From positions 78,564 to 142,563 of the IMG/VR virus record IMGVR_UViG_2595698353_000001: DNA of 64,000 bases; one strand, written 5' to 3'. Both the position numbers and the translations under genes were made by a program. The notes under the pieces are model-generated. The model made no database searches. It saw only the letters and a program-made list of their open reading frames with translations, and was not told where the DNA came from. Positions 1 to 64,000 of this stretch are shown piece after piece (positions within the stretch are counted from its first letter, which is position 1; each line of letters opens with the position of its first letter). The stretch comes from a virus (taxonomy: Duplodnaviria; Heunggongvirae; Uroviricota; Caudoviricetes).

Positions 1-1179
1 CCGTACGAGTCGTACGAGTGGGATGCCATGCGGGACATGCTCACCTCCGAGCAGTGGGACGAGATCCGCGTGAAGGACGCGTGGTACCGCGACCGGATCC
101 GCCGGTACTTCATCGCGTGCGGCCTCGGCGGCACCCCGGACGGCATGCGAATGGCCTGCGAGGCCGCGACGTCGGCAAGCTGCGACATCTACGAGGTGTG
201 GCGCGTGCTCGACAACTTCGGGCTGTCCGAGAATCCGATGGTCGGCACCCAGGTGCAGCAGATCGGCCGCGCCGTGCGCCCGGCGCGCAACGAGGTCGTC
301 ATCTCCCCGCACAAGCAGGAGCTCAGCGGCGGCGAGATGCACCTGCTGCGGCAGATGGTCAAGCGGCTCGCGCCGGTCGAGACCATCGTGACGATCAACG
401 CCAAGGGCGTCGTCGTGCGCACGCCGGTGAAGACCAACGCGGCGTCGGCCGACTCGACGTACTTCCAGGTCGAGAAGACCATCACCCCGACGCCGGACAT
501 CTCGAAGATCCCGCCGCCGGAACTGCTGGCGATCGACCTGCTGCCGTCCGAGAAGTGGCTGATGAACCCGGGGCCGAACGTGGCCCCCTACGCGGCGTTC
601 AACATCAGCCAGGAGTACGGCTACTACTACCTGGTCAGCGGCGGAAAGCGCAGCCCGATCGACTCGGTCACGTACGGCACGCTCGGCCGCGACGGCGGTT
701 ACTCCGACAGCTACCAGCCGACGTACGGCAACCCGGTCACCGACAGCAACGCGGTGTCCCGGGAGCCCGACTACGAGTCGGTGAAGCAGCTCGGCACGTT
801 CACGCACTGGACGCCGTACCCGCGCGCAGACTCGCCGGACAACTACCCGGGCGGCAAGTATGGCCTGACGCCGTCGGCCGAACCGGCGCTCAACCCGGAC
901 CGGTCGCCGTACGTGTTCGCGTACGCGTCGCAGTCCGAGTACATCGAGAAGATGCAGGCCGCCGTCACGGCCGCCGGTGGCGTCGCGACCGACAACCAGT
1001 ACCGCATGCCGATCACCGTCGCCTCGAACACCAAGGTGGTGTACACAGCGGATCTGGCCATCGCGTACAACGCTCCCGCGAAGGACTCGACGATCACCTC
1101 GTCCTGGCTCCTGGGCAAGCGAAAGAGCAACTCGGCCAACCTGGCTGATCCATCGTCGTTCATCAACTGGGGAGCGTGA
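1..1179 (+). CDS. minor tail protein (Dit-like), 5' end truncated by window
   Basis: Reading frame is open from nt 1 (PYESYEWDAMRDML...) and continuous with ORF 28-1179. Its stop overlaps the GTG start of the next large tail gene (GTGA). Position upstream of a Tal-like gene and fibre gene supports the call. Confidence 0.6.
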   Translation, partial: PYESYEWDAMRDMLTSEQWDEIRVKDAWYRDRIRRYFIACGLGGTPDGMRMACEAATSASCDIYEVWRVLDNFGLSENPMVGTQVQQIGRAVRPARNEVVISPHKQELSGGEMHLLRQMVKRLAPVETIVTINAKGVVVRTPVKTNAASADSTYFQVEKTITPTPDISKIPPPELLAIDLLPSEKWLMNPGPNVAPYAAFNISQEYGYYYLVSGGKRSPIDSVTYGTLGRDGGYSDSYQPTYGNPVTDSNAVSREPDYESVKQLGTFTHWTPYPRADSPDNYPGGKYGLTPSAEPALNPDRSPYVFAYASQSEYIEKMQAAVTAAGGVATDNQYRMPITVASNTKVVYTADLAIAYNAPAKDSTITSSWLLGKRKSNSANLADPSSFINWGA

Positions 1180-4100
1180 CCGTGGCCGGAGAGTACTACC
1201 TCGACTACCACATTCCACTCGAGCTCGCGAAGCTGGTTCAGGAGCTGCAGGAGGGCACGAAGACGAGCGGGACGGCGAAGGCCACCGCGAAGCGTGAGTG
1301 GTTCTCGCAGCCGCGCACGTCGGGCGACCCGACCATCGAGGTCGTCACGACGACGTTCAAGCTGCCGATGTCGATTTCGCATGTCTCGCTGGAGATCACG
1401 CGGATGTCGAGCAAGGTGGAGATGTGGTACCAGGACCGCCAGAACAACTGGCGGCAGCTGCTCGACCGCGACCGGATGCCGCTGGCGGTCACCGTCTCGA
1501 CGTCCAGCATGGCGTCCTGGTACACCTACAGCTCGGACGTCTACCCGGTGGTGGCCAAGGCCTTCCAGATCCGCGTGCAGCGCGTCTCCGACGTCGGGCT
1601 GCAGGGCCTGCCGTACTCGATCGGCATCCGCAACACGCTGATCAAGCGCAACGTGCACACGCGCGACCAGGCCACGCAGGCCTTCGAGGACGAGCAGGAC
1701 ACGCTCGGCAACGTCGTGACGAAGTACATCAAGGACTGGGCACCGAACTACGCGATCGACAACAACGCGGTCTCGCACTGGCGGTCCGGCCCGATGCCGT
1801 CCCCGGCGGCCGTCGTGAGCATGTACATCGACATGCGCGACGGGAACGGCGGGCCGTCGATGATGGACAGCCTGTACCTGGATCCGCTGTACTTCGGCCA
1901 GAACCTCAACCTGTACTACTCGAGCGACGATGTGGTCACCGACCTGCGGGTGTCGTCGCTGTCGGTCATCCCCGACGTCACCGAGGAGGTCGAGTGGGAC
2001 CAGACCGTCGGCCTGCAGGACGGCACGGCACCCTCGCAGTACCTGTTCCCCTTCTCGCACGGCCCGCTGCGCGAGCAGGACGCCTGGATCGGTCTCGCGT
2101 GGCGGCCGAGCTTCGCTGCCGACGCGCCGGACGCCCCGGCACTGAACCCGGTCCTGATGGGCGTCACTCCGTCGTCGTACCTCACCGGCGTGTTCGCGCC
2201 GACCCTGACGTACAACGTCGGCCTCCGTCGGCTCGAGCTCAACTTCTTCGACGGCACCACCGAGGTCGATGCGTACAGCACCGCCTTCTCGTTCAAGGCC
2301 GGTGAGGAGCTGCGCATCGCCGTCGGCTGGGTCTACGAGGACGGCCAGCGCCGAGTCATGCTGAGCGTCAGGGACTCCAAGGGGAACTACCTGTCCCTCG
2401 CCGAGGGCGAGCACGTCGGCATCCCTACCGTCGTCTCGTTCGACGGCCAGGCCGGACTGCGCAACTTCAAGGGCCTGGTCACCGCGATGGTGATCAAGCT
2501 GGAGTCGTGGCGGGACAACGCGCCCCGGTTCGGGTCGAGCCCGATCTCGTACTGCTCGCCGGACCCGGTGCTGCCGGACGCCAACGGCAACATCCCGTCG
2601 ACCACCCTGGACAACTCCATCTTCTCGGTCGACTGGACGACCCAGGAGTTCGGCATGGGCGGCATGGACTCGTCGTTCTACACCGGCAAGACCTGGACTC
2701 CGATCTGGCGGGACTACATCTCGCAGAAGGGGACTATCGTTCTGCCGCAGCCGATTACGGCGAAGTTCCTGAAGCTCGAGTTCTCCAACCTCACCCCGGA
2801 GCCGTACCCGATCTTCGAGACCGGGATCGAGGTCAAGTACCAGGTCTTCCCGATCACCGTCGAGCAGGAGGCGTCGATCAGCGTCTCCGTCGGCGGCACC
2901 GCATCCATCGAGGGCGGCGTCGTCAGCGGCGGCTTCGGCGCGGTCGTCAACGGCAAGGCGGTCAACTGGCTCGACGTCGGCTCGGTGTTCGATGCGGCCA
3001 AGGCGCTGCTCATGCCGACCGGCAAGGAGGTCGTCGTGCAGGCGGGTCCGGGCTACGTGACCTCCGCGCTGCCGCACACCGCCGACAAGCTCATCCGGGG
3101 CGACTTCGATCTCGAGGTGTCCGGCTCGGCGACGTACTCGCGCGAGGCGATGAATGCGCTCGTGACGACGGCCGGTCACCTGCTGACGTCGATGCTCGAG
3201 CCGTACGCGCCGGGCGTCTCCCAGCTGCCGATCCCGTGGGATGTGCTCGCCTCGTTCATCCCGAACTCGGTCTCGTTCGGGCTCAACCTGGGCGACGGCA
3301 AGAACGACGCGACACCGGTGCGAGCCGAGGACTACTGGATGTTCCCGGGCCAGATGCTGCAGCTGCCCGCCGAGGTCATGCAGGGGCTCGCCGGGCTGTC
3401 GGCGTCGATCTCCGGCCGCGCGTCGTACAACAACCGGCTGCGGTTCACCACGACGTCGGTGCACCGCTACGAGTACAAGACGCTCGCCCGGTCCGAGGCC
3501 ATCGCCTACTTCGCGGGCCTGCGCGAGGTGGTCCCGATGATGACCTCGTACATCGACACCGCCGACCACGATCGGTGGGAGTTCACCTCGTACCTCCCCG
3601 CGCAGTGGTCGAAGCAGAACGTCGAGTTCCTGCCCAACGGGCTCGTCGCCCGGCAGGCGGGCTCGGCTCAGCCCGGGACGCTGTCGAAGACGCTCACCAC
3701 CACGACGGCGTTCTCCCGCGTGCGGCTCGAGGCCCGGGACACCGGCCTGATCCGGTCGGACGCGCTGTGGGCGTCGGAGACGTCAGATCAGCTCGCGGCG
3801 GGCGCGAAGCGGTACCCGGAGAACATCCCCGGCGCGTCGTGGGGCGACACGTTCGCCGAGTGGGGCGACGGCGTCGAGCCGTGGGGCTCGCCCCGGGGCC
3901 AGGTCATGATCTCGCTCGACGGCGATCGGTCGTACCAGGGCCGCCGGGTCATCAAGATCAGCCGTCTGGCGCTGGCCGGTGAGGGCGGCATCTCGCTGCG
4001 CCAGTCGACGAACCTCACGGCCGGGGTGATGTTCCGGCTCGGCTGCGTCGTCTACAAGCCGACAGACAACAACAACTGGATCCGGCTCGAGCTGCTCCAC

Positions 4101-4472
4101 AACCCGACCGAGGCGGTGCTGCACACCGAGATCGTCCCGGTCGTCGCCGGGCAGTGGTTCGAGTGGCAGTCCCGGTTCGCCGAGTTCAAGGGCAACCTGA
4201 CCGACGACTACTCGCTGCGGCTCACGGTCGGCGGCGACAAGGCGGAGGACGTCTACCTCTCGGATCTCTACACCGAGATCGCGGGCGTCCGCTACATGGT
4301 CAAGCTCGGGGCGCTCTCGCAGCCGACGATCGACGTCACCGAGCTGATCTACCGGAACTCGGCGTACGCGACGACGTCGGTCCCGGCCACCTCGTGCACG
4401 GTGACAACCGTCATCGTGTCCCCGCAGGCATACGCCAGCGGCCTCACGCTTACTCCCACCTACGTCCGATAG
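1176..4472 (+). CDS. large minor tail protein (Tal-like), 1098 aa
   Basis: 1098-aa ORF with GTG start overlapping the upstream stop. The composition is real-protein-like, whereas the antisense ORF 843-3569 looks like a GC artefact. It sits between a Dit-like gene and a fibre gene. Confidence 0.65.
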   Translation: MTVAGEYYLDYHIPLELAKLVQELQEGTKTSGTAKATAKREWFSQPRTSGDPTIEVVTTTFKLPMSISHVSLEITRMSSKVEMWYQDRQNNWRQLLDRDRMPLAVTVSTSSMASWYTYSSDVYPVVAKAFQIRVQRVSDVGLQGLPYSIGIRNTLIKRNVHTRDQATQAFEDEQDTLGNVVTKYIKDWAPNYAIDNNAVSHWRSGPMPSPAAVVSMYIDMRDGNGGPSMMDSLYLDPLYFGQNLNLYYSSDDVVTDLRVSSLSVIPDVTEEVEWDQTVGLQDGTAPSQYLFPFSHGPLREQDAWIGLAWRPSFAADAPDAPALNPVLMGVTPSSYLTGVFAPTLTYNVGLRRLELNFFDGTTEVDAYSTAFSFKAGEELRIAVGWVYEDGQRRVMLSVRDSKGNYLSLAEGEHVGIPTVVSFDGQAGLRNFKGLVTAMVIKLESWRDNAPRFGSSPISYCSPDPVLPDANGNIPSTTLDNSIFSVDWTTQEFGMGGMDSSFYTGKTWTPIWRDYISQKGTIVLPQPITAKFLKLEFSNLTPEPYPIFETGIEVKYQVFPITVEQEASISVSVGGTASIEGGVVSGGFGAVVNGKAVNWLDVGSVFDAAKALLMPTGKEVVVQAGPGYVTSALPHTADKLIRGDFDLEVSGSATYSREAMNALVTTAGHLLTSMLEPYAPGVSQLPIPWDVLASFIPNSVSFGLNLGDGKNDATPVRAEDYWMFPGQMLQLPAEVMQGLAGLSASISGRASYNNRLRFTTTSVHRYEYKTLARSEAIAYFAGLREVVPMMTSYIDTADHDRWEFTSYLPAQWSKQNVEFLPNGLVARQAGSAQPGTLSKTLTTTTAFSRVRLEARDTGLIRSDALWASETSDQLAAGAKRYPENIPGASWGDTFAEWGDGVEPWGSPRGQVMISLDGDRSYQGRRVIKISRLALAGEGGISLRQSTNLTAGVMFRLGCVVYKPTDNNNWIRLELLHNPTEAVLHTEIVPVVAGQWFEWQSRFAEFKGNLTDDYSLRLTVGGDKAEDVYLSDLYTEIAGVRYMVKLGALSQPTIDVTELIYRNSAYATTSVPATSCTVTTVIVSPQAYASGLTLTPTYVR

Positions 4473-4481
4473 GAGAAACCC

Positions 4482-5141
4482 ATGACCGTCACGATGGCCC
4501 AGATCAACGCCTTGCCGGACAACCCGACCAAGGACTGGCCGACCCACCTCCAGGACCACGCCGTCATCGCGCAGGCCCTGAAGCAGTATGTCCCCGACAT
4601 CATCTCGCTGAAGTCGCTCGCCCCGTCGTTCGCGACGACGGCCAACCCGACGTTCACCGGCACGGTCTCGTTGCAGACGCTGAAGGTCGGCACCGCGACG
4701 AACGTCGGCCAGGTGCTCACCGCGAGCAACACCACCGGCACCGTGCAGTGGGCGGACCCGGCGGTGAAGTCGGTCGCGAACAAGACCGGCGAGGTCCACC
4801 TGGACGTCGGCGACGTCAACGGCGCTGCCCCGATCGATAGCCCGGTCTTCTCCGGCAGCGTCTCGACGCCGGTCCTCATCATCGGTGGCAGCGAGTTCTC
4901 CGACCCCCCGAGGCCGGGCCAGGTGCTCACGGCGATGAGCGACACCGGTGCCACCGTCTGGACCAACCGCACGCTGGCCTTCGAGGCGCTGCCGCCGGAG
5001 GGCGAGGACTACCGGGGGACCGTCGTTGTCGTCGGAGTGGTCGGGGAGCAGGACGAGCTGTACACCTGCCTGCGGCAGGCGTCGGGCCAGTACCGCTGGC
5101 ATCCGATCACGGTCGGTGCCGCACTCGCGCCCGGCGGGTGA
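4482..5141 (+). CDS. tail fibre protein with phage tail-fibre repeat motifs
   Basis: RBS GGAGAAACC precedes the ATG. Contains NPTFTGTVS and KTGEVHLDVGDVNGA motifs that match the repeats in the 54286 fibre. Followed by a strong terminator. Confidence 0.65.
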   Translation: MTVTMAQINALPDNPTKDWPTHLQDHAVIAQALKQYVPDIISLKSLAPSFATTANPTFTGTVSLQTLKVGTATNVGQVLTASNTTGTVQWADPAVKSVANKTGEVHLDVGDVNGAAPIDSPVFSGSVSTPVLIIGGSEFSDPPRPGQVLTAMSDTGATVWTNRTLAFEALPPEGEDYRGTVVVVGVVGEQDELYTCLRQASGQYRWHPITVGAALAPGG

Positions 5142-5181
5142 TACGCTGACGCCATCCTTTCGTTGGGATGGGATTGCTGGG

Positions 5182-5215
5182 AAATGCCGATCGGTTCGCC
5201 GGTCGGCATTTTTTC
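5182..5215 (+). terminator. rho-independent terminator after the tail fibre gene
   Basis: Stem AATGCCGATCGG, loop ttcg, stem CCGGTCGGCATT (one mismatch), followed by TTTTTT. Confidence 0.65.
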
Positions 5216-5233
5216 ATGTCTTAACCAGGCTGT

Positions 5234-5263
5234 TTGCGTAAACCCATATGTGTCCACTACACT
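5234..5263 (+). promoter_or_regulatory. sigma-A-like promoter P1 (TTGCGT-N18-TACACT)
   Basis: Same -35/18-bp spacer/-10 architecture recurs at 7 or more other loci. Lies about 40 nt upstream of the 5302 ATG and precedes the conserved leader. Confidence 0.45.
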
Positions 5264-5301
5264 GGACAACGTAACGCCGACAGCCCCTCCAGGAGGACCG
5301 C

Positions 5302-5700
5302 ATGACCATCATCATCGCCAAGTTCCACGACGCCGCCCGCAACAACGTTCTGACCCAGATCCCGCTGGAGCTGGACGCGGACCTCGTCCCCGGCACCGGC
5401 AGCTGGAACCGCGCCACCTTCGCCGCCCTCGAGTCCCGTGGCTTCCAGGTCACCTCGCTCTTCAACGTCGAGATCGCCGCCAAGGGGCCGGACTTCGCGC
5501 CGCACTTCGTCAACTCCGCCCGCGAGCAGGCGATCGTTGCCGCCGTCCGCCTCGATCGCATCCTCACCGAGGGCGAGCCCGGCACCCTGCTCAACCCATA
5601 CATCAACGCCCAGGCCGCCTGGTTCAAGGAGGCCGTCCGGCGCGGTGTCGACGAGGACCAGCTGAGCGCCGCGATCGCCGCCGAGCTCGACCGCATCTGA
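5302..5700 (+). CDS. hypothetical protein
   Basis: ORF preceded by conserved leader CAGCCCCTCCAGGAGGACCGC then ATG. Clean protein-like translation. Confidence 0.6.
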   Translation: MTIIIAKFHDAARNNVLTQIPLELDADLVPGTGSWNRATFAALESRGFQVTSLFNVEIAAKGPDFAPHFVNSAREQAIVAAVRLDRILTEGEPGTLLNPYINAQAAWFKEAVRRGVDEDQLSAAIAAELDRI

Positions 5701-5728
5701 CCCCACCCCAACACTCAAGGAGATCCCC

Positions 5729-5932
5729 ATGAAGCACCTCTTCGACAAGGCCACCTGGACCGACGGCCGCTACGCCACCGCCACCGACCTGGACACCCCA
5801 GAGAACCGGGCCAAGTACGCCGACCTGGGGCTGGAGGTCGAGCGCTGGTGGTCCGTGTACAGCCTGCCGAACGGCAAGCGCTGCTCGGTCGACAACACCG
5901 GCGCTGGCCACCTGCAGGGCACCGCCGCCTGA
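5729..5932 (+). CDS. hypothetical protein (67 aa)
   Basis: Leader ACCCCACCCCAACACTCAAGGAG precedes the ATG. Confidence 0.5.
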   Translation: MKHLFDKATWTDGRYATATDLDTPENRAKYADLGLEVERWWSVYSLPNGKRCSVDNTGAGHLQGTAA

Positions 5933-5954
5933 TCCCCGCACCAAGGAGAGCCCG

Positions 5955-6122
5955 ATGGCCGCACTCACCCGCAAGCAAGAGGCCGAGCTGCGCGTCGTCC
6001 TCGCCGCGCTACGTGACGCGCACAGCAACCTCACGAACGGAGCCCCGATCGCAGCCAGGGAGGACATCGCCTCCGCGATGACCGACCTGGGCATCTTCAT
6101 CGCCCTCAACGGCCTATCCTGA
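5955..6122 (+). CDS. small hypothetical protein (55 aa, MAALTRKQEAELRVVLAALRDAHSNL...)
   Basis: Not in the ORF track (under 60 aa). ATG at 5955 with AAGGAGAG RBS. Fills the gap between 5932 and 6150. The stop TGA sits directly before the next conserved leader. Confidence 0.4.
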   Translation: MAALTRKQEAELRVVLAALRDAHSNLTNGAPIAAREDIASAMTDLGIFIALNGLS

Positions 6123-6149
6123 CCCACCCCAACACTCAAGGAGGACCCA

Positions 6150-6698
6150 ATGGACACGACCCTGAACACGATCATGGAGCTCGGCACCGTCGTCGAGATC
6201 GACCCCGAGGGCGAGCCGACCGTGCGCCGCGACCTGCATGCCCCCGAGGTGTACCAGAACCTCGACGACAGCGGCTCCGTCACGGGCGAGCCGGAGGTCG
6301 GCGGCGGCTGGACCCTGCTGACCAACTTCAGCGGCCAGGACCGCTACCGGGGCGCGGGCATGCACTCGTCCGAGTCCATCGGCGGCGGGCTCGAGGACTT
6401 CATCCGTGCCAACCCGGGCCTGTACGTCGCCGTCCTGGTCTCGTACCTCGGACCCGAGGAGGAGTACGAGCCGGACAGCTGGGTGACCGCGTTCAAGCCG
6501 CTCGACCACGACGACGACCGGCACACCGAGTGCGACGCCGACGTGTGCACGATCAAGTCGGACGCACTGCGCGCCGCCGAGGGTATCGCCCGCTGCACCG
6601 GCTCGACCGGTGCCACCCACATCGTCGAGAAGACCAACGACAAGGGCATCCGCTACACGAAGGTGTCCGCCACCTGGACCCGAAAGGACAACGCATGA
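6150..6698 (+). CDS. hypothetical protein (182 aa)
   Basis: Leader ACCCACCCCAACACTCAAGGAGGA precedes the ATG. Confidence 0.6.
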   Translation: MDTTLNTIMELGTVVEIDPEGEPTVRRDLHAPEVYQNLDDSGSVTGEPEVGGGWTLLTNFSGQDRYRGAGMHSSESIGGGLEDFIRANPGLYVAVLVSYLGPEEEYEPDSWVTAFKPLDHDDDRHTECDADVCTIKSDALRAAEGIARCTGSTGATHIVEKTNDKGIRYTKVSATWTRKDNA

Positions 6699-6790
6699 GC
6701 GACAACACCCTGACGATGATCGTGGCGATCGTTGCGGGCGTGATCGTCGCGGCGACCGCGATCTGGGCATGGTGGTACGACCGCCGATGA
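6695..6790 (+). CDS. small membrane protein (31 aa, MSDNTLTMIVAIVAGVIVAATAIWAWWYDRR)
   Basis: ATG overlaps the upstream stop (ATGA). Single hydrophobic helix. In frame with ORF 6530-6790, whose N-terminus is implausible. Confidence 0.4.
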   Translation: MSDNTLTMIVAIVAGVIVAATAIWAWWYDRR

Positions 6791-6825
6791 CAAACACCCA
6801 CGACGACTGAGCAAGTCATCCGAGA

Positions 6826-6867
6826 AAGCCGGGCTCCCCATCCGCCTTGGGAGCCCGGCTTTTTTTC
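6826..6867 (+). terminator. rho-independent terminator
   Basis: Stem AGCCGGGCTCCC, loop, stem GGGAGCCCGGCT, followed by TTTTTTT. Confidence 0.7.
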
Positions 6868-6885
6868 ATGCCCAGAAACTCGGAC

Positions 6886-6915
6886 TTGCGCGAACCTATA
6901 GGCGTCAAGTACACT
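6886..6915 (+). promoter_or_regulatory. promoter P2 (TTGCGC-N18-TACACT)
   Basis: Exact repeat of the P1/P5 architecture, followed by leader GCAAGCAACCAACCCCTCCAGGAGGA. Confidence 0.5.
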
Positions 6916-6952
6916 AGACGAAGCAAGCAACCAACCCCTCCAGGAGGATCTC

Positions 6953-8098
6953 ATGGCCACCAAGCGCACCTACCACGTCATCACCCCGACCGGCGAGTTC
7001 GTCGAGTACGAGACCACCGGCAAGGAGTACGCCTTCGCAGCCGTCGTCCTCTTCCCGGCCAACCCGGAGTCGAAGCGCGAGAATGAGCACGTCGCCCACT
7101 GGGGCATCGTGAAGAAGTCGAGCTCCGAGAAGGGCGCGTCGGCCATCGGCCAGACCGCTCGCCACTCCGCGTACCTGAAGTCCTTCCCCCACGCCGTCGT
7201 CCCGATCTTCCACGGACCGGCTCCGGTCGCCGAGCCGACCGCCGCCGAGGAACCGTCTGCCGGTCCGGCCACCGCCAACGGCCTCCGCGTCGGTGACATC
7301 GTGCGCAAGGGATCTGGTGCCAAGACCTACCGCGTGACCGTCGTCCACTCCGCACTCAGCGTCGCCCTCCAGCCCACCGACGCCAAGGGTCGCTACTTCT
7401 ACGACGCCGACCCCACCCTCTACCGTCGCGTCGAGGGAGCTCCGGTCATCAAGGAGCCCGCCGTCGAGAACGAGGCCCCGGCCGAGCCGGTCGCCGAGGA
7501 GGCGCTGATCGCGCACACCAACGTCCACGAGTTCGAGGTGTACATCTACCGGGGCACGGAGCGCGTCGCCGTCGTCACGGCGGAGACCACCTTCACGAAC
7601 GACAAGACCAGCACCCTCCGGCTGTCCGGGTGGGAGGTCGACGGCGAGTGGCAGAAGCTCGACGTGTCGGCTCGGCGCGCCTCGGTCAAGGAGGTCCCGA
7701 TCACCGAGGTCCCGATCGGTGCCGACGTCCACTGGTTCGAGTCCGACGAGGAGGACGCCAGTCGCGGGTACATCGTCAGCGTCAAGCCCGACTCCAAGTA
7801 CGACGCCGACCCGCTGGTGGTCGTCCAGTGGGAGGGCGGCCGCAGCGTCGAATACTTCGAGGATCTGGTCGTCCTGCCGACCTTCTACAGCTACAACCGC
7901 GTGCTCGAGATCGCGGGCGAGAAGGACGCCGACGGCTGGCGGCACGCGACCATCACGCTGCGCGACGGCGACACCGCCGCCGACCCGGGATCGACGAAGA
8001 AGGGCTTCGCGGGGAAGGGCACCATCGAGTACCACATCCACCCGACGAGCTTGGACTACCGCCCGTCCGAGGGCGTCCGCTCGATCTACCTCCGCTGA
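6953..8098 (+). CDS. hypothetical protein (381 aa)
   Basis: Promoter plus conserved leader upstream. The antisense ORF 6914-8458 has GC-artefact composition. Confidence 0.65.
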   Translation: MATKRTYHVITPTGEFVEYETTGKEYAFAAVVLFPANPESKRENEHVAHWGIVKKSSSEKGASAIGQTARHSAYLKSFPHAVVPIFHGPAPVAEPTAAEEPSAGPATANGLRVGDIVRKGSGAKTYRVTVVHSALSVALQPTDAKGRYFYDADPTLYRRVEGAPVIKEPAVENEAPAEPVAEEALIAHTNVHEFEVYIYRGTERVAVVTAETTFTNDKTSTLRLSGWEVDGEWQKLDVSARRASVKEVPITEVPIGADVHWFESDEEDASRGYIVSVKPDSKYDADPLVVVQWEGGRSVEYFEDLVVLPTFYSYNRVLEIAGEKDADGWRHATITLRDGDTAADPGSTKKGFAGKGTIEYHIHPTSLDYRPSEGVRSIYLR

Positions 8099-8110
8099 CC
8101 GACCACCGAC

Positions 8111-8136
8111 GGGGAGGGGCCGCGTGGCCCCTCCCC
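8111..8136 (+). terminator. perfect GC hairpin (possible factor-independent terminator without U tract)
   Basis: GGGGAGGGGCC, loop gcgt, GGCCCCTCCCC immediately after the 6953-8098 stop. Confidence 0.4.
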
Positions 8137-8158
8137 TCCCCCACACGAAGGAGTCACC

Positions 8159-8488
8159 GTGAGCCGCACCGACATCCAGGTCCCCGCCGAGGGCGGCGTC
8201 CGCGTCTACGACGCCGGACACATGACCTTCCTGATCAAGGATCGCGCCGACACCGCGCGCAACTTCCTCCTGGCCGCCAAGGGGCTGCGCGAGACCATCT
8301 ACGCGCCGGACGACTGCCTTGTGCGCGGCCTGAAGTGGGCGCAGAGCGCAGTTCGGTACGCCGAGATCCGCCACTCGGACCCGCGCGTCAACTCGACCGA
8401 GAAGTCGCTCCTGCGGGCCAAGTACGCGGCGCGGATCGAGGCCGAGATCCGCGAGCACGCCGCCGAGCGCGGCCTGGAGTTGCCGTGA
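8159..8488 (+). CDS. hypothetical protein (109 aa)
   Basis: RBS AAGGAG then GTG. Confidence 0.55.
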   Translation: MSRTDIQVPAEGGVRVYDAGHMTFLIKDRADTARNFLLAAKGLRETIYAPDDCLVRGLKWAQSAVRYAEIRHSDPRVNSTEKSLLRAKYAARIEAEIREHAAERGLELP

Positions 8489-8820
8489 ACCAGGACCTCC
8501 ACTTCCGCCCGAACGCGTTCGGCTCCATCGCCGACGCCGACGGCCTGCGCTACACCATCGTGAAGGTCGGCAACGACTGGTTCCTGTCGACCCGCCGGGT
8601 GAAGACGCTCGACGGCTTCACCGTCACCAAGGGCGCGCCCGCGCTGGCTGAGACGGCCACCCACAGCAAGCGGATGGCCGTCACCATCGCCCGGCACTAC
8701 AGCGCGCTCGAGGGCCAGTTCCCGGACCACGTGGACGGCCACCAGGAGCGCATGACCGAGGCCACCCTGCGGGCGCTCGGCGAGATCGAATACGGACCCA
8801 TACCCAGGAGGACCACATGA
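8485..8820 (+). CDS. hypothetical protein (111 aa, VNQDLHFRPNAFGS...)
   Basis: GTG overlaps the upstream stop (GTGA). In frame with track ORF 7630-8820, whose long N-terminal part is Arg/Gly junk. Confidence 0.5.
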   Translation: MNQDLHFRPNAFGSIADADGLRYTIVKVGNDWFLSTRRVKTLDGFTVTKGAPALAETATHSKRMAVTIARHYSALEGQFPDHVDGHQERMTEATLRALGEIEYGPIPRRTT

Positions 8821-9137
8821 CCCACCAAATCGAGATCCGCGCCACCGACACCCCGGACATCTACGAGACTCGAGTTGTGAGGGTCGACGTAGGGTCTAAC
8901 GGCCTGATCCCGATCCGGGACTCGAAGAAGGGTGCCGAGCAGACCGTCGAGCGCCTGGGTATCCAGTGGATTCGCATCAGTGACGGCCCGTGGAAGCTCC
9001 AATTCGATCCAGATCGGTGGACACCAGGTCCGCCAGGGTGGCTTGGTTGGCAAGGCTTGGCGCGCGAGCTACCACGGCGCTGGCGTGGGAGTCCCCCAGT
9101 GGGTCCTGGACTTCATCGAGCGGTACCGCCCTGCTGA
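8817..9137 (+). CDS. hypothetical protein (106 aa)
   Basis: ATG overlaps the upstream stop. C-terminal third is low complexity, so the true end is uncertain. Confidence 0.4.
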   Translation: MTHQIEIRATDTPDIYETRVVRVDVGSNGLIPIRDSKKGAEQTVERLGIQWIRISDGPWKLQFDPDRWTPGPPGWLGWQGLARELPRRWRGSPPVGPGLHRAVPPC

Positions 9138-9165
9138 CGCCAACTCGGGGGCCTGACCTGCACGT

Positions 9166-9195
9166 TTGCATGGAACTATAGCTATGCTGTAGCAT
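9166..9195 (+). promoter_or_regulatory. promoter P3 (TTGCAT-N18-TAGCAT) with dyad CTATAGCTATGCTGTAG in the spacer
   Basis: Family architecture plus conserved leader TCAGCAAGCAACCAGCCCCTCCAGGAGGA downstream. Confidence 0.5.
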
Positions 9196-9233
9196 TCATG
9201 TCAGCAAGCAACCAGCCCCTCCAGGAGGACATC

Positions 9234-9452
9234 ATGTCGAACACCACCGCCCCCACTGGACCGATCCTCAGCTTCGACGGCAAGCGCGGCAAGCGCGTCT
9301 CCTGGGAGGCCCACGACGAGGCGCTGCGCGGCGCGAGCATCACCTACCGGAACAGCAGCATCGCCCGCACCGGACTCAAGGAGACCGTGGTCACCATCGG
9401 CTACACCGCCGACGGCCGCCGGTTCCGCACCACCGCCCGATACGACATCTGA
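9234..9452 (+). CDS. hypothetical protein (72 aa)
   Basis: Start taken at the second in-frame ATG, directly after the GGAGGA of the conserved leader. The track start at 9198 lies inside the leader. Confidence 0.55.
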   Translation: MSNTTAPTGPILSFDGKRGKRVSWEAHDEALRGASITYRNSSIARTGLKETVVTIGYTADGRRFRTTARYDI

Positions 9453-9484
9453 CGGACCACCCCAGCCCCCCCCAGGAGTACCGC

Positions 9485-9955
9485 ATGCGCATCCACACCA
9501 ACCTCGACCACGGCGACCTCGCCGACGCCGCCCGCCACGCGGGTGTGATCATCGCCCGCAGCTCGCAGCACGGCTCCCGCTCCCGTGAGCGCGCCTTCGA
9601 GGTCACCCTCTCCGGCTCCGGGCGCACCGGCAGCCGGTGGGCAAACAGCGGAAGCTACGGAGCGAGTTCGTCTAAGGCAGCCACCTGGGACGAGTGGGGG
9701 ATCTTCCTCGCCGAGCTGTTCCGGCGCGACCCCGAGCTGAAGACGAAGGAGTACCCGAGCCTGGACGCCTTCGAGTGGGTCACCGTCAACCGATTCCGGA
9801 CGTTGACGGCGGACCGGCAGCACGTCCAGCACCGCTGGGCGGACGTCGAGCGTGTCGCTGGCGGTCGGTACCATATCAGCTCCTGCAAGTGCGGGGCGCA
9901 GGTGCGGACGCCGTCGTACGGGCACAAGCTCGCCGACTTCGTCATCGTCGGCTAG
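9485..9955 (+). CDS. hypothetical protein (156 aa)
   Basis: Leader CCCCAGCCCCCCCAGGAG then ATG. Confidence 0.6.
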   Translation: MRIHTNLDHGDLADAARHAGVIIARSSQHGSRSRERAFEVTLSGSGRTGSRWANSGSYGASSSKAATWDEWGIFLAELFRRDPELKTKEYPSLDAFEWVTVNRFRTLTADRQHVQHRWADVERVAGGRYHISSCKCGAQVRTPSYGHKLADFVIVG

Positions 9956-9995
9956 AGTAAGTCCCGACCAATATCCCGTTCCCATTGGTTCGAGG

Positions 9996-10030
9996 AAAGC
10001 CCCCGGGGAGTACGACCCCCGGGGGCTTTC
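9996..10030. terminator. bidirectional hairpin terminator between converging + and - genes
   Basis: Stem AAAGCCCCCGGGG, loop agtacga, stem CCCCGGGGGCTTT. A-run and T-run flank it on both sides. Confidence 0.6.
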
Positions 10031-10156
10031 TGCTGTGCTAAGGTCTCCGCATATTCCGTCCTCGCTGACGGTTCGTGCTCGCCTCTTGCGTAGACGTGAG
10101 ATGGAAGTGGCCCCGGGAATACCTGCCGGACGACAGGCCCCCGGGGCCGCGCCATG

Positions 10157-10354
10157 TCAGGGGCGCTGCGCGCGCCGGAGGACCCGGGACACCTTCGCCT
10201 GCGACCACCCCACGTGCTCGGCGATCTCGCGCTGGTTCATGTGCTCGGTCGCCTTGACCACCGCCTCGAGCGTCCCCCGCTCCGTGCTCTCCGCGACCCG
10301 GCGGTACGCCTGCAGCTCCCTGGCCGCCAGCTCCTTGATCCTCGCGCTGCTCAC
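10157..10354 (-). CDS. small HTH DNA-binding protein (about 65 aa)
   Basis: Motif REIAEHVGWSQAKVSRVLRRA is a helix-turn-helix. Start set at the GTG preceded by GGGAGGAG, overlapping the upstream gene stop (GTGA). The track start at 10408 would add an Ala/Arg-rich extension. Confidence 0.5.
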   Translation of the reverse strand: MSSARIKELAARELQAYRRVAESTERGTLEAVVKATEHMNQREIAEHVGWSQAKVSRVLRRAQRP

Positions 10355-10728
10355 TCTCGCTCCTCCCTCAGGCCGGGGTGCACGTGCTCCAGCATCTCCT
10401 CGAACCACTTCTTGCTGACCTTGCCGGTGCGGCGCAGCTCCTCGATGTCGGACCAGCTACCTCGGCCCCAGTGATCCGCCGCGTTCGTGTTGACGTTCGG
10501 GCAGAACCCGAAGGTCTCCATGTACTCGCGCAGGCTCTCCTCGAGGACGATCGTGCTGACCGTCGACTGGGACACCCCCACCTGTCCGGCGATGTAGCCC
10601 TTCCCGGCGTTCGCCTTGTAGGCCGCGTAGATCGCCGCGCGCATCTGCGTCTCGGCGGCCCTCATCCAGCGGGCCGCCTCCCGGGCGTCTTTCAGCGCGA
10701 TCTCGCGCGGGGTCCATCCAGCGGTCAT
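10351..10728 (-). CDS. HTH DNA-binding protein (125 aa)
   Basis: Motif GYIAGQVGVSQSTVSTIV is an HTH. ATG overlaps the helicase stop (ATGA), so it is co-transcribed. Confidence 0.55.
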   Translation of the reverse strand: MTAGWTPREIALKDAREAARWMRAAETQMRAAIYAAYKANAGKGYIAGQVGVSQSTVSTIVLEESLREYMETFGFCPNVNTNAADHWGRGSWSDIEELRRTGKVSKKWFEEMLEHVHPGLREERE

Positions 10729-12713
10729 GAGTAGTCCTCCTCAGGGTCGTCGTCCACGTCACCGAACACCAGCGACTCGAGCGAGCTGCTCGACGCCCGC
10801 TGCATCCGGTCCAGGTCGGCCGCGCTGGGCCGGTTGATCGTCTCCACGGTGCCGAGCGTGACGGCCGCCAGCCGCCGGGCCGCGTTCATGCCGCGCCACA
10901 GCCGCCGCTCGATGCTGTTGTCGGTGACGAACGCGTACGACGTCAGACCCTCGAGGTACGAGTCGGCCCGGTCGATCCGGTCGCTGCGCTGCTTGAAGGT
11001 GTCGTAGTCGCGCGGAATGTCAACGTGCAGAACGTACTTCGCCTCCTGCAGGTTCAGCCCGAGCGCCCCCGCGTCCGACGACAGGAACACCGTGATGTTC
11101 TTGTCGGCCTTGAACCGGTCCTGGGCCTCCTGCGCCGTCCGGTTGTTCATCTGGCCGTGGTGCGCGACGTACGAGATCCGGCGCTTCTGCAGCACCCGCT
11201 CGAACAGGAACAGGCTCATCTTCGTCCAGGCGGTGAACACGACCGCCTTGTCGCCCTGGTCCCGGATCGCCTCGAGGTGGTCGGCCACCATCTCGAACTT
11301 GGCCGAGTTCGCGATCGAGAAGTGCCTCTCGCCGAAGTGCTCGACGATCGACGCGGCGACCTCGGAGTCGACGTTCAGCAGCGACTCGCCGGTGTTGCAG
11401 GTCGCGCGCAGCAGCAGCTGGTACACCAGCCCGATCCGCTCGCCGCTCGCGTGCACGATCCGGGCGTCCTCGACGACGGCGTCGTAGATCTCGCGGTCCC
11501 GGGCCGACATCTGGACCCGGATCACCTCGGTGGTCATGTCCTTGAAGAACTCGCGCACGCCCGGGTCGGTCTTGCGCACGGCCTGGGTCTGGATTGCGAC
11601 GCGGTGCCGGACGCCCTCGAGCTTGCTCTCGTCCCAGTCCTCGATGTCCTTGCCGGTGGGCTTCGGCTCCCACGGCATGGTCTCGCGGAGGTAGTCCAGC
11701 TTGAAGTCGTCGCGGGTGCCGAGCGGGTGCGCGCGGTTCATCATCGCGAACACGTCGTGGTACCGGAGCGGGTCCTTCTTGACGACGGTCGCCGACATCG
11801 GCAGCACGAATGACTCGGCGGCTGCATCGATGAGCCGGTTGAGCGCCTTGCGGGCCAGGGTCTGCCCGTTCTGGCCCTCCAGGACGCGCTGGCACTCGTC
11901 GAGCACCCAGAGGACCCGGCGGCCCTGAACGAGCGGCAGGAGGCCGTCCAGGTCGTGGTGGCACCGCTCGTAGTTCAGCACCAGCCCCGGCGGTCCGGCG
12001 GCGTACCGACCGAAGCGGTACGGCTTGGTGCCCTCCGGCACCTCCATCTCCAGCCCGGTCGCGTCGTAGAAGGCTCGGGCCAGGTTGATCTTCATCTTCG
12101 CGGTGGCGAACGTGATCACGAGATCGAACGCGCCCCGGTTGACCACCAGCTCGCGGACGGCCGCCGACGCGATCACCGTCTTGCCGGTGCCGGTGTCGGC
12201 CGAGACGAAGAAGCCGTTCCAAGGCCGCGCCATCTGGTGCAGCGTGAATGCTCGGCGCAGGCAGAACTGCTGGTACGGGAACAGGCTCCCCGGCACGCCG
12301 CCGCGCGAGGGCACGACCAGCCCGTCGACCTCCAGCGGCCGGGCGTACAGGTGGAAGCCGTTCACCATCGGTGCGGCGCTCTCCAGCGGGATCAGCTGCC
12401 GCCCCTCGGCGGCCATGGCGTCGGAGAACGTCCGCAGCATGAACAGGTCGTTCAGCAGGCCGTACGGCGACAGGTAGTCCGAGTGCTCCTTGGCGAAGTG
12501 CTCCGGCGGCTCGAACAGCGGGCTCACCTTCAGCTCCCCGTCGAACCGGCCCGACGCCTCGAGGATCAGCGCGCCGTCCCGGCCGCTCAGCAGCGCCTCC
12601 TGCGCCTCTTCCATCGAGTACACCCGCAGCGGGTCTCTCTCGTCGCCCTCAGGGCCTGCCAGGACCTCGGTCACCCGTGTCTCCTCCGTAGCTGATGGAT
12701 CTGGAGGAAGCAT
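10725..12713 (-). CDS. superfamily-2 helicase (DExQ-box; SNF2/DEAD-like), 662 aa
   Basis: Motif I ADTGTGKT, motif II VLDECQ, motif III MSAT, motif V FLSSDAGALGLNLQ, motif VI QRSDRIDR. The only long genuine minus-strand gene. Confidence 0.8.
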   Translation of the reverse strand: MLPPDPSATEETRVTEVLAGPEGDERDPLRVYSMEEAQEALLSGRDGALILEASGRFDGELKVSPLFEPPEHFAKEHSDYLSPYGLLNDLFMLRTFSDAMAAEGRQLIPLESAAPMVNGFHLYARPLEVDGLVVPSRGGVPGSLFPYQQFCLRRAFTLHQMARPWNGFFVSADTGTGKTVIASAAVRELVVNRGAFDLVITFATAKMKINLARAFYDATGLEMEVPEGTKPYRFGRYAAGPPGLVLNYERCHHDLDGLLPLVQGRRVLWVLDECQRVLEGQNGQTLARKALNRLIDAAAESFVLPMSATVVKKDPLRYHDVFAMMNRAHPLGTRDDFKLDYLRETMPWEPKPTGKDIEDWDESKLEGVRHRVAIQTQAVRKTDPGVREFFKDMTTEVIRVQMSARDREIYDAVVEDARIVHASGERIGLVYQLLLRATCNTGESLLNVDSEVAASIVEHFGERHFSIANSAKFEMVADHLEAIRDQGDKAVVFTAWTKMSLFLFERVLQKRRISYVAHHGQMNNRTAQEAQDRFKADKNITVFLSSDAGALGLNLQEAKYVLHVDIPRDYDTFKQRSDRIDRADSYLEGLTSYAFVTDNSIERRLWRGMNAARRLAAVTLGTVETINRPSAADLDRMQRASSSSLESLVFGDVDDDPEEDYS

Positions 12714-12755
12714 ATAGCACGTCTAGAGGGTGCATGTAGCCCAGTCCTCGAGCGA

Positions 12756-12812
12756 GGGGGGTGTGTACATAAGACATCCTCCGGTGGCACTTCGTTATGT
12801 ACACACCTCCCC
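12756..12812. repeat. long inverted repeat in divergent intergenic region
   Basis: GGGGGTGTGTACATAA, 22-nt spacer, TTATGTACACACCTCCCC (16-17-bp arms). Lies between the helicase start (12713, minus strand) and the 13008 GTG. Confidence 0.55.
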
Positions 12813-13007
12813 GGGGCCGGTCTCAGGGGCTTCGGCAGGGCAGGGTCTGGGCCGCATTTCCTCTAGTCCTCATCAAGCTGGCACTCAGTGCCGCGATGGG
12901 TCCGTGCTAGAGTCTCGACAGGCTTCAGATAGAGGAAACCCCCCAACGCATCTGCCTCCGGGAAGAGTATGTTGCGCTGAGGGGTTCCGAGACACCAAAG
13001 GATCTCA

Positions 13008-13874
13008 GTGCCCGACATTACCACAGAACAGCCGCAGCGCAGTTGTAGCCGCACCGCCCTACCTGCACCGATCGTCGATCTGATCTCGCAGGGCATTCCG
13101 CTGAAGGAGTTCGACCGCAGTGGTCGCGTGGCCCCCGTTCTGATCTGGTGCGCAGTGCGCCGGACGGCGGCGTCGGCCCAGGCCAACGGGTGGACGCGGA
13201 TGCAGTGGTTCAACCACGTTGCGGCCGACACCAACATCCTGTTCTGGCAGCTCAAGGTGGGTAACCCGCGCAGGCCGAAGCCGCGCGAGCTGAAGAAGGT
13301 GTACCGGGACCTCGACAAGGCATGGGATGCCTCGGTGCGCTATCGGGCCAGCGAGGAACAGGCCGCACCGGCCACGGCCGCCGAGGTGTCGCGCCGCTCG
13401 AACGCCGTCACCCGCCTGGTGCAGCGGCACGCCGACCGGATGCAGCTCTCGTACACCGAGCGCCAGGTCCTCGCGTTCGCGGCTGCCGAGACCCGCCGGT
13501 ACGGCTGGCTCAACGTCACGCTGCCCGCACGCCGGGTGGCCCAGGCGATCGGACGCAGCGCGATGGCCGCGCACAAGGTGCTCCGGCGGCTCGCTGAGCA
13601 GGGCCTTCTCGTGCAGGTGGCGCGCGGACGCGCCGGGACCACGGTGAACGGCGGATCTGGCTCGGCGGCCATCTATCAGATCCCCGTCGACATCGCGACG
13701 TTCACTCGCGAAGACGGTGCCGAGCAACCCCACAGTGGGCCTGTAGGCTCGCTACATGCGCGTATCGGAACAGGACACGACCCAGTGGCTGCTGCAGCAG
13801 GCGATGCTCAAGTCGGGCGGCGAGCCGGAGCAGATGTTCCTGGAGATGCTCGAGACCCTGGCGGGCACGGCTGA
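13008..13874 (+). CDS. winged-helix DNA-binding protein (288-aa ORF; C-terminal about 50 aa likely non-functional read-through)
   Basis: RBS AAAGGATC then GTG. Motif RRVAQAIGRSAMAAHKVLRRLAEQGLLVQV is MarR-like wHTH. Last 118 nt overlap the next gene in another frame. Confidence 0.5.
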   Translation: MPDITTEQPQRSCSRTALPAPIVDLISQGIPLKEFDRSGRVAPVLIWCAVRRTAASAQANGWTRMQWFNHVAADTNILFWQLKVGNPRRPKPRELKKVYRDLDKAWDASVRYRASEEQAAPATAAEVSRRSNAVTRLVQRHADRMQLSYTERQVLAFAAAETRRYGWLNVTLPARRVAQAIGRSAMAAHKVLRRLAEQGLLVQVARGRAGTTVNGGSGSAAIYQIPVDIATFTREDGAEQPHSGPVGSLHARIGTGHDPVAAAAGDAQVGRRAGADVPGDARDPGGHG

Positions 13875-14148
13875 GACCCGTATCGACCAGGGCGAGGACG
13901 TCGGCACCGCGCTGCGGGTAGCCATCGCCGAGCTGGAGGCCAACGAGGGCGCGGTGCTGCCCTCGCGGATCATCGGCCAGTTCCTGGTCCTGTTCGTGAC
14001 TCACTGGCAGTACGGCGACACCCTCGTCGACGAGCTGACGCTGATCGAGCGCCGGATCGCGACCGAGCAGTACGCAGAAAAGCTATTGGAACTCCAAAAC
14101 GCGGCTCGAGCCGATGCAACTGCTGAGGGAGACCCCTCGGACACCTAA
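13756..14148 (+). CDS. hypothetical protein (130 aa), possibly leaderless
   Basis: Good protein-like translation. A -10-like TAGGCT ends 6 nt before the ATG, inside a CCACAG..CTGTAGG operator-like site. Confidence 0.45.
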   Translation: MRVSEQDTTQWLLQQAMLKSGGEPEQMFLEMLETLAGTAETRIDQGEDVGTALRVAIAELEANEGAVLPSRIIGQFLVLFVTHWQYGDTLVDELTLIERRIATEQYAEKLLELQNAARADATAEGDPSDT

Positions 14149-14166
14149 AGCATTGGAGTAGGACTC

Positions 14167-14451
14167 GTGGCTCGTCGCGAAAGCGTCACCGACCGCAACG
14201 ACACCAGCGTCAAGGCGCGCAACCGCCGCCGCCGGGACGAGGAGGTCGAGAAGGTCGTCCTCCCGGCCATGGCGACGAAGGTCGCCCTGCCGGAGAAGTT
14301 CCGTACCGAGCGCAGCGGGGAGGGCTCCACCATGGCCCGCGTCCGCGAGTCCCGCCCGGTGCGCCGCGCGGAGGCCCGTCTGGCCTCCCGCATCGCCGGA
14401 ACGCCGGATCAGCGCGGATTCCACAAGCCGGGCAGCTTGAAGTACCGCTGA
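14167..14451 (+). CDS. hypothetical basic protein (94 aa)
   Basis: RBS GGAGTAGG then GTG. Confidence 0.45.
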   Translation: MARRESVTDRNDTSVKARNRRRRDEEVEKVVLPAMATKVALPEKFRTERSGEGSTMARVRESRPVRRAEARLASRIAGTPDQRGFHKPGSLKYR

Positions 14452-14466
14452 CCAGCCGATCTTGTG

Positions 14467-14496
14467 TTCGCGCCTAAGGCGGACAACAGGTAAGCT
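14467..14496 (+). promoter_or_regulatory. putative promoter (TTCGCG-N18-TAAGCT) with ACAGGTAAGCTGT dyad
   Basis: Variant of the promoter family, upstream of 14552. Confidence 0.35.
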
Positions 14497-14551
14497 GTAA
14501 TAAGTGGGTAGCAGACCAATACGTCTGTTACGGGAGTTGATGGAGGTGCTC

Positions 14552-14851
14552 ATGAGCGAAGAATCGACTGACGGTACGCAGCAGCTGCCGCCGGTGCCGG
14601 TCGTGCCGACGGGCATGAGCATCACCCTCCGGCTGGACTCCACCGTCACGCTGTACGACTCGGTCGGCAACGCGACGGACTGGATCAAGCCCGGCGTCGA
14701 GACCTCGATGAAGTTCAACGGGGTGCCGGATGGGAACCAGGTCGATGCAGCGATCAAGGCAATGCGGGACGGGGTGCTGAATCCGGTGCTCAGCGACGTG
14801 CTCGCCTCGGTGCAGGAGCGTACGACCGCGATGCGCCAGGGTCGCTTGTAG
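14552..14851 (+). CDS. hypothetical protein (99 aa)
   Basis: GGAGGTG is 5 nt before this ATG. The track start at 14504 has no RBS. Confidence 0.55.
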   Translation: MSEESTDGTQQLPPVPVVPTGMSITLRLDSTVTLYDSVGNATDWIKPGVETSMKFNGVPDGNQVDAAIKAMRDGVLNPVLSDVLASVQERTTAMRQGRL

Positions 14852-14859
14852 GCCTCAGG

Positions 14860-14889
14860 TTGTGCAGTTTGGTGGGGGTTTGCTATAGT
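14860..14889 (+). promoter_or_regulatory. sigma-A-like promoter (TTGTGC-N18-TATAGT)
   Basis: Canonical hexamers upstream of 14932. Confidence 0.5.
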
Positions 14890-14931
14890 TAAGCACAAGA
14901 CGGAGCAACACCCCCAACGAAGGAGCCCCGA

Positions 14932-15636
14932 ATGACCGCGAACGAGATCGTCGAAGCCGCCACCGCTGACATCCAGAAGTACGTCAACGCGGCGCTGTCG
15001 ACCGTCCTCGCCTCGATCGAGGCTGAAGAGCGCGACACCGAGGCCGAGGCCAAGTCGACCATCGCCAGCCGCAAGAAGGCGCTGGCCAAGGCTGTCAAGA
15101 GCCTCGACGTCGACACCCTGGAGCGGGTCGAGAAGACGTTCGTCGACTACGTGCCGAACCTGGCCACGATCGACCCCGAGCTCGTCGAGGAGCTGAACGA
15201 GGAGCAGCAGCTCGCGATCGGCGAGGAGTACGTCCGCTACCAGCAGGCGAAGGAGTTCCTCGAGGTCCGCCACGCGGCCCTGAAGGAGCTCGTCTTCGGT
15301 CACGTCGACGCGACGGTCGGCGCGCACGAGAACGGCGAGATCAAGCTGCCGCAGATCGGCAAGGTCCTCCGCCGCGAGGGCGCGGGCCGCACCGATCCGA
15401 TCGTCGACACGGCGGTGCTGCGCCGCAGCCTGCCGACCGACGTGGTGGGCGAGATCTTCGAGACCGTCGAGATCCCGGAGCAGCTCATCCCGGCCCACAC
15501 CGAGGAGGTCTTCTCCGAGGAGAACCTCATCGCCGTGGCCGCCCGTCGTCCCGAGATCTTCGCGGTCATCCGCGAGGCGCTCATCCCGGGCAAGCAGAAG
15601 ACCGAAAAGTTCGTGGTCCGCGACCTCAACGAGTGA
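14932..15636 (+). CDS. hypothetical protein (234 aa, acidic/coiled-coil-like)
   Basis: RBS GAAGGAG. Confidence 0.65.
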   Translation: MTANEIVEAATADIQKYVNAALSTVLASIEAEERDTEAEAKSTIASRKKALAKAVKSLDVDTLERVEKTFVDYVPNLATIDPELVEELNEEQQLAIGEEYVRYQQAKEFLEVRHAALKELVFGHVDATVGAHENGEIKLPQIGKVLRREGAGRTDPIVDTAVLRRSLPTDVVGEIFETVEIPEQLIPAHTEEVFSEENLIAVAARRPEIFAVIREALIPGKQKTEKFVVRDLNE

Positions 15637-15694
15637 GGCGCGGGCCGACGCCCCGGCGCTCACCGCGCCGGGGCCGAGGTGAAAGGAAGGCCAG

Positions 15695-16000
15695 ATGATG
15701 ACTGACGAAAAGGCAGACCAGGGCCTGCTCGCGGCTGCGGGCATCGTCAAGAAGTACTCGACCAGCGAGGTCGCGAAGTTCTTCAACCGCACCGACCAGT
15801 GGGTGTACTGGGTCCTCCGTGAGGGCGTGCTGGACAAGAACGGGAAGCGCCTCGAGGCCGAGCGTGTCGGCAAGGCCAACCGCCGTCGCTTCACCCTGGA
15901 CCTGATCCAGGAGATGCTCGAATCGCTGTACAACCGGGGCACGATCTCCGAAGAGGAGGCCATCGCGGTCCAGGCCAAGATCAACGCCGCTCGGGGGTAG
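15695..16000 (+). CDS. helix-turn-helix DNA-binding protein (MerR/excisionase-like)
   Basis: Motif STSEVAKFFNRTDQWVYWVLREG. Confidence 0.5.
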   Translation: MMTDEKADQGLLAAAGIVKKYSTSEVAKFFNRTDQWVYWVLREGVLDKNGKRLEAERVGKANRRRFTLDLIQEMLESLYNRGTISEEEAIAVQAKINAARG

Positions 16001-16002
16001 GC

Positions 16003-16947
16003 GTGGACCGAACCCCGCTGCGCGCGGACGTCGAGCGTGGGGCCGACCACATGGTGATCGTCGACGGCAATAACGTCGTCATGAGGTCCATCTTCGGGAT
16101 GGCCAACGCTCACCTGGTCGGCCCCAACGGTCTGCCCACCGGCGGGATCTTCGGGACGATCGGCGTCTTCCGTTCGCTCGTCGCGCGGCTGCGGCCGACC
16201 CACATGCTCTGGACCTTCGACCAGGGCAAGTCGGCGAAGCGGCTGGCGATGTACCCCGAATACAAGGCGAACCGTGCCCGGGTCTACAACCCGGAGCAGC
16301 CGGGCCGCTTCCACGATGTCAATGCGGTCAAGCTCGGCACCCTCGACGGCGTCAAGTCCTTCTTCGGGTTCTGCGGCGTGCCGTACTTCTCGATGGAGGG
16401 CGTCGAGGCTGATGACCTGATTGCCGAGGCCGCGCTGCGGCTCACCGGCAAGATGCCGGTCACCATCGTCTCCGCCGACCACGATCTGCGTCAGCTGTGT
16501 ACCGAGGACGGCCTCGTCCAGGTGCTCAAGCCGCGCGCCGGTGCCAACGACGAGGACGTGATGTACGACCACGCCCGCGTCGTCGCCGAGTACGGCCTGC
16601 CGCCTCGTGTCATGCCCGAGGTGTGGGCCATCCAGGGCGACACCAGCGACAACATCAAGGGCGTGCAGGGCCTCGGGCCGAAGCGCGCCACCAAGATCAT
16701 CCAGGCGTACGGCAGCCTCGCGGCGGCGATCGAGAAGGATCCCCGGATCCGCGAGAACCGCGAGCTCGTCGAGCGCAACCTCAAGCTGATCTCGCTCCTC
16801 GACGACCCCGAGCAGCGGCTGCCGGAGGGCCTCGAGCTCTGCCTGCTGCCCCGCGACATCCTGGACTACCCCGGCCTGCTCGCGTACTGCGACTACTGGG
16901 GCTTCGATTCACTCACGCACGAGATGATGGGAGGGCGGCTCTGGTGA
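16003..16947 (+). CDS. 5'-3' exonuclease / flap endonuclease (Pol I N-terminal-domain family)
   Basis: VDGNNVVMRS is PIN-like. EADDLIA is the acidic cluster. AIQGDTSDNIKGVQGLGPKRATKII is an H3TH motif. Confidence 0.8.
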   Translation: MDRTPLRADVERGADHMVIVDGNNVVMRSIFGMANAHLVGPNGLPTGGIFGTIGVFRSLVARLRPTHMLWTFDQGKSAKRLAMYPEYKANRARVYNPEQPGRFHDVNAVKLGTLDGVKSFFGFCGVPYFSMEGVEADDLIAEAALRLTGKMPVTIVSADHDLRQLCTEDGLVQVLKPRAGANDEDVMYDHARVVAEYGLPPRVMPEVWAIQGDTSDNIKGVQGLGPKRATKIIQAYGSLAAAIEKDPRIRENRELVERNLKLISLLDDPEQRLPEGLELCLLPRDILDYPGLLAYCDYWGFDSLTHEMMGGRLW

Positions 16948-17279
16948 CCGACAATCCGGCGCTGTCCATCAACGTCCCGCCGGACGACTTGATGGACATG
17001 TTGATGGACATGACGATCAGCGAGACCGAGAAGGCGATCCGCGAGCGCGTGCGCGCGGCCGTCGACGACCAGCTGGGCCAGCTGATCAAGCAGACCGTCG
17101 CCCGCAAGTTCGGTAGCCCGGCCACGCGCGTGGACCTCGCGATGTCGATCGAGAAGGCCGTCGACGCGGTCGCCACCTCGGTCCGCCGGTTCCCCGGGGC
17201 CGCGAACGACGGCATGCTCGAGTCCGCCGTCGCGTCCGCCATCATGAACGTCTTCCAGAAGGAGCGCAGCGCCCAGTGA
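16944..17279 (+). CDS. hypothetical protein (111 aa)
   Basis: GTG overlaps the upstream stop (GTGA). In frame with track ORF 16497-17279. Confidence 0.55.
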   Translation: MTDNPALSINVPPDDLMDMLMDMTISETEKAIRERVRAAVDDQLGQLIKQTVARKFGSPATRVDLAMSIEKAVDAVATSVRRFPGAANDGMLESAVASAIMNVFQKERSAQ

Positions 17280-18472
17280 CCGAGCCCCTCGAGTTCGACT
17301 TCGACCAGGTCGTCCGCCGGTTCAAGGATGCGGTCCCCCGCGTCCCGGACAGCGCGCGCTTCCCGATCACCGAGGCCAAGGGCACCGGCCTGATGGACTT
17401 CGCCGACGCCCGCTGGCTGACCGACCTCAACGCCGAGGCCGTCACGCTCGGCCACAACAACGACGGCGTCCGGCACGGCATCAGCCAGCAGATGCTGCAC
17501 CTGTGGTTCTCCGACCCCGACGCGTACCTCCAGCGGATCCAGGTCGAGTACCCGGCCGAGCTGGTCAAGCAGTTCGAGCAGGAGACCGGCCGCCACGGCC
17601 AGCAGCAGGTGCTGCCGCTGTCCTCCCTGGACGAGGCGTACGCGCTCGCGGTGCACCTGACCGAGGGCGACTACATGCAGGGCGACGCGATGATCGGGCT
17701 CGTCAACATGGGGCGGCCGACACCGCTGCTCACCCGCACCGCCCGGCTGGTGCCCGGCGGCGGATCCCCGGCGAAGCAGATCGAGTCCAACAAGATCGGC
17801 GCGATCGTCGTCCGGCTGGTCGCCGACAGCGGCGAGGCCGTCGACCACGACTTCCTCGCCGAGCTGTACCGGGAGGCCCTCGAGCGCAACATCTCGGTGA
17901 TCTTCGACGAGTCGACGACCGCGTTCGGCCGCACCGGCGGCCTGGTCCACCAGTCCCTCGCCGACTTCGCCGGGCTCGAGCCGTTCCTGACCATCCTCGG
18001 GCCGTCTGGCGGCGGCGGGATGCCGTACGCGGCGCTGATCGGCCACCGCGACGCCTTCAACCTGATGCGGCACCGCCGCAACCCGACCGCGCTCAACCCG
18101 ATGTCGATGGCGGCGGCAATGGCCGTCCTCAACCAGATGGGCGATGGGCTGTACGAGAACGTCCGCAGGCGCGGCGAGCAGCTGCGCACCGAGGCGGCCC
18201 AGATCGTCAGCCAGCACCGCTGGATCGAGAGCCTGCGGGGAGAAGGCCTGTTGCTCGGGCTGCGGATCTCGCTCTTCAGCCATGCCCGCCGCCTGGTCGA
18301 GGTCGCCCGCGAGCAGGGCCTGCATCTGGTCATCGCCGAGGACGACATCGGCACCGTCCGGCTCTGGCCGCACCTGACCGTCTCCGAGAAGGAGGTCGGC
18401 GAGATCGTCGACGCTCTCTACGAGGCGTGCCTCGTCGTCGGCACCGAGCTGCATCCGCTCACCGGCACGTAG
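17276..18472 (+). CDS. class-III aminotransferase-like protein (catalytic Lys apparently replaced)
   Basis: IFDESTTAFGRTG matches the AT-III DEVQTGFGRTG signature. The expected TLAKALGGG (PLP-Lys) aligns to TILGPSGGGG, which has no Lys. Confidence 0.65.
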   Translation: MTEPLEFDFDQVVRRFKDAVPRVPDSARFPITEAKGTGLMDFADARWLTDLNAEAVTLGHNNDGVRHGISQQMLHLWFSDPDAYLQRIQVEYPAELVKQFEQETGRHGQQQVLPLSSLDEAYALAVHLTEGDYMQGDAMIGLVNMGRPTPLLTRTARLVPGGGSPAKQIESNKIGAIVVRLVADSGEAVDHDFLAELYREALERNISVIFDESTTAFGRTGGLVHQSLADFAGLEPFLTILGPSGGGGMPYAALIGHRDAFNLMRHRRNPTALNPMSMAAAMAVLNQMGDGLYENVRRRGEQLRTEAAQIVSQHRWIESLRGEGLLLGLRISLFSHARRLVEVAREQGLHLVIAEDDIGTVRLWPHLTVSEKEVGEIVDALYEACLVVGTELHPLTGT

Positions 18473-18546
18473 TGCCTCACCCTCCACGGGCCGCCGGTAA
18501 ATGGTGACCCGTGGAGTGCGGGCCACCCATAGGGCAGTCTCAGGGG

Positions 18547-18555
18547 TGGTATAGT
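18547..18555 (+). promoter_or_regulatory. extended -10 promoter element (TGgTATAGT)
   Basis: Lies 15 nt upstream of the 18571 ATG. Confidence 0.4.
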
Positions 18556-18570
18556 AGTGAGGTAGGAAAA

Positions 18571-18894
18571 ATGCAGGGATTCACCATCGCGCTGGAGGGC
18601 GACGAGGGCTTCCAGAAGTTCCTGGCCCGCAAGATCGAGCTTGGAGCCCAGCTGGAGTTCTCGGTCCCTGGCTGGGACGTGACGGGCTTTGTCACCGGCA
18701 TCGACAGTCAGTGGCTGCAGGTGTCCACAGTCCCCAGCCTCGAGCCGGTCCAGATCCGCATCGGATCGGTCCGCTATGTCCGCGACACCGGACGGCGACT
18801 AGAGGATTTGAAGTCCGAGGACGCCGCCGAGGTTCGGAAGTACGCTCGGGCCATCACCGCGAGGGCGAGGCGTGCAAACCAGACCCTGACGTAG
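18571..18894 (+). CDS. hypothetical protein (107 aa)
   Basis: Internal ATG of track ORF 18511-18894, preceded by GAGGTAGG. Confidence 0.55.
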   Translation: MQGFTIALEGDEGFQKFLARKIELGAQLEFSVPGWDVTGFVTGIDSQWLQVSTVPSLEPVQIRIGSVRYVRDTGRRLEDLKSEDAAEVRKYARAITARARRANQTLT

Positions 18895-18909
18895 CCACCA
18901 GGAGGGGCC

Positions 18910-19320
18910 GTGACCCACTTCGACGAGATGGATCCCGTCGAGCAGATGATCGGCAAGCCGGTCACGAAGATGACCGGCGACGAGCTGATCTCGTACATCA
19001 AGACCTACATGCAGGCCATGCACGGCGTCGATCTCGGCATCGACGGGGTGAAGGAGCGGTCTGTCATGACGGCGCTCCGGCGCATCTACAAGGACGACGC
19101 CGGGCGCATCGTGAAGTGGGTGATGACCAAGCGCAGCGGCCGAGACCAGAAGGACGAGCTGGTCACCTACTTCTCGTTCCAGCGAGCCGACAAGTGGTGG
19201 CTCGACAAGATCCACATCGAGATGCAGGTCCACCAGAACCGCTCTCGAGAGCTGGCGGCAGCGCCGAAGCTCACTCCTCTGTCCGCTCTACTGCGAGGTC
19301 CCCGCCGTGCCCAGTCCTGA
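18910..19320 (+). CDS. hypothetical protein (136 aa)
   Basis: RBS GGAGGGG then GTG. Confidence 0.55.
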   Translation: MTHFDEMDPVEQMIGKPVTKMTGDELISYIKTYMQAMHGVDLGIDGVKERSVMTALRRIYKDDAGRIVKWVMTKRSGRDQKDELVTYFSFQRADKWWLDKIHIEMQVHQNRSRELAAAPKLTPLSALLRGPRRAQS

Positions 19321-20101
19321 GCTCCTCCGCACGAAGTACATCCCTGATGAGGACGCCCGCCAGCTGTATCAGGCGCACCCGAAGCTCGGCAGCTCGCCGG
19401 ACAAGTACTGCCCGACCTGCCAGAAGACCGGCTCGTACTACTGGGGCGGCGTCGCCAACCAGTGCGACTGCGAGCTCCAGCTGCAGCTGCACAAGCACTA
19501 CCTCTACTCCGGCATCGGGGTGCTCTACCAGCGGCTGGACTGGGCCGACTACCGGGGCGACCCCACCGTGATCGACGCGATCCAGCGCTACCTCGGCCGC
19601 CACGGCGACTACATCACGCGCGGCACCGGCATGCTGTTCACCGGCAGCGTCGGCATCGGCAAGACCCTCTCGGCCACGCTGCTGCTCAAGGACCTGATCA
19701 AGCTCGGGTACCGGGGCTACAGCACCACGTTCGCGAACATGGTCGAGATGTTCACCGCCGGATGGCGCAGCGCCGAGGACAAGCGCCAGTTCCAGAAGAG
19801 GATCCTGCGCGCCGACGTGCTGCTGCTCGACGACCTCGGCCGCGAGTTCCGCAACTCGAGCAAGCTGTCGGAGACCACGTTCGACGACGTCCTCCGCGCC
19901 CGCACGCAGGCCGGACGGCCGACGCTGATCACCACCAACATGGATGTGCCGGAGCTGCTCGAGGGCTACGGCTCCGGCGCGCTGTCGCTGCTGTCCGAGA
20001 ACTCGTTCGTCCACCACTTCCAGGGTGTCGACTTCCGGCCGCAGGCGAATCAGCGCCTGCTGGACGAGATCGACGCCGGTATCGTCCGACCCATCTTCTG
20101 A
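19307..20101 (+). CDS. DnaC/IstB-like AAA+ helicase loader with N-terminal zinc finger
   Basis: N-terminal CPTCQ...CDC is a zinc finger. GSVGIGKT is Walker A. VLLLDDLG is Walker B. Confidence 0.8.
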   Translation: MPSPELLRTKYIPDEDARQLYQAHPKLGSSPDKYCPTCQKTGSYYWGGVANQCDCELQLQLHKHYLYSGIGVLYQRLDWADYRGDPTVIDAIQRYLGRHGDYITRGTGMLFTGSVGIGKTLSATLLLKDLIKLGYRGYSTTFANMVEMFTAGWRSAEDKRQFQKRILRADVLLLDDLGREFRNSSKLSETTFDDVLRARTQAGRPTLITTNMDVPELLEGYGSGALSLLSENSFVHHFQGVDFRPQANQRLLDEIDAGIVRPIF

Positions 20102-20109
20102 GGAGCCCT

Positions 20110-21375
20110 GTGTCGTTTGCCAGCGAGCGGGCGCTGATCGCCAAGCTCACCGAAGAGAAGAACGTCCGCCTCTGTTGGGACCGGGGTCTACGGGCCGAGG
20201 TCTTCGAGGATCCCCAGTGCCGCATGGTGTTCGAGTTCATCATGCAGTACTGGCTGGACAACGAGATGAACCTCGCGCCGACGGCGCGCATCGTCCACAC
20301 CCAGTTCCAGAGCCAGGACCTCACGCCCAGCGACGAGTCGATCCGCTGGCTGATCGAGGACCTGCAGAAGCGGTTCTCGACGAACAACGCGCAGGCGATC
20401 ATGCTGCGCGCGGGCGGTATGGCCAACGACGACCCGCACGGCGCGCTGGACCTCCTCGCCGCCGAGGGCTGGGCCGCCCGGCAGATCGTCAGCCCGCGCA
20501 GCAACCGGATGAACATGGCCGACAGCGTCGCCGAGCGCCGCCGCCGGTACGCCGAGCGCCAGCAGAACGGCGCGCGCGGCGTCACGTTCGGCTTCCCGGA
20601 GGTCGACGACGTCACCAACGGCCTGCTGCCCGGCGAGCTCGCGGCCGTCGCCGGTGTGGCGAAGACCGGCAAGTCGTTCTTCCTCTGCAACGCCGCCGTC
20701 AAGGCCCGCCGACTCGGGTACACGCCGTACATCGCGACGATGGAGCAGTCGGTCATCGAGTTCGGCGAGCGCGCCGACGCCCTGTGGTCCGGCGTGAGCT
20801 ACCAGCGGCTCCAGGAGGCCAAGCTGCACCCCGAGGAGCTGATGCAGCTGCACGCGGCCCAGGACGAGCTCGCGGCGACCGGCGGCCTGCACATCGAGCA
20901 GCCGGAGATGGGCCAGCGGACCCCGCAGCACCTCGCGAACCGCGCCCGGCAGCTCGGCTGCGACTTCCTGATCGTCGACCAGCTCTCGTTCATGGAGGCC
21001 CGGCCCGGATCGAATCGATTCGAGCGCGTCGGCGACATGCACGGCTCGATCATCCACGACCTGAAGAACGAGATTAACCGCGACGACACCGGCAAGCTCC
21101 CCTGCCTGCTGGCCGTCCAGTTCAACCGTGACGCGGCGAAGGACACCAAGGGCGGCGGCCTGCACAACTTCGCGAACACCGCCGACATCGAGCGCGCCGT
21201 CGATATCGCTTACGGCCTCTCCCGCACCGACGAGATGCGCGCGAACAACTCGATGAAGCTGTCGATCCTCGGCAACCGGCGCGGCGAGATCGGCGACTGG
21301 CTGCTCGCCTGGTACCTGTCCGAGCGCGCCGAGCTCCGGGTCCGGGAGCGCATGGAGCGGGACGTCGCCGCCTGA
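20110..21375 (+). CDS. DnaB-like replicative helicase
   Basis: GVAKTGKSFFLCNAA is Walker A. DFLIVDQLSFM is Walker B. GTG start after AGGAG. Confidence 0.85.
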   Translation: MSFASERALIAKLTEEKNVRLCWDRGLRAEVFEDPQCRMVFEFIMQYWLDNEMNLAPTARIVHTQFQSQDLTPSDESIRWLIEDLQKRFSTNNAQAIMLRAGGMANDDPHGALDLLAAEGWAARQIVSPRSNRMNMADSVAERRRRYAERQQNGARGVTFGFPEVDDVTNGLLPGELAAVAGVAKTGKSFFLCNAAVKARRLGYTPYIATMEQSVIEFGERADALWSGVSYQRLQEAKLHPEELMQLHAAQDELAATGGLHIEQPEMGQRTPQHLANRARQLGCDFLIVDQLSFMEARPGSNRFERVGDMHGSIIHDLKNEINRDDTGKLPCLLAVQFNRDAAKDTKGGGLHNFANTADIERAVDIAYGLSRTDEMRANNSMKLSILGNRRGEIGDWLLAWYLSERAELRVRERMERDVAA

Positions 21376-22481
21376 TGTATGGGTTCGCGAAGACCGTCGA
21401 CTACACGCTCCTCGAGGAGTACCGGCGGCGCATCGATGTCGAGGCCGTCCTCGACCACTACGGGGCCGAGAACTGCTTCCAGATCGGCAACGAGATCCAG
21501 CACAGCTGCCTCGTTGACCGGGTTGACCCGCACCACTCCAACGGCGACAAGAACCCTTCTGCGAGAGCGAATCTCGACGAGAAGCTGTACGTCTGCTACT
21601 CGTACGGCGGCGGGGACATCTTCTGGCTGATCCAGAAGATGGAGGGCGCGGACAGTGTCGCCGACATCCTCCCGGTCGTCGCTCAGTTCCTCGGCGAGTC
21701 CACGCTCGACACCGAGAGCTTCCTCACCGAGCTGAAGAAGTTCTTCGAGTCCGACGAGGCCGCCGTCGAGCCGCCGACGTACCACCCGCGCGTGCTCAAG
21801 CGCTGGCAGATGATCCACCCGTACCTGTACGAGGACCGGGGCATCGCGCCGTGGGCGTGCGAGGAACTGGGGCTGGGCTACGACCCCGAGGCCGTCCGCA
21901 TCGTCTTCCCGCACTGGGCCAAGGTGCGCGGTGAGACCAAGCTCGTCGGCTGGCAGCGGCGCTCGCTGACCGACCCGCGCTGGCCGGTGACGCCGCCGGA
22001 GTCCCGCGTCGACCTCGACGGCAACGTCCACCTGCGGCCGCCGCCGAAGTACAAGAACTCGCCCGGCCTGCCGAAGAACGAGACCGTCTACAACCTCGAG
22101 CGGCTGCGCGAGCGCGGCGTGAAGCGGATCTGCGTCGTCGAGTCGCCGATGTCGGTGGCCAAGGCGCTCACGCTCTCCGACCGCGAGGACCCGACCGACA
22201 TCCTCGGCGCGTTCGTCTCGACGTTCGGTGCGAAGGTCGGCAAGGAGCAGATCCGACTGCTCGCCGACTTCAACGAGGTCCTGGTGTGGATGGACGACGA
22301 CGTGCCGGGCCGGAAGGCCTCGCGGATCCTGCTCGAGGGGCTGTACCGGCAGACCAACGTCCTGCACATCGAGCCCGACACGGGCATGGACCCTGCGGAC
22401 TACTGGACGCGGGATGAGATCATGGCACCGATCGGCCGGGCCGAGCCCGCCGTGCTGACCATGTCGAGATGGAGGCCGTGA
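21375..22481 (+). CDS. DnaG-like DNA primase (zinc-binding plus TOPRIM)
   Basis: Zn-binding CLVDRVDPHHSNGDKNPSA. TOPRIM acidic motifs VCVVESPMS and WMDDDVPGRKA. ATG overlaps the upstream stop. Confidence 0.8.
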   Translation: MYGFAKTVDYTLLEEYRRRIDVEAVLDHYGAENCFQIGNEIQHSCLVDRVDPHHSNGDKNPSARANLDEKLYVCYSYGGGDIFWLIQKMEGADSVADILPVVAQFLGESTLDTESFLTELKKFFESDEAAVEPPTYHPRVLKRWQMIHPYLYEDRGIAPWACEELGLGYDPEAVRIVFPHWAKVRGETKLVGWQRRSLTDPRWPVTPPESRVDLDGNVHLRPPPKYKNSPGLPKNETVYNLERLRERGVKRICVVESPMSVAKALTLSDREDPTDILGAFVSTFGAKVGKEQIRLLADFNEVLVWMDDDVPGRKASRILLEGLYRQTNVLHIEPDTGMDPADYWTRDEIMAPIGRAEPAVLTMSRWRP

Positions 22482-22654
22482 TGGCGCGCAAGAAGAAGGC
22501 CGAGCCGGTGTCGCTCACCGAGCTCGTCGAGAGCCAGATGGCGGCCGTCGCCGCCGACCACGAGCAGATGGCAGCCGAGAGCCAGGCTCAGGTCGACGAG
22601 TACGTCGCACGATCGGAGGCAGGCGGTGTCCCGGCGGCCAAAAGGCCTTTTTGA
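22469..22654 (+). CDS. small hypothetical protein (61 aa)
   Basis: Overlaps the primase end. Alternative start at ATG 22481. Weak. Confidence 0.35.
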   Translation: MEAVMARKKKAEPVSLTELVESQMAAVAADHEQMAAESQAQVDEYVARSEAGGVPAAKRPF

Positions 22655-22687
22655 CGGGAAAGCGGCCATACCGATAGGTTCCCTTCC

Positions 22688-23299
22688 ATGCCACGTGGAC
22701 ACCCGAAGGACCAGTCCCCCGAAGCTGTCGCCAGACGGCAGGCGGCGCGCGTTGCTGCCGGGGCGAAGATCGCCGAGACCATGAAGAAGCGGTGGGAGGA
22801 TCCCGAGTACCGGGCTCTCGTCGAGACCCGCTCGGCCGAGGCGATCGCACAGGCTGGCCCGCGCAGCGAGGAGTCGCGCGAGCGCAGCCGCCTGGCGACG
22901 AAGAGGCTCTGGGAGTCCGAGGAGTACCGGCAGAAGGTCTCCTCGTCCCTGGCCGGTCGCAAGGATGGCGGGGATCCGGCTGGGTACTGGGTCGACAAGC
23001 TGGGGTACGTGATGCTCACCATGCACCGGGACCACCCTCTCGCGAACGCGCACGGCGTGGTCTACGAGCACCGCAAGGTGCTGCACGAGCAGCTCGGGCC
23101 GGGGAGTCACCCGTGCCACTGGATCGACCGGTACGGCTGCGGCCGCGAGGCGCTGGAGTGGATCTCGGAGGACCGGGACAACCGGCTCACCGTCGACCAC
23201 CTGAACTGGGATCGCTCGGACAACCGCCCGGAGAACCTCGCCCCAGCGTGCTACAGCTGCAACAGCCGCCGCCAGAATCGCCAGAATGAAGAGGGGTAG
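22688..23299 (+). CDS. HNH homing endonuclease with N-terminal repeated DNA-binding modules
   Basis: HNH motif VDHLNWDRSDNRPENLAPACYSCNSRR. Repeats KKRWEDPEYR / KRLWESEEYR. Confidence 0.75.
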   Translation: MPRGHPKDQSPEAVARRQAARVAAGAKIAETMKKRWEDPEYRALVETRSAEAIAQAGPRSEESRERSRLATKRLWESEEYRQKVSSSLAGRKDGGDPAGYWVDKLGYVMLTMHRDHPLANAHGVVYEHRKVLHEQLGPGSHPCHWIDRYGCGREALEWISEDRDNRLTVDHLNWDRSDNRPENLAPACYSCNSRRQNRQNEEG

Positions 23300-23909
23300 C
23301 GCCCGCCCGCTCCGCCGCGTCGTCCGGCAGGGCTTCCCATCCCTCTGCCGCGAGCTCGCGCTCATTCCGCGCAACACCCGGGACCAGAACGGCTACTACG
23401 TCATGCTCGGCCTGCACCCGTGGGCCACGGAGTCGGAGATCCGGCGCGCCTACCACCGGGTCGCGCGCCGGTTCCACCCCGACGGCAGCGAGCCGAACGT
23501 CCGGCTGTTCGAGCGGTACACCGAGATTTATGAGGTGCTCTCGGACCCGATCCTGCGCGCCGAGTACCACGCGACGCCGGAGACCGACGTCTACCTCGAC
23601 AAGCACGTCCGGCGGCTGATGAAGGCCCTCGACCTCCCGATCCCACTAGAGGAAGACGTGCCCGTTCTGGCGGGGTTCGACTTCTATCGGATCGGCACCC
23701 ATGAGGACGACGAGGTCATCGCCGACCGGTGGTACCAGGCCCTCGTCGAGGACCTCGGCGAGATGGGCTACCGGCAGGTCCTGAAGCTCTGCCTGACCAA
23801 CGAAACCCCAGGTTACGACCCCTCCACGCGGATCATCTACCTGCCGCGCACGAACGAGGTGACCTTCCCGAGAATGCGTGATCAACTCCTGTCGATTCTG
23901 TCGGGTTGA
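23286..23909 (+). CDS. J-domain (DnaJ-like) protein
   Basis: YYVMLGLHPWATESEIRRAYHRVARRFHPDGSEPNVRLFERYTEIYEVLSDPILRAEY contains the HPD tripeptide. Confidence 0.7.
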   Translation: MKRGSARPLRRVVRQGFPSLCRELALIPRNTRDQNGYYVMLGLHPWATESEIRRAYHRVARRFHPDGSEPNVRLFERYTEIYEVLSDPILRAEYHATPETDVYLDKHVRRLMKALDLPIPLEEDVPVLAGFDFYRIGTHEDDEVIADRWYQALVEDLGEMGYRQVLKLCLTNETPGYDPSTRIIYLPRTNEVTFPRMRDQLLSILSG

Positions 23910-24001
23910 TGCAGTACTCTCGCAGGTGCGCACTAGAGTAAACGCGCATACTCAACCCGGGCGTCCGATGGGCCGCCCTTCCCATAACTTCAGGAGACCC
24001 T

Positions 24002-25321
24002 GTGTCTTTCGGCTTTGAGGGCGTCCAGGACGCCATGGAGGCCGCGCGCGCTCGCGCCGCCGCTTCCGGCTACCTTCCCGACATTTACTGGACTGACGAT
24101 CGCGCCACTGGCGGCGACAAGCACATCCAGGTCGTCCGGTTCATCCCCGGCGTCGACGAGGAGGGCGTGAGCCTCCCGAAGTACGCCCTCCAGACGCACG
24201 GGTTCTACAACCACCTCGTGATCAACGACGGCCAGTCCAAGCGGCACTTCATCAAGCCGAAGGAAGGCCCCGACTACGTCGCGGAGAACGTCAAGATCAT
24301 GCGGCGCGGCAACCTCGTCGCCCCGGCTCCGCGTGTCCTCACCGCCGCGCTGGGTGTGCTCCGCGAGGAGTACCGCAACACCGTCGACGGCCAGACCCAC
24401 ATCGGCTATCGCGACAAGCGCCGCCGCGCCTCGCAGGGCGGCCAGCCCAACGACGAGCCGATGTTCGGCATCGTGTGCCAGGCCCAGGCGAACTTCTGGT
24501 GCAAGATGCAGGAGTACTTCGAGGCGTTCGGCACCATCTGCGACCGCGATTACCTGATCGAGCGGTACGGCAACGACAAGACCACCACCTACACGATCAC
24601 GCCGTGTGCGCCGGATCCCGACCTCGACACCGACGAGAAGGTCCTCGCGCACTACGCGCCGACGGTCACGCTGAACGACTGGGTCCGTGAGCTTTCCAGT
24701 CAGGAGCGCGCTGCGAACCTGCTCGGCCAGGCCGCCGACGGCAGCAAGGCCCCTGAGGTGCAGCCCGGCTTCACGGCTCGCCCGCCGCAGCAGGAGCAGA
24801 TGCAGGGCTACGGCTACCCGGGCTACGGCATGCCGCCCCAGCCCGGCTACGGCTACCCGCAGCCCGGTTACGGGTACCCGCCCCAGCAGCCCGGCTACCC
24901 GCCGCAGCCGCAGGGCTACCCGCAGCCGCAGTACGGCCAGATGCCGCCGCAGCAGGCGTACAACCAGCAGCAGCCGTACCAGCAGCAGTACGGCCAGATG
25001 CCGCCGCAGCAGGCCGCTCAGCGCCCGCCGCAGGGCTACGGGCAGCCCCCGGCCGGTTACGGCCCGCCGCAGGGCCAGCCGCAGCCGCAGCAGTACGGCA
25101 ACGCGCCCCAGCCGCAGCAGGCCCCGCAGCAGCAGCCGCAGCAGCAGCCGCAGCAGCAGCAGCCGACGTACCAGCCGCCGCAGCCGCCGCAGACGATGCC
25201 CGGCGGCTTCAACCACGCCCCGTCCAACGTGAATCAGGGCGCACCGCAGACCGAGATGCCGAGCCAGAACTTCGACTCGCTGCGCAGCTCGCTGCTCGAC
25301 TACCAGAACCAGCAGCCGTAG
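24002..25321 (+). CDS. hypothetical protein with long Q/P/G/Y-rich low-complexity C-terminal region
   Basis: About 150 aa of GYGYPQPGYGYPPQQP... and QQQPQQQ repeats. The ordered N-terminal domain is about 270 aa. Confidence 0.65.
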   Translation: MSFGFEGVQDAMEAARARAAASGYLPDIYWTDDRATGGDKHIQVVRFIPGVDEEGVSLPKYALQTHGFYNHLVINDGQSKRHFIKPKEGPDYVAENVKIMRRGNLVAPAPRVLTAALGVLREEYRNTVDGQTHIGYRDKRRRASQGGQPNDEPMFGIVCQAQANFWCKMQEYFEAFGTICDRDYLIERYGNDKTTTYTITPCAPDPDLDTDEKVLAHYAPTVTLNDWVRELSSQERAANLLGQAADGSKAPEVQPGFTARPPQQEQMQGYGYPGYGMPPQPGYGYPQPGYGYPPQQPGYPPQPQGYPQPQYGQMPPQQAYNQQQPYQQQYGQMPPQQAAQRPPQGYGQPPAGYGPPQGQPQPQQYGNAPQPQQAPQQQPQQQPQQQQPTYQPPQPPQTMPGGFNHAPSNVNQGAPQTEMPSQNFDSLRSSLLDYQNQQP

Positions 25322-25332
25322 ACCCGCAGGGG

Positions 25333-25367
25333 TGAAGGGGACGTGCTCACTGCGCGTCCCCTTCCCC
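25333..25367 (+). terminator. hairpin downstream of 24002-25321 (no U tract)
   Basis: GAAGGGGACG, 11-nt loop, CGTCCCCTTC. Confidence 0.35.
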
Positions 25368-25410
25368 GTCGCGTTCAAAAGCTGTCTCTCCCAACGATTC
25401 TGGAGCCATC

Positions 25411-28400
25411 TTGAGCAACACGTACGTGGGGCTGCACCAGCACACTGACAACTCCTTTCTCGACGGCCTGCAGTCCGTCACCCGCCTCGCACAGCGCGCC
25501 AAGGAGCTCGGGCACACCGCGACCGCGATCACCGACCACCAGGAGGTCGGCGGCCATCTGATGTTCCAGAACGCGTGCCGCGACGCCGGGGTGAAGCCGA
25601 TCTTCGGTATGGAGGGCTACCTCGTCGACAGCGTGCAGCGGGCGCGCGACGAGAAGCACAAGCCGTCCGACTTCTCGCACATCACGCTGCTGGCCCAGAA
25701 CGACAAGGGCCTGTCGAACCTCTGGGCCTGGAGCTCCGAGGCGTATATGCGGAACTTCTACCACAAGGCGTTGTCCGACTGGGACTTTGCGCGCGAGTAC
25801 GGCGAGGGCCTGTACGCCTCCGACGGCTGCCTGCTCTCGTATATGGCGATGGCGATCATCGACGACAACGAGAGTCGCGCGCACGAGCTCATGGGGCGGT
25901 ACCTCGACACGTTCGGGGACAACTTCTACATGGAGCTGCATACCTGGCAGATCATCGGCGCGCAGTCCGAGCACCACCTCAAGCTCAACGCCGACATGAC
26001 CAAGGTGAACCAGGCCAAGGTGGCCCTGGCCAACCAGTACGGCGTCCCGCTCGTCGTCGTCAACGATGCGCACTACGCGTCCGAGGACGAGTGGGAGGAC
26101 CACGCGCTGGTGTGGGAGATGTCGACCGGCGGCGGCAAGACGAAGAACGACGACCAGACCGGGCGCGGCCAGGCGGCGGCGTGGGTCATGGACGACGCCG
26201 AGCTGTACTACTGGATGTCGAACCACGGGATCCCGAATCACGTTACGGCGGAGGCGATCAAGAACTCCGCGATGATCGGCGAGAACTGCAACGCCGAGAT
26301 CCGGTCCGAGCTACGGATCCCCCGACTGACGAACTCGGACCACGACGACCTCCGGATGTTCCTCGAGCACGTCGAGGCCGGGTTCAAGCGCAAGGTCGAG
26401 GAGCGCGGGCTCGATCGCGAGAAGTACTGGGCGCGTGTGGAGATGGAGGTCCGCACCATCACCAGCAAGAACTTCGCCGGGTACTTCAACGTCGTCGCCG
26501 ACTACACCAAGTGGGCTAAGGACCGCATGCTCGTCGGTCCCGGCCGTGGTTCGGCCGGTGGCTCGCTCGTCTCGTACCTGATGGACATCACCGAGCTCGA
26601 CCCGATCAAGTACGACCTGATGTTCGAGCGGTTCATCTCGCCGGAGCGGAAGAACTTCCCCGACATCGATCTCGACTTCCCGCAGAAGCGTCGCGGCGAG
26701 GTCGTCGACTACATCGCCGACCGCTACGGCCACGACTGCGTCTGCTCGATCGGCACCCGGGCCAAGCTCGGCCCGAAGAGCGCGATCCGCGACATCGCCC
26801 GCGCGCTGCACATCCCGCTCGACGACGCGAACGATATGGCCAAGCTCGTCGAGCAGATCAAGGAGATGGACGACCGCGAAGAGGACAACGAGGAGAAGGA
26901 GACCTGGGAGGACGTGATCGAGCGCAAGGGCGGCGAGCTGCTGCCCTGGATGCGCAAGTATCCCGACCTGTTCGACCGCGTCGAGCGCATGGTGGGCATG
27001 ACCCGCTCCGCCGGTAAGCACCCGGCGGGCGTGCTGGTCTCGGATCGATCGATCACCGGCGAGCTGCCGATGCGCTTCCGCAACAACACCGCGTCGTCGC
27101 AGTTCGACATGTCCGAGGTCGAATGGCTCGGCTACGTCAAGCTCGACGTCCTGGGGCTGCGCCACCTCGACACCCTCACCATCGCACGGGATCTCATCTT
27201 TGAGCGCCACGGCATCTTCCTGGACTACTACACGTTCGACGAGCAGCAGTACGACGACCCGGCCATCTGGCCCGCCGTCAGCGCCGGAGGCACGCTGGGC
27301 CTGTTCCAGCTCGAGTCGGCCGGTGGCACCGAGGCAACGAAGGCGTTCAAGCCGCTGGGCATCGCCGACGTCGCCGACCTGATCTCGATCAACCGTCCGG
27401 GCGTCATCGACGCGGGCCTGAAGGACGTCTTCATCGACCGGCGGCACGGCGTCGAGCCGGTGCACTACGACCATCCGATGATGGCCCGGTTCGTCGGCAA
27501 GACCCAGGGCATCCTGGTCTACCAGGAGCAGATCCTGGAGGTCGTCCAGGCCATCGCCGGGTTCACACCCGACGAGGCCGACACGCTCCGCTCGCTGCTG
27601 TCGAAGAAGAAGGCCGACAAGCTGCCGCCGTTCCGTGAGAAGTTCTTCCGCAACTGCCTCGCGAGCCCGGACTTCGTTGGGCAGAGCCCGAACCCGCGCG
27701 GCGCGGCCGAGGCGATCTGGAACTCGATCGAGGCGTCCGGCCGGTACTCGTTCAACAAGGCTCACGCGTTCGCGTACGCGATGATCCCGTGCTGGGAGGC
27801 ATGGGTGAAGCACTACTACTACGCCGAGTTCGTCACCGCGCTGCTGTGCACCGACGAGAAGAAGGTCAAGCGCTACATGGGTGAGGCGCGCGGGCGCGGC
27901 CTGGCCGTCATGCCGCCGGACATCAACATCTCCGGCCAGAACTTCACCCTGGTGGATAGCGTCATTCGCTTCGGGCTCGGCTCGGTCCGGGGCATCGGCG
28001 AGGGCGCGGCCAACGAGCTCATCTCGAAGGCCCCGTACACCTCGGTCGCCGACGTCGTCGAGAAGGTCGACGGCAAGAAGGCCAACGCGGCCGCCCTGAT
28101 GAACCTCATCAAGATCGGCGCGTTCGACGAGTTCGGCCCGCGCGCCGACCAGATGGTCGAGCTCCGGGCGATCAAGAAGTCGAAGAAGGAGCTCGAGATC
28201 CCGGACTTCGCCAGCCCGCTTGGGCTGACCGAGGTCGAGGAGCACCTCGTCGGCACCTGGATCACCCACGACCCACTCGGCCCGTGGCACAAGATGATCG
28301 AGGACCTGTGCTCCACCGAGTCGGAGGTCGAGCGGCTCACCAAGGGCGAGGTCACCATGGTCGGCGGGCTCGTCACCGACGTCCACCAGATCCGCACGCG

Positions 28401-28587
28401 CGCAGGCAAGCCGATGGGCTTCGTCACGATCGAGCACCACGACCAGTCGTTCCGGGTCGTCTGCTTCCCCGAGTCGTGGGAGTCCAACCGAGCGTTCATC
28501 AAGACCAACACCCCCGTCATCTGCCGCGTCGGCCGACTCGATCGCGGCATCCAGCTCATCCTCGTCCAGCGCCTCGACTACCTGTAG
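25411..28587 (+). CDS. dnaE: DNA polymerase III alpha subunit (DnaE-type, PHP domain N-terminus)
   Basis: HQHTDNSFLDG is the PHP start. 1058 aa with polymerase core and OB-like C-terminus. Start is uncertain (TTG at 25411 after GGAG). Confidence 0.9.
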   Translation: MSNTYVGLHQHTDNSFLDGLQSVTRLAQRAKELGHTATAITDHQEVGGHLMFQNACRDAGVKPIFGMEGYLVDSVQRARDEKHKPSDFSHITLLAQNDKGLSNLWAWSSEAYMRNFYHKALSDWDFAREYGEGLYASDGCLLSYMAMAIIDDNESRAHELMGRYLDTFGDNFYMELHTWQIIGAQSEHHLKLNADMTKVNQAKVALANQYGVPLVVVNDAHYASEDEWEDHALVWEMSTGGGKTKNDDQTGRGQAAAWVMDDAELYYWMSNHGIPNHVTAEAIKNSAMIGENCNAEIRSELRIPRLTNSDHDDLRMFLEHVEAGFKRKVEERGLDREKYWARVEMEVRTITSKNFAGYFNVVADYTKWAKDRMLVGPGRGSAGGSLVSYLMDITELDPIKYDLMFERFISPERKNFPDIDLDFPQKRRGEVVDYIADRYGHDCVCSIGTRAKLGPKSAIRDIARALHIPLDDANDMAKLVEQIKEMDDREEDNEEKETWEDVIERKGGELLPWMRKYPDLFDRVERMVGMTRSAGKHPAGVLVSDRSITGELPMRFRNNTASSQFDMSEVEWLGYVKLDVLGLRHLDTLTIARDLIFERHGIFLDYYTFDEQQYDDPAIWPAVSAGGTLGLFQLESAGGTEATKAFKPLGIADVADLISINRPGVIDAGLKDVFIDRRHGVEPVHYDHPMMARFVGKTQGILVYQEQILEVVQAIAGFTPDEADTLRSLLSKKKADKLPPFREKFFRNCLASPDFVGQSPNPRGAAEAIWNSIEASGRYSFNKAHAFAYAMIPCWEAWVKHYYYAEFVTALLCTDEKKVKRYMGEARGRGLAVMPPDINISGQNFTLVDSVIRFGLGSVRGIGEGAANELISKAPYTSVADVVEKVDGKKANAAALMNLIKIGAFDEFGPRADQMVELRAIKKSKKELEIPDFASPLGLTEVEEHLVGTWITHDPLGPWHKMIEDLCSTESEVERLTKGEVTMVGGLVTDVHQIRTRAGKPMGFVTIEHHDQSFRVVCFPESWESNRAFIKTNTPVICRVGRLDRGIQLILVQRLDYL

Positions 28588-28597
28588 GGAGACTCAA

Positions 28598-29743
28598 ATG
28601 ACTGCCACTGCAACCGCTTCGGCGGCCACCATCCGCTCGATCTCGAAGCTGCGCGACGAGATCAACAAGGTCCACGGCGAGGGCTCCGCGTACTTCGCGA
28701 AGGACATCCCGCCGCCGGACATCATCACCTCCGGCTCACTGTCGCTGGACTACGCGATCGGCCTCGGCGGCATCCCGAACAACTGCATCGTCGAGATCTG
28801 TGGCCCCGAGGGCATCGGCAAGACCTCGCTGGCATTCGTCATCGCGCGCCAGTACCTCGACGTCTTCCCGAACAAGGGCGTCGTGATTCTCGATGTGGAG
28901 CACAAGATCTCGCCCGACTGGGCCGCCAAGCTGATCGGCGAGCACCGCATGGACCGCGTCGTGATCATGTGGCCGGACACCGCCGAGCAGGCCACCGACA
29001 TGTACGTGGCCGCGTGCAAGTCCGAGACCATCTCGATGGTCGTCTTCGACTCGATCGGCGGCGCACCGACGCAGCGCGTCACCGAGAAGTCGGCCGAGGT
29101 CGGCAACGTCGGCGGCAACGCCCTCGCGATCACCCGCTTCGGTCAGCTGGCGGCGATCCACTCGGACAAGTACCGAGTGCTCACCGTCGGCATCAACCAG
29201 CTGCGCGACGGCATGAATCCCCGTCTGCCGCACGCCACCCGGACGCCGGGCGGCCGTGGCTGGAAGCACAACTGCTCGCTGCGCATCCAGCTCAAGCCGG
29301 GCGGCCAGGACTACGAGGACACGATCAACGGCGAGAAGATCCGCGTCGGCTACAAGGTCAAGGCCGTCGTGATCAAGAGCGGCATCGGCGTGCCGTTCCG
29401 CACCGCCGAGTGGGATTTTTACAACGTGCCCACCGAGAAGTACGGCCCGATCGGCATCGACACCACCGACGAGATCGCGCGCCTGTCCAAGGCGACCGGC
29501 GTCTTCCAGATGTCCGGCAGCCACTTCAACCACCCGGCGCTCCCCGGCGGAAAGGTCAACGGCGTCAAGGCTCTTGCCGAGGCGCTGCGGGCCGACGACT
29601 CGCTGCGCATGACGGTCACCTCCGAGATCATGGCCTCGCTGCGTGAGGGCAAGGTCAACGCGTCCGAGATCGCGCCGATCATCGACTCGCTCGAGGGCCT
29701 GGCTCTCGACGAGACCAGCGACGACGATCCGGCGGCCGAGTAG
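28598..29743 (+). CDS. recA: RecA-like recombinase
   Basis: GPEGIGKTSLA is Walker A. MVVFDSIGG is Walker B. RecA core length. Confidence 0.85.
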   Translation: MTATATASAATIRSISKLRDEINKVHGEGSAYFAKDIPPPDIITSGSLSLDYAIGLGGIPNNCIVEICGPEGIGKTSLAFVIARQYLDVFPNKGVVILDVEHKISPDWAAKLIGEHRMDRVVIMWPDTAEQATDMYVAACKSETISMVVFDSIGGAPTQRVTEKSAEVGNVGGNALAITRFGQLAAIHSDKYRVLTVGINQLRDGMNPRLPHATRTPGGRGWKHNCSLRIQLKPGGQDYEDTINGEKIRVGYKVKAVVIKSGIGVPFRTAEWDFYNVPTEKYGPIGIDTTDEIARLSKATGVFQMSGSHFNHPALPGGKVNGVKALAEALRADDSLRMTVTSEIMASLREGKVNASEIAPIIDSLEGLALDETSDDDPAAE

Positions 29744-30093
29744 TGCCCGAGAAGAACTGGGAGCGGCACGAACGGGAGATCCAGGAGCTGTTGGGCCTGC
29801 GGGCGACGATCGCCAGCGGCAACCAGTGGCACGACCCGAGCGACGGCGTCACGCCGGGGCACTATAGCGACTCTACGTTTCCCCTGATGGTAGACTGCAA
29901 GTGCACTACGCAGAAGTCATTCTCTCTGTCCCGCACCTTCTTTGCCGACTGGCGGAAGAAGGCCGAAATGGCCGGGAAGAGGTTCCTGATGCCGGTCCGC
30001 TTCGAGTACAAGGACGGCCGGATCGAGAGGCGCGAGGACTACGTCATCCTCGCCCTCGACGACCTCGTGGATCTGCTGGAGAACAGAGGATAG
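29743..30093 (+). CDS. hypothetical protein (116 aa), possibly a small nuclease
   Basis: GTG overlaps the upstream stop. DxK-like motif MVDCKC. Weak. Confidence 0.45.
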   Translation: MPEKNWERHEREIQELLGLRATIASGNQWHDPSDGVTPGHYSDSTFPLMVDCKCTTQKSFSLSRTFFADWRKKAEMAGKRFLMPVRFEYKDGRIERREDYVILALDDLVDLLENRG

Positions 30094-30097
30094 GTAG

Positions 30098-30910
30098 TTG
30101 GGAAAGTCCCCGTACGGCGCGATCTTCGCCAAGCTGCAGGAGCGCCAGATCTTGGTGCCCCTGCTCGAGGCGGCGGTGATGAGCGAGGAGTGGCCGGAGT
30201 CGTATTCGGTCGCCGTCGACTCGTCGCCGTACTACGGCGGGGTCGCGCCGGACGGGGACACCTCGGTGCTCAAGGAGATGCGCCGGGGCGGCGCGGGCGA
30301 CGGCCACTTCCACCCGTCGACGCACGCGCTGATGCCCGAACGCGAGCTGTACTACCACTTCCACCCCGAGCACCACGAGAAGCTGATCCACGAGAAGTGG
30401 TCGCTGCAGTCGCTCATGACGGTCGCCATGGGCAGCGCGATGCACGCCATCCTGCAGACCAAGCTGCAGATGATGGGGCTGCTCACGCAGGAGAACACCG
30501 AGCTCGAGTTCGTCGACCAGTTTCGCGGCGCACGCGGCCGACTCGACGCGCTGCTGAATCATCCTGAGTACCAACTGCTCCCGCTCGAGTTCAAGACGAT
30601 GAACCCGCGCTCCTTCGAGGGCCTGGAGGTCATCAAGCCCGAGTGGGACGCGCAGTTCTCGATCAACCTGGACCAGAACGGATTTGACTGGGGGCTCATC
30701 CTGGTCTTGCAGACCGGGTGGCCCTACCGGTTCCGTGAGTTCCGGGTGCAGAAGAACCAGATGCTCGTGGACCAGATCTACGAGAAGTGGGCGCGGGTCC
30801 GGGCGGCCATCCAGGCCGACATCCCGCCGCGCCGCTGTTGCTCACTGAACTCCGGGCAGATGAAGAGCTGTCCGGCCCGATACGAATGCTGGGGAGACAT
30901 ACTCGCATGA
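30098..30910 (+). CDS. Cas4/RecB-family PD-(D/E)xK exonuclease with C-terminal Cys cluster
   Basis: LEFKTMNPRS is an ExK motif. C-terminal RRCCSLNSGQMKSCPARYEC. Start uncertain (TTG 30098 or ATG 30178). Confidence 0.7.
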   Translation: MGKSPYGAIFAKLQERQILVPLLEAAVMSEEWPESYSVAVDSSPYYGGVAPDGDTSVLKEMRRGGAGDGHFHPSTHALMPERELYYHFHPEHHEKLIHEKWSLQSLMTVAMGSAMHAILQTKLQMMGLLTQENTELEFVDQFRGARGRLDALLNHPEYQLLPLEFKTMNPRSFEGLEVIKPEWDAQFSINLDQNGFDWGLILVLQTGWPYRFREFRVQKNQMLVDQIYEKWARVRAAIQADIPPRRCCSLNSGQMKSCPARYECWGDILA

Positions 30911-31467
30911 AAGTGGTCGGAATCGATCCGTCGCTCACGAAGACCGGCATCGCCCTTCTCGGCGGCGATCACGGAAAGTTCATGAAGGTGGGCTCCGTCG
31001 GCAGCGTCACCACGGACTCGTGGGACCTTCGGTACCGGCGGCTGGAGGGGCTCGCCGACAGGGTCGTGCAGCAGGCCGTCTACGACCACGCCTGGCCCCA
31101 CCTGGTGGTGATGGAAGGCCCGGCGTACGACACCAAGGGCGTCGGAAAGTTCGACAGCGGAGGCCTGTGGTGGCTGATCTACGGCCTGCTCAAGAGCAAC
31201 GGGGCCGACATCCTCATCGTGACCCCCAAGCAGCGCGCGAAGTACGCGACCGGGAACGGCAACTCGCACAAGGACATCGTGGTCACGGACGCCGTCCGCC
31301 GGTACCCGCAGTACGACTTCCGGGGCAACGACGAGGCCGACGCGCTGATCCTGGCCGCCATCGGCCGCCGGTTGCTCGGCGACCCGGTCGAGGAGTCGCT
31401 GCCCAAGACCCACCTCGACGCCCTGAAGCTGATCAAGCTCCCCGAACACCTGGAGATCGCGCTGTGA
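30907..31467 (+). CDS. RuvC-like Holliday junction resolvase
   Basis: MKVVGIDPSLTKTGIALL. Catalytic acidic residues include DEADALILAAIG. ATG overlaps the upstream stop. Confidence 0.8.
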   Translation: MKVVGIDPSLTKTGIALLGGDHGKFMKVGSVGSVTTDSWDLRYRRLEGLADRVVQQAVYDHAWPHLVVMEGPAYDTKGVGKFDSGGLWWLIYGLLKSNGADILIVTPKQRAKYATGNGNSHKDIVVTDAVRRYPQYDFRGNDEADALILAAIGRRLLGDPVEESLPKTHLDALKLIKLPEHLEIAL

Positions 31468-32183
31468 CCGAACGCCTGGGAGACATGGCGGCGCGCGTCG
31501 CCGACGACATCCGCAGCAAGCAGCTGAGCCAGCTCGAGGGCGACCAGCGCGAGCTCGGCGACGATGCCCGCAGCCTCGAGTCCGACGCGCGCTCCGAGCT
31601 GTTCACCAAGATCGACTTCCGCTGGCGTTCATCGGATCAGATGGCGCTCGAGCGGATCCGGGGCGCGGTCTCCGCGATGTTCGCGCAGGAGTTCGCCTCG
31701 TCCATCGCCGTCCTCGACGAGCTCTACGCGACCGTCCGCGTGCCCGAGGTCAACGAGTGGGGCGTCGTGAAGGTCGACGCGCAGAATCGCCCGGTCTGGC
31801 TCGTCGGCACGAGCGGGCAGCCGGTGGAGGACTGGAACCGCCTGACCGGCCAGGACATCGAGGCCGCGCTGTTCCGCCTGCAGCACCTCGCCTTCTCGAT
31901 CACGCAGCAGGTGAACGACCTGCAGACCGACGCCCTGTTCGCGAAGTACATCTACGACGAGGTCTGGGAGGACGCCTACTCGGACGTCGTGGAGGGCACC
32001 GTCAGGGACCGCGAGGCCCGGGCGGGCCGGAAGGCCCGGCAGGAGAAGTACGTGGCGTTCTTCCGCTACGCACTGTGGTCCTCGTCGGACACCTTCAAGC
32101 GCGAAGTCGACAGCTTCCGGCGGCTGCTCGAGCGCACTCTGTCCTGGAATGTCTGGAATAACCCGAACGCCGGGCGCGGGTAG
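31464..32183 (+). CDS. hypothetical protein (239 aa)
   Basis: GTG overlaps the RuvC stop. In frame with track ORF 31020-32183. Confidence 0.55.
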   Translation: MTERLGDMAARVADDIRSKQLSQLEGDQRELGDDARSLESDARSELFTKIDFRWRSSDQMALERIRGAVSAMFAQEFASSIAVLDELYATVRVPEVNEWGVVKVDAQNRPVWLVGTSGQPVEDWNRLTGQDIEAALFRLQHLAFSITQQVNDLQTDALFAKYIYDEVWEDAYSDVVEGTVRDREARAGRKARQEKYVAFFRYALWSSSDTFKREVDSFRRLLERTLSWNVWNNPNAGRG

Positions 32184-32197
32184 GTCGGAGGTCCACC

Positions 32198-32620
32198 ATG
32201 CCACGTCAGCTCCCCGCCGATCCGGTCAAGCGCCGGGTCGCCCTCTGGAAGAGGATGTTCTCCCAGTACCAGCACTGGGGGTCGCTCGTCGAGAGCGACC
32301 AGGTCTACTTCCTGACCATCGAGGGTGAGGAGATCTACTACTACGACGTGATGGTGGGGCTCTGCACCCTGCCGCCGCGCCAAAAGGAGGCCTTCGACCT
32401 CCATGTTCTGCAGGGGTACTCCGAGCAGGCTGCCGCGTCGATCATGTTCCCGAACTCGAAGTGGTCGACGCCGGTGCAGCAGTACTCGAACATCGCGCTG
32501 AGCAAGATGATCGAGGCGTACGACAACTTCCAGAAGGGCACCAAGCCGGTGCCGTACGAACCGAGGGGATCGAAGCCAAAGACACAGGATGTTGTGCCTG
32601 AGGCTGTCGCGGACCACTAG
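32198..32620 (+). CDS. sigma-70 region-4-like HTH protein (possible late-gene regulator)
   Basis: LPPRQKEAFDLHVLQGYSEQAAASIMF...NIALSKMIEAY resembles sigma region 4.2. Confidence 0.5.
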   Translation: MPRQLPADPVKRRVALWKRMFSQYQHWGSLVESDQVYFLTIEGEEIYYYDVMVGLCTLPPRQKEAFDLHVLQGYSEQAAASIMFPNSKWSTPVQQYSNIALSKMIEAYDNFQKGTKPVPYEPRGSKPKTQDVVPEAVADH

Positions 32621-32682
32621 ATGTTGTGTAGGTGCTCTATCATGGGTATGTCTGATGACACTGCGCCTAGAGGAGTCACCGT

Positions 32683-32952
32683 ATGCCCAACCTCTGCTCG
32701 ATTACGTGTGGCGCGAATCTGGAGCTTGAGGAGGTGGCGGACCGCATCCTGGCTGATGGCCGGGCCGGGGTCACCAAGCTCTCCGAGAAGCAGGACTACC
32801 TCTCGCCCGGTCAGCTCGACCGCCGACGGCAGCGCGAGATTTACAACCGCAACGGGTTCCCCGAGCCCCACCTGTTCTCGGGGATGTTCAACCGGGCGTA
32901 CAACCCCGTGATGGCGGACCGGCTTCGCTCCGGCCACGCCGACGACGACTAG
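32683..32952 (+). CDS. hypothetical protein (89 aa)
   Basis: ORF only. Confidence 0.4.
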   Translation: MPNLCSITCGANLELEEVADRILADGRAGVTKLSEKQDYLSPGQLDRRRQREIYNRNGFPEPHLFSGMFNRAYNPVMADRLRSGHADDD

Positions 32953-32968
32953 AGGAGATTCTGCGGGC

Positions 32969-33712
32969 ATGACCGACCGTGAGATCGCAAGCGCGGAGGC
33001 CCGCGCCGAGCTGGAAAACCAGGTGGACGAGGTCGTCGTCGCCCACCGGCGGTACGTCTTCACCCCGGAGCCGCGCTGCCGCGTCTGCCAGCACGAGGAC
33101 GTCCGCGAGAAGGTCAACCGCCTGCTCGCGCACGGCCGCACCTACGCGTCGATCCTGCGGGAGATCGAGCCGATCGTCGAGGGCTTCGACGACGTCCGGC
33201 GGCCGACGTACCAGTCGATCTACAACCACGCGAAGCGGCACTTCGCGATCGACAACGCGGCCCGGGCCGTGCACCGCGAGATCCTCGAGCGCCGCGCCGT
33301 CCAGACCGACATCGACTTCGTCAACGGCGTCGCGCACGCCATCACGCCGCTGGCGCTGCTCGAGTCGACCGTGGTGAAGGGCTACCAGGCCATCACGAGC
33401 CCGGACGTCCAGGTCGACGTGAAGACGGCCATCGCGGCCGCCGTGAAGCTGCACGAGCTGACCTCCACCGACGAGAAGGCCGCCGAGGCCGCGCAGATCA
33501 TGGCGCAGCTCAACCAGGTGATCCAGGCCGTCCGCAAGGTGGTGCCGGAGCAGTACTGGGACCAGATCGTCGACGAGCTCGAGGGTAAGGTCGAGGGTGT
33601 CGTGCGGGAGGTCCCGCCGCTGGAGGTCGAGGTGGTTGCCGACCAGGAGCCGGACGATCCGGCCTACGAGCCGGACGCCGTGGGGATCGACCAGGACGAC
33701 GACCTCGACTAG
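32969..33712 (+). CDS. hypothetical protein with N-terminal zinc ribbon and acidic C-terminus
   Basis: CRVCQHEDVREKVNRLLAHG. Confidence 0.55.
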   Translation: MTDREIASAEARAELENQVDEVVVAHRRYVFTPEPRCRVCQHEDVREKVNRLLAHGRTYASILREIEPIVEGFDDVRRPTYQSIYNHAKRHFAIDNAARAVHREILERRAVQTDIDFVNGVAHAITPLALLESTVVKGYQAITSPDVQVDVKTAIAAAVKLHELTSTDEKAAEAAQIMAQLNQVIQAVRKVVPEQYWDQIVDELEGKVEGVVREVPPLEVEVVADQEPDDPAYEPDAVGIDQDDDLD

Positions 33713-33825
33713 TCGCCGGGTGACCTTGTGTGGTAATCCAAGATCAGGTAGTGTCCTACAGGTACTCAGCGGTTCCCCTACCGCAGAGCGATACCAGTTC
33801 CACACTCAGTGAGGACATTCCACTC

Positions 33826-34833
33826 ATGATCGTTTCCGACCTCCAGGAGACCCTGGGGACCACGCAGCCCACCATCGAGCTGCCGATGTCCGACCTGCAC
33901 ATCGCAGACGACGGCTCGGCGATCGAGGTCAAGGGCCATGCGGACATCGAGCTCGACCAGCTGGCCGAGCACGCCCTGGGCAAGCACCTGGGCGTCGCGA
34001 CCAACTACCTCGAGCGCTGCCCGGGCGACCTCAAGGCGTCCAACCTCAACTACTGGCTGCGCCAGCACGCCGAGAAGCAGGCCGTGCTCACCCTGACCTC
34101 GACCGGCGACCTGGTCGACGTCTACGGACCCGAGAAGCGCGTCGTGCCGCTGCCCCGCGTCGCCGACATCATCGTCAGCCGCTTCCGGCCGAACGATGAG
34201 ATCAAGACGCTGCACCGCGACGACAAGCGCTTCCACATCGACGTCATGGTCGAGGCCAGCGTCGAGGTCGCCGGGCACGGCACCGACTGGCGGCCGGAGG
34301 TCGGGGACATCACGCACGGCGGCGTCCGCATCGTCATCCCCTCGGACCTCGGCAACGCGAAGCCGTCGGTCGAGCCCTACCTGCACCGCCTGGTCTGCTC
34401 CAACGGCTGGTCGCAGATGTCGGACTCGAACCAGATCCTGCTCAAGGGCATGACGGTCACCGACATCCTCGACGAGCTCGACGTTCGCATCCGCGAGACC
34501 GTGGAGGACCTGCCGGGTGTGCTCGGCGGCTACGCGAGCCTCGACCAGATCCCGCTGCCGGGCAACATGCTGCAGACCATCCGCACGCTCGGCCAGGAGC
34601 ACAACCTGTCCCCGCGCGTGATCACCAAGGTGATGGACGCAGCCCTCGGCCTCGGCGACGAGCACGCGCCGACCATGTACGACCTCACGCAGGCCTTCAC
34701 CCAGGTGGCCAACAGCTCGGTCGCCTACGGCACGCAGATCGCGCTCCAGCGGCTCGGCGGCCACATTCTGGAGGAGTCGAACGCGCAGCTCTCCAGCCGC
34801 TGCGGCACCTGCGCTCACCTGCTCAACGGATAA
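33826..34833 (+). CDS. hypothetical protein (335 aa, C-terminal CxxC)
   Basis: Start at internal ATG after AGTGAGGAC, downstream of a CCTACAGGTACT operator-like site. Track ORF begins at 33730. Confidence 0.5.
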   Translation: MIVSDLQETLGTTQPTIELPMSDLHIADDGSAIEVKGHADIELDQLAEHALGKHLGVATNYLERCPGDLKASNLNYWLRQHAEKQAVLTLTSTGDLVDVYGPEKRVVPLPRVADIIVSRFRPNDEIKTLHRDDKRFHIDVMVEASVEVAGHGTDWRPEVGDITHGGVRIVIPSDLGNAKPSVEPYLHRLVCSNGWSQMSDSNQILLKGMTVTDILDELDVRIRETVEDLPGVLGGYASLDQIPLPGNMLQTIRTLGQEHNLSPRVITKVMDAALGLGDEHAPTMYDLTQAFTQVANSSVAYGTQIALQRLGGHILEESNAQLSSRCGTCAHLLNG

Positions 34834-34844
34834 TCTCTCTCCCT

Positions 34845-34875
34845 CCGGGGCCGGGCAACCGGCCCCGGTTTTGGG
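34845..34875 (+). terminator. rho-independent terminator
   Basis: CCGGGGCCGG, loop gcaa, CCGGCCCCGG, followed by TTTTGGG. Confidence 0.65.
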
Positions 34876-34944
34876 TGTATCAACACCCTTACCACAGGGA
34901 TCCACTAGAGTAAGTACAAATACTCCACACCAGAGAGAAGCACC

Positions 34945-35376
34945 GTGAGCGTTCCCGATCTCAGCAAGCTCGGCCAGCAGCAGCCGGACGACGGACTCCA
35001 CGACCTCGGCGAGGTCACGCCGCGCGAGGCGAACACCATCAAGTCGATCATGGCGCAGATCCAGCAGAAGTTCGGCGGCAAGCCGATGACCGAGGCCAAT
35101 CAGCTGATGATGGGCCACGAGATCGTCGACCGCTTCGAGAACGAGCTCCAGATGAAGGTCATCCTGACCTGGGCGGGCGTCGAGCCCGACCCCAAGCCGG
35201 GCAACTTCGACCTGCACTACCTGCCGCAGATCGACGTCCTCGGCCGACTCGAGGCCGTGTCGACCGACCACGACCAGATCAAGCATCAGATCCAGACCGG
35301 CGAAGCCGACGGCGAGGTCTTCTACGTCCGCGAGGACGGCACCAAGACCGACGAGCCGCTGCGCAAGAGCTTCTGA
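34945..35376 (+). CDS. hypothetical protein (143 aa)
   Basis: RBS GAGAGAAG then GTG. Confidence 0.55.
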   Translation: MSVPDLSKLGQQQPDDGLHDLGEVTPREANTIKSIMAQIQQKFGGKPMTEANQLMMGHEIVDRFENELQMKVILTWAGVEPDPKPGNFDLHYLPQIDVLGRLEAVSTDHDQIKHQIQTGEADGEVFYVREDGTKTDEPLRKSF

Positions 35377-35405
35377 AGCACCCATCTTCCTCTAGGAGAA
35401 ACCCA

Positions 35406-35969
35406 GTGAGCAACGACAAGCCGAAGATGGACATCCAGGCCGGAGCGCTGTACAAGGCGCTGCTGAAGACGGCCGCCGACAGCGGCATGAAGGACCAGCT
35501 CGTCGAGGTGGCCAAGAAGATCGTCGACGACGCCGCCGACGTCGTGAAGGACGCCGCCAAGGACGTCATCGACCAGGCGAAGACCACCGGCATCCGCCTG
35601 CGCCCGGCCCCGACGCCGGAGGAGCAGGCCCAGGCCGAGCAGGACGCCCACGACCTCAATCTGGTCGAGTCCGACCAGGGGAATGTCGTCCTGAGCGATC
35701 CCTCCCCCGTCGACGAGGCGAGCGAGTACCCCGAGCTCGCCGTTCCCGTCAGCCACAAGCGCATCTACCTGGTGACGAAGATGCACGGCGTCCCGCCGGT
35801 CCAGATCGAGTGCAACCACCACTACGCGGGTCCGGGTGGCCACGAGTTCATTGCGTACGACGACGAGAACATCAGCCGCCTCGTGATGCACATCAACTAC
35901 GACCTCGTCGCGCAGGTCCAGGAGATCATCATCTCCGCCGACGCCGAGCCGACGGCGTCCGCCGAATGA
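35406..35969 (+). CDS. hypothetical protein (187 aa)
   Basis: RBS AGGAGAAACC then GTG. Confidence 0.55.
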   Translation: MSNDKPKMDIQAGALYKALLKTAADSGMKDQLVEVAKKIVDDAADVVKDAAKDVIDQAKTTGIRLRPAPTPEEQAQAEQDAHDLNLVESDQGNVVLSDPSPVDEASEYPELAVPVSHKRIYLVTKMHGVPPVQIECNHHYAGPGGHEFIAYDDENISRLVMHINYDLVAQVQEIIISADAEPTASAE

Positions 35970-36208
35970 GCGGCCCCAACTACGCGCGCCGGATCCCCAA
36001 CCGTGAGGCCAAGGCGGCACAGTGCGCCAAGGAGTACCGCGAGGGCGCATCGATCCGCGAGCTGATGGAGCGCCACGGCGTCTCGTACGGAGGGATGCGC
36101 GCGCTGGTCGTCTCCGGCGGCGCGGCCATGCGCCCCCGGGGCGGCGATGTCCGTGCCGGTGCCGAGTCCCGCCGCGACACCTCGGACCGGATGGAGGGAG
36201 GCCGGTGA
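35966..36208 (+). CDS. small HTH protein (80 aa)
   Basis: ASIRELMERHGVSYGGMRALV is an HTH. ATG overlaps the upstream stop. Confidence 0.5.
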   Translation: MSGPNYARRIPNREAKAAQCAKEYREGASIRELMERHGVSYGGMRALVVSGGAAMRPRGGDVRAGAESRRDTSDRMEGGR

Positions 36209-36969
36209 GCCCGAAGTACATCGCCCTCCGCGTCTCGTCGTTCGAGGACCTCGACGCCCTGCCGGTGACCCGGATGCTGGCGAACGTCACCGCGAAGCTG
36301 GACAGCTCGGTGTTCGACGCGCGCGACTTCGATTCCCGCTTCGACCCGGTCTCTCCGGCCGGGTTCGCCAAGTACCTCGAGCACTTCAGTGTGCCGGTGC
36401 TCCTCCTGGGCCACCTGCAGGGCGCGGCGCTGGTGCGCAACTACATCGGCACCACCGAGGGCTACCAGGCCTTCCGTGACGGCAAGCTGCTCGGTGCCGC
36501 GCTGATCTCGGACCCGTACCGTCCGCAGGGGCACCACCTCGGCAGCGGCGACCTGTCCGGGATGGGGATGTTCGGCGAGGGCCTGCGCTGGCCGCTGGCG
36601 ATGCCGGTGTACCACCTGGCCCACGAGGGTGACATCGTCACCAACGCCGAGCCCGGCTCGCCGCTGTACGACGTCAAGGGCCTCATGGACATGTTCCTGA
36701 CCGAGCCCTCGAGGACGCCCGGCAGCGCGCACACCTACTGCTGGGCCGAGGAGGCCTCGGTCGACCTGACCCGGCGTCGCTGGGCCTCTGAGGGGCTCGG
36801 CACGCCGACCGGCAAGCGTCTCGCGAAGCAGTACGCGAAGACGATCACCGACCTGCAGAACCACCACTACGGCGGCCTGTCGACGACGGCGTACCTCACG
36901 CCGATGCCGGACTCGGGCGAGACGTACATCGGCTACCTGGCCCGAATCATCGAGGAGACCTGGGCATGA
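36205..36969 (+). CDS. hypothetical protein (254 aa)
   Basis: GTG overlaps the upstream stop. In frame with track ORF 36022-36969. Confidence 0.55.
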   Translation: MSPKYIALRVSSFEDLDALPVTRMLANVTAKLDSSVFDARDFDSRFDPVSPAGFAKYLEHFSVPVLLLGHLQGAALVRNYIGTTEGYQAFRDGKLLGAALISDPYRPQGHHLGSGDLSGMGMFGEGLRWPLAMPVYHLAHEGDIVTNAEPGSPLYDVKGLMDMFLTEPSRTPGSAHTYCWAEEASVDLTRRRWASEGLGTPTGKRLAKQYAKTITDLQNHHYGGLSTTAYLTPMPDSGETYIGYLARIIEETWA

Positions 36970-37355
36970 CGGATATCCCCGTGGCCTTCACCCACCCGGG
37001 CGACGCTGCGATGGCATCGATTTCGGCCTCCGCCACCGCCGCGCTCAAGGACTCGTTCGTCCCGCTGACGGACGAGGCCCGGCTGCTCGTCGACGCCGCC
37101 CGCACGATCAACGGTGAGCGGCAGGACATGTACGGCGATGCGGAGGACTCCTTCGCCGTCATCGCCCGCTACTGGGCAAACCACCTCAATGCCGTCAACC
37201 GCACCGACGACATCGAGATCCGGCCGCGCGACGTCGCGGCCATGATGGTGCTCTTCAAGCTCGCCCGCGAGGTCAACGCACCTAAAAGGGACAATCGCCT
37301 GGATGGCGCGGGCTATTTCGGACTCATGGAACGCTGCATCCTCGCCGAGGACTGA
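36966..37355 (+). CDS. conserved phage hypothetical protein (129 aa)
   Basis: ATG overlaps the upstream stop. Motif TINGERQDMYGDAEDSFAVIARYWANHL. Confidence 0.55.
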   Translation: MTDIPVAFTHPGDAAMASISASATAALKDSFVPLTDEARLLVDAARTINGERQDMYGDAEDSFAVIARYWANHLNAVNRTDDIEIRPRDVAAMMVLFKLAREVNAPKRDNRLDGAGYFGLMERCILAED

Positions 37356-37366
37356 AAGGACTCGCC

Positions 37367-37942
37367 ATGCCCGCAACACGCAATTCCGATCCCAACACTT
37401 CGCACGAGGCCGAGAAGTCGGTCCGCATCGGCCCCAGCCGCAAGGACGTCTACCGGACCTTCTTCAAGTACGGCCCGATGACCGACGCCGAGCTCCTCCA
37501 GGCGTACCGGCTGCCCTCCGAGGTGCTCGTCCCGCAGTCCGACTCGGGCCTGCGCAGCCGTCGCGCCGAGCTCGTCGCCCAGGGGATGCTCGAGGCCCGG
37601 GGCATCACGGCGAACGCCACCGGCCGCAAGGTCACCATCTGGGCCATCCCGGGTCGCACCCGGGGCACCCGGAGCCTGGAGAAGGCGATCAAGGAGGCCA
37701 GCACGCACTCTGACGCCCTGCTCGGCAGGCTGCTGGCCTCCGAGCGCGCCCTGAGCGCGGCCAACTCCTCGCTCCTCCGCCAGGAGCACACGATCCTGGA
37801 CATGGGCCGTCGGCTGGACGCCGTCCAGGCCACCTCGAGCCAGTGGCTCAAGGCCCGCCGTCGGGGCAAGTTCATCCAGATCGCGTCGGTCGAGAAGACC
37901 ATCAAGAAGATCGACGACTCGGCGCGCCCGTCGTGTGGCTGA
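37367..37942 (+). CDS. winged-helix DNA-binding protein with coiled-coil C-terminus
   Basis: RKDVYRTFFKYGPMTDAELLQAY...RKVTIWAI resembles MarR/GntR-like wH. Confidence 0.55.
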   Translation: MPATRNSDPNTSHEAEKSVRIGPSRKDVYRTFFKYGPMTDAELLQAYRLPSEVLVPQSDSGLRSRRAELVAQGMLEARGITANATGRKVTIWAIPGRTRGTRSLEKAIKEASTHSDALLGRLLASERALSAANSSLLRQEHTILDMGRRLDAVQATSSQWLKARRRGKFIQIASVEKTIKKIDDSARPSCG

Positions 37943-37943
37943 T

Positions 37944-37973
37944 TTGCCCCGGCCCATAGGTGTGCTGTAGTCT
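37944..37973 (+). promoter_or_regulatory. promoter P4 (TTGCCC-N18-TAGTCT) with dyad GCTGTAGTCTATCTACAGC overlapping -10
   Basis: Family architecture, followed by leader CAGCAAGCAAGATCAACCCCTCCAGGAGGA. Confidence 0.5.
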
Positions 37974-38012
37974 ATCTACAGCAAGCAAGATCAACCCCTC
38001 CAGGAGGACACC

Positions 38013-38336
38013 ATGGCCGCGCAGACACTGATCACCGATCTCGAGAACGCCCTCGTCATCGCCTTCCAGGGCCTGGTCGTCGGCAACTCCGACCCCCGCA
38101 ACGATCGCGACGCCACCCGGCACGAGATCCGCGCCCGCGCCGAGGAGCTGGCCGAGCAGCTGACCAACGCCTCCGGCTGGGAGTGGTTCCGGTCCGACGA
38201 GGCCGAGGAGACCGACACCCCGGCTGAGCAGGCCGTCCGCGAGTTCATCGAGGCCGAGTGGAGCCTGGAGTTCCAGGAGCATCAGATCGACGCCTTCGTG
38301 CAGGCCGTCGTCGCGCGCGGCTGGACCGTCGCGTGA
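38013..38336 (+). CDS. hypothetical acidic protein (107 aa)
   Basis: Promoter plus conserved leader upstream. Confidence 0.55.
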   Translation: MAAQTLITDLENALVIAFQGLVVGNSDPRNDRDATRHEIRARAEELAEQLTNASGWEWFRSDEAEETDTPAEQAVREFIEAEWSLEFQEHQIDAFVQAVVARGWTVA

Positions 38337-38431
38337 CCGGGCGCGAGTGGCTCGGCCTGTTCGTTGCCCCGCTCCTCGTGGTCGGCGGCTTCGCGGCAGC
38401 AATCCTTCTCGCCTGGTGGCTGGGTCTGTGA
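38333..38431 (+). CDS. small membrane protein (32 aa, VTGREWLGLFVAPLLVVGGFAAAILLAWWLGL)
   Basis: GTGA overlap with the upstream stop. Single TM helix. Not in track (under 60 aa). Confidence 0.3.
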   Translation: MTGREWLGLFVAPLLVVGGFAAAILLAWWLGL

Positions 38432-38469
38432 CCCGGCCGCCGGTCGGCCCCTACCCGAAAGATCCCAAC

Positions 38470-38820
38470 ATGACGCTCCCCGACCTATCCGTGCCGAAGC
38501 TGGTTGTCCTGCAGCAGACCAAGAGCAAGCACACGGTCAGCTTCGCCGTCCACGGCGCGCCGATGTTCACGCAGAACGAGCGCCGCTTCCGGGGCATGAA
38601 GGTCCTCCCGCAGACCCTGCTGGTGGAGGCCCGCAGCGACCTCGAGTCCGGCTGGCGTCTGCATCACGTGACCATGATCGGCGTGACACCCGACGGTGAG
38701 CCTGCCGCCCTCACGCTGCGCACCGGCAAGGGCGAGATGCGCGTGCTGCCGAACTGGGCTATCTCGAGCGTGAACGAGGTGCTCGAGCTCCTGCGCGCCA
38801 ACGACGGGCGCGAGGACTGA
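38470..38820 (+). CDS. hypothetical protein (116 aa)
   Basis: Internal ATG of track ORF 38347-38820. Upstream part is Arg/Pro junk. Confidence 0.5.
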   Translation: MTLPDLSVPKLVVLQQTKSKHTVSFAVHGAPMFTQNERRFRGMKVLPQTLLVEARSDLESGWRLHHVTMIGVTPDGEPAALTLRTGKGEMRVLPNWAISSVNEVLELLRANDGRED

Positions 38821-38823
38821 GCC

Positions 38824-38964
38824 ATGCGTCAGACCACCGTCTTCCTCATCGCTGCCGCGATCATCGCCTTCGGTCTCGTCGCCGGGATTGTCGCCGGAGC
38901 CATGACGGCCCCGGATAAGTCCGAGGCCCCCGTGATCTATCCCGAGTGCACCATCGCTGTCTGA
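38824..38964 (+). CDS. small membrane protein (46 aa, MRQTTVFLIAAAIIAFGLVAGIVAGAM...)
   Basis: ATG 3 nt after the upstream stop. Hydrophobic helix. Not in track. Confidence 0.35.
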   Translation: MRQTTVFLIAAAIIAFGLVAGIVAGAMTAPDKSEAPVIYPECTIAV

Positions 38965-38988
38965 TCCACTCAACCCGAAAGAGAGTTC

Positions 38989-39816
38989 ATGAACCGCAAG
39001 GTGTTTCCCGCCGCCCTCATCGCCACGGCCGTCGTCTTCGGCGGCACCGCGTGCACGATGACCAGCACCGCCCCGAACGAGGTCGGCGTGGTCTACGCGG
39101 ACGGCTTCATGCACGACAAGTCGTTCAAGTCGTGCGTCAACCCGAGCACGAACGATGTCAGCTCGTGGTACTCGAAGTCGTACAAGTACTACTCCGACCA
39201 GCGCACCTACGTCTTCACGGGCGACGGCACCGGCGACGGCGTCGACGTTCCGGCCCTGAGCTTCGTGACCAAGGACAACCAGCAGATGTTCGTGCCGGGG
39301 CAGATGACGTTCCGCCTGAACACCGACTGCGACGTCCTGCGCAAGTTCCACGAGGACATCGCGCTGAAGAGCGGCTGGTCCGAGACGCTGCGGATCTACC
39401 TGTTCCAGCCCCTGCAGGACGCGCTCACCGAGGTGAGCAAGAACTACGACTGGGGCCAGCTGTACTCGGACTCTGCCGTGCGCACCGAGTGGGCGCAGGC
39501 CGTCCGCGACAAGCTGCCGGAGAAGGTCAAGCAGGCCGGTGCGGCGGAGTACTTCACCGAGTTCTCGCTGATGCTGCAGCAGCCGAACGTCACCGAGAAC
39601 CTGCGCAAGGCGATCGAGCAGGTCCAGGTCGCCCGGCAGGAGAACTCCGCCCAGACGGAGCGCAACGCGCAGGTCACCAACGAGCTGAAGTCGATCACGG
39701 ACCTCGTCGCGGTCCTCGGCCCGGAGGGCTACAACACCTACCAGGCCATCAAGGACGGCAAGATCCAGATCATGCCGGTCCCGCAGGGCACCAGCATCGT
39801 CGTCCAGCCGAAGTAG
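38989..39816 (+). CDS. lipoprotein (signal peptide plus lipobox GGTAC)
   Basis: MNRKVFPAALIATAVVFGGTAC is a type II signal peptide. Confidence 0.65.
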   Translation: MNRKVFPAALIATAVVFGGTACTMTSTAPNEVGVVYADGFMHDKSFKSCVNPSTNDVSSWYSKSYKYYSDQRTYVFTGDGTGDGVDVPALSFVTKDNQQMFVPGQMTFRLNTDCDVLRKFHEDIALKSGWSETLRIYLFQPLQDALTEVSKNYDWGQLYSDSAVRTEWAQAVRDKLPEKVKQAGAAEYFTEFSLMLQQPNVTENLRKAIEQVQVARQENSAQTERNAQVTNELKSITDLVAVLGPEGYNTYQAIKDGKIQIMPVPQGTSIVVQPK

Positions 39817-39825
39817 GAGGCAGTC

Positions 39826-40020
39826 GTGAGTCAGCCCGAGCAGGTCGTCCGCGTGGCCGCGAGCAAGCTCCGCGTGGGCATGACGATCGCCGACCTCCCG
39901 ATCGCCCGTGGCGGCGTGATCGACGGCGTCGTGGCCAACGGCAAGACCACCAGCGTGTGGATGGGTGACCGCCTGCGGACCTTCAAGAACACCGTGATGG
40001 TGGCGGTCCTGCCGGACTGA
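39826..40020 (+). CDS. hypothetical protein (64 aa)
   Basis: RBS GGAGG then GTG. Confidence 0.45.
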   Translation: MSQPEQVVRVAASKLRVGMTIADLPIARGGVIDGVVANGKTTSVWMGDRLRTFKNTVMVAVLPD

Positions 40021-40021
40021 T

Positions 40022-40051
40022 TTGCGCTACCCTACATGTGTCTAGTACACT
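40022..40051 (+). promoter_or_regulatory. promoter P5 (TTGCGC-N18-TACACT)
   Basis: Identical hexamers to P2. Leader GCAGCCACTCAACCCCTCCAGGAGGA follows. Confidence 0.5.
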
Positions 40052-40088
40052 GGACGTAGCAGCCACTCAACCCCTCCAGGAGGACCCC

Positions 40089-40361
40089 ATGAACGCCACC
40101 GCCATCACCATCGCCGCCTACCTGCACGAGGTCATCAACACCGAGGCCGACGGCAGCATCGACGAGCTGATCGCCGACGCCGCGCAGGGTGTCGCCTCCC
40201 GATTCTCGAACGGCAAGGCCGGAGCGGCCGAGGCCAAGAAGGTCGCCGACCAGTTCATCCTCGAGCTGGTGCTGGCCTTCACCAACGCCACCACCGAGTG
40301 GACCGTGGCCGACATCGTCGAGGACATCGCCGCCGAGCTCGACGCGCAGGGCTGGCACTGA
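40089..40361 (+). CDS. hypothetical acidic protein (90 aa)
   Basis: Start at ATG after the conserved leader. Track start at 40038 lies in the leader. Confidence 0.55.
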   Translation: MNATAITIAAYLHEVINTEADGSIDELIADAAQGVASRFSNGKAGAAEAKKVADQFILELVLAFTNATTEWTVADIVEDIAAELDAQGWH

Positions 40362-40393
40362 CCCGCATTGATCCCCAACCGAAGGAGAGAGCA

Positions 40394-40627
40394 ATGAGCG
40401 AGAACCCGATCCTGGTTGAGCCCGACTCCCGGGGACGCGTGTCCCTAAGTCAAGTCGGCCGCAAGTCCCGGTACTACCGCGTCACCGAGGAGGCGGGCGG
40501 CATCATCGTCCTCCGCCCCGCCGTCATCCTCACCGTCGACGAGGCGCTCGAGCAGGGCGTGGATCCCGACGTCGTCGAGGAGCTGCTCGGCGGCCGCACG
40601 GTGGAGTCGCCGAGCGCCGATGAGTGA
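40394..40627 (+). CDS. hypothetical protein (77 aa)
   Basis: RBS GAAGGAGAGAG then ATG. In frame with track ORF 40298-40627. Confidence 0.5.
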   Translation: MSENPILVEPDSRGRVSLSQVGRKSRYYRVTEEAGGIIVLRPAVILTVDEALEQGVDPDVVEELLGGRTVESPSADE

Positions 40628-41114
40628 CCAGGAGGTCCTCTTCCTCGACCCCGGCACCGGCGCGCGTGTGCACGCGTCCATCAACCGGGACGGGACGGTC
40701 GCCGTCCACGAGGGCGGCTTCGTTCAGACCCTGACCCAGTTCATGTCCAACGCAAAGGAGCACACGTACGTGATCACCCCCGAATCCACTCTCGCCGAGC
40801 TCGAGGCCGCCCGCGAGGTCGAGGCGCAGAAGCGCGAGAAGGCGCGCACGAAGGCCGTGCGCCACAGCGACCGGATCAAGGTGCTGGACGACCTGATCAA
40901 GAAGGCCAAGCTGCCGAAGGAGCCCGCCAATGGCGGCACCGTGAGGATCGTCCGGCTGCGCCGGAACCTGGTATTCGCGAGTCGACTCGCCAGCGGGAAT
41001 TGGGCCTTGCACGAGCTCGGTCGCCGCCTCTCGTGGGACGAGCTGATGGGCTGGGCCTCGTCCTACGGGTCGTTCACCGTGGAGCGCGTCGTCGCCTTCG
41101 AGGCCATCGCTTGA
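40620..41114 (+). CDS. hypothetical protein (164 aa)
   Basis: ATG overlaps the upstream gene end. Confidence 0.55.
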   Translation: MSDQEVLFLDPGTGARVHASINRDGTVAVHEGGFVQTLTQFMSNAKEHTYVITPESTLAELEAAREVEAQKREKARTKAVRHSDRIKVLDDLIKKAKLPKEPANGGTVRIVRLRRNLVFASRLASGNWALHELGRRLSWDELMGWASSYGSFTVERVVAFEAIA

Positions 41115-41353
41115 TCCCCATCTGGTGGAGCTGGGCTCTCACCACCATCGGTCTCGCCGGGCTGGCGCTCGTGTACGCCCGCCCGGCGAGCCTGATCGGC
41201 CCGCTCATCGGCATCGCTGTGCAGGGGCTGTGGATCGCCTACGCCGTCGCCACCCTGCAGTTCGGATTCATCGTCTCGGCCCTCGGTTACGGGGCCGTCA
41301 ATATCTACGGGCTGCGCATGCGGCGGCTCGCGAAGGAGAGTCAGAGTGCCTGA
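41111..41353 (+). CDS. small integral membrane protein (about 80 aa, 2-3 TM)
   Basis: LIPIWWSWALTTIGLAGLALVY...IAVQGLWIAYAVATLQFGFIVSALGYGAV. TTG overlaps the upstream stop. Start is uncertain. Confidence 0.4.
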   Translation: MIPIWWSWALTTIGLAGLALVYARPASLIGPLIGIAVQGLWIAYAVATLQFGFIVSALGYGAVNIYGLRMRRLAKESQSA

Positions 41354-41894
41354 GTACCCCCGGACCGACCTGCTGTCGGCCACGGACACCTTCCTGGAGG
41401 CAGCGGACCACCCGTTCCCCGAGGTGCCGTCCGCGCCGTCGGTGGAGCTGTTCGCGTCCCGCCTGGCGATGATCACCGAGGAGTTCCGCGAGCTGTTCGC
41501 ATCGGTCGGGCTCACCCCGCTCGACGTCGCCTTCGCGGCGTCCATTACGGACCACGACCAGCTCACCGAGCAGCTGGCACTCCAGCTCGAGGGTCAGCAG
41601 ATCGACCTCGCCGAGGCGGTCGACGCCTTCGACGACATCATCGTCGTGGCGCACGGCGGTGCGCGGGAGATCGCGGGTCCGGCCACCAACGAGGCCGCCT
41701 GGGAGGTGGCGCGGGCCAACCTGGACAAGATCGTGGACGGCAAGGTCGTGCGCACGCCGAAGGGCAAGATCACCAAGCCGGAGGGGCACCGGGCTGCCGA
41801 CGTCGAGAGCGTGCTGCGCCGGTACGGCATGGATCAGCGCCACGACGTGCTCGTGCGCACCGACATGCCCGTCGCCGAGGAGGCCTCGAAGTGA
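41346..41894 (+). CDS. hypothetical protein, possibly MazG-like all-alpha NTP pyrophosphohydrolase
   Basis: ITEEFRELFASVG...AVDAFDDIIVVAHG resembles the EExxE/D acidic helices. Low confidence. Confidence 0.45.
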   Translation: MPEYPRTDLLSATDTFLEAADHPFPEVPSAPSVELFASRLAMITEEFRELFASVGLTPLDVAFAASITDHDQLTEQLALQLEGQQIDLAEAVDAFDDIIVVAHGGAREIAGPATNEAAWEVARANLDKIVDGKVVRTPKGKITKPEGHRAADVESVLRRYGMDQRHDVLVRTDMPVAEEASK

Positions 41895-42208
41895 AGATCA
41901 CGCTGCCCACGGGCGTTGTCATCGAGAGCGACCGGGTCATCCATATCGACGGGGTCGAGATCCGCGAGTCTGCTCCGGCCGCTCCGGCCGCTCCGGAGGT
42001 CAGGAGGCCCGCGATCGAGCTGTCCATGCAGGGAGCGCAGACGCTCCAGTACGTCCGCGACAGCGAGGGTCCGGTCTCGACCACCGATGTCCGCCGCTCC
42101 CTGGCCATCGGTAGCGAGACGGCGCGCTGCCGACTCAAGAAGCTCGTCCTGCAGGGCCTGATCATTCAGGTCTCCCCGGGCCGGTACGTCGCCGCGAAGA
42201 CCCGCTAG
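41891..42208 (+). CDS. MKITLP-family winged-helix protein, paralog 1
   Basis: N-terminus MKITLPTGVVIESD is shared with 42521. C-terminal RLKKLVLQGLIIQVSPGRYV is a wH. Confidence 0.55.
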   Translation: MKITLPTGVVIESDRVIHIDGVEIRESAPAAPAAPEVRRPAIELSMQGAQTLQYVRDSEGPVSTTDVRRSLAIGSETARCRLKKLVLQGLIIQVSPGRYVAAKTR

Positions 42209-42218
42209 AGCAAGGCGT

Positions 42219-42248
42219 TTGCACTAACCTACAGGTGTCCTGTAGGCT
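42219..42248 (+). promoter_or_regulatory. promoter P6 (TTGCAC-N18-TAGGCT) with perfect dyad CCTACAGGTGTCCTGTAGG
   Basis: Family architecture, followed by leader GCAGCAAGAAACCAACACTCCAGGAGG. Confidence 0.5.
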
Positions 42249-42284
42249 AGACGCAGCAAGAAACCAACACTCCAGGAGGCCCCC

Positions 42285-42497
42285 ATGGCAAAGCGCACCG
42301 CCACCCCCGAGATCGAGGTCAACCGACGCGATCTCGTGCGCACCGAGGGCGTGACCCTCGACGGTGATCCCGCGAAGATCAGCGGAGCCCGTCTCGACTT
42401 CCCGGTCATCGTCTCCCGTTCCGGGAAGGCCGTGGAGTACTCGTGGCTCACCGTCGCACGCAAGGTCGCCGACGGCCGCCTCGACTTCCAGTCCTGA
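42285..42497 (+). CDS. hypothetical protein (70 aa)
   Basis: Promoter plus leader upstream. Confidence 0.55.
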   Translation: MAKRTATPEIEVNRRDLVRTEGVTLDGDPAKISGARLDFPVIVSRSGKAVEYSWLTVARKVADGRLDFQS

Positions 42498-42520
42498 AAC
42501 CCAAGAGAGGTTCCACCAGC

Positions 42521-42886
42521 ATGAAGATCACCCTTCCCAGCGGCGTCGTCATCGAGTCGGACGAGGGAGTCAATGTCGGCGGCGTCGAGATCGCCCCGAT
42601 CAAGCTGAAGCAGATTCCGAAGCCGCCGGAGGCGCAGGACTCCGACGTCACAGCGGTGCAGGCCCAGGCTCTTCGGTCGGAGGAGGCCCGGCTGGGCAAG
42701 GTCTTGCGCGAGACGCTCGCGATGCTCCGCGAGTACGACAGCCCCGTCTCCGTCTCGCATGTTGCGCAGCTGATGGACATCAACTGTGCGACGTCCAGCC
42801 GTCGCCTGATCGCGCTCACCGACACCGGCCTGGTGGAGCGCATCCGTCGCGGGATCTACCGGACCGTGAAGTTCGCGGAGGTGTAG
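42521..42886 (+). CDS. MKITLP-family winged-helix protein, paralog 2
   Basis: MKITLPSGVVIESDEG. C-terminal SSRRLIALTDTGLVERIRRGIYR is a wH. Start at internal ATG of track ORF 42443-42886, after AAGAGAGG. Confidence 0.55.
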   Translation: MKITLPSGVVIESDEGVNVGGVEIAPIKLKQIPKPPEAQDSDVTAVQAQALRSEEARLGKVLRETLAMLREYDSPVSVSHVAQLMDINCATSSRRLIALTDTGLVERIRRGIYRTVKFAEV

Positions 42887-43711
42887 GTGCTCATCGCCAT
42901 CGTCTTGATCCTGATCGCCGTCTCTGGCACGGCGATCGGGGTCCAGACGCAGAGGCTCATCGTGCGGAACCGGGCCGCGCAGCTGGAGGCGGCCGAGAAC
43001 GACTACCGGCGCGCTCTGCTGGCCGACCTCAAGCCCGAGGACGTCCAGTGGCTGCACAACACCGGGGCCGTCTGGGTCAGCTCCGAGCGGGCCGACCTGG
43101 ACCCGGTGAAGGTGCTCGAGGCCGCCGCCGAGGAGGAGCGGGCCAAGCAGGAGGCCGAACAGAAGCGTCAGCTCGAGCTCGCGATGGCCGAGCTGAATGC
43201 CAAGCGAACGGCCGCCCGTCAGGCCGAGGCGTCGCGGCTCAAGATGGAGGCCGCCAAGGCAAGGCAGGAGCGAGATGAGTGGGAGCGAAAGCAGGCGGCC
43301 GCCAACGCACTGGCGCAGCTCCGGAAGAGCAGCGAAAAGAGCCGCCATTCGGATCAGCACTACATGTACATCAATCGCTGGGGGGACAGCGAAGGCTGCA
43401 GCTGCGACCACTGCTACGAAGACTGGGCCGATGATGACGGGGAGCGGTCCTGGTCCGCGCTCGACCCCAAGACGGAGAAGGGGTTCAGCGACCTCCGAGC
43501 CGAGATCCGGGGGTCTCAGCACCCGGTCGTCATCGCCATCGACAGAGCGACCGGCGAGGCCTCGGTCAAGCGCCCCCTGGACGTCCGAAAGGGCCAGGAG
43601 TACGTCATCAAGACCGACAACAAGCCGCACCTCAAGTACCACCCGATCCCGGACAGCTGGAAGCAGGCCCTCGAACCGCCGAGGCCCATCGACTACGACC
43701 CCTACGACTAG
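42887..43711 (+). CDS. membrane-anchored coiled-coil protein (274 aa)
   Basis: N-terminal TM MLIAIVLILIAVSGTAIG. Long charged EAEQKRQLELAMAEL helix. CSCDHC motif. Confidence 0.55.
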   Translation: MLIAIVLILIAVSGTAIGVQTQRLIVRNRAAQLEAAENDYRRALLADLKPEDVQWLHNTGAVWVSSERADLDPVKVLEAAAEEERAKQEAEQKRQLELAMAELNAKRTAARQAEASRLKMEAAKARQERDEWERKQAAANALAQLRKSSEKSRHSDQHYMYINRWGDSEGCSCDHCYEDWADDDGERSWSALDPKTEKGFSDLRAEIRGSQHPVVIAIDRATGEASVKRPLDVRKGQEYVIKTDNKPHLKYHPIPDSWKQALEPPRPIDYDPYD

Positions 43712-43720
43712 GAGCACCCC

Positions 43721-43933
43721 ATGCCCGCCAACCATCTCATCGTCCCGACGTCCAAACACTTCTTCCGGGGGCAGGAGGCCGCCCGGAACGACTACCGCAA
43801 GGCCTCCGACGTCGACCCGAATGACGACCTGCTCGGCCGGATGCACCCCAGCTTCGCCGCCGGTTACCGCCAGGAGCTCCGTGAGCTGAAGGCCATCGCC
43901 GCGTCCCAGTCCATCCCCGCCTACGCCAGCTAG
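43721..43933 (+). CDS. hypothetical protein (70 aa)
   Basis: RBS GGAG upstream. Confidence 0.45.
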   Translation: MPANHLIVPTSKHFFRGQEAARNDYRKASDVDPNDDLLGRMHPSFAAGYRQELRELKAIAASQSIPAYAS

Positions 43934-43940
43934 GAGCCCC

Positions 43941-44348
43941 GTGCCCACACCACCGCCCCTGATCATCGCTGTCCCCGACGAGTCGGCCATGCCGGTCGTC
44001 CCCGAGGACGAGCGCGACATGCGCTACCAGCGGTACCGGAAGTACGAGACCACCTGGGGCGAGGTCGACATGCTGCACCGGGCGCGCCACCACCTGCACG
44101 AGGCTCGGCGTCGCGTCTCGGGCAGCCACTCCAGAATCGGCGACTTCCTCATGTACGGAGAGATGGTGCCCGACGCCGCACGCCAGACGCTGGCGAGCGA
44201 GGCGCGCAGCCTAGCCGATGCGGCAGCCAGCTACCAGATCGTGTCGATCCTGCGCGCAGTGTTCGCCGAGTCGAACCCGGAGCTCGCTCGCCGCTGGGAT
44301 CAGCTGATGGATCCCGGCGCGTCACTGCCCAAAAAGCCGCAGAGCTGA
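43941..44348 (+). CDS. hypothetical protein (135 aa)
   Basis: RBS GGAGCCCC then GTG. Confidence 0.5.
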   Translation: MPTPPPLIIAVPDESAMPVVPEDERDMRYQRYRKYETTWGEVDMLHRARHHLHEARRRVSGSHSRIGDFLMYGEMVPDAARQTLASEARSLADAAASYQIVSILRAVFAESNPELARRWDQLMDPGASLPKKPQS

Positions 44349-44391
44349 TATAGTACTCATACAGCCCAGCAACAGCCTCAAGGAGGAGCGC

Positions 44392-44847
44392 ATGACCGCA
44401 ATCGCGAAGGTCCCGTTCAAGTCTCCCTGGTCGAGCGGGGAGTGGACCAGGCACGTCGACCACGACGGCCACGTCCACATCCACCACGACGGACGACTGC
44501 TCACGCTCTACACCAAGTCCTGGAGCGACGACGCCCGTGTCGACGAGGAGGGCAACGAGCGCGAGCCCGACGAGGAGGTCACCGAGGTCTACTACGACCC
44601 GACCCCGGTCTTCGTCGTCGAGGAGCTCCGCCGCCGGGGCGTCGGGTTCGGCTCCTATGCCACCGAGGTCGGCGACATCGCCGAGACCCTCAACGGAACC
44701 GACGAGTTCTATGTCGCCGGATACGGGCGTCCGGTGGCGCGCGAGGAGCAGGTCAGCGCCTTCCTCCACGGTTTCACCCCGAAGCAGCTCGAGATCATCA
44801 ACGCCCACGTCGACGCCCGCCCGGGCACCCTGAAGGAGACCGCATGA
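44392..44847 (+). CDS. hypothetical protein (151 aa)
   Basis: Leader CAGCCTCAAGGAGGAGCGC then ATG. Confidence 0.55.
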   Translation: MTAIAKVPFKSPWSSGEWTRHVDHDGHVHIHHDGRLLTLYTKSWSDDARVDEEGNEREPDEEVTEVYYDPTPVFVVEELRRRGVGFGSYATEVGDIAETLNGTDEFYVAGYGRPVAREEQVSAFLHGFTPKQLEIINAHVDARPGTLKETA

Positions 44848-45587
44848 CCATCGAGGGCCTCAAGCTTGCCGGTTTCGACATCGAGTCGACCGGACCCAAC
44901 CCGCTGAAGGACCGCATCGTCACGGCCAACCTCACGTATGCGGAGGTCGTCGACGGCGAGCTGAAGGTGACCGGCTCGCAGAGCTGGCTGCTCGACCCGG
45001 AGATCGAGATCCCGGCAGAGGCCGCCGCGATCCACGGGATCAGCACCGAGCAGGCGCAGGCCGATGGCGGCGACTACGAAGAGGGCGTGTTCGAGATCGC
45101 CGACTCCATCGCGAGCGCGAACAAGGACGGCCGCACCGTCGTCATCTTCAACGCCAACTTCGACCTGACCATGCTCGCGTCCGAGTACCGGCGCGTGAGC
45201 GGCAACGATGCCCCGCTGCCGCCGGATCTCATCGTCGATCCGTACGTGATCGACAAGGGCGTCGACAAGTTCCGCAAGGGCAGCCGCAAGCTCGTCGACG
45301 TGGCCCGGCACTACGGCATCGAGCTCGTCGGCGCGCACACCGCCGAGGGTGACGTCGCGGCCACGATCCAGCTGGCCGTCAAGGTCCTGCAGATCCCCAA
45401 GGTCGCAGCCAAGTTCCCCGACGAGATCATGGCGACGCAGGTCCTCTCGTACCGCCTGCAGCAGGAGGGCCTGGCCGAGTACTGGCGCAAGAAGGCCTCG
45501 CGCATGCAGAACACCGACCCTGAGGAGGCCGCCGAGCTCCGCGAGCGCGCCGACGGCGTCCGTACGGACTGGCCGGTCGCTATGTAG
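44844..45587 (+). CDS. DnaQ-like DEDDh 3'-5' exonuclease (Pol III epsilon-like)
   Basis: Exo I GFDIESTG. Exo II VIFNANFDLTML. Exo III HTAEGDVAAT. ATG overlaps the upstream stop. Confidence 0.8.
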   Translation: MTIEGLKLAGFDIESTGPNPLKDRIVTANLTYAEVVDGELKVTGSQSWLLDPEIEIPAEAAAIHGISTEQAQADGGDYEEGVFEIADSIASANKDGRTVVIFNANFDLTMLASEYRRVSGNDAPLPPDLIVDPYVIDKGVDKFRKGSRKLVDVARHYGIELVGAHTAEGDVAATIQLAVKVLQIPKVAAKFPDEIMATQVLSYRLQQEGLAEYWRKKASRMQNTDPEEAAELRERADGVRTDWPVAM

Positions 45588-45737
45588 AGACCACCCCCTG
45601 GCGGCGTTGCCGCGCGCCGGGGGTGTTGAGCGAGGGCGAGGATTCTGGGTAGGGGTAGCCGGAGTCCTCGCCCCACCGCTATCCGCAGGACGACAACAGC
45701 TCGAGGAGCGTGCATCTGGAATACCGAGGAGATCACC

Positions 45738-45989
45738 GTGACCGAGAACCAATCGAAGCGCATCCCGGCGAAGACGTCGTGGAATCTGTTCCACGCGCTG
45801 TCCAAGGGCCACCTGGACGCCGCCGCACAGGACTACTACCTGGACCGAGGCATAGAGCGCCCCCGGGACGCCGACGGCTACCCAGTGCTGCCCACGAAGG
45901 CACCGCAGCGGGCCATCGACTACGCCCGTGATCGCGGCTTCCCCCTGCCCGGAGAGAACGAGCCCGCAGTCAGGTTCCCAAACGCTTGA
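45738..45989 (+). CDS. hypothetical protein (83 aa)
   Basis: RBS GGAG then GTG. Confidence 0.45.
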   Translation: MTENQSKRIPAKTSWNLFHALSKGHLDAAAQDYYLDRGIERPRDADGYPVLPTKAPQRAIDYARDRGFPLPGENEPAVRFPNA

Positions 45990-46016
45990 CCAGCGCACCT
46001 ACAGGTGTGCTACATT
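45986..46016 (+). promoter_or_regulatory. putative promoter (TTGACC-N19-TACATT) with ACAGGTGTGCT element
   Basis: Family-like. Followed by about 120-nt GC-rich leader. Confidence 0.4.
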
Positions 46017-46074
46017 AAACCCACACCAAGACCAACTGACTGCCGGAGCGTAGTGGGGAACTGCGCTACCGGCC

Positions 46075-46103
46075 GGGGCGGCGGGCTCGCGACCCGCCGC
46101 CCC
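46075..46103 (+). promoter_or_regulatory. perfect 11-bp GC hairpin inside a long 5' UTR
   Basis: GGGGCGGCGGG, loop ctcgcga, CCCGCCGCCCC. No U tract. Confidence 0.45.
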
Positions 46104-46139
46104 ACCCCGCGTCACCAACAGAGAAGGGATCGACCAGCA

Positions 46140-46301
46140 ATGAGCTCTACCCCGATCTATGACGAACTGAAGGCCGAAGTCCGAGCCCGCCAGCAGCTCG
46201 GGCAGGTGGGCTTCGAGGCGAAGACCCCGGAGCCGGAGCCGGAGCCCGTGCCGACTGGACCGACGTGGCAGGACGGCATCTGGCGACGGCGCAACCGATG
46301 A
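46140..46301 (+). CDS. small hypothetical protein (53 aa)
   Basis: ATG after AGAAGGGA. In frame with track ORF 46005-46301, whose N-terminus covers the hairpin. Confidence 0.4.
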   Translation: MSSTPIYDELKAEVRARQQLGQVGFEAKTPEPEPEPVPTGPTWQDGIWRRRNR

Positions 46302-46729
46302 TCATCACCACCCTGCTCACCCTGGCCTTCCAGGCGGGCATCCTGACTTTGATCGTCAAGACCGGGCGGGCGCAGCGCCGGAACCGCGAGGCCGACCAGA
46401 AGGCCATGGCGGCCGCCATCGCCACGCTGACCGAGCAATTCGACGAGAAGCTGCTGCAGGTCTACATGACCGACGAGGAGCGGGCCAAGTACGGCCTGCC
46501 GACGATCGGCGGCGCGCTGCCCGCCCTGGCGGAGTCTGCCACGCGCCGGGCGATCAAGCCCGCATGTAAAGGACCGCATGCTTGGAGCGCCCGGTACCGG
46601 GATGAGCCGAGGTTCCCAGCAAACAGGCAGCTCGCCGACAGCGACGGCAAAGCGCACGTCAGGATCTGCATCGAGTGCGAGATCCACCAGGTCTGGGATA
46701 AGGCCGCGAACGACTGGGCATCCGACTGA
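46298..46729 (+). CDS. membrane protein (143 aa, N-terminal TM)
   Basis: MIITTLLTLAFQAGILTLIV. ATG overlaps the upstream stop. Confidence 0.5.
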   Translation: MIITTLLTLAFQAGILTLIVKTGRAQRRNREADQKAMAAAIATLTEQFDEKLLQVYMTDEERAKYGLPTIGGALPALAESATRRAIKPACKGPHAWSARYRDEPRFPANRQLADSDGKAHVRICIECEIHQVWDKAANDWASD

Positions 46730-47172
46730 TGCCCGGCCCGCTGTGGGAGGTCCCCAGCGCTGCGCCGATCGGCCGCCTCCGCATCGCCCCCGACAAGGTG
46801 ATGCCCGGCTGGTTCGATCCGCATGGCCCCTGGGACTACCCGCGCGAACGCAGCGAGGAGTACGACACCGAGCTCGAGGTCCTCAACTGGTGCTCGTTCC
46901 TGCACATTGCTGCGTCGGCGGCCGACATCGCCCGGCAGAAGGGCATGACTCGCTGGGACATGGCCCGCGCGATCTACTGGGACGACAGCCCGATGAGCGG
47001 GGAGGAGTGGCTGGAGGCCGAGCGGTTCATCACCGCGATGCAGAACGGCCTGACCTCCAGCGGTGTCCCCTTCGGATGGCCGGTCGTCGAGTACGCGACG
47101 GCGCTGGGCGTCATGATCGGCGCAGAGGTCGCGGACTTCATGGCGGACGAGTTAACCGGCAGCCTCCGGTGA
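46729..47172 (+). CDS. hypothetical protein (147 aa)
   Basis: ATG overlaps the upstream stop. Confidence 0.5.
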   Translation: MPGPLWEVPSAAPIGRLRIAPDKVMPGWFDPHGPWDYPRERSEEYDTELEVLNWCSFLHIAASAADIARQKGMTRWDMARAIYWDDSPMSGEEWLEAERFITAMQNGLTSSGVPFGWPVVEYATALGVMIGAEVADFMADELTGSLR

Positions 47173-47399
47173 GCCTGCGCCCGCAGAACGAGTTCGAGCG
47201 TCGGCTGCTGGCCGAAGCGAGACGGATGGGCTTCGAGGCGACCAGGACCGGCCGGATGCACCTGAAGTTCAGGCACCCCGACCCACGCGTCCAGCTGGCG
47301 TACTCTCCGGGGACGCCGTCAGACCATCGGTCGCTGCAGAACTCGCTGGCTATGCTGCGGCGCAAGATCCGACAGGCCGACCTGCCTCCCCGGCCCTAG
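47169..47399 (+). CDS. hypothetical basic protein (about 76 aa)
   Basis: GTG overlaps the upstream stop. In frame with track ORF 46578-47399. Weak. Confidence 0.35.
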   Translation: MSLRPQNEFERRLLAEARRMGFEATRTGRMHLKFRHPDPRVQLAYSPGTPSDHRSLQNSLAMLRRKIRQADLPPRP

Positions 47400-47450
47400 C
47401 AGGTCTACAGGTAAGCTATATTCAGTGTGTAAGCGATCCAGAGGAGAGAG

Positions 47451-48095
47451 ATGACCGTGGCGATCGACGCCGACGAGTGCGTCTGCGGGGACTGCCGGGA
47501 CTGCCATCGGGCCATGTTCGGCGAGACCCGGCCGGTGGCTCCCGTCGTGCTCTCCGAGGCGGCCCGGGCCATCCTGGCAGAACCGCCACGGCCCCCGCAG
47601 GCCCGCCCCCGACCCGCAGCTGTCGTGCAGCCGAACGAGCCCGCCATGAAGCCGTGCTCCGAGGCCGACTGCTCGACGAAGACCCGGCACGAGAGCGGCC
47701 TGTGCGCCGCGCATCGACCGGCCCCACCCGCGTCGGTCAACCCCGAGGACCTGGTGCCGGTTCCGTGCACCGAGTGCGGGGAGATGCGCATCGTCATCAA
47801 GTGGGGGCGCACCTGGGCGCTCGCGGGCGAGGACGGCCTGTGCGAGCTGTGCTTCGACCGCCGCAAGAACGCCGAGAAGCTGCGGCAGTCCATCGCGGGA
47901 ATCAAGGTCCTCTCGCCTGCCCAGCTGACCCGGATCAGGCGCATGAGCGAGCGTGTGATGCGGGACGGCCGCCCCTTCCACCCGCACGCGCACAAGCACG
48001 GCACCGCAGGCATCTTCTCGAACTGGGGCTGCCGCTGCAGTACGTGTCGGGACGGGAAGCGGGACTACCGGCTCGAGAAGGCGCGAGAGCAGTGA
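47451..48095 (+). CDS. Cys-rich multi-zinc-ribbon protein (214 aa)
   Basis: CVCGDCRDC, CSEADCSTKTRHESGLCAAH, CTECGEMRI...CELC, GCRCSTC. RBS GAGGAGAGAG. Confidence 0.55.
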   Translation: MTVAIDADECVCGDCRDCHRAMFGETRPVAPVVLSEAARAILAEPPRPPQARPRPAAVVQPNEPAMKPCSEADCSTKTRHESGLCAAHRPAPPASVNPEDLVPVPCTECGEMRIVIKWGRTWALAGEDGLCELCFDRRKNAEKLRQSIAGIKVLSPAQLTRIRRMSERVMRDGRPFHPHAHKHGTAGIFSNWGCRCSTCRDGKRDYRLEKAREQ

Positions 48096-48123
48096 CCGAC
48101 AACCAGAACAGGGAGACCGAACG

Positions 48124-48903
48124 ATGATCGACCGCAACGAGATCGACGCGAACTGGCTGCTCAAGGTGCTCGCCACACCGAACGAGCACCTCGACGACTT
48201 CGCTGAGGAGGTCGCGAAGGCGATCCGCACTTCGGGCTACTGGCGCAGCGCGTCCACCATGCCCCCTGCGTCCCAGGACCTGCGCTCGGCCCAGGACCTG
48301 CTGGCGCGCATCGCCGCGCACTTCGGCGGCCAGGTCACCCCGTTCGTCGCTGGTGGCGTCCTGCGCGGTCCGCTGCCGACCAAGCCCGGCACCACGATCC
48401 GGGCGCGGGTGCTCGAGTGGCCGGGCTGCACCTACACCGTCCCCGTTCGCGAGCCGGTGGTGCTGACCCGCAACCTGTATGGGCACTGGGTCGGGGTGGA
48501 GCCCCAGATCGTCGTCGACGCCGACCTGACCCAGTACATCGTCGCCTTCGAGGAGATCGAGCCGGTCGGCCCGCCGTGGCCGCAGCTGAGCGATGTCCCG
48601 GTCGGGCAGTGGGTGCTCGATGCCACCGGCAACCTGCTGTACCGGCGCTCGGTGACCGACCGCGTGCGGATCTACCGCGTCGCGTCGCCGAGCTCGGCCT
48701 CGACCGGCCCATACCGCCCGGTCCCCGAGGGCCACGTGTTCGAGACGGTCGACGAGATCCCGATCGGCCGCAAGCTGCGCGACCGCAACGGCAACATCTG
48801 CTGGCGCGTCGACGACGGCATCGTCTACAGCGGTGCGTCGACGGAGGCCCCGCGCCCGATGGCTCCGTTCGTGTCGTTCGACATGCCGGACGGCGACGAG
48901 TGA
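48124..48903 (+). CDS. hypothetical protein (259 aa)
   Basis: N-terminal EIDANW motif shared with 49265. Confidence 0.55.
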   Translation: MIDRNEIDANWLLKVLATPNEHLDDFAEEVAKAIRTSGYWRSASTMPPASQDLRSAQDLLARIAAHFGGQVTPFVAGGVLRGPLPTKPGTTIRARVLEWPGCTYTVPVREPVVLTRNLYGHWVGVEPQIVVDADLTQYIVAFEEIEPVGPPWPQLSDVPVGQWVLDATGNLLYRRSVTDRVRIYRVASPSSASTGPYRPVPEGHVFETVDEIPIGRKLRDRNGNICWRVDDGIVYSGASTEAPRPMAPFVSFDMPDGDE

Positions 48904-48905
48904 GT

Positions 48906-48935
48906 TTGCCAAGAGCTACAGCACTGCTGTAGTCT
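48906..48935 (+). promoter_or_regulatory. promoter P7 (TTGCCA-N18-TAGTCT) with perfect dyad CTACAGCACTGCTGTAG
   Basis: Family architecture. Leader CACCACACCAACACTCAAGGAGG. Confidence 0.5.
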
Positions 48936-48968
48936 AGCTACACCACACCAACACTCAAGGAGGCCATC

Positions 48969-49268
48969 ATGGCGGAGTACACCAAGGGCCAGGCTCGACT
49001 GCTCAACAAGATCAACGCAACGGCCGTCGACCTGCGCGACCGGTACGGCACCATCGCCGGACGGGCCAAGGCCGACCTGCAGAGTCTGGATTCGGGCTAC
49101 CGTCCGGCCGGGATCCCCGGGGAGCTGCTGGCCGAGATCATCGCCCTGCAGGCCGAGCTCGAGGCGTTCGCGGTCACCGCTAGCGACCTCGGCATCACCG
49201 GCGGCGACGTGCGGCTCGCCCTCTCCGACCCCGACTTCAAGGCCGAGCCCATCGAGGAGGACGCGTGA
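48969..49268 (+). CDS. hypothetical protein (99 aa)
   Basis: Promoter plus leader upstream. Confidence 0.55.
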   Translation: MAEYTKGQARLLNKINATAVDLRDRYGTIAGRAKADLQSLDSGYRPAGIPGELLAEIIALQAELEAFAVTASDLGITGGDVRLALSDPDFKAEPIEEDA

Positions 49269-49789
49269 TCGTCGACATCGACCAGGAGACCATCGACGCC
49301 AACTGGGCGTACAAGGCCATCGCCGACGAGTTCCCAGACGCATGCCCGCCGGAGCGGATCGCCCCCGGCGTCTATCTGGGGTGGGGAATCGAGCTCGAGA
49401 TCAAGGCCCTGATCAAGACCGACTGCCCGTTCTCGCCGTGGTTCGACTACCGCAACCGCGACCGCTGGCCGTACGAGCGGGGTAGCGAGGAGGGCATGCG
49501 CGCGCTCGCGGAGGCCTTCCGGGAGGAGGGGCGACCGAGCGACTACGGCGTCTGCGACGGCTGGGAGCAGGTCATCCAGACCTGGCCGCGTGTGCTCTCG
49601 GACCCGCGCCCCCTCATCATCGGCATCGCGCCGGTGCACCGCAAGCATCAGTCCGAGCGCCAGGGCTGGCGCTGGGAGAAGCATGGTAAGTACATCGGCA
49701 ACCAGCGGTCGTTCGCGGACTATCTGTACGACGAGCCCGAGATCGACGTCGTGTACACATTCAGCATCTACGAGGTGGCGATCCCGTGA
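49265..49789 (+). CDS. hypothetical protein (174 aa)
   Basis: GTG overlaps the upstream stop. N-terminal ETIDANW. Confidence 0.55.
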   Translation: MIVDIDQETIDANWAYKAIADEFPDACPPERIAPGVYLGWGIELEIKALIKTDCPFSPWFDYRNRDRWPYERGSEEGMRALAEAFREEGRPSDYGVCDGWEQVIQTWPRVLSDPRPLIIGIAPVHRKHQSERQGWRWEKHGKYIGNQRSFADYLYDEPEIDVVYTFSIYEVAIP

Positions 49790-50124
49790 GCGCAGCAGAG
49801 ATCAAGCGGCGGGCGGCCGAGACCTACGGCGCTGCGTACGAGTGGTTCCACTACCAGGCCGACATCCCGGAGCGGCTGCGGCTGATCCGCACCGCGCTCG
49901 TCGGCGGCAAGGACGACGTCCGCAACGGTGTCGACGACCGCTGGTTCCAGCACGTCGCGGCCGTGAACGAGCTCCATGGGCGCATCTTGAGCTACGAGGA
50001 GGCGGCGGACCGGCTGGAGGGCGGCTATGACCCCGAGAGCCTCCAGAAGCTCCTGCGTATCCAGGCCAAGGGACTGGAGCGCGGCATCGAGCGCCGCACC
50101 AACCGATTCCGAGAGGGGAAGTAG
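49786..50124 (+). CDS. hypothetical protein (112 aa)
   Basis: GTG overlaps the upstream stop. Confidence 0.5.
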   Translation: MSAAEIKRRAAETYGAAYEWFHYQADIPERLRLIRTALVGGKDDVRNGVDDRWFQHVAAVNELHGRILSYEEAADRLEGGYDPESLQKLLRIQAKGLERGIERRTNRFREGK

Positions 50125-50438
50125 TGACCGACACGCACCTGCACACCGTCACGATCACCGGCACCGAGGACTCGCCGAAGATCGAGTTCGTCTGTCACGG
50201 CGACCGCGACAGCGACTGCCACAGCTACCCGGACTGCCGCTGCGAGAGGTGGGACCGTGACGATCACGAGCATCCGTTCGTCCCGCACGACCAGTGCTGG
50301 ATGCAGGCCTGGTTCGACGAGGGTGCCACGGATCCGATGGCCGAGACGCTCGACGAGTGCCCCGACCTGAAGGTCGGCATGTCCGGCCCGATCGAGTCCG
50401 TCTTTCTGTTCGACTACATCGAGTGGGAGTTCGCGTGA
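50124..50438 (+). CDS. Cys/His-rich small protein (104 aa)
   Basis: FVCHGDRDSDCHSYPDCRCERW. GTG overlaps the upstream stop. Confidence 0.5.
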   Translation: MTDTHLHTVTITGTEDSPKIEFVCHGDRDSDCHSYPDCRCERWDRDDHEHPFVPHDQCWMQAWFDEGATDPMAETLDECPDLKVGMSGPIESVFLFDYIEWEFA

Positions 50439-50731
50439 CCGCCGCACTGATCGAGAAGGCCCGCGCGGCCACCGCGCAGCACCCCGAGGTCGCTACCGAG
50501 GAGGAGCTGGACTCCCTGCCGCCCGGCTCGCTGGTGCGGGTGCACCACAGCCGGGGCTCCGAGCTCGGCAAGGTCTTCGAGCGCTCCGGGTGGCGCAGCT
50601 GCTGGACCGAGCTGGACCCGTCCGACCGCTACGACGGCGAGAATAGCGCCGACAGCGGGGACATCCTGGCGCTGCTCCGGTTCTCGTCCCACGACAAGGT
50701 CACCGTCATCTACGTGCCTGAGGAGAACTGA
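50435..50731 (+). CDS. hypothetical protein (98 aa)
   Basis: GTG overlaps the upstream stop. In frame with track ORF 50294-50731. Confidence 0.45.
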   Translation: MTAALIEKARAATAQHPEVATEEELDSLPPGSLVRVHHSRGSELGKVFERSGWRSCWTELDPSDRYDGENSADSGDILALLRFSSHDKVTVIYVPEEN

Positions 50732-51009
50732 TGGACGCGAAGAGGCGCCTGCAGCTGGTGCATGACCAGCTCGACATGCTCGAGAGGGTGGGCGGCCCGT
50801 TCGGAACCGTGAGCGCGGGCGACGTCATCCGGGTCATCCGTGACGTCGCCGGTCCGCGCATCGAGGAGGCGACGTGCGTCCAGCCGGACTGCGGCAAGAC
50901 CATCACCCGCGCCGTCGGCCGCAGCGACTGGGAGCACGAGGGCGGCTACGGCCTGTGTTTCGACCTTGACCACGAGGGCCGGTACGCCTGGCCCGGACAC
51001 GACGACTGA
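50731..51009 (+). CDS. hypothetical protein (92 aa)
   Basis: ATG overlaps the upstream stop. Confidence 0.5.
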   Translation: MDAKRRLQLVHDQLDMLERVGGPFGTVSAGDVIRVIRDVAGPRIEEATCVQPDCGKTITRAVGRSDWEHEGGYGLCFDLDHEGRYAWPGHDD

Positions 51010-51021
51010 AAGAGAGCACCA

Positions 51022-51327
51022 ATGTCTGACCACAACGCCATCGACGCCGAGAAGATGGCCGAGTACACCACGTACGCCGAGCGCGTGCCGCTGCTCCACG
51101 GCACCGAGCAGCCGCCGAGCTACGCCGAACTGGCGGTGGTGGCCCTGGTCGACCACATCCAGGTGATCGAGAAGCGCACCCGCGTGCTCGCCGCCTTCAA
51201 GTCCCAGGTCGACAAGTCGTTCGACGACCTCCGCCTGAACGCGGGGCCGAAGCAGTACGTCGCCGTCGACGACCTGCTCACGTTCCACAACAAGGCGCTC
51301 GAGGCGGCCGTCGAGGCGGCGAAGTAG
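51022..51327 (+). CDS. hypothetical protein (101 aa)
   Basis: RBS GAAAGAGAG. Confidence 0.5.
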   Translation: MSDHNAIDAEKMAEYTTYAERVPLLHGTEQPPSYAELAVVALVDHIQVIEKRTRVLAAFKSQVDKSFDDLRLNAGPKQYVAVDDLLTFHNKALEAAVEAAK

Positions 51328-51383
51328 CGCCCGAGTGGGTGGTCGACCGACCGGTAACGACCGGGGTGCTCTAAGGTTGGAGC

Positions 51384-51905
51384 ATGACTTTCTGTGAATG
51401 TGGATGCGGCGGGGCCATTGCCCCCACTGATGACCGTGGCAGGCCTCGCCGCTTCCTGCCCCACCACAACACCCGGCAGCCTCGCCCCGGAAGCAGGAAG
51501 AGGTGGGAGGACTACCCCGATCCGGTCCGCGACGAGGTGACCGGATGCCTCCGCTGGCAGGGCACCCACAATCATCAGGGGTATGGCCGCATCGGGAGGG
51601 TGCCCGTACAGAACCTGGCATTTGAGCGGGCTGGGGGCGTGATCCCGAAGGGGTGGGTCGTCGACCACGTGTATGACCGTGGGTGCCGATACCACGACTG
51701 TGTGGAGCCGTCCCACCTGGAGGCAGTGACTCCGCAGGAGAACAGCCGCCGAGCCGGGAGGGTGTCCGGCGGCGGAGAGTGGCAGTCGGAGCGCGACAGC
51801 TGCGTGAACGGGCACGAGTTCACCGAGGACAACACCCGATGGCAGGGGAAGACGCGGATCTGCCGCGCCTGCGTTAGAGACAGGGTGCGCAAGCATCGAG
51901 CTTGA
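51384..51905 (+). CDS. HNH endonuclease
   Basis: VVDHVYDRGCRYHDCVEPSHLEAVTPQEN plus a C-terminal CxxC zinc ribbon. Confidence 0.7.
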   Translation: MTFCECGCGGAIAPTDDRGRPRRFLPHHNTRQPRPGSRKRWEDYPDPVRDEVTGCLRWQGTHNHQGYGRIGRVPVQNLAFERAGGVIPKGWVVDHVYDRGCRYHDCVEPSHLEAVTPQENSRRAGRVSGGGEWQSERDSCVNGHEFTEDNTRWQGKTRICRACVRDRVRKHRA

Positions 51906-51933
51906 CCCGGTGACCACCACCTTTGTCTTCGAC

Positions 51934-51963
51934 TTGCGCTCACCCACATGTGTCGAGTAAGCT
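51934..51963 (+). promoter_or_regulatory. promoter P8 (TTGCGC-N18-TAAGCT)
   Basis: Family architecture. Leader CGAAGCAAGCCACCAACACTCAAGGAG (the GCAAGC part matches the P2 leader). Confidence 0.5.
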
Positions 51964-51998
51964 AGACGAAGCAAGCCACCAACACTCAAGGAGACGCC

Positions 51999-52223
51999 AT
52001 GAGCACCATCGCCACCTTCCACTACGCAGACCAGAGCATCACCGTCGCCGAGGTCAAGGTTGACGAGGACGGCAACATCGACGAGCTGCGCGAGATCGAG
52101 AAGATCTCGGTCGAGGACTTCTCCTCGCTCAAGGAGGCCCTCAACGACAGCGGCTACGCGGTCATCGGCGAGTGGCGCGAGGGCGAGGATGGCCCGGACG
52201 ACCTGGTCGCCACCGTCTTCTGA
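51999..52223 (+). CDS. hypothetical acidic protein (74 aa)
   Basis: Promoter plus leader upstream. Confidence 0.5.
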   Translation: MSTIATFHYADQSITVAEVKVDEDGNIDELREIEKISVEDFSSLKEALNDSGYAVIGEWREGEDGPDDLVATVF

Positions 52224-52288
52224 CCCGCCTCACAGACTGCGGCCCCCCCCGACTGGGGCGGGCCGCACCCAACCACTCAAGGAGTCCC

Positions 52289-52711
52289 ATGAGCTACCAC
52301 CTGCCCGCCAACTGGTCCGAGATCCTCCGGAGCGTCCAGAGCGGCTTCGTCTTCCGCTCCCAGCGCATCGGGGTCCAGGCCTTCCAGGTCGCGGTCTGCG
52401 GCGACCCCCGCCGTGAGCTGACCGACCACGAGAGCCCGTTCGCGGCCGAGATCATCGAGTCGTACGACTGCCTGCACCGCGACTACATGTGCGGTGGCCG
52501 CGAGTTCGCGCTGCGCCCGACCGACGTCGTGTACGTCGTCAAGCGCGACGGGATCCCGCTGGCGTACGTCACCCGCGAGGGCAAGGTCAAGATCAACCGC
52601 AGCGCCATTCGCGAGCACAAGCGCTGCCGGGACGCGCTCCGCCGCCTGGAGGGCTCGCTCGTCCTCTGCGGCCGCGCCTACGCCGGACGCGACAAGGCCT
52701 ACTGGCTGTAA
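52289..52711 (+). CDS. hypothetical protein (140 aa)
   Basis: Internal ATG of track ORF 52172-52711, directly after leader CCAACCACTCAAGGAG. Confidence 0.5.
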   Translation: MSYHLPANWSEILRSVQSGFVFRSQRIGVQAFQVAVCGDPRRELTDHESPFAAEIIESYDCLHRDYMCGGREFALRPTDVVYVVKRDGIPLAYVTREGKVKINRSAIREHKRCRDALRRLEGSLVLCGRAYAGRDKAYWL

Positions 52712-52759
52712 CCCGCACGCCCACCCCAAGGAGTCACCTATCGGAAGGACGCCGTCACC

Positions 52760-53662
52760 ATGAAGGTCTATTTCTCAGCCGAGTACACCGCAGCGAAATA
52801 CTCGTTCGACACGACCCGCAAGTCGCGGGACGTCGCGCTGTCGCTGTTCGATCGCCCGATCGACGGCGTCAAGCTGGTCAAGCCCAAGCGGCTGGGCAGC
52901 AAGCAGCTGCTGCTGGCGCACGACGCGAACTACGTCGACGCGGTGCTCACCGGCCAGCCGAAGGATCTCGCGGAGTCGCAGGGCTTCAGCTGGGATCCGG
53001 GGCTGTGGACCTCGGTGACGGCGTCCAGCGCGGGCATGGTCCGTGCCGCGCTCGAGGCGCTGCAGACCGGCGTCGCGGGCACCCTGTCCTCGGGCCTGCA
53101 CCACGCCCGCCGGGACCTCGGCGCGGGCTTCTGCACCTTCAACGGGCTGGCGCTGGCCGCGAAGTATGCCCTGCGGGAGCCCGGGGTCGAGCGGGTGCTG
53201 ATCGTCGACTTCGACGCCCACTGCGGTGGCGGCACCGAGTCGATCATCCGGGACAACGGCCGGATCATCCAGGTGGACGTGTCGACCGACGACTTCGACG
53301 CATACCAGTCGACGCCGACGGCGCAGCTCAAGCTCGTCGACAACCCGGACCGGTACCTCTCGGAGTGCGGCGCGGCACTGAGCCGGGCCGACCGGCTCGG
53401 CAGCTACGACCTGGTGCTCTACAACGCCGGGATGGACCCGCACGAGGACTGCATCGTCGGCGGCCTGCAGGGCGTCACGCGGGAGATACTCGCGGCGCGC
53501 GAGCGCCTGGTCTTCCAGTGGGCCGCGCTGCGGGGCCACCCGATCGCGTTCGCGCTGGCCGGTGGCTACACCAGTGCACTCCTGCCGGTCGACGACCTGG
53601 TCGACCTGCACCGACTGACCGTCCTCGCGGCGGCCGAGCACGCCGCCCTGGCAACTGTCTGA
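52760..53662 (+). CDS. histone-deacetylase-family (arginase/deacetylase fold) protein
   Basis: HHARRDLGAGFCTFNGLALAA resembles HHGDG..GFC.NDIA. IVDFDAHCGGGTE resembles DLDVHHGDGTQ. YNAGMDPHEDC and LAGGYT also match. Confidence 0.65.
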   Translation: MKVYFSAEYTAAKYSFDTTRKSRDVALSLFDRPIDGVKLVKPKRLGSKQLLLAHDANYVDAVLTGQPKDLAESQGFSWDPGLWTSVTASSAGMVRAALEALQTGVAGTLSSGLHHARRDLGAGFCTFNGLALAAKYALREPGVERVLIVDFDAHCGGGTESIIRDNGRIIQVDVSTDDFDAYQSTPTAQLKLVDNPDRYLSECGAALSRADRLGSYDLVLYNAGMDPHEDCIVGGLQGVTREILAARERLVFQWAALRGHPIAFALAGGYTSALLPVDDLVDLHRLTVLAAAEHAALATV

Positions 53663-53677
53663 ACCAACGGAGGAAAG

Positions 53678-54160
53678 ATGAGCTTCGACTTCACGCACAG
53701 CACCGACAAGGCGCTGGAGATGACGCGCCAGGTCATGCTGCAGTCCGACTCGAACTACACCGGCAGCGAGTACCAGATCGCCCTTGACGCTGAGATCGAG
53801 CGGCGCAGGGTGGCTTCCTGGGAAGGCCAGCGGCCGAACCGCGTGATCGAGATGATCCTCACCACCTACGCCCGGAAGGTGTCCAGGCGTGCGGAGGTCG
53901 ACGCGTCGGTCGTGGATCGGATGGCTGACGACCTGCTCGGCCTGCTCGAGTCGGAGGGCTATGGCGACCTCGCCTCCTTCGAAGTGCCCATCCCGGTGGT
54001 GGGTCGGCCCCGCGTCGACTTCCCCGTCGGCGAGGCGGTGAAGATCTTCGAGGAGGCGTCCACGAGGACGGCGTCTCGGTCGCAGGTCGCCGTCGGCGTC
54101 CTGGCCGTCCTCTCCGAAGTGGCGGCTCGTCAGGCGCTGAAGCAGGCTGCTAGGGTGTAG
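53678..54160 (+). CDS. hypothetical protein (160 aa)
   Basis: RBS GGAGGAAAG. Confidence 0.5.
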   Translation: MSFDFTHSTDKALEMTRQVMLQSDSNYTGSEYQIALDAEIERRRVASWEGQRPNRVIEMILTTYARKVSRRAEVDASVVDRMADDLLGLLESEGYGDLASFEVPIPVVGRPRVDFPVGEAVKIFEEASTRTASRSQVAVGVLAVLSEVAARQALKQAARV

Positions 54161-54285
54161 TCAGTCACCACGGAGCCCCGGCCATAACGGCCGGGGCTTG
54201 CGTGTGTCCGGGGCCGGATCGTGTCTGGTAGCCCGGGGGTCGTGTCAAGGGGTAGTCCACGCCGGAGTACCCCAGGAGCGCCGCA

Positions 54286-57200
54286 ATGATCTATCGCACC
54301 CTCAAGGTCGACTTCGCCCGCGCCGTGACCCGCACCGGTTCTCACGATCGGGTGGAGGTGGCCATCCGCCCCCTCGACACCACGCACAGCCCGATCGACG
54401 GGGCGACGTACATCGATGGCCCGGCGGCTCAGACCATGGTGCTCTCGGAGGCCAAGAACACCGTCGAGTTCCGGCTGGTGCCGTCGTACGCGGAGGGCCT
54501 GACCGAGCCGGTGCTCTACCGAGCCTCGTGGCGTGTCGGTCTGACCGGTCGACTCGAGACCGTCGAGTTCTCCATGCCGAACATGGACGTCACGCTGGCG
54601 CAGCTGCAGGACATGGGCGAGATCATCGGCGAGCTGCCCTACCTGAAGGAGGGCGACCTCGGCGTCCCGGGTCGCGTCGCCCGACTCAACGACCAGGGCA
54701 AGGTCATCGACGCGTTCGGCAACATCGTCGACGGCTCCGGCAGCGCGGTCGAGCTCGGCCAGCGCCTCGACCTCGAGATCGCGAACCGGCAGAGTGCCGA
54801 CGCCGCCCTGAACACGTCGCTGTCGAACGAGATCTCCAACCGGGTCACCTCGGTCACCACCGCATTCCAGAACCTGCTCAGCGCGCAGATCGGCTCGGTC
54901 GTCTCGACCGCCAACGCCGACCGCGCGAGCATGGGCTCCGGCCTGGCCATCGCCAACGGCAGGATCATCTCCATCGAGGCGACGCTGCCGAAGAAGGCCG
55001 ACCTCGTCGACGGCCGCCTGCCGCTGTCGCAGGCCCCGCTCGTCCAGCTCGGCCAGGTGCATGCGGCCACGAACCAGGCAGCCATGCTCGGCCTGACCGG
55101 CGTCGCGGTCGGCGACGTCTGCCTGCGGCCGGACGGCTCGTGGATGCTCACCGCGCAGCCGCCGTCGTTGCTGAAGAACTGGACCCAGATCACCTCGCCA
55201 TCCGACACCGTGATGTCGGTCAACGGCAAGATCGGCGTGGTCACCCTGACGGCCGCCGACGTCGGCGCGTGGTCGAACGCGACCCTGCTGCCGCAGAACG
55301 CCATTCAGTCGCTGCCGACGGACCTCGCGACGATCCGACAGAACGTCGCTGCGCACACGGTCACCCTCTCGAGCGCGGTGCTCGTCAATGAGACCGGCAT
55401 GATCGACGACGCCAAGCTGTCGGGCTCGGTCGCCTTCCTCAACAGCCAGAACCAGGTCGTGAACAAGGCCGGGCAGGTCGTCATCGTCTCCGGCAACGTC
55501 TCGTCGGTGAACGGCAAGTCCGGCGCGGTGGTGCTCAAGGCCTCCGACGTCGGCGCGGTGGGCGTCGGCTCGCAGATCTCGATGTCGTACGTCACCGGCC
55601 TGGTGCTCGCGCTGCAGGAGAAGGTCGGAATCAACGACGCGTCGGTCACCAACGCGCGCACGCCGCTGTCGCACGCCGCGAGCCACAGCTTCGGCGGCCA
55701 GGATCCGCTCACCCCGGCCGCCATCGGCGCGCTCGCGGCCAACGCGCAGATCCCGCAGAGCCAGATCACCGGCCTGCTCACGGACATGGCGCTGAAGGCG
55801 AGCCAGTCCGACCTGCAGATCACCAACAACCAGGTCCAGAAGAACACGATCGACATCGCCAGCCTCATCGCGGGCGGCGGCGGCAGTGGCGGCGGCGGGA
55901 TCGCAGGCAACGTCGTCTCGTGGGCCAACGGCTCGTCGACGAACCCGTACACCGCGAGCATCATGTCTCCGTTCGGCTGGAGCTCGGCGAACGGCTACTA
56001 CTACAACGCCGAGGGCGCGGCGGCGGGCGAGGCTGTCTGGCCGTACATCACCCCGAACGGTCGGCTCGAGCTGCGCAGGGTCAACCACAGCGCGCCGGTG
56101 GATCCGGCCCCGGCGACGGCCACCGACATCGCGGCCGTCCAGGGGCAGATCGACACCGTCAACGGCAAGATCCCGGGCCTGGCGACCAAGACGGCGCTGG
56201 ACAGCACCAACTCGAACGTCGCGGGGATCTCGACGGCCATCACCCTGCTGGCACCGCTGGCCAGCCCGACGTTCACCGGCACCGCCTCGACGCCCGCCCT
56301 GCGTGTCACCGGCGGCACGCTGGCGGCTGGCCGGGTGCTCACCTCGGACGCGTCCGGCAACGCGACGTGGCAGGCCGTCCCGGTCGTCTCGGTGGCGGGC
56401 AAGACCGGCGCGGTGGTGCTGGCTCAGTCCGACATCACCGGGCTCGTCTCGGACCTCGGCGCGAAGGCCGACAGGGCCAACCCGACGTTCACTGGCACCA
56501 CGACGATCTCGGCCCTGCGCGTCACTGGCGGCTCGCTGGGCGCGGGCAAGACCCTGATCTCCGACGCCTCGGGCAACGCGACGTGGCAGGTGCCGCCGAG
56601 CGCCCCCGTGTCCTCGGTGTCCGGGCACACCGGAGACGTCACCCTGGTGCCGTCGGACGTCGTCGGCCTGTCGACGCTGATGAACGCGAAGGCCGATCTC
56701 GTCGGCGGCGTGATCCGCTCCGACCAGATCCCGGCCCTGGCTATGCACACCGTTGTCACGGCCGCCTCTCAGGCTGACATGCTCGCGCTGACCACCTCCC
56801 AGGTGCAGCGCGGCGATATGTGCATCATCACCGGCGGCGCTGAGCGCGGCAACTACATCCTCACGGCGGACAGCCCGGCGATCCTGTCGAACTGGGTGCC
56901 GCTGGTGCTGCCCGCGCAGGCCGTCTCCTCGGTCAACGGCAAGACCGGCGTCGCGGTCCTGTCGGCCGCCGACGTCGGAGCCATCGCCACCGGCGCGATG
57001 ATCCCGCAGTCCCAGATCACCGGCCTGCTCACGGATCTCGGCGGGAAGGCTGACAGCTCGGCGCTGGCCAACTACCTGTCCAAGACCGAGGCGCAGGCGC
57101 AGTCGACGACGAAGAACACCGTGAAGTACGCGGCCACCAGCAGCGTGACGAGCCTGTCGGGCACCTCGACGCTGATCGACAGCCGGACCCTGGTCGCCGG

Positions 57201-57771
57201 AGACCGCGTGCTGCTGCCGGTCCAGTCCTCGAGCAAGGACAACGGCATCTGGGTCGTCCAGTCCGGCGCGTGGACCCGCCCGGCCGACATGCCGACGAGC
57301 AGCATCGTCGTCACCGGCACGCAGGTGATCGTCACCGACGGCGCGACGCTGGCCAACACGGTCTGGCAGATGAACGGCACGACGAGCACCAACGTCGGCA
57401 CCACGCCGCAGACGTGGACCAAGTCGCTCGTCGCCGGTCCGCCGGTCGCGTACACCAGCGGCCCGGGCATCCAGATCGTCGGCAACACGGTGTCGTCGAA
57501 CTACGGCGACGGCCTGAAGGTGGTCGGCCAGCAGCTGACCGTCGACCCGGATGTGGTCGCGCGCAAGAAGGTCATCCCGATCACCCAGACCACGAAGACG
57601 GTCACGCTGACGCATAACCTCAACACGCAGTTCGTCTGGGTCTCGATCATCGACAACCAGACCAGCAGCATCGTGCTGGCGGGCGCTACCGTCTCCACGG
57701 CGAACGCGGTCTCCGTCGAGTTCGAGGTCGCTCCGACGTCCACCCAGTACACCGCCGTCGTCTTCGGTTAA
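54286..57771 (+). CDS. large tail-fibre-like protein with five phage tail-fibre repeats (1161 aa)
   Basis: Repeated SVNGK(I/S/T)G(A/V)VxLxAxDVGA units. NPTFTGT(A/T)S..ALRVTGG motifs are shared with 4482-5141. Confidence 0.7.
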   Translation: MIYRTLKVDFARAVTRTGSHDRVEVAIRPLDTTHSPIDGATYIDGPAAQTMVLSEAKNTVEFRLVPSYAEGLTEPVLYRASWRVGLTGRLETVEFSMPNMDVTLAQLQDMGEIIGELPYLKEGDLGVPGRVARLNDQGKVIDAFGNIVDGSGSAVELGQRLDLEIANRQSADAALNTSLSNEISNRVTSVTTAFQNLLSAQIGSVVSTANADRASMGSGLAIANGRIISIEATLPKKADLVDGRLPLSQAPLVQLGQVHAATNQAAMLGLTGVAVGDVCLRPDGSWMLTAQPPSLLKNWTQITSPSDTVMSVNGKIGVVTLTAADVGAWSNATLLPQNAIQSLPTDLATIRQNVAAHTVTLSSAVLVNETGMIDDAKLSGSVAFLNSQNQVVNKAGQVVIVSGNVSSVNGKSGAVVLKASDVGAVGVGSQISMSYVTGLVLALQEKVGINDASVTNARTPLSHAASHSFGGQDPLTPAAIGALAANAQIPQSQITGLLTDMALKASQSDLQITNNQVQKNTIDIASLIAGGGGSGGGGIAGNVVSWANGSSTNPYTASIMSPFGWSSANGYYYNAEGAAAGEAVWPYITPNGRLELRRVNHSAPVDPAPATATDIAAVQGQIDTVNGKIPGLATKTALDSTNSNVAGISTAITLLAPLASPTFTGTASTPALRVTGGTLAAGRVLTSDASGNATWQAVPVVSVAGKTGAVVLAQSDITGLVSDLGAKADRANPTFTGTTTISALRVTGGSLGAGKTLISDASGNATWQVPPSAPVSSVSGHTGDVTLVPSDVVGLSTLMNAKADLVGGVIRSDQIPALAMHTVVTAASQADMLALTTSQVQRGDMCIITGGAERGNYILTADSPAILSNWVPLVLPAQAVSSVNGKTGVAVLSAADVGAIATGAMIPQSQITGLLTDLGGKADSSALANYLSKTEAQAQSTTKNTVKYAATSSVTSLSGTSTLIDSRTLVAGDRVLLPVQSSSKDNGIWVVQSGAWTRPADMPTSSIVVTGTQVIVTDGATLANTVWQMNGTTSTNVGTTPQTWTKSLVAGPPVAYTSGPGIQIVGNTVSSNYGDGLKVVGQQLTVDPDVVARKKVIPITQTTKTVTLTHNLNTQFVWVSIIDNQTSSIVLAGATVSTANAVSVEFEVAPTSTQYTAVVFG

Positions 57772-57802
57772 TACATTGAGTAGCAACAGTTTTGGAGGAA
57801 AG

Positions 57803-60379
57803 ATGCCCGGGATGAAGCGCCTGCGCCACCAGTCGCACGCCGAGCGACGCTTCGACGAGCAGGCGGCCGCGATCGAGGGCAGCGCCCCGAAGCCGGTGAA
57901 CCACCGCGCTGCGTACGATCGCCTCCCCACGGACGCGCCGGTGGCCCGACCGCGCCGCCAGGCCTCGGGCTACGAGCCGCACCCCGACGTCACGTGGGCG
58001 CGGCGGCAGCACGGCGTCGCGCATACCACCGGCGGCCGCATGCTGCCGCTCAACGTGACCGCGAGCTACGAGGACCAGGAAGCCCGGATGGCCGACCAGT
58101 CCGGCTGGGACCGGCACGTGTCGTTCGCGCCGTCGCAGCCGATGATCCAGGGCGCGCAGGCGTATTCGGCGAAGGCCGGTCTGGGAGACCCGCACGGCTA
58201 CGGCTACGACCACGTCCGGCAGACCCCGGAGACGGTGCGCACGGTCGGTCGCCACTACGACGCGCTGCCGACGTACGACGAGCGCGCCATCCCGCACTAC
58301 GAGGCGCTGCGCAACGAGGTCAACAACCAGTACCACCACCTGACCAACGGCATGGGCGTCAACGTGCAGAGCGTCGACCACGACCCGTACGCCGATGTGC
58401 ACGAGATGATGCACGACCTCACCAACAACAACCGGCTGAAGGTCCTCGGCACCCGCGTGACCGGCTCCCACCCGTTCTTCAGCGACGACGAGAACGACAA
58501 GTTCCGCGCGGTGCACGACGCATTCGGCCACGCCGCGACCGGGCGCTCGTTCGACCGGCACGGCGAGCAGGCTGCGTACCTCGCGCACAGCCAGATGTTC
58601 ACGCCGAAGGCGCGCGGCGCGCTCGCGACCGAGACCAAGGGGCAGAACAGCTCCCTGATCCTCAACGGCCAGTTCGGTCCGCAGAAGCTCGCGATCATGG
58701 ACCCGCAGCACTGGAACGACTCGTCGCTGTCTGGCATCAAGCCGCCGTCGGCCCCGAAGATGCCCGGCGTCCCGAGCCTGTCGGCCTCGCGCCGCCGGTC
58801 CTACTTCGACTTCCCGGTCGACTTCGCGTTCCGCCGTCGGGCCGACCTGCTGCAGGACGCCCCGGACATGCCGAAGCCCCCGTCGGCGGCCCCGGCCCCG
58901 ATGACCGCACCGACCCCGGCACCCGCACCGGCCGCGCCGACCGACGACGACGTCCTCAAGAGCAAGGGCGTCACCTACAACCAGATGCTCGACAACCTTC
59001 AGTCGCACTACGATTCGGCGACGCCGGAGCAGAAGATGCGCGGCCGCGTCTGGTACAAGGCTGGCTCGGACACGATGAAGGACATCGCGTCGCTGACCGG
59101 CAAGTCGGTGCGCAAGTCGATCGCCACGGCGGCCGCGCTGTCGGCCCGCACCGACTGGCGCGACAACGTCCAGTACGCGGCGCACTTCCTCAACAGCTAC
59201 AACCCGGACGACCCGGACAACGAGAACCGCTGGCGGCTGCCGCAGATCCACCCGGAGGCGATGGCCAAGTACATGGAGCGCTACGGCGAGGAGCCGGGCG
59301 TCCACGACGACCAGTTCACGCACAAGGAGCTCAAGGGGCTCTACAACCAGGGCATGATGCCGCGCACCGTCAACGACTTCCGCACGCTGGCCAAGCTGCA
59401 CGGCGACATCGTGAGCCGGGACGACAATGGCGTGCCGCGCATGGACAAGCGGACGGGGCAGCCGATCCCGCACCAGATGTCGGCCCTCGCCACCGACCCG
59501 GCGGCCCAGGACGAGTGGATCAAGGCCGTGCGCGACCACGGCTACCAGAGCGTCGTCGATGCGCACATGCGTGCGGTGAAGGACACCACCGGCAAGCGGC
59601 ACCCGGGCGGCTACGAGCCGACCGGCGACGAGAAGGCCGACGCGAAGGCGCTCGTGAAGTACTTCTCGCCGACCTCGACGTTCCGTGGTGCCGGTCTGCC
59701 CACCACCGGCGGAAACATCAACATCGCGAAGAAGATTCACGATGCGCCGGACACCGACGAGGCGATGGCGGCCATCCTCGGCGGCGACAAGTACAACGCC
59801 TTCAACAACAACCTCACCGACCACCTGGACTTCCGCGAGCCCCGTGCGGGTGACCCGGACGACGTCGGCTACTACGACCACCCGGGCGGCAACTGGGAGA
59901 ACCACGACCCGCGAGATCTGCTGGGCACCATCGACACTCAGCACATGCGCGCGTCGTCGGCCCCGGCCGGTGGCACCCCGCTGAACTACGCCGAGGGCAG
60001 CCAGATCAACCCGGACCTGTACAAGGTGTACGCGAAGGGCCTGGTGGACCTCACGCGCCGGATCAACGCGAAGGAGGCGGACCCGGCCAAGCACATCCTG
60101 CCCAAGCAGGTTCAGGCCGTCGTCTGGGGCACCTTCAAGGACGCGATGAATGCGCAGAAGAAGGAGCGCCAGCAGACGTACTGGGCTCCGGGCATCAGCG
60201 ACCAGTTCGAGCCGCACCAGACGCGGTACCTGAGCCGCGTCGCGGGCTTCGTCGACCACGATCTGCTGCACCCGACGAACACCGACCCGAAGCACCCGGA
60301 GTCGCACGAGTGGTGGAATAAGGTCGTGGACAGCTGGATCGCTCGCCACCTCGGCGGACACAATCAGGAGGGGTTCTGA
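57803..60379 (+). CDS. large multidomain protein with HExxH zincin-like motif (858 aa)
   Basis: DVHEMMHDL plus downstream AVHDAFGH. Pro/Ala-rich linker. Start at ATG after GGAGGAAAG. Track ORF begins at 57776. Confidence 0.55.
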   Translation: MPGMKRLRHQSHAERRFDEQAAAIEGSAPKPVNHRAAYDRLPTDAPVARPRRQASGYEPHPDVTWARRQHGVAHTTGGRMLPLNVTASYEDQEARMADQSGWDRHVSFAPSQPMIQGAQAYSAKAGLGDPHGYGYDHVRQTPETVRTVGRHYDALPTYDERAIPHYEALRNEVNNQYHHLTNGMGVNVQSVDHDPYADVHEMMHDLTNNNRLKVLGTRVTGSHPFFSDDENDKFRAVHDAFGHAATGRSFDRHGEQAAYLAHSQMFTPKARGALATETKGQNSSLILNGQFGPQKLAIMDPQHWNDSSLSGIKPPSAPKMPGVPSLSASRRRSYFDFPVDFAFRRRADLLQDAPDMPKPPSAAPAPMTAPTPAPAPAAPTDDDVLKSKGVTYNQMLDNLQSHYDSATPEQKMRGRVWYKAGSDTMKDIASLTGKSVRKSIATAAALSARTDWRDNVQYAAHFLNSYNPDDPDNENRWRLPQIHPEAMAKYMERYGEEPGVHDDQFTHKELKGLYNQGMMPRTVNDFRTLAKLHGDIVSRDDNGVPRMDKRTGQPIPHQMSALATDPAAQDEWIKAVRDHGYQSVVDAHMRAVKDTTGKRHPGGYEPTGDEKADAKALVKYFSPTSTFRGAGLPTTGGNINIAKKIHDAPDTDEAMAAILGGDKYNAFNNNLTDHLDFREPRAGDPDDVGYYDHPGGNWENHDPRDLLGTIDTQHMRASSAPAGGTPLNYAEGSQINPDLYKVYAKGLVDLTRRINAKEADPAKHILPKQVQAVVWGTFKDAMNAQKKERQQTYWAPGISDQFEPHQTRYLSRVAGFVDHDLLHPTNTDPKHPESHEWWNKVVDSWIARHLGGHNQEGF

Positions 60380-61638
60380 TGCTGGGAGACCGTGTGCGCC
60401 GCCACCATTCGGCGCGGGCCGACCGAATCGCGGCCGACGTCCACACCGCCGACCTACCGAAGACGCAGAAGTGCGAGTACTGCGACGAGCAGGCCACCCA
60501 GCGGGTGATCCACTCCGAGGGCATGGCGTACATCCCGTGCTGTGACGCGCACCTCGAGGACGCCGAGAACGACGCCGCCCACTGCGTGCCGGGCGACGAG
60601 CCGGACCCCAGCAACGTCGACCGGGTGGAGAAGATCTCGGCGTGCTTCACCGAGGACGAGATGCGCGCCATCGCCCGCGACGGCGCGGAGGCGCACCCCG
60701 AGCTGGTGCGAGAGATGGGGCAGGCGCTCGAGGCCGCCGGGATCACCCGGAAGGCCGCCATCCCGGACGGCTACCAGGTCCACCTGATGAACACGTCGGG
60801 GTACGGCGGCGGCATCGCTGGCCTCTACCCGAAGGGCATCAAGCCGACTGGCGGCAACTGGCACAGCGCCATCGCCTGGGACAACCAGGGCAAGATCGAC
60901 AACATCGACACCAAGCCTCGGCACCAGGGGAAGGGCCTGGCGCGGTCGCTCTACGACCACGTGAAGAGCACCTGGCGTCCCGACCTGATGCACGATCGCT
61001 CACTCACGTCCGACGGCAAGGCATTCTCCCAGGCCGTGGGCGGACAGATGTTCGACAACGACGAGTGGGAGCGCCGGTACCAGCAGAACCAGGACGAGAA
61101 GAAGATGCCGTGGGAAGACAGGGACAAGCTGTGGCGGTCTCGCGGCTGGCCGGACATCACCGACGTGTGGACGCCCAACCGGCAGGCGGCGGCCGACCAG
61201 GAGTACTGGATGGACCACCGCGCGCCGACGAACGACGGCTACTGCGCGCCGATGCACGCGCTGCACCAGATGATCCCGGATGTCCACGAGCGCCCGCAGG
61301 ACTACCACGGCGGCACGGTGCCGGAGAACCTGTCGGCCATCCGGCGGTCGAAGGATAGCCCGGACACCAAGGTGAAGATCTACCGTGCCATGCCGCGCCA
61401 GGGCCGGGGCGGGTACGCGATCAACCCGGGTGACTGGGTGACCACGAACCGCGAGTACGCGGTGCTGCATGGGCTCGGCGGCGAGGAGGACGGCCGCAAC
61501 ATGCCGGTCGTCCAGGCCACCGTCCCGGCGAAGCACCTGTACTCCGACGGCAACTCGCTCGAGGAGTGGGGATACGACCCCGGCCACGAGACGCCCAAGC
61601 CAGCGATCGTCGTGACCCGACCCACGAGGGGACTCTGA
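60379..61638 (+). CDS. protein with N-terminal zinc finger, GNAT-like acetyltransferase motif and unknown C-terminal domain
   Basis: CEYCDE...CCDAH. AIAWDNQGKIDNIDTKPRHQGKGLARSLY matches GNAT motif A (Q/R-x-x-G-x-G/A). ATG overlaps the upstream stop. Confidence 0.5.
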   Translation: MLGDRVRRHHSARADRIAADVHTADLPKTQKCEYCDEQATQRVIHSEGMAYIPCCDAHLEDAENDAAHCVPGDEPDPSNVDRVEKISACFTEDEMRAIARDGAEAHPELVREMGQALEAAGITRKAAIPDGYQVHLMNTSGYGGGIAGLYPKGIKPTGGNWHSAIAWDNQGKIDNIDTKPRHQGKGLARSLYDHVKSTWRPDLMHDRSLTSDGKAFSQAVGGQMFDNDEWERRYQQNQDEKKMPWEDRDKLWRSRGWPDITDVWTPNRQAAADQEYWMDHRAPTNDGYCAPMHALHQMIPDVHERPQDYHGGTVPENLSAIRRSKDSPDTKVKIYRAMPRQGRGGYAINPGDWVTTNREYAVLHGLGGEEDGRNMPVVQATVPAKHLYSDGNSLEEWGYDPGHETPKPAIVVTRPTRGL

Positions 61639-61639
61639 C

Positions 61640-62395
61640 ATGCCGCCACTGAAGTACGTCGGCCGCGCCGGGTCGCAGCCGGGCGACCTCGCCATCAGGT
61701 CGTACGTCGATCCGCTCCTCGATCTCAACCCGCAGGGCGGTAGCGATCCGGCATTGACCGAGGCGCAGGTGGACTCGCTCATCACCACGTCGATGGATTC
61801 CTACGTCACGCAGGCCTATGTCGACAGCGGACTGAACTCAGGCACCTACCTGCTGAAGTCGGCGCTTGACGGCTCGAAGACATCGTTCGTCGCCAAGAGC
61901 CCGATCACGCGCCCGAACGGACCGGCGGCGCTCGACGCAGACGGGTGCATCGTGTACGACCAGTACCCGGCTGCGTGGGACCGGCGGTCGGCACTGCTGT
62001 ACACCGCCTCCTCGTACGCGGCCTACAACGGATCGACCAGCGGCACGATCTGCACGCTGAACATCAATCCGGCTGGAGGTGGCTTCTACCAGGTGATGGT
62101 CTTCGGCAGCTTCGAGGCGCGTGGCGTGAACTCCAACGCCCGGCGTCCCGAGATCCACGTCAAGTCGCCGAACGGCAACTACGTGGCCTTCGGCTGCGGG
62201 CGCGCCGACTCGAACTACCACCAGGTGGTGGTGTCGCCGATCTACAACCAGCAGGTCGTGCAGACTCCGGTCACGCTTACTGTGACCGGGCAGTACACCC
62301 CGAGCCTCGGAACCGGGAACGTGCAGTTCTCCCAGCCACATTCGGGAGCGAACCACTACAACGGCATCTTCGCCATCGCAATCCCGCTCAGCTAG
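61640..62395 (+). CDS. MPPLxYVG-family protein, tandem paralog A (251 aa)
   Basis: MPPLKYVGRAGSQPGDLAIRSYV N-terminus is shared with 63206. Confidence 0.55.
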   Translation: MPPLKYVGRAGSQPGDLAIRSYVDPLLDLNPQGGSDPALTEAQVDSLITTSMDSYVTQAYVDSGLNSGTYLLKSALDGSKTSFVAKSPITRPNGPAALDADGCIVYDQYPAAWDRRSALLYTASSYAAYNGSTSGTICTLNINPAGGGFYQVMVFGSFEARGVNSNARRPEIHVKSPNGNYVAFGCGRADSNYHQVVVSPIYNQQVVQTPVTLTVTGQYTPSLGTGNVQFSQPHSGANHYNGIFAIAIPLS

Positions 62396-62404
62396 GAGGC
62401 ACGA

Positions 62405-63193
62405 ATGAGCAGCATCAGGTACCCCGGAGTGGCGGGCCGGGGCGCGTCTCTGCTGAGCCGTGGTCAGGTCGACGCCCACGTGGCTGACGTCAAGGTCACC
62501 AATACATACGTCCAGGCGCGCCTGCTCGAGGGTGTGCAGGCGAACGGGACGCTGATCAGCAAGGCCGAGATGACCACAACGCTGTCGTCCTACGTCGACT
62601 CGGACCAGCGCGACACCGCGATGTCCGAGATGCTCCGGCAGGATCAGCTCGACGGCGGGTCGATCGAGCCCAGCCTCCCGGGGTACTCGGGGCTGCCCAT
62701 CAAGCTGGGGGCGGACGGCAAGCTCACCAATGCCCAGATCGGCCGCAGCCCGGTCCCGTATATGAATGCCAGCGGCCCGGGGTGGGCCAGCTCCATCCGG
62801 CAGTCGCAGCCGGTGGCGTGGACAAATCTCTCCGCCCAGTCGGGGATCGGAACCACACCGGTGCAGGTCGGAGTCACCACGATCTACGATCCCGGGTTCC
62901 CGTACGTCGTGCTCCTCACGGGCTACCTCGAGGTCAAGGCGGACGCCAGCTCGCCGGACTCCCGGCTGGACATCGAGGTGCATGCCGGTTCCGCGACCGG
63001 GCCGATCATCGCCTCCGGCTCGGCCCCTCCGGGATTCAGTGCGTACACGCCGCTCAACATCGTCCCGCAGGCGCACGAGCGCCTCCTCGGCACAGTCCAG
63101 CTGTTCGTCATGGCCCGCAAGGGATACGGCAACGGCACTTCGTCATTCAGTAATTACCAGGCGCGCTGGAACGTTCTGGCGCTCCCCGCATAG
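62405..63193 (+). CDS. Gly/Ser-rich beta-type protein, tandem paralog B (262 aa)
   Basis: Similar size and composition to flanking paralogs. Confidence 0.5.
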   Translation: MSSIRYPGVAGRGASLLSRGQVDAHVADVKVTNTYVQARLLEGVQANGTLISKAEMTTTLSSYVDSDQRDTAMSEMLRQDQLDGGSIEPSLPGYSGLPIKLGADGKLTNAQIGRSPVPYMNASGPGWASSIRQSQPVAWTNLSAQSGIGTTPVQVGVTTIYDPGFPYVVLLTGYLEVKADASSPDSRLDIEVHAGSATGPIIASGSAPPGFSAYTPLNIVPQAHERLLGTVQLFVMARKGYGNGTSSFSNYQARWNVLALPA

Positions 63194-63205
63194 AGAGTCT
63201 GCATC

Positions 63206-63988
63206 ATGCCTCCACTCCCCTATGTCGGCCCCAGCCCGATCGCCCCCAACGATGTCGCCTCCGGCAGCTATGTGGCTAAGGCCGTCGCGCGGGGCATCAA
63301 CGACACTCTCGCCAAGGCGAAGGTCGCCGCCGTCATCCAGCAGCGCGCCGACGCTGCGGCGTCGCTGCGCTCAAAGCTGTTGACCTACGTGACCAAGGCG
63401 GCGCTCCCGGGCGAGCTGGCTCCCTACTACAAGCTGTCCGACGTCGGGAAGCCCAGCGGCCTGTACCCGAAGATCCCGGCTGGCGCAACCGTCACCGACC
63501 TCGAGCACGTCCGCAACATGCCGAGGTCCAAGTGGGAGGGGCCGTACTCGCCGGAGGTCATCAACTACAGCTCGGCCCCCGCCATCGCGACCCAGACGAA
63601 CGACGTGGCGAGCTCGTTCAAGCTGTGCGAGTTCACCGTCCCGGCGCACTCCACCGGCGCGCAGAGCGTCCTGGTCGCCTTCGGCTCGTTCGAGGGGTAC
63701 GCCACCGACGGCAGCAAGCTGGGCCGCCCCGAGGTGACGGTTGTCGCCGACGGCAAGGTGGTCGGCTGGGGGGCCGCGCCGAACGGCAACGGCACCGGGC
63801 AGATGTGGCCAATCACTGTGGTGCCCGCCGTCGACACGCTGCAGGCGACTCCGGTCGCCGGGGCCACCGGACCGATCCTGGTCACCGTGTGGCTGGGGTG
63901 CTCGTTCAACAACACCTCGGTCGGGATGGGCGGCCTCCGCCACCTCACCATCTACCGGGTGCCGGTGTCCCCGTCCACCACCCCGTAG
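63206..63988 (+). CDS. MPPLxYVG-family protein, tandem paralog C (260 aa)
   Basis: MPPLPYVGPSPIAPNDVASGSYV. FGSFEG motif shared with paralog A (FGSFEARGVNSN vs FGSFEGYATDGS). Confidence 0.55.
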   Translation: MPPLPYVGPSPIAPNDVASGSYVAKAVARGINDTLAKAKVAAVIQQRADAAASLRSKLLTYVTKAALPGELAPYYKLSDVGKPSGLYPKIPAGATVTDLEHVRNMPRSKWEGPYSPEVINYSSAPAIATQTNDVASSFKLCEFTVPAHSTGAQSVLVAFGSFEGYATDGSKLGRPEVTVVADGKVVGWGAAPNGNGTGQMWPITVVPAVDTLQATPVAGATGPILVTVWLGCSFNNTSVGMGGLRHLTIYRVPVSPSTTP

Positions 63989-64000
63989 TGCCATATCCCC

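Follow-up and report, generated by a model that had tools for sequence, protein, structure and literature searches.

Dyads within a promoter family of Rhodococcus phage E3 may be repressor sites or part of polymerase recognition

Short dyads built from the half-sites CTACAG and CTGTAG are real, non-random elements embedded in promoters of Rhodococcus phage E3. They may be putative repressor sites or, equally, part of what the polymerase recognizes in these promoters. From the sequence, reading them as putative operators within promoters is plausible, though still somewhat short of probable. The window analysed here, a stretch of 64,000 nucleotides, is the last 64 kb of the E3 genome (142.5 kb). 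E3 is a myovirus; the lytic lifestyle predicted alongside concerns its relative Finch rather than E3 itself (PMC13313380). No integrase or immunity repressor appears among the 222 annotated features of E3. The phage is reported to be lytic in its original description. A literature search that did not extend to that description found no published account of E3 promoters, and Rfam gave no family match within the 64-kb window.

Dyad positions, counts and spacing

The original prediction listed five dyads built from one half-site. Checked against the sequence, four of them lie at the coordinates given, while the fifth had slipped by 2 nt and occupies 13730-13747, not 13732-13749:

9176-9192: dyad CTATAGCTATGCTGTAG, gp132 promoter
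13730-13747: dyad CCACAGTGGGCCTGTAGG, inside the annotated gp137 CDS, before the gp138 ATG (13756)
37964-37982: dyad GCTGTAGTCTATCTACAGC, gp170 promoter
42228-42246: dyad CCTACAGGTGTCCTGTAGG, gp180 promoter
48916-48932: dyad CTACAGCACTGCTGTAG, gp192 promoter

The single half-sites reported at 14486, 33755, 45999 and 47403 agree with the sequence. A motif count against a shuffled control, proposed in the same prediction, placed the dyads far above chance: in the window, CTAYAG-N5-CTRTAG with <=1 mismatch has 6 matches against 0.08 expected, a number reached in 0 of 100 shuffles, and exact CTACAG-N(1-8)-CTGTAG has 2 against 0.01 expected. A generic listing of inverted repeats was swamped by GC-rich coding palindromes.

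Across the whole genome, with spacers of 0-12 allowed, all 6 convergent dyads with <=1 mismatch have N5, and divergent dyads at the same tolerance have it in 5 of 6 cases; other spacings yielded just 2 matches. Close dyad matches genome-wide, besides being all N5, all end in a -10-like TAGnnT, and every dyad with <=1 mismatch directly precedes a start codon, with none elsewhere in 142.5 kb. Nearly half of the hexamers CTACAG, CTGTAG and CTATAG (26/54) fall in non-coding DNA, which is 5.4% of the genome, and among hexamer pairs <=40 nt apart, 7 of 13 are separated by exactly 11 nt. The dyad core is 17 bp (6+5+6), and perfect copies extend the complementarity inward or outward. There are four perfect 17-bp palindromes, including those of gp29 and gp46; two, at gp180 and gp192, have 8-bp arms.

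To our knowledge, none of the sites of LexA, HrcA/CIRCE, HspR/HAIR, DasR, IdeR, NrdR, AmtR, McbR, BldD or PafBC RecA-NDp fits the dyad. Avoidance of SfcI-type restriction sites (CTRYAG) was rejected because CTGCAG is abundant (107 copies).

A promoter cassette with a conserved spacer

Dyads were indeed found at the promoters named, but the number of five regions did not hold: the promoter family has ~16 members, of which the dyads mark only some. Likewise, their embedding in promoters stood and their independence did not, since four of the five lie within one promoter and 5'-leader cassette of ~70 nt, TTGCnn-N5-C-YAYAK-gtGTc-nwG-TAnnCT-aGACGaAGCAAGC..CCTCCAGGAGG-N5-ATG. Eight copies are in the window (8 matches to the family pattern against 0.00 expected) and ~16 in the genome, where the rest of the sequence adds 4 strong and 4 weaker copies; all precede small non-structural ORFs. 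Besides the promoter elements, the module includes a conserved leader with a ribosome-binding site. Cassettes score 37-52 bits with a position weight matrix, and the next best site scores 7.6 bits. The window holds the following cassettes and related promoters:

9166..9233, + strand: gp132 cassette, class B; -35 TTGCAT, -10 TAGCAT 9190-9195; arms CTATAG 9176-9181 and CTGTAG 9187-9192, 5/6 complementary
37944..38012, + strand: gp170 cassette, class B; -10 TAGTCT 37968-37973; arms CCATAG 37954-37959 and CTGTAG 37965-37970, a weak in-register dyad (4/6 only); third half-site CTACAG 37976-37981, which with the right arm makes the divergent dyad of 37964-37982
42219..42284, + strand: gp180 cassette, class B, the best family match at 52 bits; -35 TTGCAC 42219-42224, -10 TAGGCT 42243-42248, ATG 42285; dyad CCTACAGG-TGT-CCTGTAGG 42228-42246
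48906..48968, + strand: gp192 cassette, class B; -35 TTGCCA 48906-48911, -10 TAGTCT 48930-48935, ATG 48969; arms CTACAG 48916-48921 and CTGTAG 48927-48932, with inner CA/TG giving perfect 8-bp arms around a single central C; third half-site CTACAC 48938-48943; leader carries AAGGAGG
5234..5301, + strand: gp126 cassette, class A, without a dyad; TTGCGT, CCATAT-GTGTC-CAC, -10 TACACT
6886..6952, + strand: gp129 cassette, class A; TTGCGC, CTATAG-GCGTC-AAG, -10 TACACT
40022..40088, + strand: gp174 cassette, class A; TTGCGC, CTACAT-GTGTC-TAG, -10 TACACT
51934..51998, + strand: gp200 cassette, class A; TTGCGC, CCACAT-GTGTC-GAG, -10 TAAGCT
13730..13758, + strand: gp138 dyad CCACAG-tgggc-CTGTAG; -10 TAGGCT 13744-13749, ATG 6 nt later, without a -35
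45986..46016, + strand: gp187.5 promoter, partial cassette; TTGACC-N7-CTACAGGTGTGC-TACATT
47405..47422, + strand: gp190 promoter; CTACAGGTAAGC-TATATT, one half-site, no clear -35
33726..33766, + strand: gp163 promoter; TTGTGT-N17-TAGTGT, CTACAG 33756-33761 at the predicted transcription start
14486..14504, + strand: gp140 upstream element ACAGGTAAGCTGTAATAAG; partial half-site only (ACAG)

The gp138 promoter (13730..13758), which falls within the gp137 CDS as annotated, at its 3' end, is probably leaderless, and gp29 and gp46 have the same geometry. The 37964 dyad stands in a register unlike the other dyads, over the -10 and the transcription-start position. Half-sites also occur in non-cassette promoters with different -35 elements and leaders (gp187.5, gp190, gp163, gp93 and gp56); that of gp187.5 is a single left-type half-site, 2 nt nearer the -10 than the family norm. 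A separate upstream terminator accompanies 2 of the 8 window cassettes, and a hairpin with a T-run lies directly upstream of the gp129 cassette.

All 15 aligned members share TTG, an 18-nt spacer and a TAnnnT -10; from the end of the -10 to the ATG, the 8 window cassettes measure 33-39 nt. The TTGC -35, the 18-nt spacer and the TA(C/G/A)nCT -10 resemble actinobacterial sigma-A/HrdB-type promoters (TTGnnn-N17-18-TAnnnT; leaderless TAnnnT-N6-7-ATG). Unlike ordinary sigma-A promoters, which have no conserved spacer, the E3 spacer carries 5-6 invariant or nearly invariant positions (-26, -24, -22 and -17 among them). They belong to C-YAYAK-gtGTC (-26..-16), which ranks as the third conserved element of the promoter and equals the -35 and -10 in information. 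The dyads overlap the predicted spacer and -10, as originally proposed, lying between the -35-like TTGCnn and the -10-like TAGnnT and covering -27 to -11. A MerR-type spacer operator, with its over-long 19-20-bp spacer, was rejected on the 18-nt spacer of every member. A promoter and terminator scanner built on the E. coli consensus was uninformative, missing the cassette promoters because TTGCGC matches the E. coli -35 at 3 of 6 positions only.

We infer that the cassettes are probably used early in infection, and the ~16 copies probably define the E3 early transcription units. Structural and lysis genes carry a separate, late-type upstream motif, CATCAATWGG, distinct from the cassette. In a Pfam scan of 20 proteins, 16 had no family above cutoff, and the small ORFs behind the cassettes had no function assigned.

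The two arms differ in their distribution. The left arm is common to the whole family; the right arm, CTGTAG, is one variant of the -10, whose hexamer it overlaps, and serves as -10 without a left arm at gp56, gp68 and gp104. CTGTAG and CTATAG both act as predicted -10 elements in promoters lacking the left arm, and the left-arm invariants of class A (C, A and A) have no mirror on the right. Pairing of perfect arms is barely above random (P=0.047, or P=0.10 with the near-duplicates gp29 and gp46 merged; P=0.22 in a test of total complementarity). These observations are consistent with recognition by the polymerase itself, which we consider possible but somewhat unlikely. The holoenzyme, with host sigma-A acting alone or with a non-sequence-specific phage modifier, would read -36..-2 as a single block, to which the spacer element and the CTG preceding the -10 both belong; the block would be kept as a set of very strong early promoters spread by duplication, and the palindromes would be a by-product of the left element and one -10 variant. 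A conserved, extended early-promoter consensus is common in large lytic phages, and an 11-nt spacing from -10 to transcription start is expected from promoter geometry. However, no sigma-70-type holoenzyme is known that recognizes ~10 specific bases across -26..-16, and four perfect 17-bp palindromes, two with 8-bp arms, exceed what 6-bp cores would need. Moreover, the left hexamer is shifted in some promoters (2 nt nearer the -10 in gp187.5 and gp190, to the transcription start in gp163), so a separable site fits better than a fixed polymerase contact.

The element could instead bind a phage-encoded activator that offsets the non-consensus -35 (TTGCGC), in the manner of a T4 MotA box with sigma appropriation or of a class II activator, making the cassettes middle promoters. 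The -35 is just TTGC plus variable bases, the element lies directly downstream of it, and E3 encodes a WhiB-like protein, gp75, and gp160, which has a sigma region-4-like domain only (Pfam Sigma70_r4_2, E=2.2e-5, 24.4 bits, just under the curated cutoff of 25.7). We judge this reading unlikely: the class-B site reaches over the -10, a position suiting repression, and an 18-nt spacer with TTG and TAnnnT looks sufficient for actinobacterial sigma-A. In T4 middle promoters, which depend on MotA and AsiA, the MotA box at about -30 replaces the -35, whereas E3 keeps a partial one (TTGC).

Comparison with relatives

Among GenBank phages, no close relative was found at the DNA level (megablast, blastn; tblastn with gp181). 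An IMG/VR scan with three patterns gave no relative, its 23 and 4 matches being single chance matches and no cassette, and none of 66 matches in JGI metagenomes is a cassette. The E3 motif is absent from Rhodococcus phage Finch (20.7% shared genes), which has its own motif, TGTAACG-N17-GAYATAC. A close relative was newly found in Logan SRR26188684_812. Its comparison with E3 covers six orthologous cassettes, with the perfect dyads of gp29 and gp46 left out; gp28, tried as a route to that region of the relative, had no homologue.

Across these six cassettes, the nearby spacer positions 5-10 changed at 11/36 sites (31%), as against 4/120 in the arms, middle and -10. Persistence of the dyads in close relatives had been set as a test of the original prediction, and both perfect window dyads are kept in the Logan relative: that of gp180 is 100% identical next to positions 5-10 changed at 4/6, and that of gp192 keeps both arms, its sole change being the central C to G. 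Invariant spacer bases beside fast-changing positions 5-10 point to base-specific contacts, which counts against the polymerase alone. By contrast, the -26..-7 block is as conserved in the non-palindromic class-A cassettes as in class B, so conservation does not set the dyad apart, and this equality favours recognition by the polymerase; the 35-nt core of gp200 is identical in the two phages.

Individual promoters differ in what they retain. At gp170, the relative has CTGTAA (-10 TAATCT), a change that breaks the half-site and spares the -10, as the polymerase reading would have it. The gp138 promoter retains the right arm and -10 with the left arm changed to CAACAG; the gp190 hexamer is conserved between flanking bases changed on both sides; and the gp187.5 promoter has CTATAG and TATATT and precedes an extra 242-aa ORF. 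The gp132 cassette and gene are swapped as a unit for a class-A cassette and an unrelated ORF, and at gp174 the cassette core is replaced by another variant before a retained orthologous gene. Between the two phages, cassette-plus-ORF modules have been gained, lost and exchanged. In a more distant relative the spacer is conserved too, but it differs in sequence, contains no dyad and stands beside a consensus TTGACA/TACAAT pair, again in keeping with recognition by the polymerase.

This exchange bears on whether the dyads act as nucleic-acid structures: RNA hairpins for processing or attenuation in read-through, DNA cruciforms, or recombination hot-spots that shuffle cassette-plus-ORF modules, like T4-type PeSL. 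Class-B regions fold to 7-8-bp hairpins of -12.6 to -17.2 kcal/mol (z of about -3 for gp180, gp46 and gp132), indels or replacements adjoin cassettes at gp179, gp192, the gp132 module, the extra ORF after the gp187.5 promoter and the gp199 HNH region, and the gp174 core was patched by another cassette variant. Against this, the hairpins have no U-tract, class-A cassettes fold no better than background yet share all else, and the z-scores of gp192 and gp29 are not significant. The arms show no compensatory changes between the two phages, the single change falling at the centre or loop, and only 4-5 of ~16 indels touch a cassette, which is close to expectation. A structural role appears highly improbable.

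The T4-type PeSL cassettes are likewise composite early-promoter modules, repeated across the variable regions of large lytic myoviruses, where small ORFs follow them (PMC2839356, PMC4122927). In E3 too some indels or replacements relative to the Logan sequence start or end at a cassette, with one core converted. PeSL combines a promoter with a terminator stem-loop (PMC2839356, PMC4122927), whereas in E3 the stem-loop occurs only in class B, inside the promoter and without a U-tract, and most cassettes have none. PeSL-like shuffling as the main role was rejected, the coincidence of junctions with cassettes being unconvincing and not clearly above expectation.

Putative operators, candidate binders and known systems

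In the operator reading, a sequence-specific regulator, which the phage most likely encodes itself, would bind the spacer element. At six or seven promoters (gp29, gp46, gp132, gp138, gp170, gp180 and gp192) the CTGTAG of the -10 region would invert the left element, and the resulting palindrome, CTACAG-N5-CTGTAG, would be 17 bp and lambda-operator-sized, its half-site centres separated by 11 bp. A helix-turn-helix (HTH) dimer on the dyad would occupy -27 to -11 and keep RNA polymerase out, turning these promoters off, for example at the switch from early to later transcription. The third phased half-site at the transcription start of gp170, gp192, gp93 and gp56 could lengthen the occupied region.

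The proteins considered as binders are as follows:

10157..10408, - strand: gp134, small HTH protein; HTH identical in SRR26188684_812
13008..13874, + strand: gp137, winged-helix protein; HTH region ~residues 121-236, ~99% identical in SRR26188684_812
37367..37942, + strand: gp169; N-terminal ~107 aa (phrog_1123); gene ends 1 nt before the gp170 cassette
42521..42886, + strand: gp181, winged-helix protein, weak candidate; 56% identical in SRR26188684_812
41891-42208: gp179, paralogue of gp181; absent from SRR26188684_812

Of the binders named originally, gp137, gp134 and gp169 are the most plausible putative ones, because their DNA-binding domains are unchanged in the dyad-keeping relative (~93% identity, counted by eye, over the N-terminal ~107 aa of gp169). 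The others fell away or weakened: gp179 and gp135 are absent from this relative, which keeps dyads, and gp181 has diverged there in its predicted recognition helix beside an unchanged dyad. PDB sequence searches with gp169 and gp181 found nothing significant.

Lambda-type operators are 17-bp palindromes for helix-turn-helix dimer repressors, and the repressor of Streptomyces phage phiC31 binds 17-bp conserved inverted repeats (CIRs) at early promoters. Like both, the E3 dyad is a 17-bp pseudo-palindrome with an odd central base and half-site centres about one helical turn apart, present in several copies per genome that overlap core promoter elements, and the sole substitution in a perfect E3 copy falls at the uncontacted centre. 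In contrast to these systems, E3 is lytic, has no annotated integrase or immunity repressor and offers only candidates for the cognate protein, and its sites lie within a repeated cassette whose non-palindromic members are equally conserved.

The stoperators of Cluster A mycobacteriophages, to which the sites had been likened, are a short motif in many copies with one phage regulator proposed, as in E3 (PMC9283540, PMC6550527). They are asymmetric 13-14-bp sites for a monomeric immunity repressor of temperate phages, spread across transcribed regions in one orientation, where they stop elongation (PMC9283540, PMC6550527). The analogy fails because the E3 sites, ~6-9 in number, are symmetric and confined to promoters and the phage is lytic.

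A more far-reaching and rather unlikely version is that a lytic actinobacterial myovirus shuts off a subset of its early promoters through a global repressor on CTRYAG hexamers phased at 11 bp, of which each promoter would hold two or three within its core, alternating in orientation. Were it true, it would be a lytic counterpart of the phiC31 CIRs and Cluster A stoperators, systems that up to now are known from temperate actinophages, and one regulated gene would be a homologue of the anti-Thoeris Tad4. Operators of any kind here would open a way into how large lytic actinophages time their gene expression, a subject on which very little is known, and would supply Rhodococcus and Mycobacterium genetics with a repressible promoter that is compact and portable; if the polymerase alone reads the block, the finding is an ordinary conserved phage promoter family. 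In either case the cassettes flag small ORFs as likely host-takeover genes, among them the Tad4 anti-defence gene gp138, whose product matches Tad4 over its full length from residue 1.

A repeated promoter module in phage E3

Across 40000-52000, the window matches Rhodococcus phage E3 (HM114277 / NC_021347, 142,563 bp, host R. equi) at 100% identity, and window position x corresponds to record position x + 78,563; the window therefore covers the final 64 kb of this record. Among Rhodococcus phages, the myovirus E3 is a singleton, with 20.7% of genes in common with its closest isolate, Finch (PMC13313380). Its public record annotates CDSs only and no regulatory features.

All dyad and half-site sequences of the original prediction are present in the window, at the coordinates it gave except for the fifth dyad, which lies at 13730-13747, not 13732-13749. 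The window contains two exact CTACAG-N(1-8)-CTGTAG sites (0.01 expected) and six CTAYAG-N5-CTRTAG sites with up to one mismatch (0.08 expected). Scanning the whole genome with spacers of 0-12 nt and at most one mismatch revealed an arm gap of exactly 5 nt at 6/6 convergent and 5/6 divergent sites (CTGTAG-N5-CTACAG), other spacings yielding only two matches. Given these counts and the fixed N5 spacing, the observation is confirmed far beyond chance. Non-coding DNA, 5.4% of the genome, holds 26 of the 54 CTACAG, CTGTAG and CTATAG hexamers; seven of the 13 hexamer pairs up to 40 nt apart have a distance of exactly 11 nt, and all seven precede genes. Single left-type hexamers also occur in the non-cassette promoters of gp187.5, gp190 and gp163, at a slightly different distance to the -10.

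Listing the intergenic regions showed that four of the five dyads are parts of one repeated module of promoter and leader (cassette), of the form TTGCnn-N5-C-YAYAK-(g)tGT(c)-nwG-TAnnCT-(a)GACG(a)AGCAAGC..ACCAAC(C)CCTC(C)AGGAGG-N5-ATG. With a PWM derived from the eight window copies, these score 37-52 bits and the next best site 7.6 (128 kb, both strands); a degenerate family pattern matched eight times against 0.00 expected. A sequence-only covariance model added four strong E3 copies (upstream of gp12, gp80, gp96 and gp102) and four weaker ones (gp10, gp20, gp29 and gp46). All copies are intergenic and on the coding strand; the -10 ends 33-39 nt before the ATG in the eight window cassettes, and a leaderless arrangement, TAGGnT-N6-7-ATG, is seen at gp29, gp46 and the separate promoter of gp138. 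In the geometry of their -35 and -10 (TTG, 18 nt, TAnnnT), the cassettes match actinobacterial housekeeping-sigma promoters.

Genes downstream of cassettes are nearly all small ORFs without recognisable families, while structural and lysis genes have another upstream motif, gCATCAATWGGy, and (c)acTAGAGTaa precedes several replication-region genes. From this distribution, the cassettes would form a single temporal class, most likely an early one that uses the host polymerase. T4-type PeSL cassettes (PMC2839356, PMC4122927) likewise repeat a promoter module before variable small ORFs, but contain a terminator stem-loop that the E3 cassettes lack.

The non-coding words with the strongest over-representation are the pre-start motifs ACCAACACTCAAGGAG and CAACCCCTCCAGGAGG, found in at least 20 intergenic regions (for example window 48951-48964, 51981-51994 and 42267-42279); a conserved translation-initiation leader therefore reaches beyond the cassette family. 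AACACTC, for instance, is found 10 times in non-coding DNA and never in coding DNA. Upstream of gp204 (virion protein), three CGTGTC copies lie close together at 54200-54270, two of them followed within 3-6 nt by GTAG(C/T)CC (tCGTGTCtgGTAGCCC, tCGTGTCaagggGTAGTCC); the cluster resembles GTGTC-nnG-TAG of the cassette core and lacks a -35. Across the E3 genome, the + strand has 10 copies of ACAGGT (seven intergenic, three inside the minus-strand gene gp136) and the other strand 44; sense-strand coding sequence is essentially free of it, so any intergenic enrichment of words like this needs judging against codon-usage bias.

Conservation in a close relative

No cassette-bearing relative was found in GenBank phages, IMG/VR or JGI metagenomes, and Finch lacks the E3 motif. 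A protein search with gp181 returned one homologue, 56% identical, on a 141,916-bp Logan contig. Two loci of this contig align collinearly with window ~1-23,640 and ~32,450-52,900, the aligned blocks being 75-96% identical in nucleotide sequence.

Loci of the close relative
L101: Logan SRR26188684_812, record 31592-51969
L102: Logan SRR26188684_812, record 60760-82706

Third-codon divergence from E3 is 11.6% (ten orthologous genes). The singleton E3 has a close, unpublished relative in a public sequencing run.

Orthologous positions in the relative also carry cassettes. According to the original prediction, absence of the dyads from homologous promoters in close relatives would imply chance symmetry; it survives this comparison because dyads do occur at homologous promoters there.

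Substitutions between E3 and the relative in six orthologous cassettes
-35 TTGC: 0/24
Cassette positions 5-10: 11/36
Left arm: 2/36
Middle: 1/30
Right arm / -10: 1/54

No base of the gp180 dyad has changed, while four of the six bases directly upstream differ, and the sole change in the gp192 dyad is its central base (C to G). At gp170, CTGTAG has become CTGTAA, breaking the half-site and leaving the -10 intact; at gp138, the right arm and -10 are intact and the left arm has gone from CCACAG to CAACAG. The gp132 cassette and gene have been swapped jointly for a class-A (non-palindromic) cassette and an unrelated ORF; at gp174 the cassette core was swapped for another variant and the orthologous gene retained.

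Class-A cassettes such as those of gp129 and gp200 are as constrained as the dyad-bearing ones, so conservation does not set the dyad apart from other parts of the core promoter. This equality favours the alternative that polymerase reads the whole block and the symmetry is incidental, which we consider rather unlikely though a serious contender. In a more distant relative (L103; helicase 52% identical), TTGACA-N17/18-TACAaT promoters have a spacer that is likewise conserved but of another sequence, cACAGTGAGTG or CCAATGAGCG; the leader is similar and there is no dyad.

The close relative lacks E3 gp127/127.5, gp130, gp135, gp144, gp151 (HNH), gp179, gp192 and gp196, and has extra ORFs, for example one of 242 aa downstream of the gp187.5 promoter. 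Its gp146 orthologue (L102 4105-4428) has a precomputed Pfam match to PF23874 (Phage_Hfq); E3 gp146 (window 18511-18894) is annotated only as hypothetical. L103-L105 represent a second, more distant lineage. In Finch (MG962366), several small ORFs are preceded by a repeated motif particular to that phage, cTGTAACG-N17/18-GA(C/T)ATAC(C/A)(T/G)..GAAGG (for example record 112,340-112,390 and 119,290-119,340), whose sequence bears no relation to the E3 cassette.

Symmetry of the spacer element and its candidate binders

Information content across 15 aligned members shows that conservation extends to a third element, inside the spacer (-26 to -16) and on par with the -35 and -10, in which C-26, A-24 and A-22 are invariant and T-17 is present in 14/15. 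Of the two half-sites, the left one, CTACAG (-27..-22), corresponds to the consensus C-Y-A-Y-A-K of this element, shared by the whole family; the right one, CTGTAG (-16..-11), belongs to a set of -10-region variants, six members having CTG-TAGnnT and nine having nAG-TA(C/A)nCT or CAC-TA(C/A)nCT. Dyads are perfect (6+6) at gp180, gp192, gp29 and gp46, with arm complementarity of 5/6 at gp132, 4/6 at gp170 and 1-4/6 in the remaining nine. Shuffling right arms among members gave P=0.046 for at least four perfect dyads (0.10 with the near-duplicates gp29 and gp46 merged) and a non-significant P=0.22 for total complementarity; the symmetry is thus largely expected from two promoter sub-elements assorting independently. 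Three features speak for more than assortment: the 8-bp arms (at gp180, and at gp192 flanking a single central base); the size of 17 bp and the 11-bp phasing of the half-sites, both as in classical helix-turn-helix dimer operators; and a third half-site 11 nt further downstream, at the predicted transcription start, of gp170, gp192, gp138, gp93 and gp56, the last two outside the cassette family.

The predicted repressor-operator reading is partly supported: its elements are real and non-random, and both perfect window copies are kept in the relative apart from one central base. It is weakened by an arm pairing only marginally above random and by the equal conservation of class A. We tentatively favour, at somewhat below even confidence, a spacer element bound by a sequence-specific regulator, with the symmetric class-B (CTGTAG-type) version serving as a dimer operator; occupancy of -27 to -11 would exclude RNA polymerase, would reach +1 where the third half-site exists, and would create a switchable subset of early promoters. 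That the element is instead an activator site making up for a weak -35 seems distinctly unlikely. Least probable is a role as hairpin, cruciform or recombination site: the class-B regions can fold (-12.6 to -17.2 kcal/mol), but no U-tracts accompany their hairpins, and indels next to cassettes (4-5 of ~16) are not clearly enriched.

Returning to the operator proposal, the E3 element resembles lambda-type and phiC31-CIR-type operators in size and in its proposed working, and is a candidate member of that class. The suggested likeness to stoperators fails, as the E3 sites lack their asymmetry, genome-wide distribution and temperate lifestyle. Overall, E3 has a conserved family of phage promoters into which an operator-like palindrome is built; a global early-promoter repressor in a lytic phage would, if demonstrated, raise the interest of the finding.

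Among the proposed binders, the paralogous winged-helix proteins gp179 and gp181 lie on either side of the best dyad. Both gp179 and gp135 are missing from the relative, where the dyads persist, and the predicted recognition helix of gp181 has diverged there. The HTH is nearly identical in gp137 and identical in gp134, and the N-terminal ~107 aa of gp169, whose gene ends 1 nt ahead of the gp170 cassette, are ~93% identical (counted by eye from two sequences); these three remain putative binders. Conservation in the relative narrows the list of candidates. A sequence search with gp169 and gp181 found no solved-structure relatives.

The palindromic gp132 promoter can, by virtue of its symmetry, also be read on the minus strand (window 9175-9204) as CTGACA-N18-TATAGT, 10/12 against the E. 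coli consensus, and the reverse strand of gp180 offers TAGGTT; antisense or divergent initiation at symmetric promoters is possible.

gp138 and other promoter classes

Over its full length, gp138 (window 13756-14148) is homologous to Tad4, an anti-Thoeris protein (Pfam PF25186, E=4.6e-26, alignment starting at residue 1). With a TAGGCT -10 just 6 nt ahead of its ATG, gp138 probably has a leaderless mRNA. Its first 119 nt overlap the 3' end of annotated gp137 (13008-13874), in a low-complexity, poorly conserved tail. Tad4 homologues occupy the same location in two relatives (L102, L103/L105), that of the distant one having TAGAGT-N7-ATG.

The gCATCAATWGGy motif (variants CTCAATAGGC, CATTAAGTGG) lies ~25-35 nt upstream of the start codons of gp67, gp76, gp84, gp86, gp87, gp98 (endolysin), gp100 and gp111 (tail sheath), beyond the window at 26-66 kb of the E3 record (L003/L004). 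It is a candidate late-promoter class, possibly read via the phage sigma-like protein gp160. The third promoter-like type has no obvious -35; it lies upstream of gp137, gp153 (SSB), gp164 and gp6, and is kept in the close relative (gp164).

Positions of (c)acTAGAGTaa
Window 12908-12913
Window 23934-23939
Window 34906-34911
E3 record ~3750

Follow-up and report, generated by a model that had tools for sequence, protein, structure and literature searches.

The locus analysed here raises the question of what an enzyme of the histone deacetylase (HDAC) family does in a bacteriophage. The window, a stretch of 64,000 nucleotides, belongs to Rhodococcus phage E3, and the gene of interest is gp202. 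Since GenBank and RefSeq already describe gp202 as a “putative histone deacetylase protein”, the family call is not new. Classical HDAC-fold enzymes in phages are essentially unstudied, with no study of them found in a literature search and phage members unmentioned in both the class IV study (PMC13325672) and Graf 2024, and the value of gp202 lies in its context and not in the family call. New here are the DAHCGGGT subfamily to which it belongs, the recurrence of this subfamily in IMG/VR phages together with its coupling to PTP-like genes, and the polyamine-cluster context of its betaproteobacterial orthologues. The explanation that we tentatively prefer as a whole is an active, clade-A-like hydrolase that acts on acetylpolyamines and was captured from the host.

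The gp202 Gene and Its Family

The gp202 open reading frame has exactly the span given in Table 1 and opens with ATG; after the preceding stop, no in-frame start lies earlier than this codon. All four motifs that the earlier note had quoted are found in the translation. Compared with the gene of a 96% identical sibling phage of the same synteny, gp202 has a dN/dS of 0.18 and is under purifying selection. A spurious high-GC reading frame is ruled out by the E-values and homologues described below. A scan for promoters and terminators around the gene gave nothing useful.

Table 1. Features of gp202 and its immediate surroundings (nucleotide positions refer to the window; aa, residues of the gp202 translation).
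Feature	Position	Strand	Remarks
gp201	52289..52711	+	140-aa hypothetical protein, directly upstream of gp202
Shine-Dalgarno-like GGAAGGA	52744..52750	+	9 nt 5' of the gp202 ATG; read from sequence
gp202 CDS	52760..53662	+	Predicted 300-aa HDAC-family (class-IV-like) zinc hydrolase; ORF, Pfam, PDB phmmer, AF2, Foldseek, GenBank annotation
H114-H115 codons	53099..53104	+	Tandem catalytic His, motif SSGLHHA; aligned to SGGYHH of VcHdaH; motif numbering of Graf 2024
D150-F-D152-A-H154-C155-G-G157-G-T159 codons	53207..53236	+	Aligned to VcHdaH IDSDVHHGDGT
D226 codon	53435..53437	+	Metal ligand 3; YNAGMDP aligns with LYDAGVD of VcHdaH
A267-G-G-Y270 codons	53558..53569	+	xGGY; Y270 the catalytic Tyr, polarises transition state; aligned to GGGY 291-294 of VcHdaH
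gp203	53678..54160	+	160-aa hypothetical protein; starts 15 nt past the gp202 stop; own GGAGGA ribosome-binding site
Motif HHARRDLGAGFCTFNG	aa 114-129		gp202 translation
Motif VDFDAHCGGGTE	aa 149-160		gp202 translation
Motif YNAGMDPHEDC	aa 221-231		gp202 translation
Motif LAGGYT	aa 266-271		gp202 translation

The earlier note had called the product an HDAC- or acetylpolyamine-amidohydrolase-like protein whose motifs match metal-binding and catalytic blocks of the arginase/deacetylase superfamily, and had named a profile search and inspection of the Asp-His-Asp triad as ways to check this. The Pfam profile PF00850 (Hist_deacetyl) matches gp202 with E=5.1e-32 and a bit score of 111.8 (cut-off 27.9), over profile positions 22-285 of 298, and the triad is found by alignment to VcHdaH from Vibrio cholerae. 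Judged from these scores, the family similarity is far beyond chance, and the call is fully supported by Pfam, phmmer against the PDB, AF2, and Foldseek alike. There is no PHROG match for gp202 and no curated NCBIfam family.

Searches of the PDB with phmmer place gp202 closest to VcHdaH (E=1e-33), followed by the Chlamydomonas clade A HDAC11 (9RJE, E=1.6e-28). The Leptospira clade B HDAC11 is matched at 6.6e-13 only, a single HDAC6 catalytic domain at ~5e-13 (two-domain HDAC6 chains at ~1e-25), and other HDAC classes at E 1e-9 to 1e-15. The AF2 model has a pLDDT of 93.9 and a pTM of 0.93 and predicts the alpha/beta arginase-deacetylase fold. With this model, Foldseek returns 456 PDB matches at E<=0.001, and the best 50 of the 456 are all of HDAC fold, with a top TM of 0.90. 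The TM values are 0.89-0.90 for VcHdaH (9GKV/9GKY), and 0.87-0.90 for class IV enzymes vs 0.74-0.81 for other classes. By pairwise matches and TM, gp202 appears nearer to class IV (HDAC11-like; cluster 5 of Graf 2024) than to class I, class II, or the acetylpolyamine amidohydrolases (APAHs). It is a member of a tight, distinct class-IV-like subfamily, described here for the first time and closest to clade A enzymes.

Two better-known groups are more distant. The APAHs (Mycoplana ramosa APAH 3Q9B/3Q9C, Pseudomonas ApaH, and the giant-virus APAHs) share the superfamily and, as far as sequence can tell, the chemistry of gp202. Membership of the APAH/HDAC10 clades was rejected on phmmer E-values of 3e-9 to 5e-10, 19-20% identity, and TM values of 0.75-0.79, and gp202 is shorter than the 341-aa APAH by ~40 aa. 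AcuC and Acinetobacter Kdac1 (8SZT) belong to the same Pfam family, and many homologues of gp202 are automatically named “AcuC-like”, but the similarity is much weaker (E ~3e-10, TM 0.75), and no acu-operon context was seen for gp202 homologues.

The Active Site

VcHdaH, a member of class IV clade A and of cluster 5b of Graf et al. 2024, is the best match to gp202 in both sequence and structure, at 29% identity only. Both are single-domain proteins of ~300-320 aa with the same metal ligands, His-His pair, and xGGY tyrosine. In gp202 the metal triad is D152, H154, and D226, matching the DxH and GxD ligand motifs of VcHdaH, and D150 aligns with the first charge-relay Asp. Conservation was assessed in 121 close homologues and, separately, in 78 viral and 75 genomic copies (153), together >270 sequences. 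H114, H115, D152, H154, and D226 are invariant in all three sets, as are D150 and G156-G158. Y270 is kept in 120/121 close homologues and throughout the 153 viral and genomic copies, 78/78 viral ones included.

The earlier note was also correct that several canonical residues are substituted. Where VcHdaH has IDSDVHHGDGT, gp202 has VDFDAHCGGGT (HCGGG in place of HHGDG), so that C155 stands in for the second His and G157 for the charge-relay Asp; in addition, the FND of VcHdaH becomes FNG (G129). Of the canonical pair of charge-relay Asp (or Asp/Asn) residues, the first is thus present and the second is lost. The charge-relay partners of the His pair are the equivalents of HDAC8 D176 and D183, and G157 stands at the position of D183. 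Both replacements run through the subfamily and give it its signature, DAHCGGGT; C155 is kept in 118/121 close homologues and G157 is invariant. The lost Asp is a second-shell feature and not one that defines the superfamily.

The SSGLHH and AGGY motifs of gp202 correspond to SGGYHH and GGGY in VcHdaH and to GGGFHH and SGGY in HDAC11; in each, small residues replace the RPP motif of class I and xGGY is kept. The residue that precedes the His-His pair is Tyr in VcHdaH and Leu in gp202, and the L2 region reads RRIGFPW in the former and ESQGFSW in the latter. With class IV HDACs (the HDAC11 family; 9RJE, 9RJD/9GZ5) it shares the fold, the catalytic core, and the F-D of the L1 “HPFD” motif (FDTTRK), and its pocket-wall residues GFC and AGGY are identical in Leptospira HDAC11. 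Clade A is marked by HRFD, a Thr/Ser gatekeeper, and Gly at the Glu94 position, and clade B by HPFD, a Phe/Tyr gatekeeper, and Glu94 (PMC13325672). The gp202 L1 motif, YSFD (xxFDTTRK in the subfamily), places Ser at the Pro/Arg position, and the gatekeeper is Leu113 (117/121), so that at these two positions neither clade is matched; the lost second charge-relay Asp is a further difference from class IV. Since class IV fatty-acid deacylases have an open foot pocket that SSG and AGGY recall, the acyl group removed may be longer than acetyl.

With its metal site and catalytic residues in place by alignment and a confident model, gp202 is very probably an active, catalytically competent Zn2+-dependent amidohydrolase of the HDAC superfamily. 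In the canonical mechanism, a Zn-bound water activated by H114/H115 would attack the amide carbonyl, which would be polarised by Zn and Y270. Fine mechanistic details may differ, since the second His lacks its usual Asp partner.

The Locus in Phage E3

gp202 is the last gene of a long rightward run of replication genes and small genes, with the virion genes gp204-gp209 just downstream. The placement in an early region proposed in the earlier note is, by position, roughly right. gp203 is probably co-transcribed with gp202, given the short gap and its own ribosome-binding site (Table 1). As conserved operon partners, gp201 and gp203 were rejected. gp201 has no Pfam, PHROG, or PADLOC match and no homologue in 160 related loci, and has kept its place next to the HDAC copy in the E3 sibling contig alone; gp203 has no significant match in the same three collections and no homologue adjoining other HDAC copies in the 160 loci. 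Nor is gp203 related to the gene that follows the R. tukisamuensis copy, and the small genes upstream of mycobacterial HDAC copies are likewise unrelated.

A GNAT-like protein had been proposed at 60379-61638, but this product has no Pfam match at E<=0.01 and is instead matched by phrog_2579, “ParB C-terminal domain”, with E=4e-190. No acetyltransferase is annotated anywhere in the E3 genome, and an acetyltransferase/deacetylase pair is thus without support. Membership of a defence system was rejected, there being no PADLOC match for gp201, gp202, gp203, or gp206. The GmrSD and helicase neighbours of the M. fortuitum copy look incidental.

Occurrence in Phages

Of the 50,697 phage records searched, E3 alone carries the gp202 subfamily; distant or partial HDAC-family matches occur in eight further records, which represent fewer distinct phages. 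In BFVD, the homologues of gp202 are from giant viruses only. IMG/VR holds at least 89 contigs with the subfamily; of the 78 that were analysed, 53 are distinct at 90% identity. The view that such a gene is unusual in a phage holds only for cultured phages.

The IMG/VR copies always lie within replication or nucleotide-metabolism modules. Their neighbours include RNR, ThyX, primase-helicase, SNF2, ParB, DNA methylases (C5 DNA methylases among them), PTP-like phosphatase, PAPS-reductase domains, and dCMP deaminase. No polyamine genes were found near the HDAC copy in any phage locus examined, E3 included. In 29 phage loci (17 distinct at 90%), the HDAC gene directly follows a PTP/DSP-like phosphatase gene, with a gap of -1 to 18 nt, and the HDACs of these loci have diverged to a median identity of 42%. 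The partner carries an HCxxGxxRS motif and is weakly assigned: the representative matches Pfam DSPc at E=0.005, the best case reaches 1e-6, and the PDB match has E=0.045. The coupling suggests a paired module that would dephosphorylate and deacylate. In E3, no PTP-like gene lies beside gp202.

Bacterial Orthologues and Origin

The nearest sequence to gp202 is a chromosomal Rhodococcus gene of 61% identity, and the two are grouped together in a neighbour-joining tree. The E3 copy thus looks host-derived and was probably captured from a Rhodococcus-like host. In bacteria the subfamily is sporadic; its genomic copies number 529. About ten betaproteobacterial genomes carry an orthologue, 52-54% identical to gp202 and with the same signature, as the closing gene of a Pot-type ABC transporter operon with a PotD/PotF-like binding protein (E=4e-51), a PotA above the TIGR01187 cut-off, and two permeases. 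Adjoining it are genes for a PuuD/SpuA-like protein, a glutamine-synthetase-like protein (PuuA/SpuB-like), an omega-aminotransferase that passes the PRK07480 cut-off, and a second PotF-type transporter. By these profile matches, the whole is a predicted spu-like cluster for polyamine uptake and catabolism, a context expected for an APAH-like role.

This context represents one or a few evolutionary events, since it is found in essentially one lineage (Comamonadaceae-like, with copies 62-70% identical to one another). Linkage to polyamine transport or catabolism was not seen in most of the non-betaproteobacterial copies examined, and most other bacterial contexts are uninformative or different, with TetR, vWA, MerR, or housekeeping neighbours. 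In Rhodococcus, genes for a GT87-family glycosyltransferase and a PBP lie near the chromosomal copies. The bacterial neighbourhoods appear to add modest weight to a polyamine substrate.

Proposed Function and Alternatives

The substrate of gp202 is possibly an acetylated polyamine-like amine. The enzyme would be expressed together with genes of the replication module and would hydrolyse an N-acyl amide on a small cationic amine, not on a peptide. The likeliest substrates would be N-acetylated polyamines such as acetylputrescine or acetylspermidine, which would yield free polyamine and acetate. A polyamine pool raised in this way might serve phage DNA replication, condensation, packaging, and translation. 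Class IV clade A enzymes, including VcHdaH, have nil or very weak activity on acyl-lysine peptides, and non-peptidic substrates, polyamines included, are proposed for them (PMC13325672). In giant viruses, functional APAHs are known that set spermidine free; among viruses such enzymes were seen in Imitervirales alone, with none in phages (Li et al. 2023, PMC9992855). Against a polyamine substrate, gp202 lies by sequence and model outside the APAH/HDAC10 clades, and the phage neighbours suit a role directed at proteins or nucleic acids at least equally well.

The main rival, which we regard as unlikely, is that gp202 is a protein lysine deacylase, an eraser of post-translational modifications that strips acetyl groups or longer acyl chains from lysine residues, in proteins of either the host or the phage. 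Its targets could be nucleoid proteins, RNA polymerase, acetyl-CoA synthetase, or defence effectors, and the effect would be to reprogram the cell or to undo a host response. Lysine deacylation is the best-known activity of the superfamily, class IV clade B comprises fatty-acid deacylases, and VcHdaH is a de-decanoylase, if only a weak one and with no established physiological substrate. The small-residue SSG-L-HH and AGGY motifs recall the open class IV foot pocket, the pairing with a PTP/DSP-like gene recurs in the 29 phage loci, and a place in replication modules fits DNA-associated protein targets. However, gp202 is far nearer to clade A (1e-33 and 1.6e-28) than to clade B (6.6e-13), and clade A is inactive or nearly so on peptides. 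Moreover, E3 has neither the PTP-like neighbour nor an annotated acetyltransferase, and the PTP-like assignment itself is weak.

It is quite improbable, though HDAC-fold enzymes do cleave diverse non-protein amides, that gp202 is an amidase for some other small molecule or polymer, such as an N-acetylated envelope or sugar intermediate, a metabolite or antibiotic amide, an intermediate of phage DNA modification, or a defence signal. Structures of a propanil hydrolase and a dimethoate hydrolase figure in the VcHdaH study (Graf 2024). The DNA-modification and nucleotide contexts of the phage copies (C5 methylases, ParB-like, PAPS-reductase, dCMP deaminase, ThyX, and RNR) and the GT87-family and PBP genes in Rhodococcus are in keeping with such a role, and the heterogeneous bacterial contexts are those expected of a versatile stand-alone hydrolase. 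Yet no specific pathway partner is conserved across the lineages examined, and a signature kept so strictly in different phyla and in phages points to a single substrate that is common and widely available. No DNA-hypermodification pathway is known to use an HDAC-fold deacetylase.

That gp202 is a pseudoenzyme, dead in catalysis or serving as a scaffold, or a passenger gene in decay and useless to the phage, is very improbable: the Gly in place of the second charge-relay Asp, the Cys in place of the adjacent His, and the absence of the gene from nearly all cultured phages would fit it, but C155 and G157 are subfamily-wide features and not lineage-specific decay, and the conserved catalytic residues, the low dN/dS, the high-confidence model, and at least 53 distinct phage variants speak against it.

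Significance

A bolder proposal, which we consider doubtful, is that the DAHCGGGT subfamily is a new phage-borne branch of class-IV-like deacylases that acts as a general eraser during infection, either as the first phage polyamine deacetylase or, with a PTP-like partner, as a module that strips acyl and phosphoryl groups. If the polyamine version is true, gp202 would be the counterpart of phage spermidine N-acetyltransferases and of giant-virus APAHs. If the two-enzyme version is true, marks would be removed from DNA-associated targets of host or phage or from a defence signal. Little is lost should gp202 prove no more than a metabolic passenger taken from the host.

E3 is lytic, and no other member of the subfamily belongs to a cultured phage-host system that is tractable; gp202 has relatives in dozens of uncultured phage lineages. 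An assay of gp202 could reveal the substrate of an orphan HDAC clade, could test whether phages manipulate acetyl-polyamine pools, and could explain the conserved pair of PTP-like and HDAC-like genes.

Family assignment of gp202

The window is 100% identical to the right-hand 64 kb of the genome of Rhodococcus phage E3 (HM114277 / NC_021347; 142,563 bp), a singleton lytic myovirus infecting R. equi. An earlier note had placed one of its ORFs, gp202, in the histone deacetylase (HDAC) family, citing four motifs, all of which are found in the translation. The placement is borne out by profile, PDB sequence, and predicted-fold comparisons. Pfam Hist_deacetyl matches gp202 over almost the entire domain (E=5.1e-32; 111.8 bits, cut-off 27.9). 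Searches of PDB sequences with phmmer gave E=1e-33 for VcHdaH, a class IV clade A deacylase of Vibrio cholerae (9GKV/9GKY), and 1.6e-28 for the clade A HDAC11 of Chlamydomonas (9RJE). Two-domain HDAC6 chains matched at about 1e-25, the clade B HDAC11 of Leptospira at 6.6e-13, and single-domain members of other classes, AcuC-like proteins, and acetylpolyamine amidohydrolase (APAH) at 1e-9 to 1e-15. An AlphaFold2 model built from 119 sequences (pLDDT 93.9, pTM 0.93) superposes on VcHdaH with a TM of 0.89-0.90, on Leptospira HDAC11 with 0.87, and on APAH or HDAC6 with 0.75-0.81.

GenBank and RefSeq already label gp202 "putative histone deacetylase protein", which makes the family call in the earlier note no novelty in itself. 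gp202 adds a new member, so far uncharacterised, to a known superfamily, and no published work on phage HDACs of its type was found in the literature searched. It has a conserved variant second shell, and its subfamily is spread more broadly in phages than cultured genomes suggest.

Features of gp202 and of other ORFs in the window (nucleotide positions are those of the window)
Feature	Position	Strand	Description
gp202 CDS	52760-53662	+	300-aa ORF
Ribosome-binding site	9 nt 5' of gp202	+	GGAAGGA
Tandem His	H114/H115		SSGLHH = VcHdaH SGGYHH (alignment)
First charge-relay Asp	D150		VDFDAHCGGGT = VcHdaH IDSDVHHGDGT (alignment)
Metal ligands	D152, H154		same motif (alignment)
Third metal ligand	D226		YNAGMD = VcHdaH LYDAGVD (alignment)
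Catalytic Tyr	Y270		AGGY = VcHdaH GGGY (alignment)
gp145	17276-18472 (record 95839-97035)		annotated aminotransferase inside the E3 replication module; looks metabolic
gp204	54286-57771		1161-aa virion or tail-fibre protein
1266-aa ORF	54130-57930	opposite	rejected; high-GC artefact overlapping gp204
gp205	57776-60379		867-aa virion "structural protein"; DUF7178 segment at aa 393-474
gp206	60379-61638		419 aa; see text

Active site and selection

The alignment of gp202 with VcHdaH gave the active-site equivalences; motifs are numbered as in Graf et al. 2024. By this alignment gp202, an HDAC-fold protein, has every catalytic residue, including the Asp-His-Asp metal triad. Substitution of canonical residues, also remarked on in the earlier note, concerns two second-shell positions. 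Where canonical HDACs have a His following the ligand His, gp202 has C155, and where an Asp normally partners the second catalytic His, it has G157. The Asp so replaced corresponds to D183 of HDAC8.

The metal ligands, both histidines, and G156-G158 are invariant across 121 close homologues and across 78 viral and 75 genomic copies. In the same sets C155 is nearly invariant, and Y270 is kept in 120, 78, and 74 sequences, respectively. Conserved in this way, the replacements at C155 and G157 are not decay. Comparison with a 96% identical copy on a sibling phage contig gives a dN/dS of 0.18 (21 synonymous and 11 non-synonymous changes), and gp202 is under purifying selection. This value, together with the conservation of the catalytic residues, predicts with high confidence an active enzyme, which would carry out canonical amide hydrolysis through a zinc-bound water.

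A subfamily beside class IV clades A and B

A protein search with gp202 returned thousands of matches. The best 120 are 287-434 aa long, mostly about 295-320 aa, and 53-61% identical to gp202, the one outlier being the sibling phage copy. The invariant signature of the subfamily comprises FDTTRK, LAESQGFxWD, SLSSGLHHA, GxGFCTFNG, DxDAHCGGGT, YNAGMDP, and AFxLAGGY. Its members are named "hypothetical", "arginase family", or "AcuC-like" in databases, and none of the NCBIfam, PHROG, and PADLOC models covers it. Judged by sequence motifs, it fits neither published class IV clade. The gatekeeper is Leu, whereas clade A has Thr/Ser and clade B Phe/Tyr, and L1 carries xxFD in place of the HRFD or HPFD of the class IV clades. 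E-values place gp202 far nearer clade A.

Distribution and origin of the E3 copy

Bacterial and viral copies were sought with a pattern-plus-tblastn scan, the bacterial set being one-genome-per-species GTDB contigs. These contigs hold 529 copies, in Actinomycetota, Betaproteobacteria, Gemmatimonadota, Chloroflexota, Planctomycetota, Verrucomicrobiota, and Acidobacteriota; the best 80 loci are 49-61% identical to gp202. Viral contigs of IMG/VR, up to 618 kb long, carry at least 89 copies (32-51% identity), and the 78 loci analysed represent 53 variants at 90% identity. Among 50,697 deposited or cultured phage genomes, E3 is the sole carrier of the subfamily. Eight more records, from fewer distinct phages, have partial or distant HDAC-family matches: megaphages (LR756501-LR756504), Microbacterium phage Magritte (gp204, OR553905), a faecal metagenomic bacteriophage record, and Staphylococcus phages (MG543995/OR844993). 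The accessioned matches are 25-34% identical to gp202, and those in Staphylococcus phages cover only the N-terminal half, in sequence without annotation. A BFVD search returned homologues from giant viruses only.

Outside phages, the sequence closest to gp202 comes from the chromosome of Rhodococcus sp. NPDC049939 (61% identity), where the gene is set in the core dnaB-rplI-ssb ... GT87-ponA region. An unbootstrapped NJ tree groups gp202 with this gene inside the bacterial clade and places most IMG/VR copies in separate, deeper clades. Because its nearest relative is a Rhodococcus chromosomal gene, host-to-phage capture is the likeliest history of the E3 copy, with no apparent connection to the aquatic phage lineages. 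Some actinobacterial chromosomal copies lie in island-like regions, which hints at spread on mobile elements. They are those of Rhodococcus tukisamuensis (L172:7157-7873, directly downstream of a serine recombinase) and of Mycolicibacterium fortuitum and Smaragdicoccus (together L003/L005). Besides the recombinase, their neighbours include GmrSD, a small vWA protein, DUF4192, and genes of the helicase-nuclease type.

Phage gene context

The subfamily recurs in phage replication modules, its gene lying within nucleotide-metabolism or replication modules in all phage lineages surveyed. It is found beside class II RNR, between primase-helicase/ThyX and SNF2, near SSB, or after ParB-like genes with C5 DNA methylase and PAPS-reductase-domain genes close by. 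The most striking association is seen at 29 phage loci, of which 17 are distinct at 90%. There it directly follows a gene of roughly 180 aa (~160-220 aa) carrying HCxxGxxRS, the Cys-phosphatase P-loop motif, and the two are separated by -1 to 18 nt; examples are L020:9471-10001, L086:9451-9996, and L066:9424-9996. This gene resembles PTP/DSP phosphatases weakly (E=0.005 to 1e-6 with Pfam DSPc; PDB PTP E=0.045). The pairing is kept despite divergence of the HDAC copies (median 42% identity), and such close packing implies that the two are co-expressed and probably coupled in function.

In E3 there is no PTP-like partner beside gp202. Its neighbours gp201 and gp203, the latter 15 nt downstream, are orphans, and the sibling contig preserves the order gp201-gp202-gp203-gp204. 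On L007, a more distant 147-kb IMG/VR contig, a 51% identical HDAC gene is flanked on one side by a gp204-like fibre protein and immediately downstream by a protein 49% identical to the C-terminal ~75 aa of gp206 (aa 325-399: IYRA...GDWVTT...EEWGY). The gp206 counterpart in the sibling contig has 734 aa. Within gp204 itself a ~18-aa repeat, S-V-N/S/A-G-K/H-x-G-x-V-x-L-x-x-x-D-V/I-x-G, occurs at least five times. At 27 viral loci a member of a cluster of ~950-aa proteins is encoded no more than 10 kb from the HDAC gene; one representative had no Pfam match, and the L076 member matches gp205 (49% identity over 154 aa).

The suggestion that gp206 is a GNAT-like protein did not hold, and it was rejected as an acetyltransferase partner of gp202. 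It has no Pfam match at E<=0.01, and among PHROGs it belongs with phrog_2579 ("ParB C-terminal domain"; E=4e-190); a local Q/RxxGxG-like string is no evidence for a GNAT fold. No acetyltransferase is annotated in the E3 genome.

Bacterial gene context

ORFs were called in 160 loci and clustered, and recurrent clusters were annotated. Of the bacterial contexts, a single one both recurred and was informative. It is seen in about 10 betaproteobacterial genomes, where the gp202 orthologue closes a Pot-type ABC transporter operon as its last cistron. The operon encodes a binding protein closest to PotD/PotF (E=4e-51 and 2e-48), two permeases, and an ATPase scoring above the cut-off of the polyamine PotA model TIGR01187, and it has a MocR-type regulator upstream. 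In two uncultured Betaproteobacteria (L124:5780-17635 and L135) the orthologue sits between this operon and a further set of genes: a glutamine-synthetase-like gene (198 bits against the gamma-glutamylputrescine synthetase model, under its cut-off), an omega-aminotransferase (PRK07480, over cut-off), and a second PotF-type transporter. In L124 a PuuD/SpuA-like hydrolase gene (200 bits, under cut-off) precedes the synthetase-like gene. The set resembles the Pseudomonas spu polyamine-utilisation cluster, and further loci of this type are L093, L121, L130, L133, L134, and L146. The betaproteobacterial orthologues carry the full signature and are 52-54% identical to gp202; their mutual identity of 62-70% makes the association that of a single lineage. 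Remaining bacterial contexts are mixed (TetR; MerR and vWA; vWA and small genes in Mycobacteriales), and Thermoleophilia-like MAGs have housekeeping genes beside the copy.

Candidate substrates

The reading ranked first, tentatively, is that gp202 hydrolyses N-acetylated polyamine-like amines. gp202 is near clade A, whose enzymes, including VcHdaH, have very weak or no acyl-peptide activity and are suspected by their authors of having non-peptidic substrates (PMC13325672). Betaproteobacterial orthologues lie in polyamine clusters, and the replication-module position suits the polyamine demand of DNA synthesis and packaging. Precedents are the APAHs shown to function in giant viruses and the spermidine acetyltransferases of phages; the survey concerned found no phage APAH (PMC9992855).

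Protein lysine deacylation comes second and is somewhat doubtful; the pairing with a PTP-like gene in phages and open foot-pocket motifs resembling class IV favour it, and the very weak or absent peptide activity of clade A speaks against it. Action on another small-molecule or DNA-modification amide, third, is rather unlikely. A pseudoenzyme, ranked last, is highly improbable given the invariant catalytic residues.

E3 offers a culturable system in which the substrate of an orphan class-IV-like clade might be assigned, and it could serve to test phage manipulation of acetyl-polyamine or acyl-protein pools.
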